A DNA stretch of 64,000 bases. It comes from a virus. Its lineage: Duplodnaviria; Caudoviricetes. The translations under genes and the position numbers were made by a program. The notes beneath the pieces were generated by a model. It saw only the letters and a program-made list of their open reading frames with translations, was not told the DNA's origin and did no database searches. Below, in pieces: positions 1 through 64,000 of this stretch; positions within the stretch are counted from its first letter, which is position 1, and the number at the start of each line of letters is the position of its first letter. The DNA lies in the IMG/VR virus record IMGVR_UViG_3300029305_003192, one strand, 5' to 3'.

Positions 1-622
1 CGGAGAGTGTAACGTGAATGTTAGGGTTATGAGTCTTCTCATAAATCTCTCTGATAGTTTCGGATATCTTCTCGTTACCATTGGAGGAGATATATGCGAT
101 ATTATAGATATCTTCGAACTTACAGTCGTCGCCGGTATCTTCGATGATATGCTTATGGGTGTCCTTGTTGAGCTCGGTAATGATTAAGTCCTTCATAGAC
201 TCAATCTTTTCAATAAGCTCAGCCTGTCTGATACGTGAGTTGATTTGGCGTATCTCTGCCATCATCTGGTCGAAGAGCTGGATGAAGTGGTTTGCAACGA
301 CAAGAGCAGTTGTCGTACCGTCTCCAACTCTTGAGTTGAGAGTGAAGCTAATACGCTTGATATAGTTATAAAGTACTGAGTGTACAGGATCACCGAGTAA
401 CAGGTGGTCCAGAACTGTCCAACCGTCCTTAGTAGAGAATGCATTGACTCCATCATCAAGTACCGTGGTACTGGCATATGGACCAAGTGTTCTGGTAACT
501 ACTTCGGCAGCAGTTTCGCAGATTGCACGCAGAATTGCTTTATATTCTGCAGATTCGATGAGATTAAGACTTGCACGAATTTCGTTCTTAAGCTCCTCAT
601 GTTTTGTCATTTGATTCATCAT
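1..622 (-). CDS. groEL: Phage chaperonin, GroEL/Cpn60-like (N-terminal part; runs off the window)
   Basis: Absent from the ORF track because it has no stop in the window. Manual translation from the ATG at 622 (SD AAAGGAG) gives MMNQMTKHEE...VTRTLGPYASTTVL...FSTKDGWTVL...VGDGTTTALVVA, containing the TLGP, TKDG and GDGTTT chaperonin motifs. Confidence 0.93.
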   Translation of the reverse strand, partial: MMNQMTKHEELKNEIRASLNLIESAEYKAILRAICETAAEVVTRTLGPYASTTVLDDGVNAFSTKDGWTVLDHLLLGDPVHSVLYNYIKRISFTLNSRVGDGTTTALVVANHFIQLFDQMMAEIRQINSRIRQAELIEKIESMKDLIITELNKDTHKHIIEDTGDDCKFEDIYNIAYISSNGNEKISETIREIYEKTHNPNIHVTLS

Positions 623-1427
623 TCGGTTTCTCTCCTTTAAAGTATACTGTAGATTTGTCACCCTTGTAGTCAGTGACATATTTTAACTGAAACCAGTTAG
701 CTTCGCATTTGAAGCGTTGCTTGGTTTCGGATAAGAATTTCTGATGCTTATAGAAACTCTTATCCATAGCATCAGCGTCGACTCGAATATTCGGCAATGC
801 TGATATCAGGAAGAGTTTCTTATAGAATTTATCAGTCCCCTCAGGTTCCGATTCAATAACCTCGAGCACCTCATCGGCCGAGTCACATATGATAGTGGTA
901 ATCTCAGGTTTAGCTGTTATGATATCAAGTAACGAGCCTTCCAGTAAGGATATGCGTGGGCCATTTGCTCTACCAAATGAGTCTCTTAAGAACTTCTTAG
1001 TGATATCAGAGAATGCTGTATCGTAGATATAAATCTTCTTACAGAAGTCATATGTTAGGAACTCATGTAACATTATCTCAACATTTGTAACTGATGCAAA
1101 GTATGGATTAGATAGTGCCATTAGCTTTGCGTAATCCTGAGACGCGTTGCTAAATCCAAGTTTATTAAAGTGCTTGAATGATAAAGCCATGAACTTTAGA
1201 AACTCGGCACTTGTAAACGGTGAGAGTAAGTTAAATCTCTCCTCGGCAGACTTGTCGAGTAAGTTGGCAAACTTTGTGTAGTTTTCGAGCCAGTACGACT
1301 TGAAGTCCGGTAACTGTGTTGCTGCATTATAAAGTAGCTCTCCGGCATTCTTCATACCGCCTCGGAATTTAACAAGAAATACCTCATCCCTTGTTTTGGT
1401 TACAGGTCTTAAGAAGTCAAATTCCAT
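597..1427 (-). CDS. Hypothetical protein (276 aa)
   Basis: Long ORF with AAGGAG SD that overlaps the chaperonin start; no motif recognised. Confidence 0.8.
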   Translation of the reverse strand: MEFDFLRPVTKTRDEVFLVKFRGGMKNAGELLYNAATQLPDFKSYWLENYTKFANLLDKSAEERFNLLSPFTSAEFLKFMALSFKHFNKLGFSNASQDYAKLMALSNPYFASVTNVEIMLHEFLTYDFCKKIYIYDTAFSDITKKFLRDSFGRANGPRISLLEGSLLDIITAKPEITTIICDSADEVLEVIESEPEGTDKFYKKLFLISALPNIRVDADAMDKSFYKHQKFLSETKQRFKCEANWFQLKYVTDYKGDKSTVYFKGEKPNDESNDKT

Positions 1428-1488
1428 GTGATTTCTCCTTCAAAAAAATCAGGCGTTGAGTGATATATCAACGCCTGATACGAATTCC

Positions 1489-2325
1489 TTAGAATGGATT
1501 ACTGTCGCTTGCTCCGGTCATCTGCATAAACGCCGCCATATCACCATCGAACTGCTTAAGCTCAAGTGCTGGTGGAGCTGACTGTGTGAACGCTTGTGTA
1601 TTTCCAGTCTTCTGCTGGTAAGCAGGAGCCTCAATCTGAATACCATTCTTCATGGCAATCTGATTGATGGTTGTGCGAGTCTTATAGTTGGTATTACCAT
1701 ATCGGCTTTCAATCTGATGAACAGTGCCATTACACTGAGACTTTACAAACTCATCGAGTGCTGTGATGAATGTGATAATCTGTGGATATTCAGTTTCGAT
1801 GGATTCAAAATCACCTGTGGATGGATCGTAACCAATGATAACTGGTACTGTATCGGTCATCTTGAATACCTTAACTGTCTTAGGAAGACGTGTAGCCGCG
1901 TCGATGTCTGTAGAATATACGATTTCTGGAATATATGGGCCAGATTCAGGTTTACCTGTAGAAATAGAGAGCACGTTGGTAAGATCCTTATTGGTTGCGA
2001 CACCGATACTGAAGCCCTTATTGAAGGTGGTATCATCATTTCTCGTATCCACGTATTCCTGGAACTTTGGTATGAATTCACTACGAATGCGATTCATAAA
2101 AGCTGCCGCCTTTTCGCGGGTAAGAATAGCTGAAAGGTCCTTATCTCCGCCAGTTGGTCGTGGGAATGAACGTTTACCGTTTTCATCGTATTTGGCATCC
2201 CTGAATGATACAATACAGATATTATCACTGAACTTCAGTGACATCATTACGTTATCACTGAAGAATATAAGTGACTGTGTGTTAATTGGGAATCTTTCGG
2301 TTCCCCCATTGTTGTTAAAAGCCAT
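1489..2325 (-). CDS. Putative single-stranded DNA-binding protein
   Basis: Likely start MAFNNNGG at 2325 (SD AGGAGG). Beta-rich N-terminus and a flexible tail ending SDSNPF, resembling SSB C-terminal tips. Lies in a replication-gene cluster. Confidence 0.4.
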   Translation of the reverse strand: MAFNNNGGTERFPINTQSLIFFSDNVMMSLKFSDNICIVSFRDAKYDENGKRSFPRPTGGDKDLSAILTREKAAAFMNRIRSEFIPKFQEYVDTRNDDTTFNKGFSIGVATNKDLTNVLSISTGKPESGPYIPEIVYSTDIDAATRLPKTVKVFKMTDTVPVIIGYDPSTGDFESIETEYPQIITFITALDEFVKSQCNGTVHQIESRYGNTNYKTRTTINQIAMKNGIQIEAPAYQQKTGNTQAFTQSAPPALELKQFDGDMAAFMQMTGASDSNPF

Positions 2326-2392
2326 TGTTAAACCTCCTTGTATAATCAATCAGCCGACTAGCTATTGTCGGCTGACCTATAGCCAATATTTT

Positions 2393-2764
2393 TCATTTGT
2401 TATTGGTACCGAGTACCTGACGTTCAGCTCTGTCCTCGACACGCTTATTCATATACATGAGTGCGATTTCGAGGTGTCTGAGAGCTTCAGCATTCTCTTC
2501 GCAAGCAAAATCTCCTCCCTGGAAGAACTTAAGACGGTCTCTTACAATTTCGAGCAGGTCAGTATCAAGTACGCCTCTGATACTCTTCTCATCCTTACGA
2601 GGTCCCTTCTGGAATATGATAAGTGGGAAAGAGTAGTTCTCGTTATCTGCACAAACGATACGATACTCATGATGAGCCCCGCCTGGACCGATATCGTCTT
2701 CACGAAATACTCGGTTGAGCTTATTGTGCTTTTGGATTGTGATTAATTCTGTGCCTTTTGACAT
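2393..2764 (-). CDS. tad1: Tad1 (Thoeris anti-defence 1) cyclic-nucleotide sponge
   Basis: Motifs TIQKxx[34 protein letters not shown], FQxG, ENAxAL and [17 protein letters not shown] closely follow Clostridium-type Tad1 as I recall it. Confidence 0.9.
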
Positions 2765-2831
2765 AAGTATTCCTCCTATGATTAATAAATATTTATGAAA
2801 TCTGTCGCCGGTGAAGTATAAATCAACCGGC

Positions 2832-4892
2832 TCAGATATTCACGATGTTAGTATAATGCTGTGTTGTTGCACCTGTCTTCTGAATCTTTGGACCAAGTGG
2901 GTCGATGATAGGATTGATAAGGTTAACAACGTCTGTGATAATTTTGGATGAGTTGATTATATCTTTCATCCATGCTGGTAGATTAGTCATATCACGCGGT
3001 TTAGCTATACATGTGATAGACATAGTCCATTCATACTCATTAGATGACATAAGAATGTTCCGATAATAATTCTCGAAGATTTCTCTGTGCTCATAATATA
3101 GCTTCTTAAAAGGAACTGCTGCATCGGATTCTTTACTATTAAAGAATGCCTCTGGGTCATCACGCATCATGAGATACTTCTTCTTTGACATACCAGTATC
3201 CAGTGTAACTGGAACCAGGTCGACTTCAGCAGGGAATGCCATCTCTTCTGCAGGGTTAAATGCGTTCCAAAGATGCACCGCTTTATATCCCTGATTAGAC
3301 AATGGAGCTTTATATCTTGCAGCGGGATGAACCGTAAGCTGCTTATAGAGTGAGTTATCACCTTCCTGAAGCAGTACCTTAATCTCTGCTTCATATTCTC
3401 TTACAGCTCTTAGAATATTTCTCAAATCGATCTCCGGTGCAAGGATAATCTGGGTATCAATAAGCTCATGACATTTCTGTCTTACTGATTCCTTAGTACC
3501 GGCTTTCTTAAAGTCAAACCCAGCAACTACACGCTGGTTGTCGATGCCATTGATGAATTTACCCTCTTGGAGTAATACCTGACCAAAGTATCGTTTCTTA
3601 GCAGTACCAAATACGATAATTGGCCAATAAAGCTCGTTCTTCATTGCAAGCTTCTTACCCCACTCAGGGGCAATCTGTCTAGCCTCAGTAAATGATTCAA
3701 ATGCTTCTGAGATAGACATAGTCAGAATCATTGTGAAGATATTTACCGACTTAAATGTGAACTCATCCTTATTCTCAGTGATAGCATTCTTAAGTGAGTA
3801 AGCATACATAATATACTTAACTACCGAGATGAAGTTAGAGTCCGTGTCGATATAAAGTACCGCAGACTTATTAGTGTATCTAGTTCGACGTACTCTATCG
3901 AATATCTGGTGCTTATAAAGTACGAATACTTTGAGCATCTTAATGATTTCAAGCAGTATTGATTTAGAATCGTCACGTGCTACAGTATCACACCATTCTT
4001 CGCCCATAAAGTCGAATGTATCGATATCACCATTACGGAGAATGATGATAGAGTTGAGAAGCTCAGTATTAATTGACTGACAGAAAGGTATATTGAGGAA
4101 TTCGAAGAGATTATTCTTATAATACATCAGCTTGAGACAGTCCTCATCGGCGGAAGCAATTATTCTCGATATAATCATTGCCTCATCTTCAGTGATATTA
4201 AAACCGACCTTATCTGCAAGTCTATCGGCTACCTGCTTAGATGTTACTGGTGGTACTCTTGAGAATAATTTAAGCTCCTCGTCCGTAAGCTTTTCATAAT
4301 CATGTATGATATTCATCAGATATAATACAAACTCTGTCACGTTGACGAACTTGATATTGTCCGATATGAAGTTCTCGAAGTGACATGTTGCTGTCGAGAT
4401 GATTGCCTGACCCATAGCAGTAGTAGCCTGAGCAAGGTTGACATTGAATAGATGAAATTTCATGTAACCGAGGATACCATAGAGAGAGTTAAGCATAATC
4501 TTCTTGTTATTTTGTGCTAAGTCATACATCTGCCATTCTGTAGTACCTTTATCGAACGAATCCCTCTGTTTCTTGAGAGCCTTACGCTCTTTCATCAAGT
4601 CTGCAATCCATTCAGCAAGCAGACTCAGTTTCTGGGAATGTTGTACAAACATGCACCCATCCCCACCAAGGACAAGATTGTTTGTCAATATGAGTGATAT
4701 GACAACGGTCAATGATGAGCGTATGGATGTATTGCGATAGTTATTAACCATTGTACATTTAGGGTCCTTGACCTCTATATTATATATTTTACGTAGGGTC
4801 TTTTCCAGTACCTCTTCATCCCAATCAGGATGTGCGGTTCTAAGAACTTCTGAAGCCTGGGATACCCATTTATCTTCAAATCTTAGTGCCAT
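2832..4892 (-). CDS. polB: Family B DNA polymerase, polymerase-domain half of a split enzyme
   Basis: Motif [10 protein letters not shown], motif C YIDTDS and KKRY are present; the exonuclease domain and motif A are absent and are encoded at 26333-28213. Confidence 0.9.
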
Positions 4893-5044
4893 AATTTACC
4901 TCCTATATTTTTGCGTTATACTATTGATGATAACATCATTCTTCGCTAGAATATAGACTTGAAATGATTATTAATTAAACAACTCATGTAATGTATGCAA
5001 ACATATGTATGCACAATATTAATCCTAAAAGGAGGAATTGTAAT

Positions 5045-5644
5045 ATGTCATCTTTTGATTCAATGTTCGAAGGTCTCTTCGAGAACAACGATGAAGATAT
5101 TGCTGCTGGTGCCATGGAATCTACAGTAGGCGATGATTTTGCATTTCTCGATGAAGGTGCTGCTGAACTGACTCCCGCTGCTGAATCCGCTATTTTCCTC
5201 GAAACTCTTATGGATAGCTTCGATGATCCTAACGAGTTCGCAGATTATGCTATGGAAAATGCTGTATACTGGGAGACATACGGTCTCATCGACAATGCTA
5301 CAGAAGCCCTCGAAGCTGTTAAGAAGTTCCAGGTTGATAACTGGAAGCAGGTCAACTTCGAAAGACTCTGGAAGAGAGAGTGTATCCGTATCGAAGCTCG
5401 TAAGGATACAACTACTTGGAAGAAGTATGCTCTCCACAGAGGTAAGATGAGAGAAGCACGTGATGAAATCTTCCGCAAGAACAAGACTCAGGCTATGAAG
5501 AACGTTCGTGCTGCACAGGCTAACTCTAAGAGAAAGGTTGCATCCATGAACACATCCGGTTCAAAGGACCTCCAGTCCAGACTTAATAAGTCTATCTCTA
5601 AGAGTACTTCTGGTAAGGATCCTACAACAGGCAAGCCTTCCTAA
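5045..5644 (+). CDS. Virion head protein with acidic propeptide
   Basis: Start at 5045 (SD AAGGAGG) after a late-type promoter. Acidic N-terminus with AMES/AAES/ALEA motifs, basic C-terminus. Confidence 0.6.
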   Translation: MSSFDSMFEGLFENNDEDIAAGAMESTVGDDFAFLDEGAAELTPAAESAIFLETLMDSFDDPNEFADYAMENAVYWETYGLIDNATEALEAVKKFQVDNWKQVNFERLWKRECIRIEARKDTTTWKKYALHRGKMREARDEIFRKNKTQAMKNVRAAQANSKRKVASMNTSGSKDLQSRLNKSISKSTSGKDPTTGKPS

Positions 5645-5654
5645 CAGACTAATT

Positions 5655-5686
5655 ATACCCAGATAACCATATGGTTATCTGGGTAT
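5655..5686. terminator. Perfect 32-bp palindrome / terminator
   Basis: ATACCCAGATAACCAT|ATGGTTATCTGGGTAT followed by TTTC. Confidence 0.7.
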
Positions 5687-5711
5687 TTTCTATGCACCAA
5701 GGGGGGTATGA

Positions 5712-5743
5712 CGTAATATCGGTATATAGTACGTATATATCAT
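5712..5743 (+). promoter_or_regulatory. Early-type phage promoter
   Basis: CGTAATAT-N14-TATATATCAT; same spacing at 10991, 18529 and 23934. Confidence 0.7.
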
Positions 5744-5749
5744 ATTAGT

Positions 5750-5960
5750 GAGAAAAATATATTTATGATTATCAATTCTCAGTTGGGACACCGGACGCCC
5801 GATCACGTCCGGATTCTATATGGTTGTGGTATGACGATCATATAGTCTAGGATTTTAAGATTGGCGTGGTACATACCGACTGCGCCCCAGGGCCGTGGCC
5901 TCCTACCAAAAACCCACGGAATATATCAGGATGACCAAACTGGTCATCCTGATATATTTA
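5750..5960 (+). ncRNA. Putative structured small RNA (kissing loops, anti-SD loop)
   Basis: Promoter-to-terminator unit with no SD-led ORF. Stems at 5791-97/5806-12, 5816-27/5834-45, 5863-70/5879-86 and 5893-98/5914-19. Confidence 0.6.
5920..5958. terminator. Bidirectional intrinsic terminator
   Basis: 18-bp inverted repeat AATATATCAGGATGACCA/TGGTCATCCTGATATATT between convergent units, with a T-tract downstream. Confidence 0.75.
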
Positions 5961-5971
5961 TATTTTTTTTG

Positions 5972-6661
5972 TTAAATGAGACGTCTAAAGCACTCCTCAA
6001 TCTTGTCCTTGACTTTAGAGAAGTCGCTTACTGATGCTACGAACTTATCGGCAAACATAGCCATTCTGTCAATCGCATAGTTGAGATTATATCGCTCAAC
6101 TTTCTTAAAGATATTAATATCTCCATGAGACAGTATGGATTTACGAGAATCGACTATTTTGTTGATTTGGTAATATACATCATGTCGATGTTCATATACG
6201 ACGAATCTGCAGAATACTAACAGTGCGTAGTAATTTTTATATTCCTTATTGATAGGCATTGCCATATCTCGGGCATAGTGCCACTGTTCGTTGATGAACT
6301 CTGATATATACATCATACGGTTCTTATTAATATCATCTATCACTCTGTCCGTAATAGATTCGAGCTGGTCGAGCTGGTCGATATATTTAGACCTAGCATC
6401 GTTACCATCAGTTATTGATAATATATTACGCATAGTATCTGTATACTCACCATGATACCAAGATAGGTTTATAGTTGTATCTTTCTTAAAGGTCTTCTTA
6501 CTGAGAGTAGCGAATTCCTTATCGAGTTTCTTGTTAAGGTGGATAGTAAACGGGTCATCTCTAAATACCGTATCCATGAGTTTCATGTATACGTCATATT
6601 CCTTAAGGGATGTCGGGTCATGATACCCACGCATGATTAAACTACTAGACATTTTATTCAT
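5972..6661 (-). CDS. Hypothetical protein (229 aa)
   Basis: ORF with GGAG SD; late motif on the minus strand at 6685-6697. Confidence 0.75.
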   Translation of the reverse strand: MNKMSSSLIMRGYHDPTSLKEYDVYMKLMDTVFRDDPFTIHLNKKLDKEFATLSKKTFKKDTTINLSWYHGEYTDTMRNILSITDGNDARSKYIDQLDQLESITDRVIDDINKNRMMYISEFINEQWHYARDMAMPINKEYKNYYALLVFCRFVVYEHRHDVYYQINKIVDSRKSILSHGDINIFKKVERYNLNYAIDRMAMFADKFVASVSDFSKVKDKIEECFRRLI

Positions 6662-6684
6662 CTCCTTCCACTAATATGTTAGAA

Positions 6685-6716
6685 TTACTCGGTTGTTTCC
6701 CGAACCTTCATATAAT
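6685..6716. promoter_or_regulatory. Divergent pair of late promoters
   Basis: AACA-ACCGAG-TAA on minus (6697-6685) and AACC-TTCATA-TAA on plus (6703-6715). Confidence 0.6.
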
Positions 6717-6742
6717 GAGTTTATAATAAAGGAGGAATCTAA

Positions 6743-7498
6743 ATGGCTAATGCTCCATTATGGACAATCCAGCAACTCATTCAGCTTATTAAAGATGACC
6801 TTGAGTTGCACGATTTACCTAATACTATTACAGATGAAATGATTATAGAGCGTATACAGCAGAGTTCTCTTAAGGAGTTCTCTATTGTATACCCAAGATT
6901 CGAGAAGTTCAGACTCAGCTTTGGTGACCTCGTTAATCCAGAGATTCGATTTCATAACCGTTCACGTGGACTTGAGTATTATATACCCAAATACTTCTTG
7001 ATGCAGTATACTCCGGTTACACTCATAGATGTCGAACCATATACACATAAAGACTTCTATGGGGACGTTCTCCCATATGCACTTGGATATGAACCTGCTG
7101 GTTTAATTACAGATATCGCAGGTATCAAGGGGATGGCTGGGATGGCTGGCAATCTGGCGAATTCACCTACACCAGATTATGATAGTGCTCGTCAGACTAT
7201 CACTATATATAACGGTTATAGTGAAGGATTATATGAGGTAACTATGGGTGTAGCTCATGACATCAACCTCAGAACCATTCCAACTACAGCAATGGTGACA
7301 TTCCGAGAACTTGCTACAAACGACGTTGGTGCATACATATATAGCAAGATATTCCGTAAGGACGGCATCGAAACTGGCGTTGGTAATATTACACTCAATA
7401 TCGACAACCTGAGAGAATGTAAGTCCAGATATAAGGAAATGATGAAGGAACTTGCAGATGAAGCAGTTCTTGATATGGATACAATCGAATTCTTTTAA
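6743..7498 (+). CDS. Putative virion structural protein (neck/head-completion-like)
   Basis: Late promoter and strong SD. Function inferred only from context and general character. Confidence 0.45.
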   Translation: MANAPLWTIQQLIQLIKDDLELHDLPNTITDEMIIERIQQSSLKEFSIVYPRFEKFRLSFGDLVNPEIRFHNRSRGLEYYIPKYFLMQYTPVTLIDVEPYTHKDFYGDVLPYALGYEPAGLITDIAGIKGMAGMAGNLANSPTPDYDSARQTITIYNGYSEGLYEVTMGVAHDINLRTIPTTAMVTFRELATNDVGAYIYSKIFRKDGIETGVGNITLNIDNLRECKSRYKEMMKELADEAVLDMDTIEFF

Positions 7499-7502
7499 TT
7501 TA

Positions 7503-7532
7503 ATCCCAGTAAGGCATATGCCTTACTGGGAT
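7503..7532. terminator. Perfect 30-bp palindrome between convergent genes
   Basis: ATCCCAGTAAGGCAT|ATGCCTTACTGGGAT. Confidence 0.75.
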
Positions 7533-7536
7533 ATTT

Positions 7537-8526
7537 TTATGTAGGGTTACCTAAGTTCTTACCCACATATGTAGTTACTACTGAATAATTATGAGAGACT
7601 CTCATACAAATCTGAGATAAGTTGTAAATATACTGACTTGCAAACTGACAGTTGTTTGCGATCTCTGGATTAGTAGCAACATCTGGGTCACTGCTCCAGT
7701 TCTTAATAGTGTTACTGAAAGCTTCATAGAATTGTGCGGACTTCTCAATAGCATGTGCACGCTTCTCAATCTTTCGTAAGAATGCACCTACTGCAGGAAT
7801 ACCGTCTCTACAGTAGCAAATGATATTACCAGCATGACGCTTAAGAAGGTTCACGATGACTTCCTTAACCGTAGAGTGTAATCCATGTCCCTGGGACTTA
7901 GTAGCACTTGCAAGAGCTGTGAGCACACCATTCTTATACATGGTTTGTATCTTAGTAACATGAGTATTGCAGCTATCTGCAAGAGTTCTCATTCTGTCCA
8001 TATCAACACGGGTCTGACCGAAGTCTGATGGAGGATTACGAGGTGTAAATCCTTTAAGTGTGGATATGGTCGAACGCTCGTATCCAGCAAGTTCATTGTC
8101 TTTGCTTATAAGCTTCTCAGCTTCTGCAGCGATATCACTAAATGCTTTCTTGACATTAGTCATGAGTACAGTTAGGATATTATTGAGTACGGTCGCACCC
8201 TTGTCAATATCGGCATCAGATACATTATTATCAACGGTACCATTATATGTACTAAGCCCAGGTATTGCCGAGATATCAAGGGTTTCACGTTCAGTCTTTG
8301 CTGTTTTATTAAGTATCTTACGATACTCCATGAGAACCAATTCGGATGCAGCATCTGCACGCTGAGATGGCATCAGGAGCTTCTGAATCATAAGTATAAT
8401 CTTGCGGACGAACTCCTTAATCTTAGCTACTACTGAGAGTATCATATTCTGAAGCTTCTTAAAGAAACCGGTCTTGGTTGGGGTGGCAGGAAATATACCA
8501 TCCTGAGCTAAAACTTCAGCAGACAT
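7537..8526 (-). CDS. Putative internal head protein (helical)
   Basis: N-terminal amphipathic helix GFFKKLQNMILSVVAKIKEFVRKII, similar in character to the neighbouring gene; typical of jumbo-phage head proteins. Confidence 0.5.
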   Translation of the reverse strand: MSAEVLAQDGIFPATPTKTGFFKKLQNMILSVVAKIKEFVRKIILMIQKLLMPSQRADAASELVLMEYRKILNKTAKTERETLDISAIPGLSTYNGTVDNNVSDADIDKGATVLNNILTVLMTNVKKAFSDIAAEAEKLISKDNELAGYERSTISTLKGFTPRNPPSDFGQTRVDMDRMRTLADSCNTHVTKIQTMYKNGVLTALASATKSQGHGLHSTVKEVIVNLLKRHAGNIICYCRDGIPAVGAFLRKIEKRAHAIEKSAQFYEAFSNTIKNWSSDPDVATNPEIANNCQFASQYIYNLSQICMRVSHNYSVVTTYVGKNLGNPT

Positions 8527-8600
8527 TATTATACCTCCTTATTACAGAAAATAACCAGAGAACCGAAGTTCTCTGGTTATGAATATAATCACGATGAATA

Positions 8601-9962
8601 TTAGTCGTGAAGCTTGTCAATATCATTAGTGTTCTGAGCACCCTTAAGGATGAACTTTCTCTTTGTCTCGGTAGTAAAGAAGCCGAGGCTGACACATTCA
8701 TTGAGATTTCTTGCCATTCTCTGGAATACTACAGAGGATTCCTTATAAATCTTACAGGATTCGTAAGCAATCTTGGCAGGTGTGTTATCAGTCATTCTGT
8801 TCTTCACAGCATTCATGATAAAGTCACATTCCTTGACATTATCCTGGCATACCTTCTCAACCTTTTCTACTGCAGTGAGAGCTCTGTCGATAACAGCGCC
8901 TTTTTCTACGAAATGTGCTTTAGCAAGGATTTTTGATACCTTCTGAGACAGTGTGAGCTTATTGTTAACGGAATCCTTCTTATTGCCGCTTACGAGACGA
9001 TCGTTGTCACGCTCTTTCTGCCATTCTTCTTCAGCCTTTTTATCGGCCTCAGATTTTTCATCCTCCTTGGACTTGCCATGTTCCTTCTTAGACAGAGTGT
9101 CTTTACCACTGCCATCTTCTTTGGTAAATGTGATGGCGTCACCCTTAGCAGCGAGACGTTCGATGAGTTTATTATACTGAGCTGTAATCTCTGCTACCGC
9201 AGATTCGAGAGCTTCATCAACCTTCTTCATATTATCAAGCTGAATTCTGACATGCTGAAGCTCTTTATCAGCAGCCACTCTCTTAGCATTCATATCAGAA
9301 CCGTCGAAGGAACCGCTGAACTTTTCTTCATATGCACGTGCAGCAGCAATTGCCTTATCGCCACCTTCACGCTTCTCCTTATTTGTCTGAATGGAATCAG
9401 AATTGGAGAAACTGTGACCTTCGCTCTGCGCAGCCTTAATTGCAGCAGATACCTTCTTACAGATATTTTCAATAGCCTTACAGTCTGTTTCAACAGATGT
9501 GTTGAGGATATTGAATACCTTATCCGCTGACGCTCTGACATCACGTGCCTCAGCACAAATATCTTTTTCAGCTTCAGTCAACTGCTGTCCCTTTGCAGCA
9601 TTAAGGGTACTGTTAACCTTGGCTCTCTTTTCCTTGAACTTAGCAGCCAGTGTAGTGAACATATTCTTGATTGCACCGATAATACCGCTGATTGCCTTTC
9701 CGATCTTAGAGCCTGTTGTTTCACCGGCAGCTTCAGTGGCCGCAGATGCTACAGGACCCTGAGTATCTGTGAAAAGTGTGGCAAGGAAATCATCGCTGTC
9801 TGTTGCAGATTCGTTCGCTGGGATAGCAAAACCGGCTGCCTCGTCGCGAGAGTAATCACTTGCAAGATAATCTGGAGTAATGTCGTTTTCAACTTCGAAA
9901 AGTGTGATTGCAGATTCGAGTGCAATCAGGTCGAGAGAGAAATTATCGAACATTGCATTCAT
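8601..9962 (-). CDS. Putative internal head protein with cleaved propeptide
   Basis: ALES/ANES/ATEA motifs in an acidic N-terminus, then a KIGKAISGIIGAIKNMF helix; adjacent to the prohead protease. Confidence 0.6.
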   Translation of the reverse strand: MNAMFDNFSLDLIALESAITLFEVENDITPDYLASDYSRDEAAGFAIPANESATDSDDFLATLFTDTQGPVASAATEAAGETTGSKIGKAISGIIGAIKNMFTTLAAKFKEKRAKVNSTLNAAKGQQLTEAEKDICAEARDVRASADKVFNILNTSVETDCKAIENICKKVSAAIKAAQSEGHSFSNSDSIQTNKEKREGGDKAIAAARAYEEKFSGSFDGSDMNAKRVAADKELQHVRIQLDNMKKVDEALESAVAEITAQYNKLIERLAAKGDAITFTKEDGSGKDTLSKKEHGKSKEDEKSEADKKAEEEWQKERDNDRLVSGNKKDSVNNKLTLSQKVSKILAKAHFVEKGAVIDRALTAVEKVEKVCQDNVKECDFIMNAVKNRMTDNTPAKIAYESCKIYKESSVVFQRMARNLNECVSLGFFTTETKRKFILKGAQNTNDIDKLHD

Positions 9963-10046
9963 GATTTATTACCTCATTTCTTATAAGATTTGATTTGAAT
10001 TGATCATATTCTCATATCGAAATACGTCATTCATTACATTTTATGT

Positions 10047-10928
10047 TTACCATTTTCTCATCAAATGGTTTATATCCCTTCTGAGGGAATCCTCGAGTGG
10101 GATAAATACGTGACCATTAGCAGTACCTACGGAGAACAGGCCGGAACTGTCAATAGTTGCAGATTCCATAGCTGGCTCAAGACCATCAAGTACATACTTA
10201 CAGTTATCACTTAAGTTGTATATGTCTCCTGCAATCTCATCGAGAGATATACCAATAGAGACGGAAGATTCGGAAGCACCGGAAAGTTTATTGACTTTCT
10301 TATTGGTGATTTCGAAGCTCTTGCTACAATCGGCAAAAGCAGTGGGGTCAGATGGGTATATAACCCTGTCCCAACAAATAACACGACCAGGACCAACTAC
10401 ATCTATATGACCATCAGGAGTTTTAGCCTGAGGGACGATTGAACGTACACTTACAGATGGAATCAATCCCTGGAGGATGCTACGACGGAACTTATCGCCT
10501 GGTCCATTACCATCGTCAAGAGTCTGAAGCACACCATAGCATGCATTTTCACCATCCCATTCGATAGATTTGAGGACCAGACACATGTTGTCTGGATCAA
10601 TTGTAAGTAATCTTTCCATACTGAGTTTTGCACCCTGGGTCTGTACAATCGGGTGACCGGCTTCACCAGGTACACCGCCCTTTTCATAGAGCTGTTGTCT
10701 AAACCATGGATGCATCAGGGTCTGTCTAAAGTGGTTAGCAACCCACTTACGTCCATTACGGTTATAGCTACCGAATGAAAGCAAACACTGACGCCACTCA
10801 ATATAATTGGACTCGCTGTTTTCGGATTTTGGATCACCTATGATTTCGAACTTCTGTTCGTCACCACGGGGAGCCTCTTCGATTACAGCATAATACTGAA
10901 AAGATTTAGTATTCGCCATGTATCCCAT
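10047..10928 (-). CDS. Prohead core protease (T4 gp21 / phiKZ gp175-like)
   Basis: NRNGRKW, GEAGHP, SVSVRS and WDRVIYPS motifs; ASES/AMES candidate self-cleavage sites near the C-terminus; late promoter at 10945-10957 (minus). Confidence 0.88.
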   Translation of the reverse strand: MGYMANTKSFQYYAVIEEAPRGDEQKFEIIGDPKSENSESNYIEWRQCLLSFGSYNRNGRKWVANHFRQTLMHPWFRQQLYEKGGVPGEAGHPIVQTQGAKLSMERLLTIDPDNMCLVLKSIEWDGENACYGVLQTLDDGNGPGDKFRRSILQGLIPSVSVRSIVPQAKTPDGHIDVVGPGRVICWDRVIYPSDPTAFADCSKSFEITNKKVNKLSGASESSVSIGISLDEIAGDIYNLSDNCKYVLDGLEPAMESATIDSSGLFSVGTANGHVFIPLEDSLRRDINHLMRKW

Positions 10929-10990
10929 CCTTTCTGTATAGACTTTACTTCTATGTTCGTATGTAATACTTACGCCGCTTATTTATAGAC

Positions 10991-11030
10991 CGTAATTTCC
11001 TCCTAGACCGGGTATATATCATATTAGTAG
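10991..11030 (+). promoter_or_regulatory. Early-type phage promoter
   Basis: CGTAATTT-N14-TATATATCATATTAGTAG. Confidence 0.7.
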
Positions 11031-11042
11031 AAATATAAGAGA

Positions 11043-11110
11043 TATCGCTAAGTTATAGGGCACTTAGCGACGTATAAAAATAGCCCTTCATAGTAGGAGG
11101 TAATACTATG
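11043..11110 (+). promoter_or_regulatory. Structured 5' leader (pseudoknot + SD/ATG hairpin), copy 1
   Basis: Nearly identical to 23986-24051. 9-bp stem 11045-53/11062-70; loop AGGGC pairs with GCCCT at 11083-87; CATAGTA/TACTATG hairpin. Confidence 0.75.
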
Positions 11111-11503
11111 AGAAACGTACTTGCAAACGCATTATCGCTCAATATGTTCAACCGTATGGTTCCAATGGATAACGATTATGGATATGCTGGTTTCGGTATA
11201 TCCGTAAAAGAGGTACGTCCAGAGGACGTGCCAAGGGACTGTGTGTCCATTATAGGACACACCGACACCGCTGCGGTGGTGTCATCAATGCTGGGATTTA
11301 ATGTCCCAGCAAACCGAATAGCCCATACAATAGAGAACGGTGACGTTCTCTTTGTGGCCCAGTACACGGGGCCACGACTCCCCGAGGGAGCCTCGAGGCT
11401 CCCTGAAGGAGGCATTATCCGGTTCTACCGGGTAATGGAAGTCGATCCGATACCCGACAACAACGGCTGTATCGGAGAAAGGAGGTTTTTCGTCGGCGAG
11501 TAA
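11108..11503 (+). CDS. acrIII-1: AcrIII-1 family (DUF1874 / STIV B116-like) ring nuclease, anti-type III CRISPR
   Basis: LANALSLNM, SIIGH (catalytic His), NR, VAQ and RLPEG motifs match the SIRV1 gp29/YddF family pattern (LANAFSINM...SIGH...NR...RLEEG). Confidence 0.88.
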   Translation: MRNVLANALSLNMFNRMVPMDNDYGYAGFGISVKEVRPEDVPRDCVSIIGHTDTAAVVSSMLGFNVPANRIAHTIENGDVLFVAQYTGPRLPEGASRLPEGGIIRFYRVMEVDPIPDNNGCIGERRFFVGE

Positions 11504-11517
11504 TTGCCGACGAATAC

Positions 11518-11552
11518 CAATACCAGGAGACGTGTCTCCTGGTATTTTTTTT
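11518..11552 (+). terminator. Intrinsic terminator
   Basis: AATACCAGGAGAC-GT-GTCTCCTGGTATT followed by a T-tract. Confidence 0.8.
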
Positions 11553-11618
11553 GCTTTTAGAAGCACCAATTCCAAAACCTCTATATAATCAATTCCTAAC
11601 AGAAGGAGGTATAATATA

Positions 11619-13493
11619 ATGGCCGATATGAATGCTGTCTATAAAGATAGATTACATAGTAAAGCTGATTATCTGATGCAGTTATCCGACCCTAAGTTGG
11701 CTAATGAATTCATTACAAGTGGAATGCATTGCGAGTATCTTAAAGAGTATACCGATAAAATCGTAAAAGATGATGACGGTATATGTGCCTGGACGCTCAG
11801 AACTATGATGCAGTCTGCTATTGATAACTCCAATATATTATGGAATCAGCCTCGATACCTGGTACCACTTATCAGATATTACGAATCTTTGATTAATACC
11901 CCAGCTATCGGTGGGGTATCTGATTCAGATGGTAGAATGCCAGAGGTTGCTTACCAATACACATTGTGCAAAATATTTAGATGGCTTAGTCCATCTAAAT
12001 TTCTTCAGGCGGTTACTAAGTTTAACCTTGGTAACGATCTGCTGGCAAGCTCATTTACTGAACTTATCAGAAGTGCTGTCGATGCTAATGATGGTGATAA
12101 CTATGAGGATTACACAAGTGACATCGAAGTTCTGCACGAAGTACTCCTTAATGATATCACACCAGTTCACCGTGTCGAGAAAATGTTCCATACCGGTAAT
12201 ATGGGTAATCTTGATATAACACATATTTCTTTTGATGCGTGGGGACTTTCCGATAGAGTACCTGAAGCATCACAGACTCAGGGAGAGCCTTTAATATTTG
12301 GAGATTCCGAGTATAATCTTGCAGTAATTAAACTTCTCTTCCGTGAATATGTAATCTCTGAATGGGACTTATTTGCTAAGAATTCAGATGTCTCCAGATT
12401 CAGCAGGGAAGAACTCAACATCGTTCGTCAGATGTTACAGTCAATGTACAATGTAGAATGTGACGATACATATATTCGTGATAGAGCATTCACTACTATA
12501 GAAATGCTTAGGAACGATACAGAGTATTCGATATTCCCATTAATGCAGACTATGATTCTCGCGGTAGGTAAGTTTATCGAAAGATTCGCTGTAGTATTAT
12601 TCCCAGATATGACTCATAAGGATATGAAGTTTACCCTCAACGTTAGACGTTTCGCTTCTGCAATTACCGATATGAAATCTGGTAGGGAAGCCGAGAAGTA
12701 TGAAGACATTAAAGGTACTATGGAAGGTGCATTACTCGAGCTCGATGAACTCATGCTGGATGAACCAGTTGAAACTGTGGCAAGGGTCATCCCAGTATAT
12801 AATCCTTTTGGTATCATGACAATAGTGCCAGCTACCGAAGCGACCAAAAAGAGCCAGGCTCTCGAGTCCGAACCAGAAACTCGTACGAAGACTCAGCAGA
12901 AGTCAATCGACAAGCGAAATGATAAAGACACCTCACGAGAAGAGCGCTTGCACCAGGCTGCTGCCAATATACGTTCGGGAGTCCGTAAGGGTTATAATGA
13001 CTACAAACGCTATACTGCAAATGCAAAAGCCATCGATACACAGGTTGGTAAGATTTTTAAGAATCTCTCCAAGAAAATCACCAATACTGATGGTGAAAAA
13101 TACCGTGAGGAGATACTCGGTGGTAAGGAACCATCACCACTTAAGGTTCTTGGAAAGGTACTTGCATACGCAGGCGTATTTTCCGCAAACCCGGTACTCG
13201 GCATCATAGCACTGGTAACCAGACATTATAATGGTAAGAAGACAAGACGTGTGGAACGTCGTAAGGCAATGGTCGAGCTTCAGAACGAGATGAAGCTTCT
13301 CGATGAGAAGATTGCCGATGCCCAGGCTGCTGGTGATAGAAAAGCCAAGTATGAACTGATGCGTGTCCGTAACGCATTGGATTCATCATATGATTCAATC
13401 AGGACTAATATGAGTAGAACTCCTGATAAGGATTTGCTTGCTACTAAGAAGTCACTGATTAATGTGGAGGTGAATGCAGGTGGCAACAAGTAA
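11619..13493 (+). CDS. Putative virion head protein (624 aa)
   Basis: Late promoter at 11576; ATEA/ALES motifs before a basic coiled-coil C-terminal region; upstream of the capsid gene. Confidence 0.55.
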   Translation: MADMNAVYKDRLHSKADYLMQLSDPKLANEFITSGMHCEYLKEYTDKIVKDDDGICAWTLRTMMQSAIDNSNILWNQPRYLVPLIRYYESLINTPAIGGVSDSDGRMPEVAYQYTLCKIFRWLSPSKFLQAVTKFNLGNDLLASSFTELIRSAVDANDGDNYEDYTSDIEVLHEVLLNDITPVHRVEKMFHTGNMGNLDITHISFDAWGLSDRVPEASQTQGEPLIFGDSEYNLAVIKLLFREYVISEWDLFAKNSDVSRFSREELNIVRQMLQSMYNVECDDTYIRDRAFTTIEMLRNDTEYSIFPLMQTMILAVGKFIERFAVVLFPDMTHKDMKFTLNVRRFASAITDMKSGREAEKYEDIKGTMEGALLELDELMLDEPVETVARVIPVYNPFGIMTIVPATEATKKSQALESEPETRTKTQQKSIDKRNDKDTSREERLHQAAANIRSGVRKGYNDYKRYTANAKAIDTQVGKIFKNLSKKITNTDGEKYREEILGGKEPSPLKVLGKVLAYAGVFSANPVLGIIALVTRHYNGKKTRRVERRKAMVELQNEMKLLDEKIADAQAAGDRKAKYELMRVRNALDSSYDSIRTNMSRTPDKDLLATKKSLINVEVNAGGNK

Positions 13494-14307
13494 TTTTTTT
13501 GTACAACTCAATGATGCTGAAGAATCGGGCATAATGCCCGATCTGTTCGGCGATGACGATATGTATCCTGCAATGGAAGGTCTCGATGATGACTTAGATA
13601 GACTCGGTCAAGTCGATGGTTCAGCAGAAGCCGAAGCTGAGGCGAGTGCTGATGCTGAAACTGAAGCAGATACCACTGAATCTGAAGAACCTGCGGAAGA
13701 TGATGTTGGTGAAGAAGCTCCAGATGACGAAGGTGGAGAGACCGAAGACCTTGCAGCTGCTACTGATGAACAGCTTGAGGAAGATGGCGAAGCTGTTGAT
13801 ACTTCAGCTACACCAGATGACGAAGGTGGAGACCTTGACACTAACGATGATTCGTCAGATACTGATTTAACAAATACTGCTTCTGACCCGCTTCGTAGTG
13901 TGGCTGTTAAAGAAGCATATCGTACCAAATTCCTGAAACTATATACTATTATTATAGACTCAGTAACCACTATGAATACCTTTACCCCAGAGTATACTAA
14001 CTCTGAGAGTAAGAAGTATTATAGACTTCGTGAACAGCTCAACGAACTCAAGGAACTTATCTACATCATCTGTACTAAGAAGTTATCTGCAATGACAGTC
14101 GATGAAGTTCTTCGTAAGTATTCATTATGTAATATGACATATGATGCTATTACAAATGAGATGAAGGAGTTCATTGAAGCGTATAATAGACAGCAAAAGA
14201 AGGCTCAGACAAAGGACAGAAGCGAGCGTGCTAAAGAGGGTGCTAGACGTATTGCTAGTAGCCTTAATTATGAAAGCATATCGAAACGTCCAAATACAAC
14301 AAAGTAA
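13474..14307 (+). CDS. Acidic head/scaffold-like protein
   Basis: Very D/E-rich N-terminal half with an AMEG motif; immediately upstream of the capsid gene. Confidence 0.5.
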   Translation: MQVATSNFFVQLNDAEESGIMPDLFGDDDMYPAMEGLDDDLDRLGQVDGSAEAEAEASADAETEADTTESEEPAEDDVGEEAPDDEGGETEDLAAATDEQLEEDGEAVDTSATPDDEGGDLDTNDDSSDTDLTNTASDPLRSVAVKEAYRTKFLKLYTIIIDSVTTMNTFTPEYTNSESKKYYRLREQLNELKELIYIICTKKLSAMTVDEVLRKYSLCNMTYDAITNEMKEFIEAYNRQQKKAQTKDRSERAKEGARRIASSLNYESISKRPNTTK

Positions 14308-14429
14308 GTAAAATACACTTTCTCAGTCGTATATTTAGAGTATCTTCACAAATGCTTTAATTAAACAGTCATGTAAATACGATTAGAAACGTATAATAAA
14401 TTCTATAGAAATGAGGAGGAATTTAAACC

Positions 14430-16280
14430 ATGATTAATTCCACAGTAAATTCTCTTGTTGGAACAATGTCACCGGTTGCTGCTTCACAGGCTTTCAAAGA
14501 TGACGTAGCTCACGTTATCCAGTCCTATGATCTGCAGGGCGGCAGTGCCATTGACAACATGCCTGTTATCGCAAGAAACAGCAGATGCCGTAGAGACTTC
14601 GTTGATATGGTAATGGAGTCCGTTGTAAACGATCCACAGCTTGCTTCTGGCGATGCTTCTCAGGATCCATTCTATTCTACATATGCTGACAGACTCGACC
14701 AGCTCCTTGAGAACTCTCTTATGGAAATGGCTCGTGAATCTGTTATGACAGGTTATGCTCCTATCCAGTCTTATGCACCATTCATGCTTAAGAGACAGTG
14801 GGTATCCTGCGTATGGAAGGACGTTCTTGCAGCAGACGTTGCTAAGTCCAATATCATCAAACTTCAGATGGAAGAAAGATGGGTAAAGGATGCTGAAGGT
14901 CAGAGATACAGAATCCCTGATGTATACTACAACAAGGATCTCATGGCTAAGCTCTTCAACGATGCTACAGGTATCAACCTTAAGCACGGCGAAGAAGACT
15001 TTATCGAACTTCCACTCCAGAACGAATGCCTTATCGCTCCTGATAAGAATTACTTCGAATCTGCTATCACTAACCCTAATTCCGAGACACTTACACATGA
15101 TTATACAATCTTTGAAGTAGTATTCGAAATCGGCGGCAAGGAATACAGAGTTCCATGTGATATCAAGCCTGACCTCTCTTCTCACGTACTCATCAACGGC
15201 AACAATGTTAAGTGCGTATACGAAGATGAAAACGGTGAAATCAAGTCCGAAACAGACTCCATTGTTGGTAATGTTGACTTCCAGACAGGTACAGTATCCG
15301 TATTCTCTACAAACGGTCTCATCAAGAAGTTCCGTCACAAGGGCAAGGCTGCTAACCGCTTCAACCACAGATCACTCTCCGTTGAGAGAACAATCAAGCC
15401 GCTCACATTCTACATGCCAGAATCCGGCCCAAGACTCAACGCTGCAGTAACTATCGAAGAAGCTCAGGACGCTATCGTTCTTAATAACACAGACCTCTAC
15501 GCTGATAACACTGATATGATGGGCGACGTTCTCGCTAACCTCCAGGATATCGGCATCAAGTCATTCGTTGAGAACTCCTATGAAGTTCACAGCAAGGCAA
15601 TCCAGGGTCCATTCGGCTATGAAGACAACTTCACAGCTTCCGGTTCCTTCAATGCAGTTCCAATTCAGAACTTCTCCATCGGTATCGACGCTTGGATGAA
15701 CCAGGCTAAGGAATACTTTGAGAGAGTCGTTGAAGAGCTTAAGTATAAGCTCAAGACACCTGACATCATCATCTGTGCTGTATGTCACCCATCTCTCGTA
15801 AGATACCTCAAGGCCGACGTTCGTTGGATCTTCTCTGACCAGACAGATGTATCTGGTGTTAAGCTCGCATACAAGGTTGGTGTTACAAACGCTAACGGCG
15901 ACAGAGTTCACATCATCACATCTACATACATGAGCCCTGAAGACCCAGTAAGACTCATCGTTATCCCAACAACAACTGAATGTATCACATTCAAGCATAT
16001 CATGCACTCCGCTATTATTGACAGAGGTTACCAGAACCCACTCGAGCCACTCGTACCAAACGTAATGGCTACTCAGAGAACTCTTACTTTCGAAGTAACT
16101 CCAGTTCAGGGTACATTCGAGATTACAGGCAGAGCTGGTAATACAAATTACGTGAATGCTAACGGCTTTATGTCCGGTCACGCTCCTAACGAGTACAACG
16201 GCGCATTTGTTGTAAACAACACAACAGCTGGTGGTACAGCAACAGGCGGCACAACTACAGATGAAACAACTGGCGGTTAA
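14430..16280 (+). CDS. Major capsid protein precursor (probable)
   Basis: 616 aa with strong high-expression codon bias, its own late promoter (AACA-GTCATG-TAA at 14364) and terminator, a candidate ARES cleavage site near residue 100, and a position after the protease and scaffold-like genes. Confidence 0.75.
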   Translation: MINSTVNSLVGTMSPVAASQAFKDDVAHVIQSYDLQGGSAIDNMPVIARNSRCRRDFVDMVMESVVNDPQLASGDASQDPFYSTYADRLDQLLENSLMEMARESVMTGYAPIQSYAPFMLKRQWVSCVWKDVLAADVAKSNIIKLQMEERWVKDAEGQRYRIPDVYYNKDLMAKLFNDATGINLKHGEEDFIELPLQNECLIAPDKNYFESAITNPNSETLTHDYTIFEVVFEIGGKEYRVPCDIKPDLSSHVLINGNNVKCVYEDENGEIKSETDSIVGNVDFQTGTVSVFSTNGLIKKFRHKGKAANRFNHRSLSVERTIKPLTFYMPESGPRLNAAVTIEEAQDAIVLNNTDLYADNTDMMGDVLANLQDIGIKSFVENSYEVHSKAIQGPFGYEDNFTASGSFNAVPIQNFSIGIDAWMNQAKEYFERVVEELKYKLKTPDIIICAVCHPSLVRYLKADVRWIFSDQTDVSGVKLAYKVGVTNANGDRVHIITSTYMSPEDPVRLIVIPTTTECITFKHIMHSAIIDRGYQNPLEPLVPNVMATQRTLTFEVTPVQGTFEITGRAGNTNYVNANGFMSGHAPNEYNGAFVVNNTTAGGTATGGTTTDETTGG

Positions 16281-16320
16281 TCCGAGCTGTCTTTCATTTT
16301 AAGGCCTCCATTCATATATA

Positions 16321-16358
16321 GTAAACCCGTAGAACGTTAATTCGTTCTACGGGTTTAC
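16321..16358 (+). terminator. Terminator hairpin after capsid gene
   Basis: GTAAACCCGTAGAACG...CGTTCTACGGGTTTAC. Confidence 0.7.
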
Positions 16359-16417
16359 ACCGTTGTATACCTCAAAACATTCCTTTAATTACATTCATCC
16401 ATAAAAGGAGTGATTAG

Positions 16418-18004
16418 ATGGCTACGGTAATTAGTAACTCGCGTTCAGAGTTCGTTCAGAACGTGATTCGTAACTATACTGAAAATCGTATCGGGCAGTA
16501 TTCTAAATATCTGGATACCGACCCGATATATGTCACATATTACGCAATCAACATGGTTCACAGTAGGGCGGACCCGGGTACTGATGCTATCCAGGATATC
16601 ACCGGCTCATCATCCCCTATAAGATTCAATAAGATTACCAGATTCCCGATATATATCAAGGGAGGATTCGAGCCGGACACTACATTTGAAGATGGTATCA
16701 TCTCCAACGATATTGACCTTAACGAGATTATCATTCTTCCTAATACGCTGACTCCAAGGCCATATGACCATATCTATATCGAACTTCCAAACATGGTTCC
16801 GTTCTTGGTCAGAGTTAATGGCTATAGAAATCTCTCTATTCAGTCGAATGACTTCTTCTCAGCATCTGGTCATGCTGTCAACTTTGGTGAGGATATCACC
16901 AAGGGTATTGATAAGTTGGTAGTCGAGAACTATATATGCGTATTTGAGAATATTGGTACCCAGAATGCATGCTTCATTAGAAGTGAAGATTATGATAATG
17001 CTAATACTTTGGCAGAGGGTATTACCCAGATGACTGAGCTGTACAATGCATTATACTTTAATGATGAGGTAAACTCATATGTGTATAATGAGTCATTCTA
17101 CAATATTCCGAATCTCGTCGATCCGTCTCTTAACTTCCACCACGGCCCGTACGTATTGCCCGGGGTTGAGAGAGTTCATCCAGCAAATCTGCCTGGAATG
17201 ATGCCCGCAATGCTTGCTTCTGCAGAGGTTGCTAAATATAGCAATCCCAAGCCGAGAAAGAGATTCAAGTGTTTTATACGCCCGCATTGTAATATCATGA
17301 CGGATTCAATATACGATATGTATATGACCAAATTCATCATGGAATCAGGGCTCTTCTATAATTCAGACAATTTCGATTCCACATCGGCAATTGTATATGA
17401 AGACCTCGAGCCTCTGATGTTTGACTATAACTTTAAGAGGTCCATCTGGCATGCGGTCATGACCAAGGATACAACACTTCTTGACCCATCTCTTTATTAT
17501 ATACTGACACCTATTCGTAAGGCATACTCAGCATTGTTACTTGCGAGATTCCCGTCTCCTAAGTCATTGAGTATTGTGCGTAATAGCAATGTATGTTGCT
17601 ACGATAACGAGTACTTCTCAACAGAGCTTCTCAATGACCTGAAGTACGGTAGATCTGATAAAGAGACATGTAAGTGCGACCCTGAAGCTGATAGGGCATA
17701 TGTCAACATCGCATCAGTTATCAGTAATCCGAATAAGGACTTTAATAAGGAAGGCATTAGCTTAAAGGAATACTCTGTTAATCCTCCAACCAATGCTGAA
17801 GAAGAACTGACAGATGAAGAGAAGATTATCAAATATATGAATGATATTATCTATAATTATATCAAAGGGCTCAATGTTGAGTTTGATATTGATTATCTCA
17901 TGTCCTCTCTGGCAACTCCATCGATTCATATGTTTGAATACTTCCCATTGATACTTTATATCATGAAAAACCATTATAATGGTTACTTCAAGCAGGTAGC
18001 TTGA
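16418..18004 (+). CDS. Virion structural protein (putative)
   Basis: Late promoter at 16376; lies between the capsid and terminase genes. Confidence 0.5.
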   Translation: MATVISNSRSEFVQNVIRNYTENRIGQYSKYLDTDPIYVTYYAINMVHSRADPGTDAIQDITGSSSPIRFNKITRFPIYIKGGFEPDTTFEDGIISNDIDLNEIIILPNTLTPRPYDHIYIELPNMVPFLVRVNGYRNLSIQSNDFFSASGHAVNFGEDITKGIDKLVVENYICVFENIGTQNACFIRSEDYDNANTLAEGITQMTELYNALYFNDEVNSYVYNESFYNIPNLVDPSLNFHHGPYVLPGVERVHPANLPGMMPAMLASAEVAKYSNPKPRKRFKCFIRPHCNIMTDSIYDMYMTKFIMESGLFYNSDNFDSTSAIVYEDLEPLMFDYNFKRSIWHAVMTKDTTLLDPSLYYILTPIRKAYSALLLARFPSPKSLSIVRNSNVCCYDNEYFSTELLNDLKYGRSDKETCKCDPEADRAYVNIASVISNPNKDFNKEGISLKEYSVNPPTNAEEELTDEEKIIKYMNDIIYNYIKGLNVEFDIDYLMSSLATPSIHMFEYFPLILYIMKNHYNGYFKQVA

Positions 18005-18053
18005 GTTAACAACCATATAAATCGAAACTATCACTACGAAAGGAATGATATAC

Positions 18054-18482
18054 ATGATTAAGTTAGATATCTTTGATACAGACGACTCTATCTTCGAATC
18101 TGGACTGAGAGATGATGCATATGGCGTTATTGAACTCGGTCTTGGTGTTGAAGGTGCAGTGAACCCAGATATTGATGATTCTGAACTTATCGATGATGAT
18201 CCAGATGATACTGGTGACCTCGAAGGCGAAGACGTTGTTGCTGGTGTTGATGACGACCCAGACCCAGAAGAATATGAAGACGATGACTATGACGATGCCG
18301 TGAACGACGTTCTTGTAGACGAAGATGACGATGATGATATCGACATTGATGCTGCAATGGAAGCTCTCGACGTCATTGACCCAGTAAACTGTGCGTTCAA
18401 CGACGACCTTGATCTCGAAAACGTTACAGCATATTCACTTTTCGACAGCGGACTTACGCTCGAAGATGAATATAACGTATAA
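18054..18482 (+). CDS. Highly acidic small protein (possible head propeptide/scaffold)
   Basis: Late promoter at 18008; Asp-rich; AMEA motif. Confidence 0.55.
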   Translation: MIKLDIFDTDDSIFESGLRDDAYGVIELGLGVEGAVNPDIDDSELIDDDPDDTGDLEGEDVVAGVDDDPDPEEYEDDDYDDAVNDVLVDEDDDDDIDIDAAMEALDVIDPVNCAFNDDLDLENVTAYSLFDSGLTLEDEYNV

Positions 18483-18488
18483 GTAATT

Positions 18489-18522
18489 ATTATCCCATTA
18501 CCTATATAGGTAATGGGATAAT
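18489..18522. repeat. Palindrome family member (ATCCCATTACC...GGTAATGGGAT)
   Basis: 34-bp perfect palindrome; same arms at 23893-23927 and 28911-28937. Confidence 0.8.
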
Positions 18523-18528
18523 TTACAC

Positions 18529-18560
18529 CGTAATTTCCGTATATACTGCATATATATCAT
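18529..18560 (+). promoter_or_regulatory. Early-type phage promoter
   Basis: CGTAATTT-N14-TATATATCAT. Confidence 0.7.
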
Positions 18561-18643
18561 AACATTGTACAAGAAGTAGCAAACGGCTATGGATGTACAT
18601 AGTTTAGGGCCACTGATGACGGTGGCAGAAAGGAGGCATCATT

Positions 18644-18991
18644 ATGATGTCCGAAATGTATAATTCTTATAATAAGGTGATCGCAATTATCGACAATGTG
18701 TTCAACACGTTTGTATCCTCTTCCGAAGAGGATAAGTATATTGCTAGTGTTAACCGCGCTAGCTTTACACTTAACGCTCCACAGATCCTTATGGATCTTG
18801 AGAGGATTGGTGCAATGAGTGCCGATGACATCGAAGGTTTCGTGCCGAAGTATGTCGAAAACTTTAGCTCTGCTTATAAGCAGAGCTTTATCGTGAGCAG
18901 TGGTTTCGGGGAAGCTACCGCATCTCGATATTCTCATCAGGCAGCTTCCAGCATGATGGAAATTATTGACAGTTATCTCGCAATGAGATAA
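18644..18991 (+). CDS. Hypothetical accessory protein (115 aa), stand-alone cassette
   Basis: Own promoter, AAGGAGG SD and terminator hairpin with T-tract at about 18999-19029. Confidence 0.75.
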   Translation: MMSEMYNSYNKVIAIIDNVFNTFVSSSEEDKYIASVNRASFTLNAPQILMDLERIGAMSADDIEGFVPKYVENFSSAYKQSFIVSSGFGEATASRYSHQAASSMMEIIDSYLAMR

Positions 18992-19083
18992 CTGTCGAAT
19001 CGGGGTCGCTTCGGTGGCCTCGATTTTTTGCTCAAATATGTCCCTAGACAATTTCATAACCTTGAATGAAAGGAGGATATAAC

Positions 19084-21429
19084 TTGGCTACTATTATAAA
19101 TGATTCCAAGGTCAGGGTATTTAGAGATTATCATCCGGACTTAGATGATGATAATCATAAGCATGTCCCTCCGATGAATTTGGAATCCGATATAGGAACT
19201 ATGTCCAAGGATATGGAACAGGTTGTAGCTACTACTCTTCATGAGCATAAAGAAGCTATGACTGAATTCGATAGAAAGAATAACAAGAAGAAGAAACTGT
19301 ATCAATGGACCACTAGGAATAAAAGCTTCATTGAATTACATAATGACCTTAAGGTACTTGGGGTGAAAAATAATAAATTCTTCCTCAGATTATATGATGA
19401 AACTCTGATGGATATTGACCCCTATGCACTGGTAGTACCACCGGAAATACAGGCTCGTATCATTATCGAATGTATCCGTAACCCATGGTATTTCTTACGA
19501 GAAATATGCCGTATCCCAGTAGATGGTAAACCTATCTGTCCTGGTGGTGGTACATCATTCATTGCCGATAGAAATAATATCGCTACATGGTATCTTTTTT
19601 TGAATGGTATTGACCATTACTCATCAAAGCCTCGTCAGAGAGGTAAGACACAGGACGCCCTTGCTAAACTCAATTATAGCTTCCACTTCGGATGTACATC
19701 TGCGACCATTACATTGGCTAATAAAGACTTCACTCTTAATAAGATGAATCTTAGCCGACTAAAGACCCAAAGAGACATGTTGCCTTTATATCTTCAGATG
19801 AAATTATCTATCGACCAGACCACTGGTAAGGTTGAGAAGGAACAGAATAACGTACTCTCTATGGGTAATCCTATTAACTTTAATAAGATTCAGTTGCTTC
19901 CATCTGCATCTACAAGTGCTAAAGCACAGTCTGTAGGACGAGGTGTTACATCTGCTATCGTAATGTATGATGAGTTTGACTGGATGCCATATAACATGGA
20001 TATCTACTACGCGTCATCATTCTCATATAAGACAGCGTCTGATAATGCTAAGAAGAATATGTCACTCTATGGACGTATATTCACATCTACCCCTGGTAAT
20101 ATGGAAACCAAGGAAGGTCAGAATGCTGATATATTCATCAATGGTGATACTGATAATGATAACCATGGTCGTCCAATGCTCAAGTGGAAGGATAATTACT
20201 TCGACCTTCCTATCGAGAAGCTTAAGAGTATAGTAAACTCTAAATCGTATAACGGTATCGTCTACGTCGAACATACGTGGCAACAGCTTAAGTGCGATAA
20301 TAAATGGTATGAGGAAGCATGTCGAGGTGTTAACTATAACCCTGAGCAGATTGCTCGTGAAATTCTGCTTAAGAGACTTAGGGGTTCTTCCAAGTCACCG
20401 TTTAAGAGAACTCAACTCATGGGACTTCTTAACAATGTCGAGAGTCCTATTGATGAGGTGGACTATACTGATAACCTCTGCCCATTCTTCTTCTATGAGA
20501 AGCTTAATAAGCGAACCCCATACCTTATTGCAATCGACCCCGCTGAAGGTCTCAGCGGAGACAACCTTGCTGTGGTGGGCATAAGCCCGTTTACTGAGAA
20601 GGTAGCATTCGAATTCAAGACCCCATATATCAATCAGACTAAGATGGCTAAAATATTGGTCAAGTTCATGGACAACTTCTGTCCAAGAGGATTGATTATT
20701 ATCGAAAACAACCGAGGACGAGAACTTATCAACCAATTACTTCTTACGAAGTACGCCGACCACTTATGGTATGATACAGATAAGCTTGATAAGAAAGAAA
20801 CTATCAATACAAAAGATCTTGACCCTGAAGCAGAACGAGCGATTGGTTGGAATACTAGTCCGAAAACTCGTCCGATGATGATGGCAACTCTTGAGACTAT
20901 TGTAGTCGAAAGCCCTGAGAAGGCTAATAGTAAATTCGTAGTGGACGATATCTGCTCACTTGAAAGAGTCAATGGTTCTATTAAGGCTGCACCTGGCAAG
21001 CACGACGACGTCGCTTTAGCATTTTCCATGGGTCATACAGTTTATCGTACTGCCACCAATTTAAGTAACTGGGGTATTTATCCGGGCATGAAAGAAGCCC
21101 CGAATCTTGACCCTAGCGACCCACAATATAAAAAGAATGCCCTTGCTGCACTCATGGAATATCTGCCAGATGATCTTAAACAGATATTTGTCAGGGGTGT
21201 TAAGAAGGATGTCAATACTGATAATTCATCGATCAGAAGTAGTATCGAACGTGAAGCTGCTATGATTCATATGCAGGAAGTTGCTAGGAAATCACAGTTT
21301 GATGAAGATGCTGTCGATGAGACGATGATTGATAATGATGAGTTGTATGAAGAGGTATCAATGGATGAATTCTATAACCAGGCGGTATATAATCCAGATG
21401 CTAACCTCGACTTATCAGACTACTTTTAA
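19084..21429 (+). CDS. terL: Terminase large subunit
   Basis: Walker A KPRQRGKT, Walker B VMYDEF, motif III TSTPG, nuclease IDPAEG...HDD. Probable TTG start at 19084 after AGGAGG; late promoter at 19047. Confidence 0.92.
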   Translation: MATIINDSKVRVFRDYHPDLDDDNHKHVPPMNLESDIGTMSKDMEQVVATTLHEHKEAMTEFDRKNNKKKKLYQWTTRNKSFIELHNDLKVLGVKNNKFFLRLYDETLMDIDPYALVVPPEIQARIIIECIRNPWYFLREICRIPVDGKPICPGGGTSFIADRNNIATWYLFLNGIDHYSSKPRQRGKTQDALAKLNYSFHFGCTSATITLANKDFTLNKMNLSRLKTQRDMLPLYLQMKLSIDQTTGKVEKEQNNVLSMGNPINFNKIQLLPSASTSAKAQSVGRGVTSAIVMYDEFDWMPYNMDIYYASSFSYKTASDNAKKNMSLYGRIFTSTPGNMETKEGQNADIFINGDTDNDNHGRPMLKWKDNYFDLPIEKLKSIVNSKSYNGIVYVEHTWQQLKCDNKWYEEACRGVNYNPEQIAREILLKRLRGSSKSPFKRTQLMGLLNNVESPIDEVDYTDNLCPFFFYEKLNKRTPYLIAIDPAEGLSGDNLAVVGISPFTEKVAFEFKTPYINQTKMAKILVKFMDNFCPRGLIIIENNRGRELINQLLLTKYADHLWYDTDKLDKKETINTKDLDPEAERAIGWNTSPKTRPMMMATLETIVVESPEKANSKFVVDDICSLERVNGSIKAAPGKHDDVALAFSMGHTVYRTATNLSNWGIYPGMKEAPNLDPSDPQYKKNALAALMEYLPDDLKQIFVRGVKKDVNTDNSSIRSSIEREAAMIHMQEVARKSQFDEDAVDETMIDNDELYEEVSMDEFYNQAVYNPDANLDLSDYF

Positions 21430-21499
21430 TTTCAATATCTCTATTAACATGCCTATAAATTAATCATTCTATAATGTGAAGAAAGTCGGTGGATAAATA

Positions 21500-22264
21500 A
21501 TGTATGATGATTACTCAATGGACGGTATTGAAGACCTTCTTGATTTCTTCGATACCGAACGAACTGCCAAAACTATCGAGCAGCAGATAATGACCGATGA
21601 GTTCGGTCTTGATGCACCGATCGACTATTATAGGCCATACTATACCAAGTTTAAAACACTTGAAGTTGATATCGATAATGGTATCACCGAAAGTATGGTA
21701 TCTACTTGCCGCCATAAGGCAAAAGTAATTGCATTGATGTTTATTGAAGCAATACTGAAGAAGTTCAATCTTCATATCGATGAATTCTGGATTGATAATA
21801 TGGATGAAGCTCAGTTACAGGGTGTCACCATTGTACTCTATGATTTCTTCATACTTCATTTACGTGAATATCTCCTCGAGGTAATCACGCGTTACATTGA
21901 TGCTAACAGTAAGATGCTTGCGGACCAGTTCGAGCATAATCCTAGAATTGCTCGCGATGCATCTCTTTCTGCATTCCTCAAAGTCGTTGATGAGGACTAT
22001 GCGGTTATCGGAGCAAACGTTTATGATGTGTGCTTCCTGACCCTTAATAATCTCAACGAGATTGAATATATCAATCATATCAATGCAGATAACGAAATCC
22101 AACCACATATTAAAAGATTCTTCGAAGAGGGTAAAATCTCCGGTAACTTCATCGATGTTCTCGAGCAGATGATGGCTGATGTTTCAAACGGTCTTAAGAG
22201 CCATATGGGATTCGAAATCGTTGCTTATATTAAGAGAGCTCATGCTAAGAATCTTAATCATTAA
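21500..22264 (+). CDS. Hypothetical protein (254 aa)
   Basis: Late promoter at 21446; long ORF. Confidence 0.75.
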   Translation: MYDDYSMDGIEDLLDFFDTERTAKTIEQQIMTDEFGLDAPIDYYRPYYTKFKTLEVDIDNGITESMVSTCRHKAKVIALMFIEAILKKFNLHIDEFWIDNMDEAQLQGVTIVLYDFFILHLREYLLEVITRYIDANSKMLADQFEHNPRIARDASLSAFLKVVDEDYAVIGANVYDVCFLTLNNLNEIEYINHINADNEIQPHIKRFFEEGKISGNFIDVLEQMMADVSNGLKSHMGFEIVAYIKRAHAKNLNH

Positions 22265-22276
22265 TGAAAGGACTGA

Positions 22277-22582
22277 ATGAATATGGCTAGAGCTACTATT
22301 CAGAACATCTTCACTCAGCGTGAAGTAATCCATAAGCTCAGAGTCGAATCAGATAATCTCGATAACACTACACGTCAGATGGCTGATGACTACTGTGATA
22401 TGGTTGCACAGATTCGTAAGAGGACCATCAGTAACCCAAATTCTACTACAGTGAAGTATGCTGGTAATCCTAACAAACTCGGGCTCGTATCCAAAGTTTC
22501 TTCAGTAGGAACTATCAATACATTCCCTGAACTGATTCAGTATGCTGAGAAGGTTATTAAACTTATCAAGAATGCTAAGTGA
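22277..22582 (+). CDS. Hypothetical protein (101 aa)
   Basis: In operon with flanking genes; codon usage like neighbours. Confidence 0.7.
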   Translation: MNMARATIQNIFTQREVIHKLRVESDNLDNTTRQMADDYCDMVAQIRKRTISNPNSTTVKYAGNPNKLGLVSKVSSVGTINTFPELIQYAEKVIKLIKNAK

Positions 22583-22616
22583 TAACTAAACTTAATTTCA
22601 TAGGAGGACTACCAAC

Positions 22617-23888
22617 ATGCAGGAAACTAATGAAGCACGCGGGCTGACAGAGCCCGTTAATACACAAATGGAGGAGACCGAGACAGCTACCGCTGCTATG
22701 TGTCTCGATGACCCGAAAGATATTCCAACGGTTGAGTTGACTACCACAAATGATAAGCTGGTAATCACTCATGATAATCCGCTGGTTGAAGCGGTTCTCA
22801 GAAAAGCTTATGAGAACGGTATTCCAGTTGAAGTAGTTAAGGATGTCGAAGACGTCGTTAACGAATTCAGCAAGAAGACTAAGATTGAGCTCGTTATGGC
22901 TAAGAGAGAAATCGAAAATTATAATGGTCTCAAGGAACTTGCAGCAGGACTTGCGGAATCAAGTAAGTCGATGTCAGCAACATCCAAGGCACTTACGGAT
23001 TTCATTGAACCGAATTTCAATTTCGATGAAAACGAGAACGAATCCGACGCTGCCGAGAGTATTGAAGAGCCGGAATCTGAACCTGAGGACGAACTTGCTA
23101 ACGAGATTGATGGTATGTATAAGACTCTTGAGAACGATATTGCAATCGCTAATATTGCATACGATGTCGTTTATCAGAAGTATATGGAAGACCATCCAAA
23201 TACCACCGTATATGATGACCTTCTTGAGAAGCTTCTGAAGGATAAGGCAACTCTTGAGTCCGGTAATAATATTAATGCACCAAAGCTCATTGCATGCATC
23301 GATGATGTTATTGCTTGTATGCAGAAGAATGACCTCGAGGCACTCCTCGTACCATTCCATACAAAGACTGATAATCAGAAGAGACTTCGTATTCTTGCGA
23401 AGGAACTTATCAATGTCAAGCGTCCAGTTTACCGTGACCTCGAGACTATCGGTATTACTCAGGAGCATATCGTGAAGTTTATTAACTTCTTTATTACCGA
23501 GGCAAACTTCCGTGAGACATATGCAACGGGACCTATTGGTTTCCCAGATACACGTCTTATTCCAAACATCTGTCTCTTCTTCTTATATCATCTCTGTAAG
23601 ATTATTACTAACTCTCGTAAGAGAGCTACATATGAGACTCTTAAGTATCGTCTCGCATTCATGCATGTCATTGACGTAGTGGATACGTATCCATCCACTA
23701 CCAAGACATTCACTGAGAACAGATTCATTGGTGATGCAACTAATGAGAATGCTGAGCCTACAGAGCTCTCAATTGCTCGTGCAAAGGTATATGATACATT
23801 CGTACCACTTCTTATGAAGTACTTTGGTGCGATGAATGACCAGACATTGGTTAAGTATTCAGTAGCACAGGCAAGAAAGACAAAGTAA
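22617..23888 (+). CDS. Hypothetical protein (423 aa)
   Basis: AGGAGG SD; acidic N-terminal half. Confidence 0.8.
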   Translation: MQETNEARGLTEPVNTQMEETETATAAMCLDDPKDIPTVELTTTNDKLVITHDNPLVEAVLRKAYENGIPVEVVKDVEDVVNEFSKKTKIELVMAKREIENYNGLKELAAGLAESSKSMSATSKALTDFIEPNFNFDENENESDAAESIEEPESEPEDELANEIDGMYKTLENDIAIANIAYDVVYQKYMEDHPNTTVYDDLLEKLLKDKATLESGNNINAPKLIACIDDVIACMQKNDLEALLVPFHTKTDNQKRLRILAKELINVKRPVYRDLETIGITQEHIVKFINFFITEANFRETYATGPIGFPDTRLIPNICLFFLYHLCKIITNSRKRATYETLKYRLAFMHVIDVVDTYPSTTKTFTENRFIGDATNENAEPTELSIARAKVYDTFVPLLMKYFGAMNDQTLVKYSVAQARKTK

Positions 23889-23892
23889 AAAT

Positions 23893-23927
23893 ATTATCCC
23901 ATTACCCTTCAAGGGTAATGGGATAAT
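23893..23927. repeat. Palindrome family member / terminator
   Basis: ATTATCCCATTACCCTT-C-AAGGGTAATGGGATAAT. Confidence 0.8.
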
Positions 23928-23933
23928 TTATGC

Positions 23934-23973
23934 CGTGATTTTAGAGATAAGTGCATATATATTATATTAGTAG
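23934..23973 (+). promoter_or_regulatory. Early-type phage promoter
   Basis: CGTGATTT-N14-TATATATTATATTAGTAG. Confidence 0.7.
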
Positions 23974-23985
23974 CAATAAAGGAAG

Positions 23986-24051
23986 TATCGCTAAGTTATA
24001 GGGCACTTAGCGACGTATAAAATAGCCCTTCATACTGGAGGTAATAGTATG
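23986..24051 (+). promoter_or_regulatory. Structured 5' leader (pseudoknot + SD/ATG hairpin), copy 2
   Basis: Matches 11043-11092 except for one A; CATACT/AGTATG hairpin. Confidence 0.75.
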
Positions 24052-24336
24052 AAAGAATCCGTTGTTACAAGAACCGTAATATTTGTCAATCCAGAAAGAT
24101 TGACATTCGACACATCTATCAAAGATGTGTTGAAAAAGACAGGAAACGCGTTTGTGCAGTTACTTGATAACGAAGATAACGTAGCTGATACGGCGCGTGC
24201 GATTCGAGCAAACCTCGCAGATCATACATCTGCAGGAAAGAGCCCGGTTAATGTTGTGCTTTCCGGATTCGACTACGACCCGGAAATTCTCGAGGCAATC
24301 GAGAAAAATGGTTGTAAGCTTATCTGGGCTTGCTAA
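24049..24336 (+). CDS. Hypothetical accessory protein (95 aa), small alpha/beta fold
   Basis: GGAGG SD, own promoter and terminator, and the same leader as acrIII-1. Confidence 0.75.
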   Translation: MKESVVTRTVIFVNPERLTFDTSIKDVLKKTGNAFVQLLDNEDNVADTARAIRANLADHTSAGKSPVNVVLSGFDYDPEILEAIEKNGCKLIWAC

Positions 24337-24342
24337 ATAATT

Positions 24343-24409
24343 AAACAGCACCGCCAAGTAATCATACTTGGCGGTTTTGGAATTACCTTGGCGGTGCTGT
24401 TTTTTTTTT
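24343..24409. terminator. Terminator with alternative nested hairpins
   Basis: AAACAGCACCGCCAAG...CTTGGCGGTGCTGTTT followed by a T-tract, with a second internal CTTGGCGG copy. Confidence 0.7.
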
Positions 24410-25421
24410 ATACTTCCTTGTAGATATAATGTCTCTGAAGGTGGTCAACTGCGGTATTTGCACGATAGTTAATCTCGAATTGGATATCATTCGGATTTTC
24501 AGGAACTGGGTAATCCGGGATAGGTTCACCATCCTGGTCTACCGCATATACATTCCAGTCCTCAGTATTAGTATTAAACTCGGCGACTAAATCGACATGC
24601 TGGCCTTCATACTTAAGATACTTATCGCCATCATTACCGGCTCTCTTACTGTCATAATCTTCAGAGTACTGCTCGCCGATATCATCCATTGAATCATTAT
24701 CATCTTCATCATAATCTGCACCGGAGAATTCTTCACGTCCTCCAACATCTCCGATGAGGTGCTGGTGACCCATACCGAAGAGCTGCTGCATGATATTGTT
24801 AGTAATAAGAGATTCATCTGTACCACCAACATTCTTATCGAGCTTAGCTTTAAGCTCAATCTTAGTCTTTGCGATATTATTGAGTTCTTTGAGTACACTC
24901 ACTCTTGCAGTATGAAGTGATGTCTTCTGCCCGGCAAGTTCGGCCGTCTTAATAGCAGAACGGTTAAATCCTGTACCGCGGAGATTCTCGAGGTCTTTCT
25001 CGAGCTTAGCACTATCCTTATGCATTTCTGCGAGGATGTTACGAAGCTCCTGCTCATTAGCAGCAAACGCTCTGTCAATCTCGTTTTCACTTTCAGATAC
25101 GGCGTTAGTTCGTGCATATTTACGACCCATACCGATGAGTGCAGACTTGAGTTCAAGATCCTCATCATCTACGTCGATAGTATCAATCAATGCATCGAAG
25201 TCCTCTTCCTGAAGACCTCCATACTTAGCAAGTTTCTTATCAAGGTCATCCAGAAGTAACTTAGGGTCGTCAATGCTGGTATGTGATTCTGAATCGAGAA
25301 ACTTTGGAAGTTTCTTTGATTTTTTATCTTTCTTAGGTGTAACTACTTCGACTTCAGGAGCATCTCCTGAGAGGGATGATGATGCAACGAGTTGTCGAAG
25401 TCCATCCAATGTACTACTCAT
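24408..25421 (-). CDS. Hypothetical protein (coiled-coil, acidic)
   Basis: Start MSSTLDG at 25421 (SD AAGGAGG); late promoter at 25451-25463 (minus). Confidence 0.75.
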   Translation of the reverse strand: MSSTLDGLRQLVASSSLSGDAPEVEVVTPKKDKKSKKLPKFLDSESHTSIDDPKLLLDDLDKKLAKYGGLQEEDFDALIDTIDVDDEDLELKSALIGMGRKYARTNAVSESENEIDRAFAANEQELRNILAEMHKDSAKLEKDLENLRGTGFNRSAIKTAELAGQKTSLHTARVSVLKELNNIAKTKIELKAKLDKNVGGTDESLITNNIMQQLFGMGHQHLIGDVGGREEFSGADYDEDDNDSMDDIGEQYSEDYDSKRAGNDGDKYLKYEGQHVDLVAEFNTNTEDWNVYAVDQDGEPIPDYPVPENPNDIQFEINYRANTAVDHLQRHYIYKEV

Positions 25422-25565
25422 GATTGATTCCTCCTTATGAAATAAAATCATTAGACGGTTGTTTTCGGATGCTATTTCGTCAGAAGTTATGAGAGTATAT
25501 ATCATAGTGCAGTATAATACGGTTGCCACTGAACCGGTAAAAGTGGCTTGGCGAAAGGAGTACTT

Positions 25566-26336
25566 ATGATTAGAGTTATTAAGAATGCGTCTGAATTAGA
25601 GACGAATATTCCCGGTATACGCAGCGAGAATGCTAAACGGTATTATTGTGATTATGCCATGGATCCATGGTCATCATCAGAGTTTATGTCCAGTGAAGAA
25701 ATTCAGATTGGAGATAATGAATATCAGATACGTTTTATATCTGAGATAGAATTCACGAATTACGGAATCGATATAAACGATATAACCGAGATATATACTG
25801 AATTGGTGTTGTTGAAGAGGGCTAAGACCAGGGGTCAGGATCACTTATATTTAGTGGTACGAGATAAGCAAACAGACATACCCATTGGTGTAGTACTGCT
25901 CAACGTATTTTTATCACAGGAGGATGAGGATGGTATACCTGATTTCGACGCATTGATTGATGTCAGTATCGGTACTTGCTGTGAAGCATATGTCGTACGC
26001 GAAATAGACAATATTCGCACATTAATGGGTAAAGGTATGATAAACGAGGCAGCAGTGGTAGTGGCATATAATATGGTATTAGCATTGAAAGAACTGCATG
26101 TTAAACTGCGACTTGCTGATAATGATAAAGAATTCGATATTAATTATGAGCCGACAATCGACGACCTTACGGAATTCGTATCCATATATCAGGGATTCCT
26201 TAAGTCTGAACTTAAGAGGTTGGGTATCATTACGGCTCCCACCCAATATGAGAAGGACATCATAAATCTTGTCGATAATATCATGAATGCAGTCAATGAT
26301 TCAGAATATGTAAAATGGAGGAAGAAACATCCATGA
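25566..26336 (+). CDS. Hypothetical protein
   Basis: TATATATCAT motif at 25496; SD AAGGAG; ATGA overlap with the polymerase gene. Confidence 0.75.
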   Translation: MIRVIKNASELETNIPGIRSENAKRYYCDYAMDPWSSSEFMSSEEIQIGDNEYQIRFISEIEFTNYGIDINDITEIYTELVLLKRAKTRGQDHLYLVVRDKQTDIPIGVVLLNVFLSQEDEDGIPDFDALIDVSIGTCCEAYVVREIDNIRTLMGKGMINEAAVVVAYNMVLALKELHVKLRLADNDKEFDINYEPTIDDLTEFVSIYQGFLKSELKRLGIITAPTQYEKDIINLVDNIMNAVNDSEYVKWRKKHP

Positions 26337-28213
26337 GATTTTTAGGAAATGAAGCTGAAGGGCGTCACGTGATGCCCTTATCAATCATTTATGATAACCC
26401 ACGAGAGGCATCAGATATGTTGATGATTCTTTATAAGGACATCGATACCGGTGAGAAGTTCGTCAAGAATATCGAGAATCCTGAAATTGACATCTATATT
26501 GTCAAGGAGCAATATAGAAACCAGAGCCCAGCTGAAAATCCGCTTAATATGGACGGTTCATATCGTCCCGACTTCTATATGAAAGACCAGTGCGATGTGG
26601 TTAGGGTTAAGTATCGTAAGCGAAAGTATGCGGCTGCGAAAATACTCGGTATATCACCGGAAGATGTTGATGCTTCACCATATGTCGGCGGAACCGATAT
26701 GGATATACGTCATTGGTACTTTGTAGAATTCTTACATGAATACAGTAATGATTTGCCAAAGCCTATTAGCGTAGGATACTACGATATCGAAGCCGATACC
26801 AGAGGTTATGGTACTAATGAATTCGGTGATAATTATGGTAAATTCCCAATTACTGCAATCACTTATATATCAGACGTTCGAAACCAGGTATATGTATTCG
26901 TCCTCAATTGTCCGGAGTTCGGAAGAATGGATGAGATTATAAATAATACCGAAGGTTTGCGTCGAGAGATGCACGAAGAGTTTGATGAGAAGTTCGGTAC
27001 CATGGAGTATAACATCGTTATATTCGATAAAGAAATCGAAATGATAAACGCGTTTTGGGCATTGGTAAAGGCTGTTGAAGACGACTTCACCCTCGCGTGG
27101 AACGCACCATTCGATATCGGTAACCTGACATATCGACCAGCCGAACTGGGATATGACCCAGTATCAATTATTCATGACCCACGATTTGCTCGTAAGGTCG
27201 TGATATTCAATGAAGACAGAGCGACATTCGTTGCACATAAGAAGAGACATAAGATAACCTATACATTACCTACTATCCTGGACGACCACATGCGTATATA
27301 TTCCGGTGTCAGATCAGCTAGAGGTAAGCTTCCTAGTACAGCACTCGATAAAGTTGCTAAACGTGAGAAGATAGGTGGAAAGAAGACATATGAGGGTGAC
27401 ATCAACCAGTTCATGCTCACTAACTTCTGGGATTATATTATCTACAACGTTAACGACGTTCATTTGATGAGAGCTATCAATAATAAGGTCAATGATACTG
27501 GAGACATTTATTCACGTATGCTTAACTCAGGCGTGTCGAATGATGAGGTATTCGTATCCACTACTATCTGGGCACAGTATATCAAGAATGACCTCGAATC
27601 AAAACGTGGTAGATTCTTGGCTAATAATAAGAATAAATTCCTGGCAAAGACCCAAGAAATTATCGAGTATGGCTTCGACAGTGATGCTGTTGATGAAGAT
27701 GATGGAGACGATGAGGATGAATCCGATGAATGTCTCCAGGAGGTGCTCGGGGCTATTGCAGACCAGCAGAACCTTATCGATGAGAAGACGGGTAAGAAGA
27801 AGAAATTCGCAGGTGCTATAGTACTCGATACCCGTCGTACCAGATATACAGGTACTAAGATTAATGGTATGGAGTGCAACTTCGTACATCGACATGCCAT
27901 AGACCAGGATATCACATCCGAGTATCCTACAGCAATCACTATCAGTAACCAGTCAAATGATACATTCGTTGGAAAGATTTATGTCGACGATGCCGATGAA
28001 ATCAAACTCCCGTTCTATGAGCAATATAGCTTCTTGGATAATAAAGACGCTAGCGAATATAAGTGCAACAAGGCTGCACTTATGCTCGAGACAGCTATCC
28101 AGGGCGACTATATGATGGTAGGCGAGATAGCATTAGGATTACCTAAGTTGGCTGACTTAGAGAAGATGGTTATAAACATGGCCGGAGATAAACTTACGAA
28201 GGGAGATAAATAA
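26333..28213 (+). CDS. polB: Family B DNA polymerase, exonuclease + motif A half of a split enzyme
   Basis: ExoI YYDIEAD, ExoII WNAPFD, ExoIII YNVND, KFAGAIV and motif A DQDITSEYP. Confidence 0.88.
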   Translation: MRFLGNEAEGRHVMPLSIIYDNPREASDMLMILYKDIDTGEKFVKNIENPEIDIYIVKEQYRNQSPAENPLNMDGSYRPDFYMKDQCDVVRVKYRKRKYAAAKILGISPEDVDASPYVGGTDMDIRHWYFVEFLHEYSNDLPKPISVGYYDIEADTRGYGTNEFGDNYGKFPITAITYISDVRNQVYVFVLNCPEFGRMDEIINNTEGLRREMHEEFDEKFGTMEYNIVIFDKEIEMINAFWALVKAVEDDFTLAWNAPFDIGNLTYRPAELGYDPVSIIHDPRFARKVVIFNEDRATFVAHKKRHKITYTLPTILDDHMRIYSGVRSARGKLPSTALDKVAKREKIGGKKTYEGDINQFMLTNFWDYIIYNVNDVHLMRAINNKVNDTGDIYSRMLNSGVSNDEVFVSTTIWAQYIKNDLESKRGRFLANNKNKFLAKTQEIIEYGFDSDAVDEDDGDDEDESDECLQEVLGAIADQQNLIDEKTGKKKKFAGAIVLDTRRTRYTGTKINGMECNFVHRHAIDQDITSEYPTAITISNQSNDTFVGKIYVDDADEIKLPFYEQYSFLDNKDASEYKCNKAALMLETAIQGDYMMVGEIALGLPKLADLEKMVINMAGDKLTKGDK

Positions 28214-28215
28214 TC

Positions 28216-28905
28216 ATGGCATATAAGTTGACATTCCCACTTGATGAATTTAAGAAGATGAATTCGATGCTCACAGAGTACTACTCAGAGTATTTCATTG
28301 ATGATAAATCAGGATTGATTATGGGTACAAGTTTGAACGAGTATGCGTTTAATATAGCTACCATATCTCCCGATCTTTTATCAAAGTTATCTCTGGGCTC
28401 AGTTCTTCTTCATCCTAATTACATGCGTAAGCAAGTGGGTGACCTTAAGAAGACAATGACATACGTGTACAATGACAATGATGTATTCCGTGTGTATGAA
28501 TTCGAGGATAAGATAAAAGATATACCAGATATGACCAAGGGCAAATTGGTAGTATCGTTAATTCATCATGAAGAGAACTCTATGGATGCAAATGCTATTC
28601 ATATGCGAGATATTACCAACAGGATTAAGCCGTATGGCGAATATCTGAATCAGCATCTGGAATTCGAAGATATTCCACGACCATACTACATGTCTCAGTT
28701 TATAGCTAACGATATATTATCTCTGGAAGACGATGATGGTGGTCATCTTATAGTAACACGTCAGATGTTTCCAAAGTATCAAAGGGTTGATGGTATTTCG
28801 TGGACGTCCGTCAATCTAGATGATGAGTTCCGATTGGGTATATTTGAGACAAAACACCCCATTCTAACGATGTATACATTCGTCAAGTATCTACGAGGCA
28901 TTTAA
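28216..28905 (+). CDS. Hypothetical protein (229 aa)
   Basis: Closely follows the polymerase gene. Confidence 0.75.
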   Translation: MAYKLTFPLDEFKKMNSMLTEYYSEYFIDDKSGLIMGTSLNEYAFNIATISPDLLSKLSLGSVLLHPNYMRKQVGDLKKTMTYVYNDNDVFRVYEFEDKIKDIPDMTKGKLVVSLIHHEENSMDANAIHMRDITNRIKPYGEYLNQHLEFEDIPRPYYMSQFIANDILSLEDDDGGHLIVTRQMFPKYQRVDGISWTSVNLDDEFRLGIFETKHPILTMYTFVKYLRGI

Positions 28906-28910
28906 TTAAT

Positions 28911-28937
28911 ATCCCATTACCATTATGGTAATGGGAT
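28911..28937. repeat. Palindrome family member
   Basis: ATCCCATTACCAT-T-ATGGTAATGGGAT. Confidence 0.75.
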
Positions 28938-28976
28938 GAACTATTCAAGCATGACCCATAACAGGAGGTAAAAGTT

Positions 28977-29231
28977 ATGGCAAATATTTATATATGTACA
29001 GACCGCCAGCCTGTGAGTGAAGAATTCTCTAAGAGCGTCGCTGGCGTATCTCTTTTACTCAAAAGGAGTAAAGTTGATGGTAAGCTCGCTGTTATCAGCG
29101 CAGCGAGCGGTGAGATCCTTTGGGTGACGACGGCCATCCAGCATGAGGAACGAGACGTACCTGGTACTGATCTCGTTATCGTGACGGCGAATTCCAAATA
29201 TACATTTAGAAAGATTGGTGAAACAGTATAA
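28977..29231 (+). CDS. Small hypothetical protein (84 aa)
   Basis: AGGAGG SD; beta-rich with a TANSKY motif; terminator at about 29246-29274. Confidence 0.7.
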   Translation: MANIYICTDRQPVSEEFSKSVAGVSLLLKRSKVDGKLAVISAASGEILWVTTAIQHEERDVPGTDLVIVTANSKYTFRKIGETV

Positions 29232-29272
29232 TCTCACCAATCTCCTCACCCGCCAATTGGTGGGTGATTTTT

Positions 29273-29301
29273 TTGCTATAAATCGATACAAAGAGTATAA
29301 T
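29273..29301 (+). promoter_or_regulatory. sigmaA/sigma70-type promoter
   Basis: TTGCTA-N17-TATAAT. Confidence 0.55.
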
Positions 29302-29307
29302 GATATC

Positions 29308-29977
29308 ACTATGGATACCGTAACCTATATTAGTATGTGTGGTACATGTACATGGTTATAATCCGAACGATACCATTATATCAAAACTTCCAACGGGTAT
29401 AGTGGTAGTGTATACATCTTATTCAGAGATATCAGATGTATACTTACGTTTTAACATATGATTGGTAGTACGAGGTTCGTTACTACCATTACAATATCGA
29501 TATCTCATCGTCATATGTTAGTAGTGTTTGGCTGCCAAACTATAAAGCCTATCATTCTTATTTTCTTAAAGAACACAATTTGTCATCTCTGTCCCTGACT
29601 AACTAAGTTCATCCTCTACTCCGGCATATTCAGATGCCATTGAGACTCGATACGTTGATGCCGGTTAGTATATGCTCGCATGCAGTGATTATATCATACG
29701 AACACTATTCGGTGATAGCTATCATATAAGACTCCAATGAGCTTCGTAATGAGTAGATTGACGAGACTGGATTTAATTCTAGTAGCGTATCGAAAGTTAT
29801 GCGGTTATAGATGAGCATTGATAGTTAAGCTGCTTTGGCTAGTAGTGCGATTATACACAGATATGGAGTATAAAATATCGCTATCATTTTATCCTCTCAT
29901 TAGTGAGTAGAGTTGAGCTTCTACGGATGGGTTAGAGTTATAATACCAGGTATACCATTAATGGTATACCTGGTATT
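29308..29977 (+). ncRNA. Putative large ornate non-coding RNA (~640 nt)
   Basis: No ORF >=60 aa starts or lies within it. Many 6-12 bp stems with G-U pairs on the plus strand, an 8-bp pseudoknot and a long-range closing stem. Bounded by a promoter and a 36-bp palindrome. Confidence 0.65.
29942..29977. terminator. Perfect 36-bp palindrome / terminator
   Basis: AATACCAGGTATACCATT|AATGGTATACCTGGTATT. Confidence 0.75.
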
Positions 29978-30061
29978 TGTCCCCGACTTAGCTTAGAATA
30001 GCGAAAAACAGCCATATAACCTATATAACCAATTTCAATAAGAAAGAGGTGGACTATAAGT

Positions 30062-33000
30062 ATGGCTTCTAATAGAAGTAAAAGCAAAGTATTACAGAAT
30101 GCCGAGAAGGCATTTAAGTACTCAGCAGTACCGGCTATTACGAGTAAAGTACCGTATATGACTGGTACTGCACAGAGTGCTATATCAGTCGCGAAGGACC
30201 TTCGCGACTGGACAATCAGAAATAACCCGTTTAGAGCAGTGAATGGTAACAAAGACCCATTGATTAGACAGATCGCCACTGCAACCGCAAATGCTGTTAA
30301 ATCGGCAAAATTGGATCTTAAGTCTGGGGACTTGACATTTAGGAATCTAAATAAGGCTGTTAGAGATTTCGTAGGCGAAGATTCATTGTTGGACGGCTTT
30401 GATAATCTGGACATCGATTTCGGTTCCGACCTCGGGGACTCATTATTTTCGAATTCGGGACAGGACGACCAGACCTCTGATATTACCACCGCATCTGCAA
30501 TGATGGCAGTGGGCGACACGTTGTCACGAACTCAGGCGGTTACCACAGAGGCGATGATTGGTGCTGTAGAACATTCGACAGAAAGAATCACTAAAACCCA
30601 AATGGTTATGACTGATACTGCAGTAACACGACTAATATCCAGTAACATGACTATAGCCGCCAGGACTTCGACTCAATTAGGTACGATCTCCGAAGACATA
30701 AAAGTTGTGAATAAAAATCTCTCGCTACTGGTTGAGCAGTCGAACAGTTTCTCTTCATTTATCAACCAGTCACAGAGATATATGGAGCATACCGAGCAGA
30801 CATTGAACGATATTAAAGCATTATTGGAGGCCAGTCATTCTCAGGGTAAGAATGACGGATATGGTGGTAGTTATAATGACGGATTTATGTCTGGACACTT
30901 CGACATCAAAAAATATATCCACCATATATTCAATAATACATCCTCTGGTATCATTGCATCTCAGGTAATCGGTACCACTATGAAAGCTCTTAAGATGGAA
31001 CTGCCCTCATTTATTGATGAGATGAATGCTTTCTCCATCGGAGATTTGAATCCTCTCAAGATGGGTATTGAGAAGCTTATCCCTGCAATTGGAAGAATTG
31101 CTGATTTGGATAAAACTTTCGAGCGGTCGATTAAGATGTTCATGGCCAGACTTGCAGAAGGAGAATACGGAGGATTCCTCAATGGCTTAGGTGTAGAGGG
31201 ATTCGGCATGAGAGAGCGTAACCGTGTTATTTACGACTCGAGATATTACGAAAAAGGTAATATGCAGTGGAACGGTATGGCTCAGCGCGCTTTGATGGAG
31301 GTTATCCCAGGATACTTATCTAGTATGGAAGGCTATCTCAAACAGATAGCTGAGAATACATATAAAGGTAAAGATAGGTATGCACTTAACACATCGTCGC
31401 TCCGTCACTTCGATTATGATCTTGGGCAATTTGCAACTTTGAGTGATATACGCGAAAGAACTAAGAAAGAATTAACATCATCTCTTCAGAGTTCATATGA
31501 TAATTTCGTTGAGATGACAGAAAAAATCACCAATGGCTCGGACGAGCTGAACCAGGAGCTCACCAATTATCTGCGAAAGATTAATAGCTCAGAGAACGAT
31601 AGTAAGATTTCACGTAAAGAATGGATGAACGAATTTAAGGCTATCGTTGGAAAACATCGTAAAGATGGTATTACTGACGACCAGATAATGAAGGCATATG
31701 ATGCATTGGTATGGGCTCGAGAGCAGTCCCTAGACGAAAGGAACCGAATTCGTACGGCAGCTGCACGAAGAGAATCCAGTGCATTTTATCTTGGCGATGA
31801 GCTCAATACCATGACCCCAGACCTGGTATATAAGGGACTGAAGGAGATTAAGCAGGATCGATATAATTCGCTATCTGAAAATGATAAGAAAGAGGCCGAC
31901 CGTCAGAAACGAAACGAAGAACGGAGGAAGGGCTTCTTCGAAAAAACAGTAGCCAAATTGGGATTAACTGATGATGCTAAAGCAATAAAGGAAATGTTTA
32001 GCCATGGTGGTCCTATTAATAGAGGAGTGGACTTCGTATCTGATAAGCTTCAGGGAGTCTTACTGAATCTTATATACGGTGGCCTCAAGTCCTATGATGT
32101 CGGAAGTCAGAATATCCCTAATGACCAGGTAGCTAATATTCACAAGGGTGAAATGATTATCCCTAAGGATGTCGCCGACCAGATTCGTGCCGGTAATTTT
32201 GACAATGCGCAGGTTAAGGAATGGCTTAATATCACAGCAGGTTCTGTTGAGAATAGCACATCCGTACTATCGTCCATTCAGAGCATGTTCGTCGGTAACT
32301 CTAAGACCAAGTCTAAGACTCGTAAAGCTATGGGTGCTATGGTCGAATACGCCGATGACTATTATAAGGTAGCTATCGATGCTGAAGCTATCAAGGATGG
32401 CGACCTCAGAGGTATCTGGGTATCCATGCTCGAAAACATGGCTAACCAGACAGCTATTCTCGCACATAATGCCGAAAGAGATGCAGGATTCGATGATAAG
32501 GACGGTCGTAGTGACCTTTCTAAGAGAATTCTCGGTGAGAAGGATAAGAATGGCCTCTATAAAGGCACTATGTTTAGTCAATATGCTAACATAGGTCTTG
32601 ACTTTAAGAATGCCATCAGACATGCCATGTATGGCGAAGAGTATATTACGTCAGAAGGCGTTAAGGTCGCTAAATCGGATGATACAGTTCTCTCTACTTT
32701 ATCTAAGGGTATGAAGAAAGCTGGTGATACAGCTCTTTCATATATCTTTGGAGAAGATTATAAAAATACCAAACAGTTCAAGGCAGTATCAAAAGGCTAT
32801 AGTGAACTCAAGGCAGGTATTACTGGTAAAGCATCAGACGGAGTTCAGCTGACTCCGGATGAAGAAAAGGCTGTCGAAGAAGCACTTCAGCAGACAGCTG
32901 ATAAGGGACTTGAACTTAATAAGAAACTCATTGGTCACGTTAAGGGTGGCCTGTTAGGTGCAATTACCGTAGGTGGTATTGGTCTTATGGGTGGCGGTGG

Positions 33001-36000
33001 TGTAGTGCCAATGCTTCTCGGAGCAGGTGGACCTATTGGTGGTGCAATTATCGGTGCGGGTCTTTCTATTCTCACTAGAAACGAATCCTTCATGGATAAG
33101 ATGTTCGGTGAGATGAAGGATGGTGAACGTGTCGGTGGCGTAATCTCCAAGGAGATGCAGGAAAGATGGAAAGACCTCGGTAGTAAGCTCCTTGGTCCGG
33201 CAGTACTTGGTGCAGCTGGTTCATTTATCTTCCCTAAACTTACTAGAGGTATACTTGGACCGGTTGGTTCATTTATGCTTGGTACTGGACCTATCGCAGG
33301 CGCTGCACTTGGTATAGGTGCATCTCTCATCATGAAGAGCCAGCCAGTGCAGGATTTGCTCTACGGTGAAGAGGGTAAAGGTGGTAATACCGGATTAGTT
33401 GGTAGTGTTAAGAACGCTGCAAAGGATTTCTGGAATAAGAATAAGCAGCATGCGGGTGCTATGGGACTTGGAGGTATCGGTGGTGCTCTCCTAGGTCTCA
33501 AGGGTGCTGGTGCATTAGGACTTGGTGGATTCGGTTTAGTCGGTAGCATTGTGGGCATGTCTATCCTCGGTGCATCATTCGGCCTTAAAGCCACATCTGA
33601 TAAGTTTAAAGACTTCCTCTTTGGTTCCAGAAAGTTTAAGAGAGATAAGAATGGAAATCTCGTTCCAGACGGACGTGATGGTGATGGCCTTATCGGTAAG
33701 ATTTCTCGTAAGTTCATTACTAGTGTCATGACACCTGCTCGAGTATTCGCACGTTCCATTTCACGTAACTTCACAGAGTGGATTCGATATGATGTTGCAC
33801 ATCAGCTCAAGTCTGCATTTGAACCATTTACCCTTGCTATCAAGGGTGGCGTCCAGGGTATTGCTGACGGCATGCATGCCGTTACCGATAAACTCATGGA
33901 CCTCGCTAAGAAAATCACTAACCCGATTAAGAAAATCGTCGGTGGGCTTCTTAAATTTGCTGGTAAGACAGTAATGGGCGGTCTTAAGACAGGTGCATCT
34001 ATTGCCGGTGGTGTAATATCTGCACCTCTTAAAGTATTAGGACACTTTGGTCGTAGATTCTCCAAGAAATACGATCCAACAGTTGCTGCTAATAATAAGA
34101 AATTCCGTTTTGGATATACCGATGCGAGTGGTAAAAAGCATCGAGGATTCTGGAACCCTCTTCAGAGGCTTGCTGATGCAAGGGATGCGTTCCTCGATAG
34201 CGATGGGGGCTTCTTTGACGCTCTTGCTGCGGGTGGTCATATGCTCAACCCATTCACTGCATATGCTGATGCTAAATATCAGTACTCCAAGGATACGGGA
34301 TATAATAATGCTGCATTCTTAGGAGGCTTCTTCGGTGCAGCTGGTCAGAAGCATCGACAGATTAAGAAGGCTAATAGACGTAAAGATAAAATGGAGAGCA
34401 GGATTGCCGATTGGACAGCAGAGTGGGCAAAGAAGGACAACTGGAACGATAAGGTTATCCTCAATAAGAAGGAACTCAATGCACGTAATAGCCGTCTCAG
34501 AAAGATAATGGGTAAGGACTACGATAAAGTCCTTGATAGATTCGGTAATAAGAGCGGTTCTCTTACCAGTGAAGAGATGATTCAGTTCATGTACGACCCA
34601 TTTGGTAAGAAGAAAAGCGAAAAGGATGCTCAGGCTAATACAGCTAAAAAGGCAAATACATTCCTTCAGGATATCAAGCATATCGCATACGAAATACTCC
34701 AGTTCGTCTCTGGTGGCAAACCAAAAGGCGCCCCTTTATCAGGACCAGTTGCTAAGATTGGTAATGCGTTGGCTCCTAAAGGTGGTTCCAAGAGAAAACA
34801 GTCCAGAAATAAGGGCGCTGTCGACAGTAGCATGTACGACTTCATGAAGCAAGCAAAAAGTAGAGGCTTCGGCAGTATTAGTGCAATTGCCAGTGCTACT
34901 GGTATAGATGTAAACGACCTCAAAAATTTCCTTGCTGGAAATCGTGACGCGATTAGTGGTAAAGCCAGACGATCGATGTTTAAACAGATGGGTTATATCG
35001 ACACATCAACGTTCGGTGGTAAAGTAAAGAAAGCATTTACAACTCAGCATGCACTTGCTAAATATATAACCGACGGTCAATATCGTAAATCGGTAAATCA
35101 AAAACTTGAAAGTAAATCCAACGTGTTTAAATATGCATTGAATGCTGGATACCGTAAGAGTTTACATCAGCAGTATAATGTTACGAGTAGTAAGAGTCTC
35201 CTCGATTGCGTAATAGATGCTGGTTATTTCTATGGCATTAAGCAGGATAAGAAGGTCGATTATAGAAAATTATCAGCTGATACAGGAATCGACCCCGACA
35301 AACTGAAGAACCTCCTTGAGGGTCGAGAAGATGACTTGAAGGATGATGAGAGGACTATATTATATGATAAGGTAGGGTACGTCGGTGATAAGTTCCAGGC
35401 CGGTAAACTTATCAAGAACATGATAGGAACTAAGGTTAAGAATAAAGTCAATTCGATAAAAACCACCCTATATAATAAGACACAGCCATTACGTAATGCC
35501 GCTAAGAAAGTCCAGAGTGGAATCGGCGTAATTAAAGGCAAGATCGCTCCTCTTCAAGATAAGGGTAAGGAACTGTTTAAACAAGCATCAGAAGCTGCGA
35601 AGTTTAAGCTCGACAATAAGATGACCAGTAAACAGAAAGAATTCATGCATAAATATCTCACACCATATGAGATAAAGATATTCAAGCAACTGTCTATATC
35701 TGAGCGTAATAACATAATGAGATTGTGGGCTACTGATGATGGTCGCTCTGCAATAGCAGCATTGCAGCAACATGGCAAGGAGCTTAAGAAAAAGACAGAT
35801 GCCAATCGTAAGAAGCTCGGTCGTAATGTAGCAATGACTGATGAAGAAAAAGCTACATTTGAATGGCTCAAGGTCAACGCTAAGAAATCTAAATTAGAGC
35901 CAGATGTACAGAAGACATGTCTTAAGGTATACCGTAAGATGACATCTACCGAAAGGGCAGAAATTGAGGTATATCGTAAAAACAAAGACGTTGTGGGAGC

Positions 36001-39000
36001 ATTCACATATCTTAAAGACCATGCAGGAAAGATTAAATCGTTTGCTGAACGAGTTAAAGGCGCTGCGGGCGCTCTAAAGGCAGGTGCGTCCACGATAGCT
36101 GGTAAAGCCGCTGCGGGCGCATCCTCTATATTCGGTGCATTATTTGGAACAACAGGAGGTCTCAAATCCCTCGCTGGTATAGCGATAGGTGCAGGCGTCA
36201 TGTTCCTCTTTAATAAATTCCCAGGAATTATGGAGAGTATCAAGACTATTATTGGTAATATCAAGGATTGGTTCATGGAAACTGCATGGCCATTTATTAC
36301 TGATAAGATAGTTCCGGCTGCCAAGAAGATCTTTGAAGGAATCGGAACTGTAGTAGAGAAAATTTTCAACTTCATTGCCAACCCGGAAGAAGAGGGTGCT
36401 GCACTTTCTTCAAACTGGTTTACAGGAATGGATAAATCCGCAGAACAGTTGAAGGCTGAATCTGATACAGCTGCGAAGTATGGTTTATCAACTACAGAAG
36501 AAATGCTTAATTATGCGACTGGAGACCATGGAATATGGACTAGTGACATTGGTGATGGTGGTCTTGCAGAAATCGTTGGTAAAAAGGCGGGTTCTAAGTA
36601 TACAGCTAAGGATGGACTTATTGCAGCATATGTAGTTATCGGTAATGAGTACATGTTATACAATAACCCATTTATAGCACCGACAGTCGAGCAGTTGTCA
36701 GCATTTATCGAAGATCCTAAAATCTTAAAAGCCGTTAAGAAGTTCTATAAAGAAATTGCAACACAACGTGGAATTAAACCGAAGAAGTATGATGATACAT
36801 CGGCTTCCGATAGAAAAGCTGCTCTTCAGCAAGCTGTACAGTATCTGGAAGGTAAGTATGGTGGTCATAGAAACGTTCAAATCAACATGAATAACGCCGC
36901 TGGTATTACTATGGAACAGGCTGCTGCTAATGCAGCCGCAGAAGCATCAGGTAGTGTCGGCTCAGGCCACTTCATGCAGACTGACCCAAGATGGGCAAAT
37001 GCTAGATATGCAAATGCTGGTCGTGGTAATTTCTCCACTATGGGTAATGGTGGATGTGGACCTACTGCACTTGCTAATGCGGCAATGAGCCAGGGTGTAT
37101 CCACTAATCCTATGGCAGTAGCGCGTCTCTCCAGAAACGGCGGATATGCAGTAGGTGGGGGTACATCTGCTGGTCTATTCACTAACGGTGCTCGAAGACT
37201 TGGTCTTCAGTCTACAGCAATTGGAGCAGGCTCAATTAAGCGAGCACTTAGTAATGGTAACAGTGTCGTATTTGCTGGAAAGGGTAATGGCCTCTATACT
37301 AGAGCTGGACATATTATGTCTGCTCGTGGTATCGATAGACACGGAAATGTTATCGTTGATGACCCAATGAGACGCAATTCGGTAAGCGTCCCACTATCGA
37401 CTCTTGGTAGAGGTATGACTCATGCATGGTCTATTGGACGTGGCGGTGAGACATATACTGATAACAAGGGTAATGTTTATGAGAAGATAACCAGTTTTGA
37501 CCAGCTTAGTGCTGCAGCTAAGAAGAAAGATCTTACTAACTACTCCGACCAGGACCTCGGTATGCTCATGGCTAAATGCCAGAATGGCGAAGCCGATATT
37601 AATATAGCAGAATTTTACTTCCTTACATCACAACGAGAGATCAATAGAAAGAATGGTCTTGCAGACATGAGCTCTATGGACTATCATATCTCACTGCGTG
37701 GTGACGATAGTATGTTATATAATAACGTGCTTATGTACAACCAGACTAACGAGAAATGGAAGGATAAATTCCTCGTATACACTAATGACACATCAACTAT
37801 CGGTAATGCAGGATGTGTAGTTACTGCATTCGGCTCATTATTGGCCAACTTAACAGGACTCAACTATAGACCTGACTTTATGACAAATGCCATTGCCGGA
37901 AAGACTCGTACTGGCAATAGCCTGATTACTATTCTGGGAAATAGTAGATCCCCAAGTATTTCCAATGCAACGCCTCAAAGATTTCTCATTAATGGGCATA
38001 CGCATGGCCAGGCAACTAACAGTGAGGCAATTTATCCGAACTGGTATGAGCCACATGAAGGACCTTTTATGGGTAGTATGGATTGGTCTACTGGAACGAT
38101 GACGTATCATAGGAATAATGATGAGCTCAGGTTCCTCGATACTATCTCGTCTGGACCATTCGTTATCTACGGTGGTTCGATTTATAATAAGGATATGGAT
38201 AAAGTTTCTACTTATGGAACTGAACCAGGCACATATGCATCATCAATCTCTGGTTATACTCATATGCATCCGTTCTATCGCCCATCTGATGGAAAGATGT
38301 ATACTAACCACGCATACTTGGTAGTACCTAAAACATTTGGTGGAGCTTCATCCGTAGCTCAGCAGGAATATTATCTGTATGACCCAGGAAGTGGCCAGCT
38401 TGAAAATCAGGGACGTGCATTATCTTACAGTGCATTATTCTCACCACATGGTGGTGTACAGTCAGTATTCGGATTTTCCGGTTTGGCTAGTACTCCATTT
38501 GGCGGAGTTCTCGGTAAAGAACCTGCCGTGGAAGACCTCAATTGGTGGCAAAGTATGTATAATGCTGACGATCTTGCGGAACTTTATAGGACATCGTCCG
38601 AGCATACTCGTAGGAAGTATCAGTATGAAAATTCATGGACTGGCACAGATACATCAACCGATGAGTCCTCAGACGACAGTCTTCTGACAAAAATTATGAA
38701 TGCTCTCAGTGGTCTTGGTGATATTGCGATGGGACTACTGGGTAAAATATTTGGTGGTAAGGGAGACCTTCCAACCATGACCGATTATGCCAACCAGTCA
38801 GTTTATAACAACGGTGGAAGCGGAAGCGGTGGTAGTGGTGGATCCGGTTACGTTAGCAACGACGGTTCAATCTACTATAAGGGTGAGAAGGTCAGCAGTC
38901 GTGCTCTCACGATGGACCTCTCTAAATACTCGGACTATGACATTGCTATGTTACAGCAGCGAATTATGAAGGGTACCGAAGACGGTCTTACTATGAATGA

Positions 39001-40252
39001 TTTCTATTATCTGACAGATAAGAGAAATAATCCCCATAAGCGTGTATCTAAGTCGATTGAAGCTATAACAAGCTCTATCGCATCATTATACCCTAATGGT
39101 GCGGATGTTACACCATATACATCATTACCAGGTTGGGCAACCGCCCTCAGCGATCATTACAACTACAATAAACTCGGAACTATATCTACTGCTCCAATTC
39201 AGTCGACTAAGTTCACAGCAAACGATATAAATGCTATCATGAATGCGATGCTCCGAATCTCATCTGACCGTGAGGGTGGATATTTCGGAATAGCTAATTT
39301 CAATAGTGCTTATGCGGACTCTGATGGATATCCCGCATTTGGTATCAGTGGATTCAACGGTCATTATGGAGGGGCGCAGGAAGTTCTTGGAAGAATGGTT
39401 GCATCCGGAGAACTGTCTGAAGAAGACAGGGCTATCGCACTGGAGCTCATTGATGAAGTGGGCAGAACGTATACAGGAAACAACCCATTCAACAAAAATA
39501 AACTCGATACACTGATTCGTAAATATTCGAATGTCAATAAGTATGCACAGGACGGTTATGCATACCAGCTCATGCAGAACTCAGCACGTCACGTGTTTAG
39601 TGCATATGATAACGGAACACTTCGTAGCGTTGAAGAGATGATTATGCTTAATCAGCTCTCACCTTACGGACCAGCACATATTCCAGCAATTCTTGGTTTA
39701 CCAGGTGCTGGAAGTTGGGCAGAAACTACTGCTCCTAATAACCTCAAGACACTTAAGTTTAGTAGTGATCCACTTACAAACCTCGCATACACAATGAACG
39801 ATTATTATACACGTAATACTTCAGCTTGGACTAAGTATTCTTATATGAAGAATGAGCTGAAGGAAGCGTATAAGAATCTCGGAGGAACGGAAGCTCTTGG
39901 TTTCGGCGGTGGTATCGCAGACTCGCTCAATTCCGGTTCTTATGATATCGTAGACACACCTGTCGCTATCGGTAGAACACCTAGAGTTGAAGTTGACTCT
40001 GCACCAGTTACTACAAGACTCGACGTAATTATCAACTATCTCAGACAGATTGCCAATACTGCTAGACAAAACCGAGCAGAAACGGCGGCAACTAATTTGG
40101 ATATCGGACACGGAGCTATTGTTGAAAAGCGTAGCATGTCCAGTTCTGGTTCCAACAATATGCCGGCAACACCGGTATATACAGACATTAAGAACAGTGA
40201 TAGAATGAAAGCGATTCATGATAGAATAGCCAGAAGTCCTAGACCTGTATAA
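30062..40252 (+). CDS. Giant tape-measure / tail-associated lytic protein (3396 aa) with two C39-like peptidase domains
   Basis: TMP motif YDVG...IHKGEMIIP; Gly-rich hydrophobic segments; C39-like QxDxRW...GCGPT...GH...DP and NQ...GCVVT...NH...YDP; possible muramidase-like region near the C-terminus; late promoter at 30007. Confidence 0.8.
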   Translation: MASNRSKSKVLQNAEKAFKYSAVPAITSKVPYMTGTAQSAISVAKDLRDWTIRNNPFRAVNGNKDPLIRQIATATANAVKSAKLDLKSGDLTFRNLNKAVRDFVGEDSLLDGFDNLDIDFGSDLGDSLFSNSGQDDQTSDITTASAMMAVGDTLSRTQAVTTEAMIGAVEHSTERITKTQMVMTDTAVTRLISSNMTIAARTSTQLGTISEDIKVVNKNLSLLVEQSNSFSSFINQSQRYMEHTEQTLNDIKALLEASHSQGKNDGYGGSYNDGFMSGHFDIKKYIHHIFNNTSSGIIASQVIGTTMKALKMELPSFIDEMNAFSIGDLNPLKMGIEKLIPAIGRIADLDKTFERSIKMFMARLAEGEYGGFLNGLGVEGFGMRERNRVIYDSRYYEKGNMQWNGMAQRALMEVIPGYLSSMEGYLKQIAENTYKGKDRYALNTSSLRHFDYDLGQFATLSDIRERTKKELTSSLQSSYDNFVEMTEKITNGSDELNQELTNYLRKINSSENDSKISRKEWMNEFKAIVGKHRKDGITDDQIMKAYDALVWAREQSLDERNRIRTAAARRESSAFYLGDELNTMTPDLVYKGLKEIKQDRYNSLSENDKKEADRQKRNEERRKGFFEKTVAKLGLTDDAKAIKEMFSHGGPINRGVDFVSDKLQGVLLNLIYGGLKSYDVGSQNIPNDQVANIHKGEMIIPKDVADQIRAGNFDNAQVKEWLNITAGSVENSTSVLSSIQSMFVGNSKTKSKTRKAMGAMVEYADDYYKVAIDAEAIKDGDLRGIWVSMLENMANQTAILAHNAERDAGFDDKDGRSDLSKRILGEKDKNGLYKGTMFSQYANIGLDFKNAIRHAMYGEEYITSEGVKVAKSDDTVLSTLSKGMKKAGDTALSYIFGEDYKNTKQFKAVSKGYSELKAGITGKASDGVQLTPDEEKAVEEALQQTADKGLELNKKLIGHVKGGLLGAITVGGIGLMGGGGVVPMLLGAGGPIGGAIIGAGLSILTRNESFMDKMFGEMKDGERVGGVISKEMQERWKDLGSKLLGPAVLGAAGSFIFPKLTRGILGPVGSFMLGTGPIAGAALGIGASLIMKSQPVQDLLYGEEGKGGNTGLVGSVKNAAKDFWNKNKQHAGAMGLGGIGGALLGLKGAGALGLGGFGLVGSIVGMSILGASFGLKATSDKFKDFLFGSRKFKRDKNGNLVPDGRDGDGLIGKISRKFITSVMTPARVFARSISRNFTEWIRYDVAHQLKSAFEPFTLAIKGGVQGIADGMHAVTDKLMDLAKKITNPIKKIVGGLLKFAGKTVMGGLKTGASIAGGVISAPLKVLGHFGRRFSKKYDPTVAANNKKFRFGYTDASGKKHRGFWNPLQRLADARDAFLDSDGGFFDALAAGGHMLNPFTAYADAKYQYSKDTGYNNAAFLGGFFGAAGQKHRQIKKANRRKDKMESRIADWTAEWAKKDNWNDKVILNKKELNARNSRLRKIMGKDYDKVLDRFGNKSGSLTSEEMIQFMYDPFGKKKSEKDAQANTAKKANTFLQDIKHIAYEILQFVSGGKPKGAPLSGPVAKIGNALAPKGGSKRKQSRNKGAVDSSMYDFMKQAKSRGFGSISAIASATGIDVNDLKNFLAGNRDAISGKARRSMFKQMGYIDTSTFGGKVKKAFTTQHALAKYITDGQYRKSVNQKLESKSNVFKYALNAGYRKSLHQQYNVTSSKSLLDCVIDAGYFYGIKQDKKVDYRKLSADTGIDPDKLKNLLEGREDDLKDDERTILYDKVGYVGDKFQAGKLIKNMIGTKVKNKVNSIKTTLYNKTQPLRNAAKKVQSGIGVIKGKIAPLQDKGKELFKQASEAAKFKLDNKMTSKQKEFMHKYLTPYEIKIFKQLSISERNNIMRLWATDDGRSAIAALQQHGKELKKKTDANRKKLGRNVAMTDEEKATFEWLKVNAKKSKLEPDVQKTCLKVYRKMTSTERAEIEVYRKNKDVVGAFTYLKDHAGKIKSFAERVKGAAGALKAGASTIAGKAAAGASSIFGALFGTTGGLKSLAGIAIGAGVMFLFNKFPGIMESIKTIIGNIKDWFMETAWPFITDKIVPAAKKIFEGIGTVVEKIFNFIANPEEEGAALSSNWFTGMDKSAEQLKAESDTAAKYGLSTTEEMLNYATGDHGIWTSDIGDGGLAEIVGKKAGSKYTAKDGLIAAYVVIGNEYMLYNNPFIAPTVEQLSAFIEDPKILKAVKKFYKEIATQRGIKPKKYDDTSASDRKAALQQAVQYLEGKYGGHRNVQINMNNAAGITMEQAAANAAAEASGSVGSGHFMQTDPRWANARYANAGRGNFSTMGNGGCGPTALANAAMSQGVSTNPMAVARLSRNGGYAVGGGTSAGLFTNGARRLGLQSTAIGAGSIKRALSNGNSVVFAGKGNGLYTRAGHIMSARGIDRHGNVIVDDPMRRNSVSVPLSTLGRGMTHAWSIGRGGETYTDNKGNVYEKITSFDQLSAAAKKKDLTNYSDQDLGMLMAKCQNGEADINIAEFYFLTSQREINRKNGLADMSSMDYHISLRGDDSMLYNNVLMYNQTNEKWKDKFLVYTNDTSTIGNAGCVVTAFGSLLANLTGLNYRPDFMTNAIAGKTRTGNSLITILGNSRSPSISNATPQRFLINGHTHGQATNSEAIYPNWYEPHEGPFMGSMDWSTGTMTYHRNNDELRFLDTISSGPFVIYGGSIYNKDMDKVSTYGTEPGTYASSISGYTHMHPFYRPSDGKMYTNHAYLVVPKTFGGASSVAQQEYYLYDPGSGQLENQGRALSYSALFSPHGGVQSVFGFSGLASTPFGGVLGKEPAVEDLNWWQSMYNADDLAELYRTSSEHTRRKYQYENSWTGTDTSTDESSDDSLLTKIMNALSGLGDIAMGLLGKIFGGKGDLPTMTDYANQSVYNNGGSGSGGSGGSGYVSNDGSIYYKGEKVSSRALTMDLSKYSDYDIAMLQQRIMKGTEDGLTMNDFYYLTDKRNNPHKRVSKSIEAITSSIASLYPNGADVTPYTSLPGWATALSDHYNYNKLGTISTAPIQSTKFTANDINAIMNAMLRISSDREGGYFGIANFNSAYADSDGYPAFGISGFNGHYGGAQEVLGRMVASGELSEEDRAIALELIDEVGRTYTGNNPFNKNKLDTLIRKYSNVNKYAQDGYAYQLMQNSARHVFSAYDNGTLRSVEEMIMLNQLSPYGPAHIPAILGLPGAGSWAETTAPNNLKTLKFSSDPLTNLAYTMNDYYTRNTSAWTKYSYMKNELKEAYKNLGGTEALGFGGGIADSLNSGSYDIVDTPVAIGRTPRVEVDSAPVTTRLDVIINYLRQIANTARQNRAETAATNLDIGHGAIVEKRSMSSSGSNNMPATPVYTDIKNSDRMKAIHDRIARSPRPV

Positions 40253-40256
40253 AAAT

Positions 40257-40288
40257 AATGAGGATAAGCCAATTGGCTTATCCTCATT
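40257..40288. terminator. Perfect 32-bp palindrome / terminator
   Basis: AATGAGGATAAGCCAA|TTGGCTTATCCTCATT. Confidence 0.75.
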
Positions 40289-40340
40289 TTATCGTTCCGG
40301 TAACAACGCTTTAATATGCTAATGAAAGAGGTGTATTTTT

Positions 40341-42305
40341 ATGGCAGACGAATCAGATATCAATGTTCGTCCTCTCTCGGAGGACGAACAATTTAAAATA
40401 CAAATCACAAATGATGCCGCATCACACGGAGGTTCGGGTCTATCAGGATATAGTGCCCCGAACGAAAGATTGACGAACAGGACGCATACCTCTATTCCCG
40501 AGGGCACATATACTGTTACCGGTAGAAGTAACTATGATACGTCATGGGTATGTATAAGTGTAAACGGAAAAGATGTATGGATCAAGCTCAACGGCGGAGG
40601 ATATATTGATGAGGATGGTACTCCATATTTTAATTCACAATATTATTCCGAGGAAGACCGTGATAAAGCACTGAAAAGTGAACTTGATATACTTGGTACT
40701 ATGAACTTTGAACAGTGGGCCACGGATAGTTATGATGAACGTACAGTAGGTGAGCTTGCGGGTAGTAATGAATGTATAGTGTACACTACCAATCAAGATG
40801 GACAGACATACAATATGCGCGAGAAGGTTGTAATGCACAGTACAAGCAGTCAGATCGAATATGGATCGGTATATGCACATTATATAACCTTGGCGACTAA
40901 AGCATATGGTGCACCACCGCAATGGACACCATATGTTGATCCTCGAGTAGGTGAACTGAGATTATCATCAAACCACGTGTTTCTATTGGGAAGAAAGTAC
41001 TTGGAGACCGTAATATCAGCTCCAACTATATTGTCGTTATGCCCAGGTGTAATCAAATATAACTCAGCTCTTGGTGAACTCTTAGGTGAGAATTTCGATA
41101 ATATGACCCCTGAAATGTTTCAGGCAGACAGTTCGGGTAAAATTATCGAGTTCCAGCCGTGTTGGTACTCCGACGTAGAAGGTGGTAACCACGGTTACCT
41201 CAAATATGTAATTACGTTAAATAAAGCTGCGTTAATATCGATGAACCGTACAGAATATAAGACCGGTGAAATTGAACTAAAGAAGCGAGAATTCCCTGGT
41301 TCATCGCAAACATATTACAATACTGAGCAAGTGTGGTATGATTGGAATAATTCGGACAATGACGTTACTCGCATATTCGGCGATACCGGGGGAGAGAACG
41401 CTATTTTAGACACCCTCTCAGCAATGGGTAATGCAGCAGCGGGATTTCTCGAATCCTTATATACATACAAATACGTTCATTTTTACTGCTCTGGTAATAA
41501 TTCAACACGTGAAAATTTCGAGACTAGTGTCAGAAGCTCTATGATTGAGGATCTCATAAACTCATCGGTAGGCTCTGCAGTTAAGGATGTAGCGTATTTC
41601 ATGGGTGGTATTATCGATGCCGATACTACACAGCAATTGGAAGAATGGGCCGATACCACATCTAAATCACTTGGCTCTCTCGGTAACCTTGTATCTATGG
41701 CGACCGAGGTATTTAAAGGTGCCCGATTAATATTCCCACAGATTGTCGATGACTGTACATTTGGTAGAGATGCACAGTTTACAGTTAGATTTGTTGCAGG
41801 TTCATCAGATATTGAAGCAAGATATCTGATGAGATGTGAGTTTAATCATCTTCTCGCATTGGTATTGCCAAGACAGGTTAAAGGTAAGATTGATATGTAT
41901 ACTACACCATTTCTTGTACGCGGCCTTTGTAAGGGACGTTGGAACTGTGAGATGGGTGTTATAACAGGATTCCAGGTGACGTATGGTGGGCAGGATGATG
42001 GTGCATGGACGCAGGATTCACAGCCAACCGAAATTGAAGCTACGTTCTCAGTTACTCCATTATATTCTAAGCTTGTTATGTCTTCATTCGACGATGCATC
42101 GACATGGTTCCTGAGAAATACTGGTATGATTGAATATGTCATGACGAACTGTGGTGTTGACTTGAGATTATCTCAGCTTGATATGAAGATGGAAATGGCC
42201 GTAGCTATGGGAGCTGAAGCTGCCAATCCCATGCGTATGTCAGACGGTATCATGGGTAAAATCTATAATCTGGCTCAACCGCTTCGTAACTTATTCAACT
42301 TCTAA
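40341..42305 (+). CDS. Putative baseplate/tail structural protein
   Basis: Late promoter at 40302; follows the TMP; SH3-like N-terminal segment and a beta-rich C-terminus. Confidence 0.55.
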   Translation: MADESDINVRPLSEDEQFKIQITNDAASHGGSGLSGYSAPNERLTNRTHTSIPEGTYTVTGRSNYDTSWVCISVNGKDVWIKLNGGGYIDEDGTPYFNSQYYSEEDRDKALKSELDILGTMNFEQWATDSYDERTVGELAGSNECIVYTTNQDGQTYNMREKVVMHSTSSQIEYGSVYAHYITLATKAYGAPPQWTPYVDPRVGELRLSSNHVFLLGRKYLETVISAPTILSLCPGVIKYNSALGELLGENFDNMTPEMFQADSSGKIIEFQPCWYSDVEGGNHGYLKYVITLNKAALISMNRTEYKTGEIELKKREFPGSSQTYYNTEQVWYDWNNSDNDVTRIFGDTGGENAILDTLSAMGNAAAGFLESLYTYKYVHFYCSGNNSTRENFETSVRSSMIEDLINSSVGSAVKDVAYFMGGIIDADTTQQLEEWADTTSKSLGSLGNLVSMATEVFKGARLIFPQIVDDCTFGRDAQFTVRFVAGSSDIEARYLMRCEFNHLLALVLPRQVKGKIDMYTTPFLVRGLCKGRWNCEMGVITGFQVTYGGQDDGAWTQDSQPTEIEATFSVTPLYSKLVMSSFDDASTWFLRNTGMIEYVMTNCGVDLRLSQLDMKMEMAVAMGAEAANPMRMSDGIMGKIYNLAQPLRNLFNF

Positions 42306-42395
42306 TACCACTTTAAATATGTAAACGACCTCCGAAATATATTTAATGAGTATATATTCTCGCTAAGACTAATTACGAGAGGAGGAACTTACAGA

Positions 42396-43055
42396 TTGTC
42401 AAAAGCAATAGATAGACTGAAGGATGAATATGACAGAGTATTTGGTCATATACCGGATGATCCCAGTGGTCAATTAGAGTATCTGTGTAGTGAGTGGAAT
42501 ATCAGTCAGAATGACATTGATAAATTCCGTACCGATGTAGAACGATTTATCACCATGAAGACTGATAAGATTATGCTATCGCTACCAGTTACTCCATTGG
42601 CATCTAGACGTCCACGTTCATCTTCAGACGGACACTTCTATGTGCCCGATATCGAAAAACACCGAAAACTCGTACAAAGCTATATCGACTATAAAGGCAT
42701 AGTATTCACATTATGTCATATAGATATCGATATCTACGTCGAAATTCCGTCGGCTATGACGAAGAAAGAAGCATACCTTGCCCAGATAGGTCTGGTAAGA
42801 CCAACAGGTTCAGACTGGGATAACTATGCGAAAACATATTGCGACTGTATACAAAATGTGCTGATAACAAACGATAACCTGATTATCAGTGGTACATGCC
42901 GTAAGTTCTACTCAGTTAAACCGAGAGTTGAAATCGAGATTGAATATCAACCTTCGTTTGATTGTAAGTATAATGAGCGGCGAATTACTAAGAGCAAATC
43001 GTATTTGCAGAATATCGAAAGGGTGAAGTATAATGAGTACACGAGAAAAGACTGA
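42396..43055 (+). CDS. rusA: RusA-like Holliday junction resolvase
   Basis: RPR, DWDNYAK...D...NDN and PRVEIEI motifs; TTG start after GGAGG. Confidence 0.82.
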   Translation: MSKAIDRLKDEYDRVFGHIPDDPSGQLEYLCSEWNISQNDIDKFRTDVERFITMKTDKIMLSLPVTPLASRRPRSSSDGHFYVPDIEKHRKLVQSYIDYKGIVFTLCHIDIDIYVEIPSAMTKKEAYLAQIGLVRPTGSDWDNYAKTYCDCIQNVLITNDNLIISGTCRKFYSVKPRVEIEIEYQPSFDCKYNERRITKSKSYLQNIERVKYNEYTRKD

Positions 43056-43269
43056 CTATCGAAAGAATAAGAAGTCTATATGCGAGATTTGCGAGAATCT
43101 CTTCTCCAAGTTTAATGGAGACTTTATATCTGTACCGAATAAGACTTGCAAAGAGGTAAACGACTTACTCGGATATGCATGTAGTGATAAACCAGCACTA
43201 CAGAATGTCGATGTGTCTAAATACCTCTACGTTGTCGAAGTTAACGGAACGACGATGATAAGAAAGTAA
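43033..43269 (+). CDS. Small hypothetical protein (78 aa)
   Basis: Overlaps the end of rusA; followed by a hairpin terminator at 43277-43309. Confidence 0.6.
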   Translation: MSTREKTDYRKNKKSICEICENLFSKFNGDFISVPNKTCKEVNDLLGYACSDKPALQNVDVSKYLYVVEVNGTTMIRK

Positions 43270-43382
43270 TCAGTTTAATATCCAGTAACCACTACGGTTA
43301 CTGGATATTTTTTGTTCTTATAATAGCCTCCTCCAAAACAACGACATAACAATTTACACTCACAAAGAAGAGGTGTTAATAA

Positions 43383-45650
43383 ATGGCTAAACGAAATACG
43401 AAAGGACCAATCAATACTCTGGTTCAGAAATTGATTCAGTCCATTGACCCCGATAAGATATCGGATTTAAATATAACCGACCGTGGTGACACGTTTAAGA
43501 AAATTATCAATAATGAGCTTGAGCTCACTAAAGGTATCTCCGATGGTAGTATCGTTGACTTCAGTCGTAGCCTGAATTCTGATATAGTAACCAAGAAGAA
43601 TGCCGGTGATAAGTGGGGAAGTCCAGAACTCACAGGAGATGTTATTGAGTATATCAATAAGAATACCTCTAGCATGTTCCAGGACTTTGCTGAGAATGAA
43701 CGAAACCGTTATATCCAGTATAATGATTACAACTTCATCTCGAAGTTCGTTCCAAAGATTGGTCAGGCGCTCAGAATGATACTGACCCATATCGTATCGT
43801 CTGATGACCTCACTAATACATTCAAGCGTCAGCTTGAATTCGGCTCACTCGATGTCGATGATACACAGACACTTAAGTTGGCACTCGAGAAGTTTGAGAA
43901 GGAAAACAAGCTCCTCTACAAGCTTGAGAATCTCGCATATAAGAATACACTCATCATGGGCGAATATTATGTGTACGCAATTTCATATAAGGACCTCTTT
44001 ACCAACTATGCCAAGCTTCTTGCTAAGAAGCGTGAAGCGTCTGGTAAGGTTAAAGATAAGAAAACTAAGAAGTCCATGGGTTATGCTATGGAGTCTTATA
44101 TGATAAGTGATGATGAGTATAAAGCTCTTGAATCGGCATACTCGAGCAGTGCCTCGGATAATGATCCATTGCGTAGCCCAAAATCCAGCTCCTTTAGAGA
44201 GGACTATGGTAGAGGTGCTGTTGTTACATGTTATGATTCCGAAATTCCATTCATTTTTGATGAAGATGTAGAATCGGATGACCCTAATCTCTATGAGAAG
44301 AAACTTGCTACTGCTCTCGAAGCAGTTGAGAGAAGTGGTGCCGCTCAGAAGACCAAGACATCTGTTGATGGAGTTGCCGATGGTACTTACGGACTCGGTG
44401 GTTCATATGATATCGCGGGTACATACATAAAGTTTATCTCCGCGAGAAATATCGCACCAGTAGAAGTACTTGGTAACGTTGTAGGCTACTTCTATATCAG
44501 CCATACCACAATTGATAAGGCTAAGAAGACTGTATCGATTGGTAATATTCATATCTCGTCTATGAAGAAGCGTTCTCCTATTGAGGATATCGCGAAATCT
44601 ATGACTGAGAAGATTGCTCAGAAGTTCTCTGATAAGTTCGTTGCATCCAATACTCAGTTTAAGCATCTGATTGCTGACTGCATCATGGCTGCAGGCGTAA
44701 CTAATACGGAGTATAAAGTACAGTTTATCCCTGCTGAGAATATCATACACTTTAAGGTGGATGATGATGAGAATTCTCGTGGTCAGTCTATCCTTAAGGA
44801 TGCCATCCAGCCAGCTAAGACTCTTGCAGCAGTTAATATGAGAAAGGTACTCAACTACCTTAATAAGTCTGGTGATAAGACCGTAATGACAGTAAGAGGT
44901 GGTAATGCTGACTTCAGCCGTAAGAATCAGGCCATGCGTATTATCCGTAATATGCAGGAGCAGAATATCGTCGTATCTGACCTGCTTGGCGATTGTAATA
45001 ATATCTTCCATAAGTATGCTGCAGATGGCAACATCATGATGCCAACATCAAGAACTGGTCAGAAACTGGTTGAACTTGAGAAGATGGATGGTCAGCAGAT
45101 TGATATGAACGTTGAGTGGGAGAAGGAGCAAGAGAATGAGATACTTACAGCGATGGGTGTCCCACCACTGCTTCTCGATACTCATCTTCAGGCAGACTTT
45201 GCCCGTGCATTTACTACGGCACATGTTGGTTTTGCCGGTACTATTGCTAAGTGGGATGGTGACCTCGAAGAACCAACAACTCAGCTATATAAGATAATTA
45301 TACAGAATCTGGACATCTCGGAAGAGCTTAAGACACGAGTGCTCCCAGTATTCGCGTTTAAGTTACCAAGACCGAAGTTTGCTGCAACACAGACAGGTGT
45401 TGAATCTATTCAGCAGGGTGTTCAGATGGCTGAGCAGTATATTCAGCTCAAATATGGTGAAAGTCCTGATGAAAATATGAAGGATGTTATCCGTGAAGTT
45501 AAGTTCGCAATTGTTCGTGAGAACTGTGCAACTATTCCTTGGGAAAGATACGACGAACTCGCTAAGAAGATTGAGATGGAATTCATTAGCATCAAGGATG
45601 ATGTTAAGGATACTAGTATGAGTTCGGACAGCGGAATGGATGAATTCTAA
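43383..45650 (+). CDS. Portal protein (probable)
   Basis: 755 aa; late promoter at 43337; GEYYVY, FIPAENIIHF, RGQSIL and ILTAMGVP segments typical of T4/phiKZ-type portals; internal AMES/ALES sites. Confidence 0.75.
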   Translation: MAKRNTKGPINTLVQKLIQSIDPDKISDLNITDRGDTFKKIINNELELTKGISDGSIVDFSRSLNSDIVTKKNAGDKWGSPELTGDVIEYINKNTSSMFQDFAENERNRYIQYNDYNFISKFVPKIGQALRMILTHIVSSDDLTNTFKRQLEFGSLDVDDTQTLKLALEKFEKENKLLYKLENLAYKNTLIMGEYYVYAISYKDLFTNYAKLLAKKREASGKVKDKKTKKSMGYAMESYMISDDEYKALESAYSSSASDNDPLRSPKSSSFREDYGRGAVVTCYDSEIPFIFDEDVESDDPNLYEKKLATALEAVERSGAAQKTKTSVDGVADGTYGLGGSYDIAGTYIKFISARNIAPVEVLGNVVGYFYISHTTIDKAKKTVSIGNIHISSMKKRSPIEDIAKSMTEKIAQKFSDKFVASNTQFKHLIADCIMAAGVTNTEYKVQFIPAENIIHFKVDDDENSRGQSILKDAIQPAKTLAAVNMRKVLNYLNKSGDKTVMTVRGGNADFSRKNQAMRIIRNMQEQNIVVSDLLGDCNNIFHKYAADGNIMMPTSRTGQKLVELEKMDGQQIDMNVEWEKEQENEILTAMGVPPLLLDTHLQADFARAFTTAHVGFAGTIAKWDGDLEEPTTQLYKIIIQNLDISEELKTRVLPVFAFKLPRPKFAATQTGVESIQQGVQMAEQYIQLKYGESPDENMKDVIREVKFAIVRENCATIPWERYDELAKKIEMEFISIKDDVKDTSMSSDSGMDEF

Positions 45651-45701
45651 CAAAAAAAAATATCAATAACCCCCAGAAGCATTATGCTTCTGGGGTATCT
45701 T

Positions 45702-46751
45702 TTAGAACTTTATTGGTGATTCCAAGAAGAGCTCACCGAATCTATCGCTATCAATAGTAATGGTAGCTTGTCCTTCGTGTATATTGAATACCTGCCAATC
45801 TGCGGTAAACCCAGATATTCCGGCATGACCTCCACCATTACAGCACTCTCCAATAATGGTGGTGTCGTATTTATTAGAGTATAATGTATATGCCCATTCG
45901 CCTTTGTTGTTAATGTATTCCTTGATGGCGAAATCGTATTCTGTTTCCTTTCCGAATAACTCATAGTTGCCTACGTTAGTATTTACGATTACACAATTAC
46001 CAAAACAACATCCTTTACCTGTCTTAGCACTCTTTACCGTGAGTACGAATCGTCTGGCATTTCTCATAATGTGTGGATAAAGAATATTATTTTCATACCA
46101 TACGATTGATTTACCCTCGCTGATTATCTTATCCACAAAGTCTGTATCACCTTCAAGGCTATCCCATGCACATGGACTTTTAATCTTACTAAGATTCAAT
46201 CTCAGAGAACCCTTAAAGAATTCAAGTGAACCCTGATATTCATTCTTATATAAGTCGTGGTCATCCACGAGCTTATAAACCGTAGGCATACCTCTCATCG
46301 TGAAGTACATATCCCATGCCAAGAATGTTGCAGAGTGATCAACGTTTACATGTTTATGAAATGCACATGTGCCATTAATCTTATACTTCGATAAGCACCT
46401 TTCGCTTGACAGGTGATGGTCAATATAATCGACTCCGACATGTGGAAGTGATGCAATATCGTCAATAATTGCGAAATCGTCTACCGTTGAGATTGCTACA
46501 TCAACAATGATAACCTTCTTAAGGTTCTCGCATGCTGAAACTGCACCGGCGATATTCTTAGCAGCATTCTTAAGGCTGCTAATTGCCATTGGCCATATAT
46601 AACGGTCACTATAACCGCATTCAATGAGATGCTTAAGCGCAATACGTGCAGCAGCTGCTCCGTCATTATCATCATGAAATGCGATGATTGCTGTTGTATC
46701 ACTATTAAGTGTATTCACTGGGTATTTTCTTATAAAGTCATATCTAGTCAT
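45702..46751 (-). CDS. DHH/DHHA1 phosphoesterase, paralog 2
   Basis: HDDNDG, VDVA, IDHH, DHD and GGGHAGISG motifs. Confidence 0.88.
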   Translation of the reverse strand: MTRYDFIRKYPVNTLNSDTTAIIAFHDDNDGAAAARIALKHLIECGYSDRYIWPMAISSLKNAAKNIAGAVSACENLKKVIIVDVAISTVDDFAIIDDIASLPHVGVDYIDHHLSSERCLSKYKINGTCAFHKHVNVDHSATFLAWDMYFTMRGMPTVYKLVDDHDLYKNEYQGSLEFFKGSLRLNLSKIKSPCAWDSLEGDTDFVDKIISEGKSIVWYENNILYPHIMRNARRFVLTVKSAKTGKGCCFGNCVIVNTNVGNYELFGKETEYDFAIKEYINNKGEWAYTLYSNKYDTTIIGECCNGGGHAGISGFTADWQVFNIHEGQATITIDSDRFGELFLESPIKF

Positions 46752-46830
46752 TATTATTTTCCTCCATTTTATCTTATCCATACATACTTTAAATCCCGAG
46801 ATATCAACACGATATCTCGGGATAATCTAA

Positions 46831-47958
46831 TCAATTCATAGCTATTGCTTCATGTGCATTTTCCTGCCACTCCGTATCAATTTCTGTCTGCCTTTTCAGA
46901 TACATATATATTACATCTGACTCGAGGCCGGTTATTGTCATATAAGCCGTACCGTTGAGTTCTTTATTTGTATATACGTCATCCATGATGTTACGATTTA
47001 ATGTAAATCCACCGGCGCCTGGATGTCCACCACCACCGAAGAATTTACATATCGGTGTAATGTCATACTTATCAGAATATATGGTATATGTATAATCACC
47101 ATTCTTATTCTGGAAGTACTTGATGCACAGATCAAAGTCTTTATATCCCTCGCCATTCTTACCGAACAGTGCACTATTACCCCAACTGGAGTTGATAACT
47201 GCACAATTGTGGAAGTAAAATCTTTCGGCTTCAGATTCCAGCGCTACTTTGATTATCTGCATATTGCGACCGATCATAGGACATATTGAGCCATTGATGT
47301 ACTGACCGATAATATCACCGGCAGATACAATCTGGTCGATATGTTCACCCCAGATGGTTCCATCTGCAATCAGATCATCCCACAGAGGGTCCTTGATATC
47401 ATGCAGTGGGAAGAGTCCCGAACCATTGAAGAATTCGAGGGAACCTTCAAGTTCATGAGCGAAAATATCGTGGTCTGATATGAGCTCAAGTACCTGTGGT
47501 ACGTCTGTACTGATCAGTGCCTGCCAAGCAAGTTTAGCAGCAGATACATTTGTATCCAGTATTACATGCTGAAATAATGCCTTGTTATAATGGATACCGT
47601 TGTAGTCAATACCATCAAATAACTTCATATATGCATCAACTGATGTCTTATGATGATCAATCCAAGTCGTGTCGATGTCGAAGTTAACTTCGCGGATAAC
47701 CTCACCAAGACGAATAATATCTTCGGCTGTCGGGATACTGAGGTCAACGATAAAGATATGACCGATTTCATTTTCGTCGGTATTATATGAACGGATCATG
47801 TGCTCGATTAGATCAATCTGACCACCATTCAGTGTGACGTAGATACAGTTGATATCTTTGTCATCATAACCTAAAGCTCTGCATTTGTTGAGACATACTT
47901 TTGCTGCACCATAACCATCATTATCAGTATGGTGAAAGATAAGTGCGATTTTACCCAT
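46831..47958 (-). CDS. DHH/DHHA1 phosphoesterase, paralog 1
   Basis: HHTDNDG, VDLS, IDHH, DHD and GGGHPGAGGF motifs. Confidence 0.9.
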   Translation of the reverse strand: MGKIALIFHHTDNDGYGAAKVCLNKCRALGYDDKDINCIYVTLNGGQIDLIEHMIRSYNTDENEIGHIFIVDLSIPTAEDIIRLGEVIREVNFDIDTTWIDHHKTSVDAYMKLFDGIDYNGIHYNKALFQHVILDTNVSAAKLAWQALISTDVPQVLELISDHDIFAHELEGSLEFFNGSGLFPLHDIKDPLWDDLIADGTIWGEHIDQIVSAGDIIGQYINGSICPMIGRNMQIIKVALESEAERFYFHNCAVINSSWGNSALFGKNGEGYKDFDLCIKYFQNKNGDYTYTIYSDKYDITPICKFFGGGGHPGAGGFTLNRNIMDDVYTNKELNGTAYMTITGLESDVIYMYLKRQTEIDTEWQENAHEAIAMN

Positions 47959-48184
47959 TATTATTTCCTCCTTTATTATATCCACCGTTTGTCATAGCGG
48001 TTGATAACGTCATAAGACCCATTAATGAATTCCAGGCCTTCTTACTTTTCTCTTCTTCCTCTCGGAAGAATTCTTCCCTCTCTTCGGGAGAGAGGGATTT
48101 GATATATTCTTCGCGGGCTTTCTGCTTACGTTCTTCATTAAGCTGATATTTGACTTGTTGGGCACGCTTTCCCATCTTAGCCAT
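47951..48184 (-). CDS. Small charged helical protein (77 aa)
   Basis: GGAGG SD; overlaps the next gene. Confidence 0.65.
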   Translation of the reverse strand: MAKMGKRAQQVKYQLNEERKQKAREEYIKSLSPEEREEFFREEEEKSKKAWNSLMGLMTLSTAMTNGGYNKGGNNNG

Positions 48185-48718
48185 TTATATAAAACCTCCA
48201 ATCGTTCTGAATATCTCACATACATCACATGACACGAATGAGTCCATTATGCCGAATATATGAGGTCGCTGTGCGGTATACTTCATTATCAGTTCACTGC
48301 TTCCTAAATGTGATGCCGGGATTATATGTTCGTATATACGTAATATACATCTACCCTCAGTTTTAAGAACGATAGTATCAACACCAACAGGACACTCGGT
48401 CAATCCTATTGGAAAGTATAACGCGGGGGTAAATTGATTCTTCGACTTAAAGTTGTTAAGTGAATAAGCTATCAGAGGACCTTTGTCGAATTCAGCATCA
48501 CTCACCAATGATACTTTAAATCTTGATATTTCAGAAAGATAGTCCATTATTTCTTTAATCTTATAGCTGATACCATTTGACGATATAGTATCATGAATAT
48601 CAAACATTCCGAGGTCGCGAACGCCATCAGAATATTCAACATCTTTACCAATCAATGCAACGTCACTACGGATGTCACATATCTTATTGATCATTTTTAT
48701 AACTTCGTGTCTATCCAT
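48185..48718 (-). CDS. Hypothetical protein, paralog of 48736-49254
   Basis: Shared PALYFP, PxxFGxM and DVCxIFxTIGxFI motifs. Confidence 0.8.
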   Translation of the reverse strand: MDRHEVIKMINKICDIRSDVALIGKDVEYSDGVRDLGMFDIHDTISSNGISYKIKEIMDYLSEISRFKVSLVSDAEFDKGPLIAYSLNNFKSKNQFTPALYFPIGLTECPVGVDTIVLKTEGRCILRIYEHIIPASHLGSSELIMKYTAQRPHIFGIMDSFVSCDVCEIFRTIGGFI

Positions 48719-48735
48719 AATATTTCTCCTTTACA

Positions 48736-49254
48736 TTATATAAAACTGCCGATTGTTTTGAAGATATCACATACATCGAACATCATCTTTGGCGGCATCA
48801 TACCAAAGACATATGGATGAGAGCCGAATACTTCGAGCATCTTTTCCTCGGTAGATATACGCATCGCGTTTATTTCATACATATATACCCCCAGTATTCC
48901 CTTTGATCCTGTACGAAGACCGATACACATAATATCATTATCATCGTTTATATGTACTGGGAAATATAATGCGGGTAAATCCTTAACGGTCTGGATACCT
49001 TTACCCTCATAATATGCGAGACGTGGTAATTCTGTCAACTCATCATACAATAATACATTTATGTCCGTGCATTCTGACAACCTTCTGAATAAATATACAA
49101 TGGTGTCCGTAACGAGATAATTCTCTGGGGTCGGCATTACGTTCTCAATAAATCGTGGATATGTATAATCCGCGGTTTCTGGTTCAGCTGCAGATGCTCG
49201 TTCGTATACTGCACGCAATATTTCCTGTATCTCGAGTCTGTCTTTTCTTGTCAT
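48736..49254 (-). CDS. Hypothetical protein, paralog of 48185-48718
   Basis: Same shared motifs; start MTRKD at 49254. Confidence 0.8.
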   Translation of the reverse strand: MTRKDRLEIQEILRAVYERASAAEPETADYTYPRFIENVMPTPENYLVTDTIVYLFRRLSECTDINVLLYDELTELPRLAYYEGKGIQTVKDLPALYFPVHINDDNDIMCIGLRTGSKGILGVYMYEINAMRISTEEKMLEVFGSHPYVFGMMPPKMMFDVCDIFKTIGSFI

Positions 49255-49259
49255 AATAA

Positions 49260-50378
49260 TTACCTCCATTCTATATCAATTGCATTATCATTGAACGTAA
49301 TAGTACAGTTGAGCTTAACGTTTAGAGCAACATTGATATGATCATCAGTTCGCTCAACTGTTATAAGTGGACTGGATACTGGTATCGACTCATCACTAGC
49401 CGGTTGAGTATTATCTGGTTCGGATACATCATGCACAGCACCAGCCTTTTTGTCATAAGGGTTTGCTACCGGTATCTCAGTTTTATATGGGTAGTTTTTC
49501 GGCTTTTTAATACCCTTATTATTTGCAGGAGGGTAATCAGGGATAATTTCATCATCCGAAACGACCAGATCATAATTTGGGGTATAGCTACTGAAATCAT
49601 AAGCTTTAAAGTCGTCTGCTCTGCTGGCTCCAGATATCCATGCTCTGACTGCACAACCAGTAACTCTGTACTTCTTTGCAATTTCATCTACTGGATATCC
49701 TTTAAGTATATCATTAGCAATCATATCAATATACTTATCCAATGGAAGTTTAACAACTTTTCCACCGCGTTTACTAGCCGGAGGTAGATGAGCTAATCTA
49801 TCTCCTACCACATGTTTCCATGTTTTACCATACCTGATATTCGATATAGTCATAGGATCTACGCCGAAATCAGTAGCGATGCTAGTGATACTATTATTAG
49901 CGAGAAGTCTCTGCACGATTACTTCGACATTATCCGCTGATAATTTAGTTGGGCGTTTGCTAATGATCCGCTTGGGTGTATCGGTATTTATTACCTCAGA
50001 TTTTGATTCATCATTTGGTGACTTGGTATCTATTACTGGTTCCGAATCTAATAAATCGACTACTTCGTTATCAGTCGTATCACTAACCGATTCATGTACA
50101 GTTTCACCCTCACTAATTTCTGGTATGACTTTCGGTTCGTCTTGTTCGTCCTTCTTGGCATTGCTTTCAATGACTTTGTAACCAGGCATTGTTGGATACA
50201 TAGTCCTAATTGATTCTTCCAGAGACTTCTTCCTTGAGAATTTCTCAGGATGTTGTCTAAATGCTTCAATGTCAGTTTTAAGTACGCCGGTCATTTTAGA
50301 GATGTCAGCGTTAGATGACCCTCTAGCAATCATTTCTTTAATCAGTTCGCGATTGCTACTGTCAATCTTGTTTGCCAT
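49260..50378 (-). CDS. Multi-HTH DNA-binding protein
   Basis: Three HTH-like segments (SNADISKMTGV; SITSIATDFGVDPMTISNIRYGKTW; PVDEIAKKYRVTGCAVRAW). First gene after a CATATATCAT motif at about 50441-50450 (minus). Confidence 0.65.
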   Translation of the reverse strand: MANKIDSSNRELIKEMIARGSSNADISKMTGVLKTDIEAFRQHPEKFSRKKSLEESIRTMYPTMPGYKVIESNAKKDEQDEPKVIPEISEGETVHESVSDTTDNEVVDLLDSEPVIDTKSPNDESKSEVINTDTPKRIISKRPTKLSADNVEVIVQRLLANNSITSIATDFGVDPMTISNIRYGKTWKHVVGDRLAHLPPASKRGGKVVKLPLDKYIDMIANDILKGYPVDEIAKKYRVTGCAVRAWISGASRADDFKAYDFSSYTPNYDLVVSDDEIIPDYPPANNKGIKKPKNYPYKTEIPVANPYDKKAGAVHDVSEPDNTQPASDESIPVSSPLITVERTDDHINVALNVKLNCTITFNDNAIDIEWR

Positions 50379-50519
50379 ATGGCAGTCCTCCTTTGATTTT
50401 TAAAGTCCTACTGGTAATTCCTACTACTACCAGCCTTATAATGATATATGCTTTGCAATAGTATTTGAAAAGACACTAAAAATCCCCAGTAACTCTACGG
50501 AGTTACTGGGGATAATTTA

Positions 50520-51407
50520 TCAGTTACCTGTACCGTCAACACCCTGAAGGTCGAGCTGGTAGTTGATAGCATCTGCAGGATTTGCAGTGCCTTCAGCATC
50601 GAGAACCTTGAAGTCGAGGTAGTTGTATCTGAGCTTCTGCTTGGAGAGATAGTAGTAAGCGAGGTCGTTTACATATCTACCTTCATACTTGGTAACCTTG
50701 AAAGGAATATCAAGTGCAACTTCACCTCTAGAACCAGACTCGTAGTTGAGGTGGGACTTAGAGATTCTTGTTGGGAAGCAGTGTGCGAAGAGACAAGCAT
50801 ATTCGATATATCTTGCTGTAGGGTCGAGGTCCATGTAGATGAACTCACATGTGTGATACTTTTCACCGTAATCAACTGTGAGGGAATTCTCAGTGTTGTC
50901 AAGAGCACCATGATAGTGTGCAACACCGGACTGTGGGTCACGCATACCTGTCATCCAGGTTTCGATGAACTCACGTACAGGAGAACCAGACTGTTCGTAA
51001 AGTGTGATAGTGATTTCATCAGTATCATCCTTTACTGCGGAGATATTGGAGAATGACTGAGCTGCCCAACCACCTTCGAGAGTGATTACGTCAGCAGACA
51101 CGTCGCCGATACCTGTTACAGACTTGTAACCTGTTTCAATGTAGGACTTAAAGTTAGATGTAAGGCTCTTAAACTGAAGGTCCATGAACTTTGGTACTGT
51201 GTGCATGAAGAGTCTCGAAATACCAGGAACGTAAGGAGTCATGGAGTCGAGGTTCTTCTGTGTAACGTCAATACCCTGAATGAAGTAAGAGAACTTGTTA
51301 TAGTTTTTATCATTCTTCTTGATGGCCTTATCAGCCTCAGTTATGGAAGCGGACTGAAGTCTTGTACCATAGTTGCTGAGGGAGCCTGTAGTTGTATTAT
51401 CTGCCAT
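50520..51407 (-). CDS. Tail tube protein
   Basis: Directly downstream of the sheath gene; 295 aa; strong codon bias; W...DP.SG..HY and AHCFPT segments typical of jumbo myophage tubes. Confidence 0.78.
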   Translation of the reverse strand: MADNTTTGSLSNYGTRLQSASITEADKAIKKNDKNYNKFSYFIQGIDVTQKNLDSMTPYVPGISRLFMHTVPKFMDLQFKSLTSNFKSYIETGYKSVTGIGDVSADVITLEGGWAAQSFSNISAVKDDTDEITITLYEQSGSPVREFIETWMTGMRDPQSGVAHYHGALDNTENSLTVDYGEKYHTCEFIYMDLDPTARYIEYACLFAHCFPTRISKSHLNYESGSRGEVALDIPFKVTKYEGRYVNDLAYYYLSKQKLRYNYLDFKVLDAEGTANPADAINYQLDLQGVDGTGN

Positions 51408-51427
51408 AATTCAATTTCCTCCTTCCC

Positions 51428-53440
51428 TTAAATATCAAGACGGTTAACGTCGATATCCACCTGGAGATACTTGATAAGAGGCTTGTTCTGGATAGCAATG
51501 TAGAGGTGGAGTACACCAAGCTCTGCTTCAGCTTCGGTTCTGTCGAAACGAGCTGTGATAGAACGTACCTGAGCCGCAGCATACTTAGATGTGAGGTTCG
51601 CAGTATCTCTGTTGAATGTATTGATATCGGATGTCTCATTGAAGTTGTACAGATATGTACAAATAAGCTTTTCAACGTCCTTCTTGATAGCAAGAGCGAT
51701 GAGAGCATTATTTTCTTCGGAGAGGTTGGATACAACATAGTCGTCGGATTCAGCAAACTGATTATCACCAACAAGACCAGAGTATCTGGTTGTCTGTGTA
51801 GCACGCATTACATTACCCTTAGGGTCGATTGCTGCATAGTTTACGTGAGCGTCAACGAGCTTGTCGAGGATATCCTGATCGATACTGTCGTCGAACACTG
51901 GGAAGACAGTATTAGGAAGGAATGAGTCAATTACACCATACTTGGAGTTAGCATATGGAATATGATAACCGCCATAGCCGTTCCAGTGTTTAGGAAGAGC
52001 CTGAGCAAGGTGATATGTAGAAGATACTGTAATAACCTTCTTGTTATATGGGTCCTTAATCTTACCCATATATCCGTCGATAGACATTGTCCACGTGTTA
52101 ATGATATTATCATATGGTATGGTATCATTATATACGTTTTCACGTGACTGGAGGTCAGTACCGAGGTCGAAGTAAATTCTGAAGTCCTGAGTTCTACCAG
52201 CGCCAGGATCACCAGTAACGAGACCGGCAAGAGCCTCCTTAACTTTAGTGCTGAAGTCTGCATCACATGCATAATCCAGAGGACAACGATACTTAGAAAG
52301 GATATTTCTATCGATATTACCCTTGAATGCCTCGATAAACTGTGCATCAATAGCTGCCTGTCTGTCAGGGTTAGTCATATCGAATGCACCGTCAGTACCT
52401 CCGGCGAGTTTAATACCGTAAGGGTCATCGAAGTGGAATGGACTCGAAGAATGAATCTCATATCCAGTAATACCAACATCACCCTCTGCACTTGTAACGG
52501 TGAATGGCTTAGCAGCTTCCTTAGAGATACCGAGGATTGGGTCAAACGTATATGTTGTCAAGGCTGTTTCCTTATCGATGTACTGCTGATACTTAGTGAA
52601 AATGGTATCAAGTACGGATGTGTTTACATACATGTCAATGAGGTTAGAACCTTCAGATCCACCGTATGTATTAATCACGTTCTCCATGAAGAGAGAAGTT
52701 GAACCTACAATAGCATCAGGATGAAGCGTACATCTGTACTGCTCAACCTGTTTTGTACCCTCATAGATATCAATGTAGTAATTCTTATACTTGGATGTCT
52801 TGTCGGCACGACTGTGGTTGGAAATACGAACAGAGAAGTTGTTACCACATTCGCCTCTACCCTTATATGCGAATGACATAAAGTGCATAACCTGCCACTC
52901 TTCATTTACTACAGGTTCATCGGGCAATTCCAGAGTTTGGATGGCGTAAATTGTATCATCGCCGATAGCCTTACACTCTTCAAGAACATCTTCAACTTTC
53001 GGAGCGAGATTCTTGAGCTGGTTAAGATCACGAAGATCGGTAGAATGCTTAGTGATGAAACGAATGTACAATTTCTTACCAACCTGCTTATAGCAGATGT
53101 AAATGTGTGCGTTTGCATACATAGCATCTTTAGCTGTGAGTCGAAGAACCTGGAGGGTTACAAGACCTGTGGACGCAGCGGCTCTTGTGTTAAGGTGAGC
53201 CTGACCATACTTGGAGCAAGGACCGTGACCAAAGCGATCGTCGTATTCATCAATACCATGTTCAATGGTAATAATCTTACCGTCTTCACCCTTTGGGGAG
53301 AGGCCTACAGCCAAAAACTTATAGTTACCTGATGTATCGGTCGTATATCTTCTGACAGAATTGTCATTGATACGGGTCTCTATATGTGGATAGAGATGAC
53401 CTGGCAGTGTAACTGAAGTAATTGTAGCTATATTTGCCAT
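51428..53440 (-). CDS. Tail sheath protein
   Basis: YPHIETRINDNS N-terminus, FG...YGQ, LRL, LAGGTDG and C-terminal LSEENN...DIDVNR; late promoter at 53515-53527 (minus). Confidence 0.85.
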   Translation of the reverse strand: MANIATITSVTLPGHLYPHIETRINDNSVRRYTTDTSGNYKFLAVGLSPKGEDGKIITIEHGIDEYDDRFGHGPCSKYGQAHLNTRAAASTGLVTLQVLRLTAKDAMYANAHIYICYKQVGKKLYIRFITKHSTDLRDLNQLKNLAPKVEDVLEECKAIGDDTIYAIQTLELPDEPVVNEEWQVMHFMSFAYKGRGECGNNFSVRISNHSRADKTSKYKNYYIDIYEGTKQVEQYRCTLHPDAIVGSTSLFMENVINTYGGSEGSNLIDMYVNTSVLDTIFTKYQQYIDKETALTTYTFDPILGISKEAAKPFTVTSAEGDVGITGYEIHSSSPFHFDDPYGIKLAGGTDGAFDMTNPDRQAAIDAQFIEAFKGNIDRNILSKYRCPLDYACDADFSTKVKEALAGLVTGDPGAGRTQDFRIYFDLGTDLQSRENVYNDTIPYDNIINTWTMSIDGYMGKIKDPYNKKVITVSSTYHLAQALPKHWNGYGGYHIPYANSKYGVIDSFLPNTVFPVFDDSIDQDILDKLVDAHVNYAAIDPKGNVMRATQTTRYSGLVGDNQFAESDDYVVSNLSEENNALIALAIKKDVEKLICTYLYNFNETSDINTFNRDTANLTSKYAAAQVRSITARFDRTEAEAELGVLHLYIAIQNKPLIKYLQVDIDVNRLDI

Positions 53441-53555
53441 ATTAATTCCTCCTTTTATAGTAATAAATTTTCATACCCTAATAATAGCGTACCAGAGTAC
53501 GTAGATTGGATATTTTAAATAACTGTTCGTCTTCACCTGTAGAGGGTGATTACCA

Positions 53556-54317
53556 TTACATCCAGAGAACCGCCTCGATTGGTGAACGGTTTTGCTCAAG
53601 ACCACGTCTACTAATATTGACAGAGGTGGTCATCATACGAGACATATGCTCGAATATCTGGGAAGAGAATACAGACGAAACAGATACTACGCTTCGGATA
53701 TTATACGGCTCATAGTTATTCTTAGACATATCCTTGCCATATTTCAAACGGAACGGCTGACGAGGATTCTGTCTATCACGATAAAGTTCGCTGATAATAC
53801 ACTGGAGATAAGCATCCGGAACTCCTGGACTACATCCATTGATTTCCAGATTCATCTTCCACGCCTTGAAAATATCTTCATACTTAATAGTACGAGGAAT
53901 CTGGCCGCGTACCAGAATGTTAAGAAACTTAGTGCAGTTATCGATATTCTGTGGGCACTGGAGTGGCATAAGAATATCTCCTGTGGTATATTTAAGGACG
54001 ATAAATTCCTCCGGTTCTTCGCCAGGATATAATGCAATCTTCCTAGATTCAGAACCCGAAGGATTGGTAATAATGAGCTGGGGGTAGTTTAATGTATACA
54101 GTTTGGAATCTTCAATCTTATCTTCAGGTGTCATCGCTACTCTAGCATTAACGAGTGCGATAATCTTGAAAGATTCACCGACGGATGTAGCTACTGCAGA
54201 ATGCTCGATATCTTTATCGATTCTATCTGGTGAGAAGAGAATCTTTGGAATATAAAGTTCCAGTCTATCGGCTTCTACAACCACGTTACCATCTTTAATC
54301 TTAGTAAATGTAGCCAT
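53556..54317 (-). CDS. Probable RNA polymerase beta' C-terminal fragment (possible virion RNAP subunit)
   Basis: GVPDAYLQCIISELYR resembles beta' GVxINDKHIEVIVRQM, and SSVFSSQIFEHMSRMMTTS resembles SFISAASFQETTRVLTEA; late-type promoter at 54377-54389 (minus). Confidence 0.5.
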   Translation of the reverse strand: MATFTKIKDGNVVVEADRLELYIPKILFSPDRIDKDIEHSAVATSVGESFKIIALVNARVAMTPEDKIEDSKLYTLNYPQLIITNPSGSESRKIALYPGEEPEEFIVLKYTTGDILMPLQCPQNIDNCTKFLNILVRGQIPRTIKYEDIFKAWKMNLEINGCSPGVPDAYLQCIISELYRDRQNPRQPFRLKYGKDMSKNNYEPYNIRSVVSVSSVFSSQIFEHMSRMMTTSVNISRRGLEQNRSPIEAVLWM

Positions 54318-54352
54318 TAGAAACCTGCCTCCTTGTCATTGAGTTTAATCAT
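54317..54352 (-). CDS. 11-aa mini-ORF (MIKLNDKEAGF) coupled to the downstream gene
   Basis: Own GGAGG SD; its stop overlaps the next start (TAATG). Confidence 0.4.
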   Translation of the reverse strand: MIKLNDKEAGF

Positions 54353-54465
54353 ATTATCTTCCTCCTTCTGTTAAACTTATGAAGTTGTCACGATTGTGAC
54401 TCAAAAGGACAAAAAAAAAACAAATGAGAGCAGGTGGGATTCTTCCCACCTGCCCATATCTGTAG

Positions 54466-54858
54466 TTACTTCAGAAAGTCTGGAAGGTCCTTCTTAGTTG
54501 GTGCCTTCGGTCTTTCATTATCCTGGGTTCTAGAGCGATATACCCCAGGAATCATTTCCTCATCGTCGCCGTCTGCACCGCCAATAGCATTCTGATAGCA
54601 GATGTAAGCTGCCTCAGCAGAACGCTTTGATACTCCTTCGAGTGTCAGATCGATTTTAGTGTTACCTGATGCAAGCAGAGTAACACTATTGATTCTTGCG
54701 AACCCGATACAACCGACCTCCTTAACAATGACTGGAACGGTGCGTTCCATGTTATAAAGGAGATGACCTTCCTTGTTTATAACCAGGTTATCTCCAACTC
54801 TCAGGTCAATCTTGCGTCTTTCCTTGTCTGTCAATGTGATGAAAGATTCGATCTTCAT
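54466..54858 (-). CDS. Hypothetical protein (130 aa)
   Basis: GGAGG SD; terminator hairpin at about 54430-54453. Confidence 0.75.
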   Translation of the reverse strand: MKIESFITLTDKERRKIDLRVGDNLVINKEGHLLYNMERTVPVIVKEVGCIGFARINSVTLLASGNTKIDLTLEGVSKRSAEAAYICYQNAIGGADGDDEEMIPGVYRSRTQDNERPKAPTKKDLPDFLK

Positions 54859-54873
54859 TTGTTCATTCCTCCA

Positions 54874-55365
54874 TTATGATCTTATTATATCAACCCCCGA
54901 TGTGTAATCGAGGATGGATTCTAATACATACATCTCCCCTTCAGTAGAAGGAGTGATACCATTAATGCCATGCTTTTTAAGACATCTTGCAAACTTGGTC
55001 TTTGCTGATGCTAAAGCAATCATCCATGCCCATCTATCTGGAGCAATACACTTCAGCTTCCAGGACATGTTCGGATAATCGTATAGTGGATAGTTCTCTC
55101 TGAGGATTCTTCTACCTACTATATTAGGTATAAGCTCGAAGAGAATTATCTTCTTTTGATATGGATGAGTTCTCTCATATTCTTTCAGACGATAGTTCTC
55201 CATCTGAAATGTATCGGTTACTACAATATCAAATTCCTCAAACTTTCGTGAGTTCATATCGTAAGTACCAACTACCGCAATCTTCGCGGCTTTATGTGGG
55301 AGTCTCATCTCCCTTTGCTCCAAGGCATACGACTGAAGTTTATAGAACAATTCGGTCTTGTTCAT
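54874..55365 (-). CDS. Hypothetical protein
   Basis: AGGAGG SD before MNKTE. Confidence 0.7.
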   Translation of the reverse strand: MNKTELFYKLQSYALEQREMRLPHKAAKIAVVGTYDMNSRKFEEFDIVVTDTFQMENYRLKEYERTHPYQKKIILFELIPNIVGRRILRENYPLYDYPNMSWKLKCIAPDRWAWMIALASAKTKFARCLKKHGINGITPSTEGEMYVLESILDYTSGVDIIRS

Positions 55366-55433
55366 AGCTTTCAACCTCCTCAAAAAATTGGCGGTGAGGT
55401 GGGGTCAACACCCCGCCGCCATGTGATGAACTA

Positions 55434-56051
55434 TCAGGTTGTGATAGCCGCGAGTTCGTCGAATACTTCTTCGAAACTATCTTCGAGTTCGATTCCTTCG
55501 TCCTCGATGTCGATGTTTCTGAGTGCCTTTCTGACACCCTTGAAATATTTCATCTCAAGATTTCTAGAAATCTTGTCATGCTTTGCAAGCACATTGAAGA
55601 CTGTGATTGCAAGCATCTTCTTCTCCGCTGTAGATTCAGCCAGGTAGCGGATAGCGAATTCCTCCGCGTCGAGGTTTGCGGTCATGAAGTTGTGTTCATT
55701 AGCATAGAAGTATGCCTTCGCAGCCTCGTAGCGATTGATAATGACACGGGCCTTCTTACTGTAACGGAAACAGTTCTGTGATTTCTTACCCATGATGATG
55801 ATCACTGCACCGCTAGGTACAGTTACTACATCACCATCATGACAGATGTTGATTGTATCCGTAGTAACAGCGGCAGTCATGTGACCGCGGAGTCCGTCTG
55901 AAGCCTTGAGGTATTTCGCCTCAGTGATTATGGTGTACACTGGTGTCATTACACCATTGCCATAGTCCGTACGGTAGTTGGCGATGAGTTCACCGTTGAT
56001 TGATCCTCTGATGATTGCACATTCCTTTTTCTTGTTTGTCTTCTTTGCCAT
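55434..56051 (-). CDS. Hypothetical early protein
   Basis: Start MAKKTNK at 56051 (AGGAGG); TATATATCAT motif at about 56117-56126 (minus). Confidence 0.75.
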   Translation of the reverse strand: MAKKTNKKKECAIIRGSINGELIANYRTDYGNGVMTPVYTIITEAKYLKASDGLRGHMTAAVTTDTINICHDGDVVTVPSGAVIIIMGKKSQNCFRYSKKARVIINRYEAAKAYFYANEHNFMTANLDAEEFAIRYLAESTAEKKMLAITVFNVLAKHDKISRNLEMKYFKGVRKALRNIDIEDEGIELEDSFEEVFDELAAITT

Positions 56052-56190
56052 AAAGCATTTCCTCCTAAATTTAATTTGGTTTATTCTGGGGCTTATGTAT
56101 CCCCGCTTGCAACGTAATGATATATACTTTCCAATGCCTTTTAAAAGACTAAAATTACCCCTAACCCGAGTGATGGTTAGGGGTAATTTA

Positions 56191-56583
56191 TCATGTTGAC
56201 TTCTTGCGTTTACCTTTAAAGAGACCTCCGAGTACATCGAACAGTGTACCCTTATATCCCTTCCAAAGGTAATCCGACATATTGGGAGGTGTTGTCTTTC
56301 GAGCATTGAGTTTCTTCTGTACTGCCCTCAGATGTTTAATAACCGCATCATCGGCAGCGTATGTGCCCTGAGTTTCAAATCTCTGATTGAGAGTTGCTTT
56401 GATACATACCATCTTATGGATAGATGGGTCTATCTCTGCAGTCTTGTGAAGGTAAACGCGTACGGTAGTTGCACCGATACCGTAATCCTCAGCAAGAGAG
56501 CGGATAGTTGTTGATGAGGACAGCACATAGTCGAATACGATATTCCAATATGTGTTATCATCTACAGCCATTACGTTAAGCAT
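56191..56583 (-). CDS. SpoIIID-like HTH transcription regulator
   Basis: YVLSSSTTIRSLAEDYGIGATTVRVYLHKTAEIDPSIHKMV parallels SpoIIID YIVETKKTVRVIAKEFGVSKSTVHKDLTERLPEINPDLANEV. Confidence 0.5.
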   Translation of the reverse strand: MLNVMAVDDNTYWNIVFDYVLSSSTTIRSLAEDYGIGATTVRVYLHKTAEIDPSIHKMVCIKATLNQRFETQGTYAADDAVIKHLRAVQKKLNARKTTPPNMSDYLWKGYKGTLFDVLGGLFKGKRKKST

Positions 56584-56614
56584 TGGAATTCACCTCATTA
56601 ATGTAGATTTAGTG

Positions 56615-59266
56615 TCATGAAAGAACGATTATCTTTCCGTGCCTATTAATGAGGTGTTCGTCGGCAGATGTTGTAATGATATCTACCGGGTAGCCTTCAA
56701 AGATGTCGTTATGGGTAATGAAGAATGCTTGCTCGGCATTAATCTTCTTAAAGTACTGAGAGAAGATGAGTAATAATGAGCGACGGCTTACATTATGAAT
56801 TGGACCATCGACTTCGTCAAGTAACGGGATGTTATATTTAGAAGAGCTCTTCATCATCAGAGCAAATGATAATGCTATTGAGATAATGGCTCTTTCACCC
56901 TGGGATGCAGAAACTACATCATCGATAATACGCCCACCTTTACTATACGGAATACGGAATTCCTTATCATTGATTACGAATTCACATACCTCCACATCAG
57001 GAAGTACATTGGCGAGCATATCATTTATGTCGTCGACACAGTCATTCAGGAACGACTGTACATATATGAGTGGGATGCCGTTCTTCGGCGAAGATGCCTT
57101 GATGATGAGATTAAGTATCTTGAGTTCATTTGCTATATCGGCAAATTCTCTCTGATAATCAATAACCGTGTTGAGTTTAATAATACCAGCAGTGAGCTCG
57201 CCATCAATAGCTCTAACCTCACCCTGCAGAATAGTGAGAGTGTCCTCAAGGGATTTAATTCTGTCTTTATTACTCAATACGATACCGTGTCTGTCATCGA
57301 GCTTCTTGAGTTCCAACTGAGCGTTCTCAATATCCCGAATACTTGTCTGTATTTCATCCTTGATCTTATTGATATTCTTAAGACAGTCATAGGACCTATT
57401 GAGAGTAGCCTGGTATTCAGTGATGGATTTATTAGCTTCCTCAATATTCCTGATAGCTTCCTTATTAGAACGAATCTGCTCAACCACCGCTTTATATTCA
57501 GCCTGAATTTTCTCAACTGATACATCGAGGGTGCTATCGAGACTTCTTCTGAGTTCAATACTCTTAACTTCCGCTATTGCGAGCTTCTCACGCTTGACAC
57601 ACTTCTCAAGAGTGTCTATAATGACATCATTATCATACCATATACGAGAGGTATTCTTACTGAGAATCTTATCCACTGATGTGATAGATAGAGCCCCTAT
57701 ATTTCGAAGTTTGTTTGCAACACCGTTGAATATCTTACGACACTGCTCAATACGGTTCCATACTACTGGGTATGATGAGAGCTCATCAATTCTACTATTC
57801 AGATAGTCAATTTCATTTTGTATCTTGGTAATCTTTGTCCTCATCTCATTCTTATCCGTGGTACTCTTTATAGTATTAGGATGAGTATAGAAGAATGGAC
57901 ATGTTGAGAATATCTTACACTCCTTAGGCAATGCGAGCTCATCAGATACATCATAACTATCCACGTACTTTATATTGGCAGCTGACCTCTGGAGCTTGTA
58001 TATTTTACCCTGTATCATGTCTATCTGATGTCTAGCACCAGATACCATCTCGGAATTGCCTTTAAGAAGAGCATGAACGACATCAGGATTCTCAATAACT
58101 ACCGCATTAAGTTCAATGTCCATAACCCTAAGCTGACCAATGATTGTATTGATTTCTTCAGAGTTGTATTCACATTCGAAGCCCTCAATATCTGCTCGCA
58201 GTGATTCTATCTCTTCAAGATACTTCTTATACTCAGCCTGTAACTGAGCAATATAATCGTCATTAGCAGATGTCTGTAGCAAGTGCTCGAGTTCTATTCT
58301 TCGCTTCTCCTGCTGTTGATTATCCATATTCAATGAACTGATGAGTGCATTGTTATTCTGGATATCAGCATCAGCTTTACCGAGCTCTCTATTGATGTTA
58401 TCAAGAGTGCCATACTGCTCCAAGAGAAGGTCTATTTCAAACTGCTTGGAAGTTATCTTGTCGGTGAGAGATGATATCAGGGTGCGTAGATAATCCATAC
58501 GAGCTTCATACTCAGTTACGGTTTTGCCTTCAAGATATATTTCACTTTCCGTTCTGAGTGAGCTGAGTTCATCATTAGTAGCAGCGACTCTTCCCTCCGC
58601 AAGTTTCAACTGATTAGCGAGTTCTTCATTACGACCACGCATTATTGCGATATCATCTTCACTCACACCGTTGAGTTTACGGGCGATAAGCTGTGACTGA
58701 GCAGTCAATCCTCTAGCTCTCTCTTTCATATCCTTGTGTATAGTAAGATATGTCTCAACATCTGTCTGTCTACGAGCAATATACTCCTTACGTTCGATAG
58801 TCGGCATATCTATGACGTTAGCTACATTAGGACCGAGTCTGAGAAGTCTTGTCAAATCTGCAGAGAATCCGAGCTCCGCTTCAACTATCTCTCTGAATGA
58901 GTTCTGATTACCATTCTCATTCAACTCAACGCCGTTCTTCTCGATGAATGACTTCACGGCATGATGGTCCTTCGTCCAAGTATACTTATGGACTATTCGG
59001 TATATGTCTCCATCGTCATTATATACAATCTCCTTCTTACCATTCTCTCCCGAGATGATAATAGGATTGGAATTTCTTTCATCGAGAGTTCCCACATGTG
59101 CATAGGGTATAAGATGACTAAGTATTGTGGTCTTACCAGAACCCATTGGTCCTACCAATAGCATAATCTGGTTCTCACACTTTGTCAGGTCTATGTGTAG
59201 TTTTCGTTTACCCATACCAGTTTCGATAGCTATAAAGTTCTCAAAGAGAACTGATTCTATCTTCAT
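56615..59266 (-). CDS. sbcC: SbcC/Rad50-like SMC ATPase
   Basis: Walker A GPMGSGKT, long coiled coil with a central Cys hook (CKIFSTCPF), signature SQGE, Walker B LLDE and ITH. Confidence 0.92.
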   Translation of the reverse strand: MKIESVLFENFIAIETGMGKRKLHIDLTKCENQIMLLVGPMGSGKTTILSHLIPYAHVGTLDERNSNPIIISGENGKKEIVYNDDGDIYRIVHKYTWTKDHHAVKSFIEKNGVELNENGNQNSFREIVEAELGFSADLTRLLRLGPNVANVIDMPTIERKEYIARRQTDVETYLTIHKDMKERARGLTAQSQLIARKLNGVSEDDIAIMRGRNEELANQLKLAEGRVAATNDELSSLRTESEIYLEGKTVTEYEARMDYLRTLISSLTDKITSKQFEIDLLLEQYGTLDNINRELGKADADIQNNNALISSLNMDNQQQEKRRIELEHLLQTSANDDYIAQLQAEYKKYLEEIESLRADIEGFECEYNSEEINTIIGQLRVMDIELNAVVIENPDVVHALLKGNSEMVSGARHQIDMIQGKIYKLQRSAANIKYVDSYDVSDELALPKECKIFSTCPFFYTHPNTIKSTTDKNEMRTKITKIQNEIDYLNSRIDELSSYPVVWNRIEQCRKIFNGVANKLRNIGALSITSVDKILSKNTSRIWYDNDVIIDTLEKCVKREKLAIAEVKSIELRRSLDSTLDVSVEKIQAEYKAVVEQIRSNKEAIRNIEEANKSITEYQATLNRSYDCLKNINKIKDEIQTSIRDIENAQLELKKLDDRHGIVLSNKDRIKSLEDTLTILQGEVRAIDGELTAGIIKLNTVIDYQREFADIANELKILNLIIKASSPKNGIPLIYVQSFLNDCVDDINDMLANVLPDVEVCEFVINDKEFRIPYSKGGRIIDDVVSASQGERAIISIALSFALMMKSSSKYNIPLLDEVDGPIHNVSRRSLLLIFSQYFKKINAEQAFFITHNDIFEGYPVDIITTSADEHLINRHGKIIVLS

Positions 59267-59340
59267 TTTATCACGTCCTTTCTATGCGATGATATATATC
59301 TTCACAAAAAAGAAGGGTGGGATTATCCACCCTTCAGATA

Positions 59341-59448
59341 TCAGAATATCCACAATTCGCATGATCCGAATATATACTGAATTGTCTTGCGACTCTTTCG
59401 TAGTTGACGTAGATACCCTTTTCGACGTCGACGTCTTACTGGACGCAT
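59341..59448 (-). CDS. 35-aa Arg-rich peptide, family member 6 (not in ORF track)
   Basis: MRPVRRRRRKGYLRQLRKSRKTIQYIFGSCELWIF; AGGTG SD; N-terminus homologous to the upstream genes. Confidence 0.65.
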   Translation of the reverse strand: MRPVRRRRRKGYLRQLRKSRKTIQYIFGSCELWIF

Positions 59449-59780
59449 TGAGTTACACCTGCTTCTGATATATTTAGAACGTATTCACTGAAGTACTGTC
59501 TGTTCGATTTCAGCTTTATCAGGTTAGTATTCTTACTCAATACATGGAAGAGCATCGATACTGCAGTCATGTGAGCTTTTACGATATCTGGACACTCGTT
59601 CACATCGGTATGGAACGTTGCGTTATTATCTTTCACTGTCGAGACATACATACCCTTTGGAGTGCAGTTATCACCTGAATGTGTAGCATGTACATATGCC
59701 CGTAATTGACGGATAACCTGTTTAGTGTGACGTATACGCGTCAGTGTGCCCTTTGCCATTCTTCGTCTTCTTGGTCTCAT
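59436..59780 (-). CDS. Arg-rich-leader family protein 5
   Basis: Begins MRPRRRRMAKG; GAGGAGG SD. Confidence 0.75.
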   Translation of the reverse strand: MRPRRRRMAKGTLTRIRHTKQVIRQLRAYVHATHSGDNCTPKGMYVSTVKDNNATFHTDVNECPDIVKAHMTAVSMLFHVLSKNTNLIKLKSNRQYFSEYVLNISEAGVTQCVQ

Positions 59781-59782
59781 AA

Positions 59783-60121
59783 TTAGCCCTCCTCTATATT
59801 TTCTATACTATGCACGCGTACGTGCTCTTCGATATACTTAGAATATGGATTCGCCAACATGTGTAGTGTAGGTTCATTATTAGCAACTGCATTATCGAGT
59901 GCTTCTATTATTGATACACCTTCGATCGTGTATTTGGATTCGTCCGTGCCGTCAGAGAATATTACAGACAGTACACGATCACCATCATCTGAGTACTCCG
60001 GCATGAATGTGAAGTTGCAGCATAAATCACGAATGTGGTTTGAATACCACTCGATAAATTTACGGTTCTTACGCATAAATCGCAGATACCCTTTCTTCCT
60101 TCTTTGTCTTCTTGGTCTCAT
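59783..60121 (-). CDS. Arg-rich-leader family protein 4
   Basis: Begins MRPRRQRRKKGYLR. Confidence 0.75.
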   Translation of the reverse strand: MRPRRQRRKKGYLRFMRKNRKFIEWYSNHIRDLCCNFTFMPEYSDDGDRVLSVIFSDGTDESKYTIEGVSIIEALDNAVANNEPTLHMLANPYSKYIEEHVRVHSIENIEEG

Positions 60122-60123
60122 AA

Positions 60124-60507
60124 TTATTCCTCCTTTACAATACCGTCATAACTCTTAATTGGTCCAATAGGGTCCTTTATTCCCTCTAACCAATCTCTGC
60201 GATAGCCGTTTATTCGCTCCACCAGCTGCTCTGTCGGGTCTTTCGATTCATCTACGATAGATTTAGAATACGGCAAGTAGTAGTATGCAGGAACCGATAG
60301 TAATGACTCTTTAAACGTTTTCACAAAATGCTCAGATGTATATAGCAGTACAAACTCGCCATCTGGTGCTTTTGCATATAAATTACCGTGAATATTGGTT
60401 ACCTCCAGTGATCTTACTGGAGGTAACCCAAGACGCTTTATCACGTATGAATTCTTTCGAATGATTGTACGTACGCCCTTCTTCAGGCGTTTTCTTTTAG
60501 GTCTCAT
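60124..60507 (-). CDS. Arg-rich-leader family protein 3
   Basis: Start MRPKRKRLKKG at 60507; ATGA overlap with the upstream gene. Confidence 0.75.
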   Translation of the reverse strand: MRPKRKRLKKGVRTIIRKNSYVIKRLGLPPVRSLEVTNIHGNLYAKAPDGEFVLLYTSEHFVKTFKESLLSVPAYYYLPYSKSIVDESKDPTEQLVERINGYRRDWLEGIKDPIGPIKSYDGIVKEE

Positions 60508-60815
60508 GTATTTTCTCCTCCTGGCATTGAAACTTGATATGCCCACTTAACTGACATCTGTGGTAGTATGGGCATAATCTGTTCGGATTCTGATATATTA
60601 TTGGAACTCGGGCATGGCTCTTTCTTACATACAAATACCGTTAATTTACCGAAATTGTCTGGGTCATATGTCACAAAGTGCGTATATAGAGGGTTCATAT
60701 ACTCTTCGTGGTGATTTATATAATACTCCATTAGTGTTCGATGAATAGCCTTTTCCACACCTTTAAAATCACGTAACAACCTTCGATAACCCGGAGAGCG
60801 CCTGTAGTGCCTCAT
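60504..60815 (-). CDS. Arg-rich-leader family protein 2
   Basis: Begins MRHYRRSPGYRR. Confidence 0.75.
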   Translation of the reverse strand: MRHYRRSPGYRRLLRDFKGVEKAIHRTLMEYYINHHEEYMNPLYTHFVTYDPDNFGKLTVFVCKKEPCPSSNNISESEQIMPILPQMSVKWAYQVSMPGGENT

Positions 60816-60819
60816 GAAT

Positions 60820-61110
60820 TTACCTCCTTCTTTTCCGCACGTAGTTTCTCAGAGATAATAATTGAGGGTCATTAGATTTTATACATATCATCCTCTTATC
60901 GATTTTATCGCTATTGAAGTATATAGTGCGGAGCCAGATGTTACCAGTAGATATATTGGAAGATACTCGGTGTCTAAATATCCAATTATCGTACTCTTCG
61001 GGATAATACTGAAGCAGATACGATATCATATGTCTATGATCTATCTTCTCTACTTTACGTGCGATTTTTATATTCCGCCTTGAGCCCGGGGAACGTCGGT
61101 AGTGTCTCAT
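60820..61110 (-). CDS. Arg-rich-leader family protein 1
   Basis: Begins MRHYRRSPGSRR. Confidence 0.75.
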   Translation of the reverse strand: MRHYRRSPGSRRNIKIARKVEKIDHRHMISYLLQYYPEEYDNWIFRHRVSSNISTGNIWLRTIYFNSDKIDKRMICIKSNDPQLLSLRNYVRKRRR

Positions 61111-61124
61111 ATAACAATCCCTCC

Positions 61125-61883
61125 TTAGGGTATATTGAACGAATCTTCACTAGATACGATAATCTTGCCTGCACCATCAATAGTAGATGCACCATCAGTG
61201 GTTTCGGTCACGATAGGATTCTGCATGTCAATAGGTAAGTGGTTTATTTCTCTCTGAATCTCTGGAGCAGTGAGAGATTTACCTACAGGGTTCTCTGGAT
61301 CGAGCTCGTAGAGGATAATGGAATATCCCAGCTTGAGTGCCTGACAACCTCTATCCATAAGCAGGAATGAGATATTACCATCTTCACTTCTCATTACAGA
61401 GGAGAAGTTAAAGAATGCGTTTCTATCACTGAAACCATCCTTAACTTCTTCGATAGATACATGCTTGGCATGAAATGCCTGCTTGAGAGCACGCTTGAGG
61501 ATATTATCCTTTGTAGTAATCTCTGGAATAGTAAGCTTTGTGCTCTCGTTGTATACGTGCTGGATATTCTTCTTATCCTTAAGAACCACCAGCATGTTAC
61601 CCGGCTCCATGTTAGATACATGTGTTTTGATGAGATAGTCAGCACGCTCATCTGGGTCTGGATGAACGAATTCATGGAATCCGTCACTGTCCACGTAAAT
61701 ACCCGGCTCAATTGATGACTTCTTTATCTTACCACGGTAGAGGAAGAACACATCGTCATCTCCGTAATCTTCTCTGAAGATATACGCTTTACCATACTCA
61801 GGGACTGTACGATCTTTATCATACAGCTCCATATCATAGACTCCTGTGTTGGTAACGATAATATTTTTGCTTGTTTCACTCAT
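61125..61883 (-). CDS. Hypothetical protein (252 aa)
   Basis: AAGGAG SD; in operon with the helicase. Confidence 0.75.
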   Translation of the reverse strand: MSETSKNIIVTNTGVYDMELYDKDRTVPEYGKAYIFREDYGDDDVFFLYRGKIKKSSIEPGIYVDSDGFHEFVHPDPDERADYLIKTHVSNMEPGNMLVVLKDKKNIQHVYNESTKLTIPEITTKDNILKRALKQAFHAKHVSIEEVKDGFSDRNAFFNFSSVMRSEDGNISFLLMDRGCQALKLGYSIILYELDPENPVGKSLTAPEIQREINHLPIDMQNPIVTETTDGASTIDGAGKIIVSSEDSFNIP

Positions 61884-61900
61884 GATTAGTATCTCCTTTG

Positions 61901-62527
61901 TTATTTTGATGCAAATGGGTTTCTATTTGGCATAGGTGTACTTGTACCCGGATTATATGCAGGATGCATGGGAGAGTCAGTCCATCTAGCCATAAGCATG
62001 TAGAGCATCAACTCTCGACTGAAGTCGAAGTTGGTAATTATATGAGAAAGTGATAGTAACTCATCAACTGTCAGGCATGCATAATTGTCAGTCTCGTTAA
62101 TGACTATGATGACTCCCTCATAACGCTTCAGGTCGTCGCGCTCTACAACCACGGGACGAATTTCCAGAAAGCTATGAGTATATTTTCCGGAGTATGCCGA
62201 GGTCTTCAGGTCATTGTAGTCGTTATTGAAGTACAACTGCCCTGTATCGGATTTGACGAAGAGGTCCTTCTTTTTCTCATCGAAGAACCACTCCAGGGCA
62301 GTACCTAATGCATTGATAAGCTGGACGTGATGGTCCCAACCAATAGTGAACTTTGCACGATTTATTGCAATTTCAAGCTTAACTGACGATGGAATAGTAG
62401 TACATTTCCACTCAGAGTTGTCTGATGGGTTAAACCACGTTCTATCGGTAAATCCTATATTAGCCGCCTTAGATCGGACTACAAAGTCTCCGAACTTTAC
62501 AAGCAGGCGTTCATATAACTGCATCAT
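61901..62527 (-). CDS. Hypothetical protein (208 aa)
   Basis: Coupled to the helicase stop codon. Confidence 0.75.
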   Translation of the reverse strand: MMQLYERLLVKFGDFVVRSKAANIGFTDRTWFNPSDNSEWKCTTIPSSVKLEIAINRAKFTIGWDHHVQLINALGTALEWFFDEKKKDLFVKSDTGQLYFNNDYNDLKTSAYSGKYTHSFLEIRPVVVERDDLKRYEGVIIVINETDNYACLTVDELLSLSHIITNFDFSRELMLYMLMARWTDSPMHPAYNPGTSTPMPNRNPFASK

Positions 62528-64000
62528 TCCACCTCCTTATCATCCATCTTCAATACGAACATGTCTTTTACTTTAGAGCCTTTAAGGTAGTTAGCCACTC
62601 TATTCATTTTTGCCTGACAGTAGGTAAATCCTATGTCATATAGCATCCAGACAAATGAATTCAGACCTTCTATAGGACGACATCGTCCAGCTACCTGGTT
62701 TGTGTTTACCATATCAATCGGGACTGTCGATATGACATATCTAATCTCCGGGTCAACCACATCAACGCCGATTCCAAATGAGCCATAGATAGATACGATT
62801 ACGTCTGATAGCAGCGTAGCCTCTTTTTCATCATCGTCCACCTTACTATGAAATCTACCTACAGTAAAGATATCTTTATATCTTTCTGCTAGATAGGATG
62901 TGAGGCTATCGGTATGGTCAATGGTGTATAATAATATCAGTATCTTATAATGAACTCCGTCTGGATTTGCATGAAGTATCTGGTCGATGATTCGGCAGAT
63001 ATACATTGTGGTCAGCCCTTTATTCCATTGGTATTTAGCATACTCAGTGTGTGACCAGTTATACTTCCCACCTTGTATCTGCATAAGGTCTCCAGCCTTT
63101 GGATTACTGTCATATGTCACAAATGTCGCAATAATATGTCTGAGCTTATTGATTTCGTCATCATTGAGACGAAGCATCGGAACATTGTAGAATACATCAG
63201 TGAATGCACGAGATGCATTCAAGTTACCCCTAGTAGCATCTGCCGATAGATATAGAGTATGGGCTATATTTGTAGTAGCATTGAGCTTAACCGTAGAGCC
63301 CAGATTTAAATGAGCTTCATCAATTATCTTCAACCCTATACCGATATCATCAATCAGAGAACTGAATTCATACCATGAATTAGATTTAGCAAACGATGAT
63401 ATGGTTGCAGGAGTTGCTAGGAAGAAGTCATAATCATCATATCTCAACTTTCCATTTATCAGCTTCTTAATAACGTCTGAACCGCTAAGATGTAGCACCC
63501 TGCTACTACCAGCGGTTGATATTTTATCAATGGTCTTTTCCCACTGCTGGAGTATCTTAAGGCTCTTACATACAACCAAGGTCTTAGTCCTTAGATGTAA
63601 GCTAAACGACACTCCGAGAAATGTCTTCCCGAACGCAGTGGGCACATTCAGGAAGACCTCACGTGATTTATTTCCTATAAGTCTCGTCATGATGTCTACC
63701 TGGTTATCACGTAACTTTACTGTATCCTTCAAGCGACTCTCCATATTCGAGCGTCTGAAAGGATGCATCCTGATAACCTTGTAATTTGGAAACCACGCTT
63801 TTAATTTGCTCAGTGATACGTAATGGGAGAGGAAGCAACAGTCTTTCTCTATCGGAAATCCCGTGGTGAAATTCCTCTTATGATATACATTATCATAGTA
63901 CGAGCAAATGTTTTCAAGTTCGGGACACTGTCCTTTGATATACGGATATATAGCAATACCGTTCTGATATACCAGTATGGTATTGTGATTGTCAAAGTTA
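62524..64000 (-). CDS. Superfamily 2 (UvsW-like) helicase, N-terminus beyond the window
   Basis: LRDNQ, PTAFGKT, IIDEAH, LSA and QVAGRCR motifs. The frame stays open from 63768 to the window edge. Confidence 0.9.
   Translation of the reverse strand, partial: NFDNHNTILVYQNGIAIYPYIKGQCPELENICSYYDNVYHKRNFTTGFPIEKDCCFLSHYVSLSKLKAWFPNYKVIRMHPFRRSNMESRLKDTVKLRDNQVDIMTRLIGNKSREVFLNVPTAFGKTFLGVSFSLHLRTKTLVVCKSLKILQQWEKTIDKISTAGSSRVLHLSGSDVIKKLINGKLRYDDYDFFLATPATISSFAKSNSWYEFSSLIDDIGIGLKIIDEAHLNLGSTVKLNATTNIAHTLYLSADATRGNLNASRAFTDVFYNVPMLRLNDDEINKLRHIIATFVTYDSNPKAGDLMQIQGGKYNWSHTEYAKYQWNKGLTTMYICRIIDQILHANPDGVHYKILILLYTIDHTDSLTSYLAERYKDIFTVGRFHSKVDDDEKEATLLSDVIVSIYGSFGIGVDVVDPEIRYVISTVPIDMVNTNQVAGRCRPIEGLNSFVWMLYDIGFTYCQAKMNRVANYLKGSKVKDMFVLKMDDKEVE

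Follow-up and report, generated by a model that had tools for sequence, protein, structure and literature searches.

What is encoded between a promoter and a terminator that enclose no recognisable gene? This question is raised by a short intergenic locus of an uncultured jumbo myovirus with a genome of ~240 kb, of which we analysed a stretch of 64,000 nucleotides (IMG/VR record IMGVR_UViG_3300029305_003192), hereafter called the window. Sister contigs come from ruminant-gut metagenome series, and proteins identical to the pair flanking the locus are also present on contigs of ~239.6 kb. The window encodes a divergent, split family-B DNA polymerase (PolB), a major head protein (14430-16280), a large terminase and a tail sheath. 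Two of its ORFs match family-B polymerase profiles, one at 2832-4892 on the minus strand and the other at 26315-28213 on the plus strand. They are thus on opposite strands with ~21 kb between them, which suggests that the polymerase is split or duplicated. In another part of the window a single ORF of 3,396 codons extends over 30062-40252 (plus strand); directly 5' of it lies a large ORF-free stretch (~29280-29977), in which no Rfam family reached its gathering score.

The locus occupies a gap of 327 nt between two convergent genes of unknown function. The upstream gene (4991-5644, plus strand) encodes the protein P0007 of 199-217 aa and the downstream gene (5972-6661, minus strand) a protein of 229 aa; a search of the PADLOC library with both proteins gave no match. 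The gap contains, in this order, the terminator hairpin of the upstream gene (5655-5686, plus strand, 14-bp stem), a 38-nt repeat (5712-5749), a body of 170 nt and a strong intrinsic terminator (5919-5970, plus strand). The upstream hairpin forms the stem-loop half of a terminator+promoter junction. The intrinsic terminator is composed of a 19-bp stem (5919-5959) with a 3-nt loop and a run of eight T residues (5963-5970), it adjoins the stop codon of the downstream gene, and the A/T-rich ends of its stem make it usable from both directions. An initial annotation, made from the nucleotide sequence, had described the locus as a promoter-terminator unit that lacks an ORF led by a Shine-Dalgarno (SD) sequence and is richer in GC than its surroundings. 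Both points were confirmed, since all parts of the unit were found, no SD-led ORF was detected between 5712 and 5970, and the GC content is 0.51-0.53 at 5800-5950 compared to 0.33-0.40 in the flanks. The predicted product is a non-coding transcript of ~215 nt (5750-5968, plus strand), both ends of which we infer from the promoter motif and the terminator that bracket it.

The 38-nt repeat (plus strand; repeat family D1) is a bipartite promoter-like motif, in which CGTAAT (5712-5717) is separated by 16 nt from TATATATCATATTAGT (5734-5749). The motif, CGTRAT-N16-TATATATYATA, has four copies in the window, all of them on the plus strand (5712, 10991, 18529 and 23934). Behind the other three copies we found structured leaders of 60-80 nt, followed by a GGAGG SD and then by small genes, and among the copies in the window only that at 5712 has no gene to drive. 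A hairpin followed by the motif is also seen in the sibling cassettes at 18509 and 23914. The gene at 11108-11503, which stands behind a sibling promoter, matches PF08960 (STIV_B116/AcrIII-1, a ring-nuclease family) with 31.1 bits against a Pfam cut-off of 26; it also matches Csx16 of PADLOC. In the sibling cassettes 10991-11107 and 23934-24048, unrelated genes are preceded by near-identical leaders of ~67 nt (91% identity). The cassette at 18529 has a different leader with the hairpin GCCAC-UGAUGAC-GGUGGC, and a similar hairpin, GUGG-CUGAUGA-CCAC, occurs in one of the replacement cargos described below (allele C).

The use of this motif appears to extend well beyond the window phage. A pattern scan of IMG/VR identified five exact copies in IMGVR_UViG_3300042923_000601 (G001), a complete jumbo phage of 246.7 kb, whose PolB is only 29% identical to that of the window phage. 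With one mismatch allowed, this genome holds at least 11 copies (loci L081-L091), compared to none for a reversed control. The motif lies 3' of a terminator hairpin in most of these copies, and in every copy it is located 5' of a leader of ~50 nt, a GGAGG SD and a gene. This recurrence with the same layout indicates that CGTRAT-N16-TATATATYATA is, as far as sequence pattern and gene order can tell, a clade-wide promoter class. The motif is unlike TTGACA/TATAAT and probably falls outside the host sigma-70 class. Its extended -10-like box and upstream element are reminiscent of the early promoters of phiKZ (PMC8244752).

The body behind the promoter, which we call allele A, is predicted to fold into four hairpins on the plus strand. 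These hairpins, the complementarity between two of their loops and the CCUCCU loop had been outlined in the initial annotation, and we recovered all of them at the same positions or within one base. HP1 (5791-5812) pairs 5791-5797 with 5806-5812 in a GC-rich stem of 7 bp that closes an 8-nt loop. HP2 (5816-5845) has a stem of 12 bp including two G-U pairs (5816-5827/5834-5845) and presents the loop GGUAUG (5828-5833). In HP3 (5863-5886), a stem of 7-8 bp (5863-5869/5880-5886) carries the loop sequence CAUACC (5872-5877), which is complementary to the loop of HP2. HP4 (5893-5919) joins CCGUGG (5893-5898) to CCACGG (5914-5919) over 6 bp and displays the 15-nt loop CCUCCUACCAAAAAC with CCUCCU at 5899-5904.

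Compared to dinucleotide shuffles, the fold energy of the whole unit gives z = -6.4. For the body alone, z is -2.4 on the plus strand, where 6 of 200 dinucleotide shuffles were equally good, compared to -0.3 for the minus strand. The structure is thus specific to one strand, namely that in the direction of the promoter. A reading as a minus-strand RNA was rejected, since the fold of that strand is no better than that of shuffles. In the full-length ensemble HP2 is robust, with pair probabilities of 0.87-0.99 and a loop that is 100% unpaired. The loop of HP4 is unpaired to ~0.9 on average, in agreement with its earlier description as exposed. HP1 and HP3 are not dominant pairings in this ensemble (probabilities of 0.24 and 0.23, respectively), and a long-range alternative between CAGUUGG (5780-5786) and CCGACUG (5876-5882) competes with a probability of 0.73. 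The sequence CAUACC is ~73% unpaired.

That the RNA belongs to no known family, as had been proposed, was supported by all searches with the covariance models of Rfam 15 and with ARAGORN. At the locus, Rfam hits with E values up to 10 were hairpin-type noise only, the best of them reaching 24.9 bits compared to a gathering score of 83, and there was no match to the models of Phage_pRNA (RF00044), manA, ROOL or GOLLD. No family reached its gathering score in the whole window, the replacement alleles B, C and D gave no Rfam match, and ARAGORN found neither tRNA nor tmRNA in the window and the alleles. Readings as a tRNA-like element, a riboswitch or a ribozyme were rejected because no model matches. 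A degraded protein gene was rejected as well, as neither an ORF nor a conserved frame is present in any allele.

A blastn search of 50,697 phage records returned no relatives of allele A, nor did a tblastn search of this set with the two flanking proteins. IMG/VR scans with the flank proteins, PolB and a 17-mer of the RNA, and searches with a conserved 24-mer of the flank in JGI metagenome contigs and GTDB genomes, likewise yielded no relatives of this allele, and a 24-mer of HP3 had no match in GTDB genomes. For alleles B, C and D, blastn against phages returned no relatives; the pattern of the core common to C and D was found neither in IMG/VR nor in JGI.

A different picture of the locus came from the sister phages, whose contigs were gathered via the flanking proteins and compared by blastn and alignment. 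Their DNA is 94-96% identical to the window up to 5751-5759 and 91-93% identical from 5957-5964 onwards, and it is unalignable in between. These break points delimit an exchangeable cargo at 5752-5962. We found four different cargos at this site, while some relatives have no cassette. Allele A, with its body of ~170 nt, is present in the window and in three further contigs (L010-L012), and all these copies are identical in sequence. Allele B (L002-L004) measures ~200 nt and folds with z = -5.0, allele C (L001) ~350 nt, and allele D (L007 and L009) ~300 nt with z = -3.9; the cores of C and D are homologous. Alleles B, C and D all have the conserved promoter motif. The upstream terminator hairpin is 100% identical in all allele-bearing relatives with full contig coverage (L001-L004), and the P0007 proteins encoded beside alleles A and B are 100% identical. 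The locus is thus a swap site, whose cargo differs between near-identical phages. Homologs in related phages, to which the initial annotation had looked for structural conservation, did not materialise: we found no diverged homolog of allele A, and the sisters carry unrelated cargos. Since, in addition, the copies of allele A are identical, its fold stands without covariation support.

The cargos have nevertheless properties in common. Their GC content of 0.41-0.47 is above that of typical spacers, and all of them fold better than shuffles. An SD-led or conserved ORF was found in none of the alleles. Apart from the core of C and D, neither the alleles among themselves nor an allele and a coding-cassette leader have modules longer than 11-15-mers in common. 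In a comparison of L007 with L009, cargo D agrees at 330 of 339 aligned positions (97.3% identity), whereas identity is 79% and 82% for the flanking genes of these two contigs and 78% for the promoter region. Cargo D therefore behaves as a separate unit, which was either swapped in the recent past or is constrained much more strongly than the sequence around it; its high identity could be due to a recent transfer and not to selection. The twin hairpins of allele C are separated by an insertion (L001:1349-1420, minus strand), in which AGGAGG is directly followed by AUG AUA UAA, that is, an SD-like box with a two-codon frame.

More distant relatives show the site in other states. In L008 (61% identity) only the bidirectional terminator is present, without a cassette. 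L006, from a lineage with 52% identity, lacks both the cassette and the gene for the 229-aa protein, and its upstream gene is directly followed by a DUF7484-like gene (L006:3603-3670). This arrangement indicates that the RNA cassette and the 229-aa gene are both lineage-specific insertions. In L017, a distant relative in which the homolog of the upstream protein is 40% identical, two tRNA-Leu genes (anticodons TAG and TAA) follow the terminator of the same gene on the opposite strand (L017:3153-3458). RNA genes are therefore found at this position in more than one lineage.

Do the complementary loops of HP2 and HP3 form a kissing loop? The two loop sequences GGUAUG and CAUACC match perfectly over 6 bp. 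A loop-loop match of at least 6 bp was reached by 2 of 400 and by 1 of 300 shuffles of allele A in two runs, and a 6-bp match between the loops of adjacent hairpins by none of 300. In a window-wide scan, twin hairpins with a 6-bp loop match were expected by chance ~1.4 times per 64-kb strand, and at laxer settings complementary twin hairpins are common, even inside genes. Taken alone, the match in allele A is no more than suggestive. Alleles C and D also have two successive hairpins with complementary loops just 5' of their terminators, and the same order is seen in allele A, where HP2, a linker of 17 nt, HP3, HP4 and the terminator follow each other. The loop pair of allele D is GUCAGG/CCUGAC (6 bp; 2 of 120 shuffles) and that of allele C is CCAAG/CUUGG (5 bp; 3 of 100 shuffles). 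We did not count the 5-bp match of allele C as evidence on its own, because such matches are common at lax settings. The first loops of C and D align with each other (GGCCAAG and GGUCAGG, respectively), and each of the two substitutions between them has its counterpart in the partner loop, where C to U is matched by G to A, and A to G by U to C. In allele B no complementary loops were found. The recurrence of the loop pair in C and D, in what is a small sample, is the best support for a kissing loop, and it lends some weight to the idea of a decoy or oligomerising RNA, which the initial annotation had also raised. An RNAalifold model of the C/D core with 54 pairs contains 9 compensatory, 7 one-sided and 10 broken pairs; with two lineages to draw on, this covariation is suggestive.

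Several explanations of the locus have to be weighed against these data. If the loops of HP2 and HP3 paired between molecules, head to tail, in the manner of phi29 pRNA or of the ROOL, GOLLD and manA assemblies, the RNA would assemble into rings, cages or filaments, with loop codes specific to each allele. Natural homo-oligomers that consist of RNA only have been documented, including RNAs of less than 200 nt (PMC12286853; bioRxiv 10.64898/2026.07.01.735769), which makes self-assembly a serious sub-hypothesis. The perfect complementarity of two well-presented loops and the analogous loop pairs of changed sequence in alleles C and D are consistent with it. However, the 17-nt linker also permits an intramolecular kiss, a pRNA-like three-way junction and matches to the pRNA, manA, ROOL and GOLLD models are lacking, allele B does not have the feature, and one 6-bp match could arise by chance at the frequency given above. 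Self-assembly is a long shot among the readings considered here. The initial annotation had favoured a trans-acting sRNA, the exposed CCUCCU loop of which would pair with GGAGG ribosome-binding sites (RBSs) and repress particular mRNAs or mRNAs generally. It is true that CCUCCUACC lies within the mostly unpaired 15-nt loop, that genes of the window phage use GGAGG SDs and that C-rich stretches occur in each allele. Matches to RBSs of the window reach 8 nt at most (GUAGGAGG, at the SD of the AcrIII-1-family gene that starts at 11108). But a best match of 8 nt is at chance level, and so is the number of GGTAGGAGG-like sites, 7 of which were found compared to 7.7 expected. Complementarity does not exceed 12 nt anywhere in the 64-kb window and amounts to 10-12-mers at chance level. 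Moreover, CCUCCU is a single 6-mer, and a bare anti-SD would strike the mRNAs of phage and host alike. The C-rich stretches of C and D are predicted to be paired within their own RNA, and an exposed CCUCC loop is not common to the replacement alleles. The proposed anti-SD function thus found no support in the 64-kb window beyond the 6-mer itself, and we regard it as quite unlikely.

The locus may also have no RNA function. It could be an expression cassette that lost or exchanged its gene and was left vacant or decayed, or no more than an insulator, rich in terminators, between the two convergent genes. In line with this, the same promoter normally drives protein genes, and the cassette is dispensable in the related lineages L008 and L006. 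In addition, the contigs found in two bovine-gut metatranscriptomes, which derive from a related strain (95-99% identical), cover 5002-5588 only and thus end in the upstream gene, short of the unit, a coverage that is uninformative about transcription of the RNA. Such an origin would not account for four ORF-free cargos that are elevated in GC and all fold better than shuffles, for the strand-specific fold of allele A, which carries no leader module of the coding cassettes, or for a cargo D with far higher conservation than its flanks. The folding and conservation data are poorly matched by a vacant or decayed cassette, and we consider a locus devoid of RNA function rather unlikely. A micro-protein gene is by far harder to defend. 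The single ATG ORF of the unit (5765-5845, 26 codons, MIINSQLGHRTPDHVRILYGCGMTII) begins in unstructured, A/U-rich sequence ~15 nt past the presumed start site and might be translated from this short leader. It has, however, no GGAGG upstream, whereas the sibling cassettes have strong GGAGG SDs, and it crosses HP1 and HP2. Alleles B, C and D offer frames of 3-10 codons from their first AUG, with no peptide in common, and translation of this ORF as the purpose of the locus is extremely improbable.

Overall, our data demonstrate that the feature is real, non-coding and outside the known RNA families, and that it is best described as the exchangeable cargo of a promoter-terminator cassette. Our preferred explanation, to which we assign a probability of roughly 55%, is that a structured non-coding RNA of ~215 nt is encoded here by a gene of its own, the accessory cargo of a terminator+promoter swap cassette, and that this RNA depends on its shape for its action. 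The RNA would be transcribed from the motif at 5712-5749, probably early and together with the sibling cassettes; the early timing is deduced solely from the sibling cassette that carries the AcrIII-1-family gene. It would then fold into HP1-HP4, and pairing of the HP2 loop with the HP3 loop would compact the molecule or join copies head to tail. The folded RNA may act by shape, as a decoy or sponge for a factor of the host or of a rival phage, in counter-defence or host take-over, and probably not by seed-pairing antisense. This reading was suggested by the GC-rich, dense hairpins with presented loops, the replacement of the cargo at strain level and the counter-defence gene in a sibling cassette. 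A decoy or counter-defence role as such we infer from the association with neighbours and the variability of the cargo only. Exchange of the cargo would take place between co-infecting relatives, by recombination in the common promoter on the left side and in the T-run and the gene end on the right side.

The preferred reading can be extended to the site as a whole. Accessory, strain-variable phage loci are usually interpreted as protein anti-defence islands. The locus could instead be a hypervariable site for RNA cargos, at which near relatives among jumbo phages trade unrelated, highly structured early RNAs behind a single conserved promoter. These RNAs, several of them with allele-specific kissing loops, would serve as factors of counter-defence or of competition between phages. 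The kissing loops would in this case lock a compact fold or mediate self-assembly. We regard this extension as tentative and rather unlikely. If true, the locus would be the RNA counterpart of the anti-defence protein islands.

SD-targeting sRNAs of Firmicutes with C-rich loops, of the RsaE/RNAIII type, carry an unpaired C-rich loop 5' of a Rho-independent terminator. By general description the RNA studied here resembles them, as it also has an unpaired C-rich anti-SD loop before its terminator; it differs from them in that extended target complementarity (in the 64-kb window) and a conserved seed are lacking. In phi29-family prohead RNA (pRNA), the primary sequence drifts between relatives, with concerted changes in the sequences of the loops. 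Both RNAs are phage RNAs of similar size with two mutually complementary loops, and the pRNA has been shown to multimerise through its CE and D loops (PMC2241910). In contrast to the pRNA, allele A is a linear series of hairpins without a three-way junction or a match to RF00044, and it is encoded by a phage with a large terminase and a contractile tail instead of a phi29-type packaging motor, at a locus that is dispensable in relatives.

The organisation of the locus has a parallel in the promoter-early stem-loop (PeSL) cassettes of T4-type phages (Arbiol et al. 2010, PMC2839356; Comeau et al. 2014, PMC4122927). In both cases a terminator stem-loop and a conserved promoter form a composite element, copies of which are dispersed over the genome. 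Where close relatives differ by an insertion, deletion or replacement, this element coincides exactly with the break points, and the cargo consists of small accessory units. However, the lineage studied here is a jumbo myovirus with a divergent split PolB and not T4-like, and its promoter CGTRAT-N16-TATATATYATA differs from the sigma-70-type early promoter consensus of PeSLs. Furthermore, the cargo is a non-coding structured RNA instead of small ORFs, and recombination at the sites is deduced and not observed. Because of the different phage, the different promoter and the ORF-free cargo, we consider the locus an analogue of PeSLs and not a member of this group.

In jumbo phages, sRNAs have been identified by ONT-cappable-seq in 201phi2-1, with 11 sRNAs including three intergenic ones (PMC11512511), and in phiKZ (PMC8244752). 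Like the unit described here, they are short, have a start site that is closely followed by a terminator, and are of unknown function. They are backed by transcript evidence, whereas the present RNA is known from sequence alone. Moreover, the conserved one among them is derived from a 5'UTR and syntenic across genera, while the RNA studied here is hypervariable between near-identical strains. Our searches of the phage records revealed no sequence similarity to the sRNAs of 201phi2-1 and phiKZ. From these comparisons, what is new here may best be described as a variant of both phage sRNA genes and PeSL-like modular cassettes.

To our knowledge, hardly anything is known of what sRNAs do in lytic and jumbo phages. 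A folded RNA as cargo behind the type of promoter that also drives an AcrIII-1-family gene would suggest that jumbo phages have accessory functions based on RNA. The promoter motif, which is common to phages with only 29% identity in PolB, provides a handle for annotating this uncultured clade. Finally, four alleles and an empty site in nearly isogenic backgrounds constitute a natural experiment on the role of the RNA and on the folding or assembly of its loops.

Follow-up and report, generated by a model that had tools for sequence, protein, structure and literature searches.

A repeated leader RNA with a predicted pseudoknot in front of an AcrIII-1-type gene and an orphan gene of a jumbo phage

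The Aca2 and Aca1 proteins bind 5'-UTR hairpins of acr operons (PMC13551039). In T4, gp32 nucleates on a 5' pseudoknot of its own mRNA, and RegA represses many initiation regions (PMC3014915). Here we describe a leader that precedes a predicted anti-CRISPR gene without a nearby Aca regulator; it is compact, supported by covariation and absent from Rfam, and represents a new RNA motif of a type already known. Even with shielded DNA, jumbo phages are still exposed to RNA-guided type III CRISPR. Because this exposure remains, the timing and the means of ring-nuclease production matter for the outcome of an infection.

Two copies of one leader in front of unrelated genes

The window, that is, the whole stretch of DNA that was analysed, comprises 64 kb of a jumbo phage genome of ~240 kb. 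We observed two copies of the same element in it, at 11043-11092 and 23986-24034. Over 50 and 49 nt they differ only in the linker, which has A5 in copy 1 and A4 in copy 2. A 26-nt core of the element occurs exactly twice in the window, against none expected from 100 shuffles. The surrounding features are as follows.

10991..11028, + strand: promoter-like motif, copy 1 (CCGTAAT, 16 nt, TATATATCATATTAGT); one of four copies in the window, with the same bipartite motif in relatives
11029..11044, + strand: purine-rich stretch that opens leader copy 1 at the inferred transcript start; the MFE fold leaves it unpaired, and conservation is moderate
11108..11503, + strand: cargo 1, a 131-aa DUF1874/STIV_B116-like protein (AcrIII-1-type ring nuclease by Pfam and PDB matches)
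11519..11546, + strand: intrinsic terminator closing the acrIII-1 cassette (12-bp stem, then a T8 run)
23893..23927, no strand assigned: terminator hairpin preceding cassette 2 (ATTATCCCATTACC...GGTAATGGGATAAT); conservation extends to the relatives L003, L004 and L126
23934..23971, + strand: promoter-like motif, copy 2 (motif copies, families D1-D3)
24049..24336, + strand: cargo 2, the orphan protein P0001 (95 aa), Rossmann-like in the AF2 model with a minimal beta-alpha-beta fold
24345..24410, no strand assigned: terminator structures closing cassette 2, convergent with a - strand gene at 24408-25529

The promoter-like motif is present at 5712, 10991, 18529 and 23934, does not match the sigma-70 consensus, and stands upstream of the leader in all relatives; it was also found in the distant relatives L022, L127 and L129. 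We infer that it is a phage-specific promoter, and that transcription starts where the conserved promoter block ends, directly behind the conserved TTAGT, which would place the beginning of the first stem ~16 nt into the transcript. The element is best explained as a cis-acting structured 5' leader RNA of ~80 nt that is transcribed from this promoter.

The terminator hairpin in front of cassette 2 recurs at 18489-18522 and ~28910-28940. Both cargo units are monocistronic and bounded by the promoter motif and terminators. In comparison with the relatives, nucleotide identity is 61-80% in the cargo and 92-96% in the flanks. In L126 the leader has diverged along with its cargo (70%, against 92% for the upstream gene), the divergence setting in upstream of the leader (intergenic region 70%) in a comparison of few genomes. 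The module is best read as a portable promoter-leader-ORF-terminator cassette for fast-evolving accessory genes.

The genes behind the two copies are non-homologous. Cargo 1 matches PF08960 at 31.1 bits (cutoff 26) and has 113 homologues; its PDB matches are AFV3-109, 2X4I, 6SCF and STIV B116, and the IGH..TA motif is aligned (kept relative to AFV3-109 and 2X4I). By these matches it belongs to the DUF1874/AcrIII-1 family and is a predicted ring nuclease. Cargo 2 has no match in Pfam or PHROG, and its only 4-5 homologues are all in related phage contigs. The AF2 model (pLDDT 80, topology b-a-b-a-b-a-b) gave generic fold matches only. The first-pass annotation of this DNA had described two near-identical copies that differ by one A and precede unrelated genes, of which the first was called acrIII-1, and these points hold. 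For its proposal that the second gene also has an anti-defence function we obtained no demonstration; the gene is an orphan that evolves fast, and its predicted fold is minimal and Rossmann-like. Sharing a leader with an anti-CRISPR gene makes the 95-aa orphan a candidate counter-defence protein.

The leader is confined to a single phage lineage and was absent from 32 other phage acrIII-1 loci. The genome context of acrIII-1 differs among the relatives, and in the distant relatives (L022, L127, L129) the gene lies behind the same promoter class with a different, two-hairpin leader. A leader of this second type follows the promoter at 18529 in the window. The closest terminases are those of Bacillus jumbo phages, and the lineage is that of an AR9/phiKZ-related jumbo phage; a Firmicute is the probable host, an assignment that depends solely on these terminases and on the strong SD sites.

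Covariation in three helices of the leader

The predicted structure has a stem-loop (S1), a second stem formed between its loop and the downstream linker (S2), and an initiation hairpin (H3).

11045-11053 with 11062-11070, + strand: S1 of copy 1 (9 bp), loop TATAGGGC at 11054-11061; MFE fold, covariation
23988-23996 with 24005-24013, + strand: S1 of copy 2, loop 23997-24004; repeat, MFE fold, covariation
11057-11061 (AGGGC) with 11083-11087 (GCCCT), + strand: S2 of copy 1, L3 at 11071-11082 (12 nt); covariation, duplex energy
24000-24004 with 24025-24029, + strand: S2 of copy 2, L3 at 24014-24024 (11 nt); repeat, covariation, duplex energy
11088-11095 with 11104-11111, + strand: H3 of copy 1, SD GGAGG in the loop 11096-11103, ATG 11108-11110 in the 3' arm; MFE fold, covariation
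24030-24036 with 24046-24052, + strand: H3 of copy 2, SD in the loop, ATG 24049-24051; repeat, MFE fold, covariation

Stem-loop 1 and hairpin 2 together constitute the MFE structure of both copies in RNAfold. The arms of S1 are TCGCTAAGT/ACTTAGCGA in both. S2 has a duplex energy of ~-9.5 kcal/mol. As a 5-nt Watson-Crick complement between loop and linker would arise by chance with a probability of ~0.04, the pseudoknot needed comparative support. Such support came from L126, one of 10 leaders compared, which are from related metagenomic contigs.

Among these 10 leaders 99.5% of the paired cells keep their pairing, compared to 28-48% in slid controls, and double changes were observed at 11 pairs, a number that none of 500 shuffles reached. 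A MAFFT alignment (A1) gave the same picture. In S1, where all cells are paired, double changes affect 5 of the 9 pairs and G·U variants occur at two; in L003 and L126, 4-5 stem pairs are altered in a compensatory manner, and it is the loop rather than the arms that is most conserved. For H3, double changes were seen at 4 of 8 pairs. S2 is invariant in nine leaders. In the tenth, L126, AGGGC/GCCCU is replaced by GGGGU/ACCCC at the same spacing (11-nt L3), so that the compensatory double changes in S2 (2 of 5 pairs) come from this one diverged lineage only. A model built without L126 (R1) found it independently (35.6 bits, E 3e-5). Outside the helices L126 differs at 5 of 11 positions of L3 (CGUAUAAAAUA to CGUACUUCACA), and its L1 is AAU instead of UAU. 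The GGG/CCC core of the pseudoknot is nearly invariant, as is L1; drift is seen in H3 and in the distal part of S1.

G·U or U·G variants are present in S1 (L002, L019, L126) and in H3. As they would be A·C mismatches on the opposite strand, selection is indicated at the level of RNA rather than DNA, and the covariation argues that all three helices are real + strand RNA structures under such selection.

Compared with established pseudoknot geometry, L1 (3 nt over the 5-bp S2) and L3 (11-12 nt over the 9-bp S1) are sterically able to span the grooves, and L2 = 0 permits coaxial stacking of S1 and S2. With covariation behind both stems, the leader is predicted to fold as an H-type pseudoknot, for which the support from S2 is moderate.

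H3 follows the pseudoknot after 0-1 nt, has 7-9 bp and ranges in stability from -6 to -10 kcal/mol (MFE of copy 1, -9.3 kcal/mol). Its arms are TCATAGTA/TACTATGA in copy 1 and TCATACT(G)/(T)AGTATGA in copy 2, a single swap of G-C to C-G that keeps the pairing. At least six different arm sequences occur across the leaders, yet the loop always retains the SD and the 3' arm the AUG. All copies expose GGAGG in the loop, 7 nt ahead of the AUG; from the end of GCCCU to the SD there are 8-9 nt. SD-in-loop hairpins were also seen at further small genes of the window (28977, 48718, 60121). The structural model of the first-pass annotation, a 9-bp stem whose loop AGGGC pairs with GCCCU, followed by a hairpin with the SD in its loop and the AUG in its stem, is accordingly backed by + strand covariation across the 10 leaders, the 9-bp stem and the hairpin also by the MFE fold. 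Its observation that the hairpin keeps its pairing between copies while the sequence changes corresponds to the swap described above.

Possible functions of the leader

We tentatively favour, at somewhat less than even confidence, a fold that acts constitutively as the leader of a portable cassette, protecting the mRNA and setting the rate of initiation. The leader would present, in this order, ~15 unpaired purine-rich nucleotides, the H-type pseudoknot, 0-1 nt and the SD/AUG hairpin. The pseudoknot would hide the AU-rich linker and, as a mechanically robust obstacle close to the 5' end, may guard the mRNA against RNase J/Y-type enzymes and their 5'-end-dependent mode of decay. The 30S subunit could dock at the SD exposed in the H3 loop, and the stability of H3 would then set the initiation rate. 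As in known stabilisers, a strong SD is close to the structure in all copies, and the anatomy of the leader is compatible with the proposal of a 5'-exonuclease block. Three considerations weigh on the other side. If the inferred start is right, the ~15 unpaired nucleotides ahead of S1 are longer than in classical 5'-terminal stabilisers. Stabilisation needs only a plain hairpin; that there is a pseudoknot as well, its GGG/CCC core invariant and its L1 nearly so, may point to a more specific role. A hairpin of -6 to -10 kcal/mol over the AUG should also lower translation, so a regulated operator fits no worse than a constitutive leader.

The serious rival is a trans-acting RNA-binding regulator, a phage or host protein that would read the pseudoknot (GGG/CCC core, L1), the SD hairpin or both, and co-regulate the two cassettes at the level of translation. 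We consider this possible, though on the whole unlikely. The same leader ahead of two unrelated genes, a pseudoknot core that hardly varies while H3 and distal S1 drift, and an AUG held in an operator-type hairpin speak for such control. There are precedents in the gp32 pseudoknot and the RegA regulon (PMC3014915), and in Aca proteins that bind structured motifs of acr 5' UTRs, whose control can reach neighbouring counter-defence operons (PMC13551039). However, neither monocistronic cassette carries or adjoins an aca-like gene (HTH/RHH), no HTH, RHH or RNA-binding Pfam family was found among ~30 ORFs scanned in the 64-kb window out of ~240 kb, and the 95-aa protein is modelled as Rossmann-like, not HTH. 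L126 moreover alters S1, L1, L3 and the ends of S2 with the structure kept, which suggests that shape is selected more than sequence. A dedicated post-transcriptional operator of a small counter-defence regulon, comprising AcrIII-1 and the 95-aa Rossmann-like protein, is an unlikely version of this idea; it would be read by a trans factor other than Aca or HTH proteins or, less likely, by a type III CRISPR nucleotide signal.

The first-pass annotation had also considered a ligand-responsive switch. Such a switch could be a small pseudoknot riboswitch that tunes translation of the ring nuclease in response to a metabolite or to a signalling nucleotide such as cA4 or cA6. The preQ1, SAM-II and guanidine-III classes have a size and H-type topology like those of this element, which also sits directly upstream of the RBS, and one cargo, by its AcrIII-1 type, would degrade cyclic oligoadenylates. 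Yet, in agreement with the annotation's remark that it matched no riboswitch known to it, Rfam 15 gave no match at gathering score in the whole window, and even at E<=10 the best sub-threshold scores in 11000-11130 were 12-22 bits against cutoffs of 30-89. The 3' strand of S2 does not overlap the SD, which every copy keeps in the loop of H3, and we saw no other conserved helix that would sequester the SD or a terminator. L3, the would-be binding pocket, is not conserved in L126, where L1 changes as well. The distribution is restricted to one lineage, and as distant relatives use another leader for acrIII-1, a leader of that other type follows the window promoter at 18529 and SD-loop hairpins occur elsewhere, a generic role is indicated rather than a ligand-specific one. 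A riboswitch is on these grounds disfavoured and very unlikely.

At the DNA level, the 9-N8-9 inverted repeat could be an operator for a dimeric repressor downstream of the promoter, with the remainder conserved from a recent duplication. The palindrome is perfect and lies at ~+17 to +42 from the promoter block, and acr promoters contain inverted repeats to which Aca proteins bind (PMC13551039). The wobble variants (G-T/T-G, on the + strand only) nevertheless break the DNA symmetry and keep the RNA pairing, the arms of L003 and L126 change by compensation around a more conserved loop, and the covariation of pseudoknot and H3 would have no meaning in DNA; we regard this explanation as scarcely probable. 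Recombination offers a further, improbable account, in which a PeSL-like mobile regulatory cassette serves accessory-gene swapping and the RNA fold is incidental. Four promoter and three terminator-hairpin copies surround variable ORFs and repeat at cassette borders, the cargo is far more diverged than the backbone, acrIII-1 changes its genome context, and PeSLs are known in T4-type phages (PMC2839356, PMC4122927). Against an incidental fold stand the compensatory substitutions in three helices, which point to selection on the RNA; and as the L126 leader diverged with its cargo, it is not simply a conserved recombination arm. Recombination can nonetheless coexist with the constitutive leader that we favour.

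If the fold stabilises mRNA or gates translation, it would be a transferable expression part and a handle with which uncultured jumbo phages could be searched for more cassettes of accessory or anti-defence genes. As merely a constitutive leader it would be a tidy but ordinary case of modular phage gene expression; as an operator it would add a new RNA-level layer of control over anti-CRISPR expression.

Comparison with described leaders and cassettes

The acr-aca 5'-UTR motifs (PMC13551039) share with this leader conserved RNA hairpins ahead of an anti-CRISPR gene and a motif that may precede more than one counter-defence unit; control at the level of translation or mRNA would be common to both. 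Theirs are plain hairpins, one or two in number, that descend from a DNA operator, whereas the present leader combines a pseudoknot with an RBS hairpin and has no aca gene in or beside its cassettes.

The T4/T2 gene 32 leader (PMC3014915, PMC535899) is likewise a phage H-type pseudoknot with coaxial stems upstream of the RBS and an A/U-rich stretch 3' of stem 1. In T4, however, cooperative binding of gp32 nucleates at a pseudoknot ~67 nt upstream and extends over an RBS that lacks structure, while the present pseudoknot directly adjoins an RBS folded into a hairpin, neither cargo gene encodes an SSB, and two unrelated genes carry the element.

Firmicute 5' mRNA stabilisers (ermC, aprE, cryIIIA STAB-SD, hbs; PMC3997798, PMC5737220) similarly pair a strong SD with a structure that is 5'-proximal, as that of the present leader probably is, and are transferable between genes; by analogy, the expected effect would be a block to RNase J1-type decay. 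The known ones are plain stem-loops or SD-like sites located right at the 5' end, in contrast to a pseudoknot that probably begins ~15 nt in.

Small H-type riboswitches (preQ1-I/II, SAM-II, guanidine-III) are comparable in length (~45 nt), in topology, in the A-rich L3 of most copies and in adjoining the RBS. The present element differs from them in matching none of their covariance models, in an SD outside S2, in an L3 that is unconserved across lineages and in its very narrow distribution.

PeSL cassettes of T4-type phages (PMC2839356, PMC4122927) resemble this locus in that repeated promoter and stem-loop blocks flank variable accessory ORFs among core genes. PeSLs are defined by an early promoter and a terminator and act via recombination, whereas the present element is a leader that is transcribed and whose RNA helices covary.

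The two cassettes and their genomic setting

The window is a section of a ∼239.6-kb contig found repeatedly in metagenomes of ruminant-gut or goat origin. Its genes encode, among others, a capsid, a prohead protease, a terminase and a DNA polymerase of family B; one ORF is 3396 aa long. Among GenBank phages, the most similar terminases (31% identity) belong to two Bacillus jumbo phages, BpSp and Goe21, and phiKZ-like phages come next; blastn against GenBank phages gave no nucleotide match.

The first-pass annotation had described a duplicated leader in front of two genes. Both copies were found, at 11043–11092 (copy 1) and 23986–24034 (copy 2), and their sole difference is one A in an A-run (A5 versus A4). 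The 26-nt core TCGCTAAGT-TATAGGGC-ACTTAGCGA occurs exactly twice in the window, where shuffles predict no occurrence. A bipartite motif (CCGTAAT, 16 nt, TATATATCATATTAGT) stands directly before each copy. This motif bears no resemblance to sigma-70 promoters and, judged from its sequence, is probably a phage-specific promoter. Upstream of copy 2 there is, in addition, a terminator hairpin, ATTATCCCATTACC..GGTAATGGGATAAT, which recurs at several cassette borders and is kept in the relatives L003, L004 and L126. Together with the promoter motif it makes up a repeated terminator-promoter block that recalls the PeSLs (promoter/stem-loop cassettes) of T4-type phages. Terminators lie immediately 3′ of both downstream (cargo) genes as well. 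With a promoter motif before and a terminator after each gene, both units are monocistronic cassettes complete in themselves.

Cassette features in the window
5712, bipartite promoter-like motif
10991, bipartite promoter-like motif
18529, bipartite promoter-like motif
23934, bipartite promoter-like motif
18489–18522, recurring terminator hairpin
23893–23927, recurring terminator hairpin
∼28910–28940, recurring terminator hairpin
11108–11503, + strand, cargo 1, DUF1874/STIV_B116-like protein, above the Pfam cutoff
24049–24336, + strand, cargo 2, 95 aa

Two stretches lacking ORFs were seen elsewhere in the window. The promoter-motif copy at 5712–5749 (+) is followed by ∼170 nt without a credible + strand ORF (window 5712–5960), which contain a GC-rich hairpin (5791–5812) and end in a strong 19-bp terminator with a T-run (5919–5959). 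This stretch has no Rfam match and, from its sequence, is a candidate small non-coding RNA. The other (29232–30060, ∼830 nt) has a terminator on one side and the 3396-aa gene on the other.

Comparative evidence for the leader fold

The minimum free-energy structures (RNAfold) of both leaders consist of the same two hairpins. Hairpin 1 has a 9-bp stem (stem 1, S1) and an 8-nt loop; hairpin 2, the start-codon hairpin (stem 3, H3), has 8–9 bp and a computed stability of −6 to −10 kcal/mol; its loop contains GGAGG and its 3′ arm ATG. The G-C to C-G swap that had been reported between the two start-codon hairpins is present. The loop segment AGGGC of hairpin 1 is complementary to GCCCT, located 11–12 nt 3′ of stem 1. 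As a 5-nt match of this kind is expected in ∼4% of random linkers, the pseudoknot is just a suggestion from the window alone.

Ten leaders were then compared, taken from contigs encoding orthologues of the two cargo proteins: acrIII-1 leaders from L013–L019 (69–71% amino-acid identity), and leaders of the 95-aa gene from L001–L005 (56–73%) and L126 (52%). L001, L002 and L126 derive from SRR329182xx assemblies. All ten leaders follow the promoter motif and share one architecture. Stem 1 reads CTGATAAGA/TCTTATCAG in L003 and CUGGUAUGA/UCGUAUCAG in L126, and L002 and L019 carry one change each, G-C to G·U or U-A to U·G. The start-codon hairpin is built from at least six arm sequences, including CAUAGUA/UACUAUG, CAUACU/AGUAUG, CAUAAUC/GAUUAUG, CGUAACAA/UUGUUAUG and GCCAUA/UAUGGC, with the Shine–Dalgarno sequence (SD) in the loop and AUG in the 3′ arm throughout. 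The pseudoknot stem (S2) is unchanged in nine leaders. In L126, whose leader kept all three helices as it diverged along with its cargo, the loop is AAUGGGGU and the downstream partner ACCCC at an identical distance (L3 = 11 nt), both terminal pairs of S2 being compensatory (A-U to G-C and C-G to U-A).

Pair counts on the model-guided alignment of the leaders
Cells forming standard pairs: 99.5%, versus 28–48% with slid partners
Double-changed pairs, all helices: 11, reached by 0/500 shuffles
Double-changed pairs, stem 1: 5 of 9
Double-changed pairs, pseudoknot stem: 2 of 5
Double-changed pairs, start-codon hairpin: 4 of 8

An independent MAFFT alignment without L126 gave the same outcome for stems 1 and 3, and a covariance model built without L126 detected this leader by itself (35.6 bits, E = 3e-5). 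On the + strand every wobble variant reads G·U, where the other strand would have A·C; selection thus acts on the + strand RNA and not on a DNA palindrome. Stems 1 and 3 are almost certainly real. The pseudoknot, judged from this alignment, is probably real, and we rate it at this level because its covariation comes from a single diverged lineage. The structural model of the first-pass annotation, a pseudoknot followed by a start-codon hairpin, holds up well.

Cargo genes and distribution of the leader

Cargo 1 could be aligned to AFV3-109, 2X4I, 6SCF and STIV B116 with the IGH..TA motif kept, and these alignments together with the Pfam score place it in the AcrIII-1 ring-nuclease family. Cargo 2 is not related to cargo 1, has no match in Pfam or PHROG, and yielded only a handful of homologues in exhaustive searches. 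Its predicted fold is a minimal beta-alpha-beta Rossmann-like domain (pLDDT 80), for which only generic folds were matched: the best Foldseek E-value was 0.01, and the VIA matches (Z ≤8.1) comprised Argonaute MID, LacI/PBP lobes and the CARF proteins Cam1 (Z 6.5) and Can2 (Z 6.1), all inside the noise band stated by the tool. An Aca-like role for this protein (Aca being the regulator of acr operons) was rejected, as it has no HTH and its fold is generic Rossmann-like. The 624-aa, 423-aa and 95-aa proteins, used as anchors, retrieved no relatives from viral_contigs.

Relative to L013, L017 and L019, the flanking protease and 624-aa genes have 92–96% nucleotide identity, the leader-bearing intergenic region 82–89% and the acrIII-1 coding sequence only 73–80%. 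Relative to L126, the values are 92% for the adjoining 423-aa gene, 70% for the intergenic region and 61% for the 95-aa gene. Cargo genes overall are therefore at 61–80% versus 92–96% for the adjacent core genes, which means that both evolve far faster than the backbone or get exchanged, a behaviour typical of arms-race genes. This divergence suggests diversifying selection or cassette replacement, and makes the 95-aa orphan a candidate counter-defence gene. Elsewhere in the window, a 123-aa protein encoded beside the DNA polymerase (2393–2764, −) scores 14.5 bits for the Acb2/Tad1 hairpin domain, a weak match below the cutoff of 27, and precomputed data give the Acb2/Tad1 label to its orthologue in L013; the 123-aa protein may act as a sponge for cyclic nucleotides.

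No Rfam family matched the leader, permissive thresholds included. The exact 26-mer had 0 matches in viral_contigs. The degenerate pattern TATAGGGC-N13-18-AAATAGCCCT had 4 in viral_contigs and 101 in metagenome_contigs, all lacking stem 1 and attributable to chance, and pattern scans likewise returned chance matches only, whether run on IMG/VR, on the metagenome collection or on GTDB genomes. The leader was absent from 32 other phage loci encoding DUF1874 proteins. An 18-mer core gave two single chance matches in genome_contigs and no CRISPR-array-like multiples; the idea of a CRISPR-repeat mimic (an RNA anti-CRISPR) was dropped, this search being a weak test only. A covariance-model match at 28896–28985 (27 bits) was rejected as a third copy: the region consists of a terminator hairpin and then an SD-loop hairpin and allows no pseudoknot, a layout analogous to the leader and not a further copy of it.

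In the distant relatives L022 and L127–L129 (AcrIII-1 at 52–56% identity), acrIII-1 lies in a different genomic context and follows the same promoter class with a different leader of two plain hairpins. These are a GGAAUGU..ACAUUCC hairpin and a short one directly before AGAAAGGAG, the latter covarying from GUGGC/GCCAC to GCGGC/GCCGC. The window promoter at 18529 has a leader of this second general type, which serves a 115-aa gene upstream of the terminase and ends in a GCCAC/GUGGC hairpin directly before AGAAAGGAGG.

Leaders of the second class, after the same promoter motif
L022, 9880–10003
L127, 5895–6003
L129, 20–132
Window, 18567–18646

At other small genes, too, the AUG is part of the 3′ arm of a hairpin that carries the SD in its loop, one of them (at 28977) reading CCATAAC-AGGAGGTAAAA-GTTATGG; these hairpins are weaker than those of the two pseudoknot leaders.

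Start-codon hairpins at other small genes of the window
28960–28983, + strand
48718, − strand
60121, − strand
2764, − strand

From this distribution, gene expression here is modular, with two or more classes of leader that are interchangeable, and the pseudoknot leader is one of these classes. On the sequences searched, it is neither bound to acrIII-1 itself nor widespread. Before the acrIII-1 cassettes of L022 (9250–9990) and L127 (5255–5890), downstream of gyrase genes, we also noted ∼750 nt that are hairpin-rich and without an ORF.

Possible functions of the leader

The comparison shows that in two unrelated genes, both monocistronic and fast-evolving, a conserved RNA fold separates the start codon from a promoter-like motif. 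This fold looks static. No conserved alternative pairing was found in the leader, the 3′ strand of the pseudoknot does not overlap the SD, and the SD lies in a loop in every leader. The pseudoknot would bury an otherwise AU-rich linker, and S1, S2 and H3 could stack as a nearly continuous rod. Firmicute 5′ mRNA stabilisers against RNase J1/RNase Y have an occluded 5′ region and a strong SD as common determinants (PMC3997798, PMC5737220). Our best reading, held tentatively, is a constitutive leader module that would shield the message in its 5′ part and determine how fast initiation proceeds. Interpretation of the purine segment at the 5′ end as a CsrA-type or STAB-SD element was rejected, GGA or AAGGA being absent in copy 1 and L013.

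The main rival to this constitutive module is an operator for a trans-acting RNA-binding protein, which we consider possible, though somewhat less likely. The near-invariant GGG/CCC core and the sequestered AUG would suit such an operator, and there are precedents in Aca2 and Aca1 on acr leaders (PMC13551039) and in gp32 or RegA of T4 (PMC3014915). However, no regulator gene is present in or near the cassettes, and ∼30 ORFs scanned from the 64-kb window, about a quarter of the genome, include no HTH, RHH or RNA-binding family. The riboswitch version put forward in the first-pass annotation is disfavoured and seems unlikely, and a DNA operator, contradicted by the strand-specific wobbles, is likewise improbable. 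A purely recombinational, PeSL-like role (PMC2839356, PMC4122927) would by itself leave the covariation without explanation, although it may coexist with a constitutive protective and initiation-setting module.

The element is thus a new RNA motif restricted to one lineage, and its kind, the structured translational leader with a pseudoknot, is familiar. Its interest lies in the second candidate counter-defence gene that it marks and in its position before an anti-CRISPR gene that has no Aca partner.

Follow-up and report, generated by a model that had tools for sequence, protein, structure and literature searches.

What is kept in the 830 nt without genes that lie immediately ahead of a giant gene in this phage, and does it work as RNA? 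The window analysed here, a single stretch of 64 kb, belongs to an uncultured ~240-kb jumbo phage that is a distant relative of Bacillus phages AR9 and PBS1. The gap (29232-30061), flanked by an 84-aa ORF and a 3396-aa ORF, is the largest non-coding one in the window, as an earlier note on this DNA had stated, the next largest being 327 nt. The gene downstream (30062-40252, + strand) is the constant neighbour of the unit within the gap. Its reading as the gene of a tape-measure-like virion protein, also made in that note, is upheld by weak similarity to an AR9 gene annotated as tape measure together with shared gene order. Relatives were taken from the loci of 12 homologues of this giant protein and, going by sample names, appear to come from ruminant gut assemblies; the samples in which these contigs occur include ERZ28018951, ERZ28654305, ERZ27317308, SRR33454259 and ERZ27255308.

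The region is non-coding. Across 29200-30100 there are 15-28 stops per frame in all six frames, which bears out its earlier description as ORF-free, and the longest ORFs in the gap are 48 and 46 aa. Since TAA, TAG and TGA all occur in every frame, no single stop reassignment opens a frame, and an alternative genetic code is thereby ruled out. One ATG-initiated ORF is common to the window (29458) and lineage L006 (5389); it lacks a Shine-Dalgarno sequence, its frame changes between two indels, and lineage L007 does not have it. A small protein is likewise ruled out because no frame is conserved among these three, and a search of the gap for a protein-like remnant found none.

Moreover, the arrangement recurs. 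In the window, L006, L007 and L009-L012, the order is an upstream terminator, ~600-690 nt of non-coding DNA, a hairpin or terminator, the motif AACA-N6-TA, a ribosome-binding site and, last, the giant tape-measure-like gene. The upstream genes are unrelated among lineages sharing this layout, and the giant proteins themselves have only ~28% identity. No conserved RNA-binding neighbour was found, the upstream proteins being unrelated between clades and without Pfam domains. L008 is without such a unit. Wider searches returned no match to the unit by blastn against 50,697 phage records, no relatives in protein-guided scans of IMG/VR, JGI metagenomes and GTDB genomes, and four chance matches, in unrelated coding DNA, in a pattern scan of IMG/VR.

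The unit is under purifying selection and changes at about a third of the rate seen at four-fold sites in neighbouring genes. Between the window and L001, 33/679 sites of the unit (4.9%) and 18/316 sites of its 3′ domain (5.7%) differ. In the polymerase gene, 34/224 four-fold sites do so (15.2%), and Fisher tests against these sites yield p = 2.3e-6 with the whole unit and p = 3.2e-4 with its 3′ domain. Pooling the four-fold sites of neighbouring genes, of which 88/681 differ, gives p = 1.8e-7. In L013 the unit is 4.6% diverged, compared with 45-72% at four-fold sites of the adjoining tape-measure gene. Mosaic ancestry could partly explain this low divergence, given that RusA shows a four-fold divergence of only 5.6%.

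Nearly all substitutions in confident helices preserve pairing on the + strand only. Where pair probability is >=0.85, 10 of 11 substitutions keep the + strand pair; every pair-keeping change replaces A by G opposite U, or C by U opposite G, and would leave a C-A mismatch on the - strand. There is one two-step compensatory change, at 29677/29866, which passes from C-G through U-G to U-A across three variants, and changes at 29609, 29615, 29663 and 29664 retain pairing. In 11/11 domain tests spanning seven lineages, the + strand also has the greater stability of the two strands when each is set against shuffles, with + strand z from -1.6 to -8.9. These wobble-compatible substitutions, the compensatory pair and the strand tests all agree with the earlier suggestion, made from the G-U pairs, of a + strand RNA.

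Set against shuffles, a comparison that had been proposed previously, the whole unit is more stable than expected, with z of -4.7 on the + strand and -5.6 on the - strand when the terminal palindrome is included. Without the palindrome, the two domains give -3.9 and -2.2 on the + strand versus -2.3 and -0.8 on the - strand. Among 92 other 679-nt segments of the same DNA, and after correction for G+C, the unit is the fourth most stable (z about -2). Folding energy alone is thus only moderate evidence, and it is the comparative evidence that carries the case.

This comparative evidence is clearest in the 5′ domain (~240 nt), where the stems and the pseudoknot listed in the earlier note proved exact in every position. 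The domain opens with an 8-bp hairpin (29333-29351) whose GGU triloop is closed by U-A; the same hairpin recurs with different stem sequences in L006 (5269-89) and L007 (5373-93), and GGU triloop hairpins are also found in a distant clade. It is followed by a 12-bp hairpin with two G-U pairs and a 13-nt loop (29371-407, paired 29371-82/29396-407), at whose equivalent position hairpins can be read by eye in L006 and L007. The 10-bp hairpin S1 (29410-29443, paired 29410-19/29434-43) holds in its loop the 5′ strand of the pseudoknot, GAGAUAUC (29426-33). Two A>G changes in close relatives stay paired in S1 as G-U, and its stem sequence is different in L006 and L007. An outer stem S2 (29452-29520, paired 29452-61/29511-20) then encloses hairpin S3 and the 3′ strand of the pseudoknot, GAUAUCUC (29499-506), which pairs over 8 bp with 29426-33. 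S3 (29463-72/29478-88, including the previously listed 29463-70/29481-88) carries the pentaloop AGGUU (29473-77) closed by G-C.

The 5′ core appears, from these comparisons, to recur in the two diverged lineages L006 and L007 with different helix sequences. Similarity to L006 at the sequence level is confined to 29424-29526 (77%), and L006 scores 108 bits against the 5′ core model. With filters off, the best model match in L007 is a full-length element (5424-5532) at 10.8 bits, no better than noise in other gaps (e.g. 13.7 bits in L010), and therefore the L007 match rests on hand alignment. By that alignment the triloop hairpin, S1, S2 and S3 are all canonical with different sequences, S2 being GUAAGAC/GUCUUAU and the pseudoknot ACGAGAU/AUCUCGU, and the G-AGGUU-C loop is kept. 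Complementarity of the loop to the downstream strand is maintained in the window, L006 and L007 despite sequence change; the helix has 8, 7 and 7 bp respectively (p 0.004-0.02 each versus shuffles) and is extended on opposite sides, by ACG/CGU in L007 and AUC/GAU in the window.

Three candidate functions for these loops were rejected. A T-loop or tRNA-like reading of GAGGUUCG fails on loop positions that misfit in L007. The tape-measure mRNA has AACCU at its 5′ end, to which the AGGUU loop could pair, but this contact is just 5 bp long and is not conserved in L006 or L007. A CsrA-type sponge is rejected because GGA is not enriched in the unit; UGGUA is.

In the distant clade, the same site appears to hold a different but also covarying RNA. 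Of 34 predicted pairs in its 5′ domain, 19 show compensatory change, and a closing helix with a span of 165 nt is included. Over all clades, the comparisons draw on only ~9 sequences (5 lineages, 3 near-identical). A model of the window's clade (R1) finds nothing convincing in L009 or L010, and a model of the distant clade (R2) finds nothing convincing in the window, where its best match lies on the wrong strand over the palindrome. Because neither model finds the other's clade, we do not claim homology of the two RNAs.

The 3′ domain (29605-29920) is closed by a long-range stem, given in the earlier note as 29606-21/29905-19; the stem exists, but it is bulged, consisting of 29605-11/29914-20 plus 29614-21/29905-12. 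The nested stems proposed alongside it (29622-27/29658-63, 29713-19/29880-86 and 29731-36/29864-69) are perfect complements, but several are without support from variation. They compete with the minimum free energy helices 29662-65/29877-80 and 29671-77/29866-72; it is these two that natural variation supports. No sequence conservation of this domain was detected beyond close relatives. After it lies a perfect 36-nt palindrome (29942-59/29960-77), exactly as noted before, which folds as a 16-bp stem with a 4-nt loop and is followed by UUUGU. In L001 its loop varies and its stem is kept, and L006 and L007 have hairpins at this position that are unrelated in sequence. We regard the hairpin as the probable 3′ terminator of the unit. 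By the criterion of a G+C hairpin with a direct U run, the window's stem, with only UUUGU, is not called by the scan; the L006 hairpin has an 11-bp stem plus UUUU, and the distant clade is a clear case, with a 15-bp covarying stem plus U6-7.

Downstream of this hairpin the giant gene has its own predicted start. In AR9, the late promoter of the non-virion RNA polymerase is AACA-(6N)-T(A/G), located upstream of late genes and with its last base as the start (PMC5312081). The sequence AACAGCCATATA at 30007-30018 (AACA-GCCATA-TA) is a candidate promoter of this type with a predicted start at 30018, and is followed by the ribosome-binding site AAAGAGGTGG (30043-30052). The same motif stands 29-66 nt upstream of eight other genes of the window, no fewer than five of which have structural or packaging roles, and AACA-N6-TA ahead of the giant gene is conserved in L006, L007 and L009-L012. 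The annotation of this uncultured clade thus gains AR9-type late promoters, with a tape-measure gene that has one predicted for itself.

At the upstream edge, the preceding operon ends in an intrinsic terminator (29246-29274), a 9-bp G+C-rich stem (29246-67) followed by T7, with equivalents in L007 (5274-5303), L009 (5187-5214) and, by eye, L006. This terminator does not appear in the earlier note, which had the region bracketed by the palindrome and a TTGCTA-17-TATAAT promoter. The latter is present at 29273-29301 (10/12 match, predicted start near 29308), but such sites are not above chance (4 found versus 5.0 expected from shuffles) and this one is not conserved in L006, L007 or L009. The candidate promoter overlaps GTATAATGAT, an imperfect copy of the phage's early-type motif TATATATCAT. 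Early promoters of the AR9 type, read by the virion RNA polymerase, were recognised by an extended AT-rich consensus (AAATATATATTAT-6N-G in AR9). The window has its own motif, TATATATCAT-6N-G, which precedes likely early genes; GTATAATGAT-ATCACT-A of the unit is one deletion and one mismatch away from it, and the distant clade carries ATTATATTAATTA-6N-A. An early promoter of AR9 can be lost through a single change at one of its conserved positions (PMC5312081). Just downstream of the candidate promoter, the string CACTATRGA is common to the window and L006.

Taken together, we lean, with modest confidence, towards the gap being a separate + strand gene for a structured non-coding RNA of ~670 nt. 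The predicted RNA, one molecule or two, would occupy 29308-29981 on the + strand, with its start near 29308, directly downstream of the preceding operon's terminator, and its end at the 29942-77 hairpin, and the giant gene would start from its own AR9-type late promoter. We hypothesise that the 5′ domain is the functional core, whose GGU-triloop hairpin, loop-to-strand pairing hairpin and G-AGGUU-C pentaloop would present fixed loops to a partner. This partner may be a protein or another RNA, possibly another copy of the same RNA through the loop-to-strand pairing. The 3′ domain (~320 nt), fast-evolving in sequence yet stably folded, may serve as scaffold and stabiliser. We infer that the RNA probably acts in trans and not as a leader of the downstream gene.

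A role in cis on the tape-measure gene is the first alternative to be weighed, and we consider it doubtful. In this case the unit would serve as an extended structured leader or as an insulator. Its terminal hairpin would stop early or read-through transcripts, leaving the late promoter as the sole source of expression of the 10-kb gene; in a variant, regulated read-through would give the gene a second mode of expression. Such a role fits the position of the unit, always directly upstream of the giant gene whatever lies further upstream, and the fact that 29921-30061, with the terminator, late promoter and ribosome-binding site, has the lowest divergence of all (0.7-2.1%). It also fits the continuous expression of AR9 genes that have both an early and a late promoter (PMC5312081). 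However, insulation would need no more than a terminator, whereas 600-690 nt of folded and selected RNA have been retained; in AR9 the gap is only 240 nt long, with a hairpin and a late promoter in it, and in L008 it measures only ~335 nt. Moreover, the distant clade's unit ends in a strong U6 terminator before the gene's own promoter, which points to separate transcripts, and the conserved 5′ core lies ~500 nt away from the gene.

The single gene could instead be two: a ~240-nt pseudoknotted 5′ RNA ending at the U-rich linker between the domains (29546-29604), and then a separate, fast-evolving 3′ RNA or element. U-rich stretches occupy the equivalent position in L006 (where a weak hairpin precedes U10), L009, L010 and L011, and the linker could be a site of partial termination or processing. 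The confinement of cross-lineage sequence conservation to the 5′ domain and a weak promoter-like site at 29528-55 are in keeping with such a division. Against it, the window's linker is without a terminator-like hairpin and U run, the scan finds no internal terminator in L006, L007 or the window, and the 3′ domain is itself selected, with pair-preserving changes. We therefore hold two RNAs to be unlikely.

It is improbable that the element works as DNA, be it as a replication origin (perhaps transcript-primed), a packaging site or a recombination anchor for the tape-measure gene. The origins of ColE1 and T4 are transcript-primed, and a promoter followed by a structured transcript resembles a primer of the ColE1 RNA II type; in the window's own clade the unit adjoins DNA polymerase genes. 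Furthermore, the tape-measure gene has been swapped among near-identical phages (four-fold divergence of 60-72% versus 10-15%), and a conserved flank could guide such recombination. A replication origin was nonetheless rejected, as no iterons or other repeat arrays were found and there is no GC or AT skew inflection at 29.5 kb, the skew following gene orientation and turning at ~11 and 46 kb. G+C is only slightly low, the link to polymerase genes is lost in L007 and the distant clade, and strand-asymmetric substitutions that keep + strand G-U pairs are not predicted by a DNA function. A decayed gene or functionless spacer would account for the absence of ORFs, the lack of conservation of the 3′ half between lineages and the lack of a known family match, but is very improbable for a sequence that evolves so slowly, has covarying helices and no trace of a reading frame, and keeps its length and layout beside giant proteins that have diverged so far.

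Returning to a separate RNA gene, a bolder and decidedly tentative proposal is that it represents, as the first known example, a new class of large ornate RNAs that is confined to AR9-like jumbo phages infecting bacteria of the gut or rumen. The conserved loops would then mediate higher-order interactions, for instance self-assembly through the GAGAUAUC/GAUAUCUC contact in the manner of ROOL, GOLLD or pRNA multimers. Alternatively, they might capture an RNA or protein of the cell soon after infection begins; tRNAs, for example, could be bound by pairing of their 3′ ACCA ends to the recurrent UGGU(A) loops. The distant clade's RNA would be analogous at the same site, and the family would be defined by position and function, not by sequence. 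Large, intricately folded RNAs of bacteria and phages are rare, and ROOL, GOLLD, OLE and raiA have each raised the question of RNA-only machines. The gene-dense jumbo phage studied here retains, at a single fixed position, >600 nt of non-coding sequence that is folded and under selection. If expressed, it would offer a new compact system, with a ~120-nt pseudoknotted core through which to probe the role of such RNAs during infection, in phages that bring their own RNA polymerases.

Lastly, we compared the unit with known systems. No catalogued RNA family matches it, and a new phage structured-RNA gene is the best reading. The comparison with Rfam that had been suggested before (ROOL, GOLLD, OLE, introns) gave no family at the gathering threshold in the window or six related loci. 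With E relaxed to 10 or 5, only noise was obtained from the units of the window, L007 and L009, and it fell on terminator hairpins (tsr26, snoRNAs, microRNAs and, on the wrong strand, a fluoride aptamer). ROOL (RF03087) has no match in the window or its relatives at the gathering score or at permissive E, and the models of GOLLD (RF01998), OLE, group I/II introns, RNase P, tmRNA, 6S and phi29 pRNA have none either. In the 64-kb window ARAGORN detects neither tRNA nor tmRNA genes, and the previously remarked lack of tmRNA, RNase P or intron hallmarks accords with both searches. ROOL, which came to light in data from cow rumen, has an average length of 581 nt and contains multistem junctions and pseudoknots (PMC5737381); self-assembly has been reported for ROOL and GOLLD (PMC12286853). 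The resemblance to these RNAs put forward in the earlier note holds for size class and setting, as phage-borne, non-coding RNAs with conserved pseudoknots, and does not extend to further likeness or an Rfam match. ROOL and GOLLD often adjoin tRNA genes, whereas the neighbours of the present unit are polymerase-cluster genes and the tape-measure gene, and only its 5′ third is conserved between lineages.

Long intergenic RNAs of a large lytic phage are also known from Staphylococcus phage K, whose lnc001 and lnc002 measure 635 and 1154 nt, with high read counts for one (PMC9241854). Those were found by RNA-seq, without a comparative structure model, and lie near tRNA genes, whereas the present unit is known from sequence comparison and precedes a tape-measure gene; the search of the phage collection found no sequence similarity to them.

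The pRNA of phi29-like phages is linked into a ring on the portal by complementarity between two loop regions, and in the present unit three lineages show complementarity of a loop to a distant strand. However, pRNA measures ~120-174 nt and is confined to phi29-like podoviruses with protein-primed replication, and its Rfam model does not score even weakly in the region. AR9 shares with the window the gene order of tape measure, virion protein and RusA, as well as AACA-N6-TA before the gene. Its short gap upstream of the tape measure is without a large structured unit, and the unit is therefore an addition specific to the uncultured clade.

The 830-nt gap at 29232-30061, between an 84-aa ORF and a 3396-aa ORF encoding a tape-measure-like virion protein (hereafter the giant gene, 30062-40252, + strand), is the largest in the window, as the earlier note had claimed, compared with 327 nt for the next-largest gaps. 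On sequence evidence, the best-supported reading is that it holds a separate gene for a structured + strand RNA of an uncatalogued family, predicted at 29308-29981. Between 29200 and 30100 each of the six frames contains 15-28 stops with TAA, TAG and TGA all present, and thus no frame is opened by reassigning any single stop. The proposed search against Rfam gave no family match in the window or its relatives, and no tRNA or tmRNA genes, repeat arrays or skew inflection were found. An intrinsic terminator that the note had missed (29246-67, plus T7) ends the upstream operon. The 5′ stems and 8-bp pseudoknot (29426-33/29499-506) proposed there are exact, and the palindrome at 29942-77 is perfect. 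The long-range 3′ stem is present but interrupted by a bulge, whilst three of the nested 3′ stems are true complements in competition with minimum-energy helices. With the palindrome included, the whole unit folds better than shuffles on both strands (z of -4.7 on + and -5.6 on -), but it ranks 4th in stability among 93 equal-length, GC-corrected windows of the same DNA. Folding energy by itself is therefore only moderate evidence. The three 679-nt windows that exceed it are 10865-11543, 18334-19012 and 23766-24444, with residuals of -69, -54 and -55 kcal/mol.

Twelve homologues of the giant protein, 72% to 27% identical across the first 700 residues, were traced to contigs. This is a small sample, with five lineages drawn from ENA and Logan assemblies; no relatives were found in IMG/VR, JGI metagenomes or GTDB. 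The longest contig carrying the giant protein's cluster measures 239,651 bp. Loci L001-L004 and L013 are 95% identical to the window across the gap. L006, whose coding DNA is ~70% identical, keeps only 29424-29526 (77%) and the promoter/RBS stretch, whilst L007 keeps only the latter at sequence level and BLAST found nothing in common between the window gap and the distant clade L009-L012. These lineages share a layout of terminator, 600-690 ORF-free nucleotides, strong hairpin, AACA-N6-TA, RBS and giant gene. The proteins immediately upstream are unrelated between lineages, the genes there being a polymerase cluster (window, L006), a 535-aa gene (L007) or a dUTPase cluster (L009-L012). In the window the family B DNA polymerase is apparently split into a 632-aa exonuclease-domain protein (26315-28213, +) and a 686-aa polymerase-domain protein (2832-4892, -), ~21 kb apart on opposite strands. 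The exception to the layout is L008 (giant protein 36% identical), where the gap is ~335 nt and lacks such an RNA unit; at L008 5198-6000, minus-strand genes and a series of hairpins precede the giant gene, and GACA-N6-TA replaces AACA-N6-TA. No conserved small ORF was found: the ORF whose ATG the window has in common with L006 lacks a Shine-Dalgarno, its frame shifts between two indels, and it is absent from L007.

The giant protein has named relatives only in two Bacillus jumbo phages, AR9 and PBS1 (26% identity over 230 aa, E 8e-6); their homologue carries a tape-measure annotation, and a virion protein gene and RusA come after it in the same order as here. The consensus in AR9 is AACA-(6N)-T(A/G) for late promoters and AAATATATATTAT-(6N)-G for early ones (PMC5312081). 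AACA-N6-TA occurs 29-66 nt upstream of nine window genes (5972-6661(-), 10047-10928(-), 14430, 16418, 18045, 21500, 30062, 40341 and 43383), at least six of which are structural or packaging genes (major head, two virion structural, portal, virion protein and the giant gene). An early-like TATATATCAT-N6-G motif precedes 11108, 24049, 25548, 56615(-) and 49260(-). Together the motifs suggest that the phage encodes AR9-like RNA polymerases, although no genes for these lie within the 64-kb window. The AR9-type late motif of the giant gene, at 30007-18, lies downstream of the 29942-77 hairpin; the giant gene would thus have a late promoter of its own, making the gap a separate unit. The TTGCTA-17-TATAAT bracketing the gap in the earlier note does match at 10/12 positions, but sites of such quality do not outnumber those in shuffles. 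This sigma-70-like site is not conserved in the relatives examined, and the sequence there is also similar to a degenerate early promoter. The 10-nt string TAACCTATAT at 29321-29330, near the 5′ end of the unit, is repeated at 30017-30026, where the tape-measure mRNA is predicted to begin; neither L006 nor L007 keeps this repeat.

Scored with a covariance model built on 29405-29526, L006 reaches 108 bits. Without filters, the model's top match in the L007 gap is a full-length element (5424-5532; 10.8 bits, E 0.037 for 751 nt), a score no better than noise elsewhere, such as 13.7 bits in L010, and so the case for L007 relies on a checked hand alignment. Window, L006 and L007 share an element order of GGU-triloop hairpin, S1 (hairpin 29410-43), S2 (outer stem 29452-61/29511-20) and S3 (inner hairpin 29463-88), with all pairs canonical, the triloop closed by U-A and S3 capped by G-AGGUU-C. 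Helix sequences vary from lineage to lineage: S1 is GUAUACAUCU/AGAUGUAUAC in the window, AUACUAUUAAC/GUUGAUAGUAU in L006 and GCUGUGC/GCAUAGC in L007, and S2 is UAACAUAUGA/UCAUAUGUUA in the window and L006 and GUAAGAC/GUCUUAU in L007. Moreover, the S1 loop is complementary to a strand in the 3′ side of S2, forming a predicted pseudoknot (GAGAUAUC/GAUAUCUC in the window, GAGAUAU/AUAUCUC in L006 and L013, ACGAGAU/AUCUCGU in L007; p of 0.004-0.02 each against shuffles). Its extension on opposite sides in different lineages is what would be expected of a real contact, and this pseudoknotted 5′ domain would be the functional core of the RNA. The most conserved string of the core, AACAUAUGAUUG (29453-29464; identical in L006, absent in L007), matches the late-promoter pattern AACA-N6-TG as well. 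It could be an internal late promoter yielding a shorter RNA, or the fit could be chance, as we estimate ~0.3-0.5 such sites per 680 nt.

Divergence was measured between the window and L001. The unit differs at 33/679 sites (4.9%; 5′ domain 10/243, 4.1%; 3′ domain 18/316, 5.7%), compared with four-fold sites at 34/224 (15.2%) in the polymerase gene, 42/304 (13.8%) in the portal gene and 88/681 (12.9%) in pooled neighbours. Fisher p is 2.3e-6 for unit and 3.2e-4 for 3′ domain against polymerase, and 1.8e-7 for unit against pooled neighbours; this low divergence is to be read with caution, RusA being at 5.6% in the same comparison. For L013, divergence is 4.6% in the unit, as against 45% (first 70 codons) and 72% (rest) at four-fold sites of the adjacent tape-measure gene. 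The tape-measure-like gene has been swapped as a cassette between otherwise near-identical phages (window 30062-40252, L001 6001-16158, L013 667-10353), with a break within its first ~215 nt; four-fold divergence is 60-72% here and 46-51% in the virion protein gene that follows, against 6-15% in polymerase, RusA and portal genes; the RNA unit itself is ~5% diverged.

Among helices whose pair probability is 0.85 or more, ten substitutions retain the pair and one disrupts it. Each retaining change is either A>G facing U or C>U facing G, and on the - strand these would produce mismatches. Pair 29677/29866, spanning 190 nt, is C-G in the window, U-G in L001 and U-A in L013. These changes support helices 29605-21/29905-20, 29662-65/29877-80 and 29671-77/29866-72. 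The + strand also beats the - strand in shuffle-relative stability in every test across seven lineages and both domains (z by domain of -1.6 to -8.9 against -0.2 to -2.5), so that both lines of evidence support the plus-strand RNA that G-U pairs had favoured. The L007 3′ domain (5546-5885) is the most extreme of the set (MFE -116.6 against -82.0 in shuffles, z -8.9) and is perhaps the most suitable target for structure probing.

In the distant clade, 19 of 34 predicted pairs of the 5′ domain show compensatory change, including a closing helix spanning 165 nt, and a covarying 15-bp stem with U6-7 after it forms the 3′ terminator. Neither clade's covariance model detects the other's RNA, and therefore homology is unproven. 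In both, a GGU-triloop hairpin lies near the 5′ end, the linker is U-rich, and the 3′ domain of 320-450 nt evolves fast yet folds stably. Enrichment of UGGUA (27 seen, 7.2 expected across seven units) is also common to them.

We think that the predicted RNA acts in trans, since a terminator and the giant gene's own promoter stand between the two and 600 nt of selected structure far exceeds the needs of insulation. Action in cis on the tape-measure gene would explain why the two are constantly linked, but for these same reasons we consider it unlikely. That the unit comprises two RNAs rather than one is similarly doubtful. A role at the DNA level is improbable, fitting poorly with strand-asymmetric substitutions and purifying selection, and junk, for which the fit is also poor, is the least credible reading.

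The corresponding gap upstream of the AR9 tape-measure gene is 240 nt, with a hairpin and promoter, compared with 830 nt here. What appears new is the RNA family together with its core motif and its constant position ahead of the tape-measure gene in AR9-like jumbo phages, all uncatalogued in Rfam and without match among the deposited phage genomes searched. Precedents of unknown function are ROOL and GOLLD and the long non-coding RNAs of phage K (PMC5737381, PMC9241854), and it is to this known kind of element, the large, ornate, phage-borne RNA, that the unit would belong.
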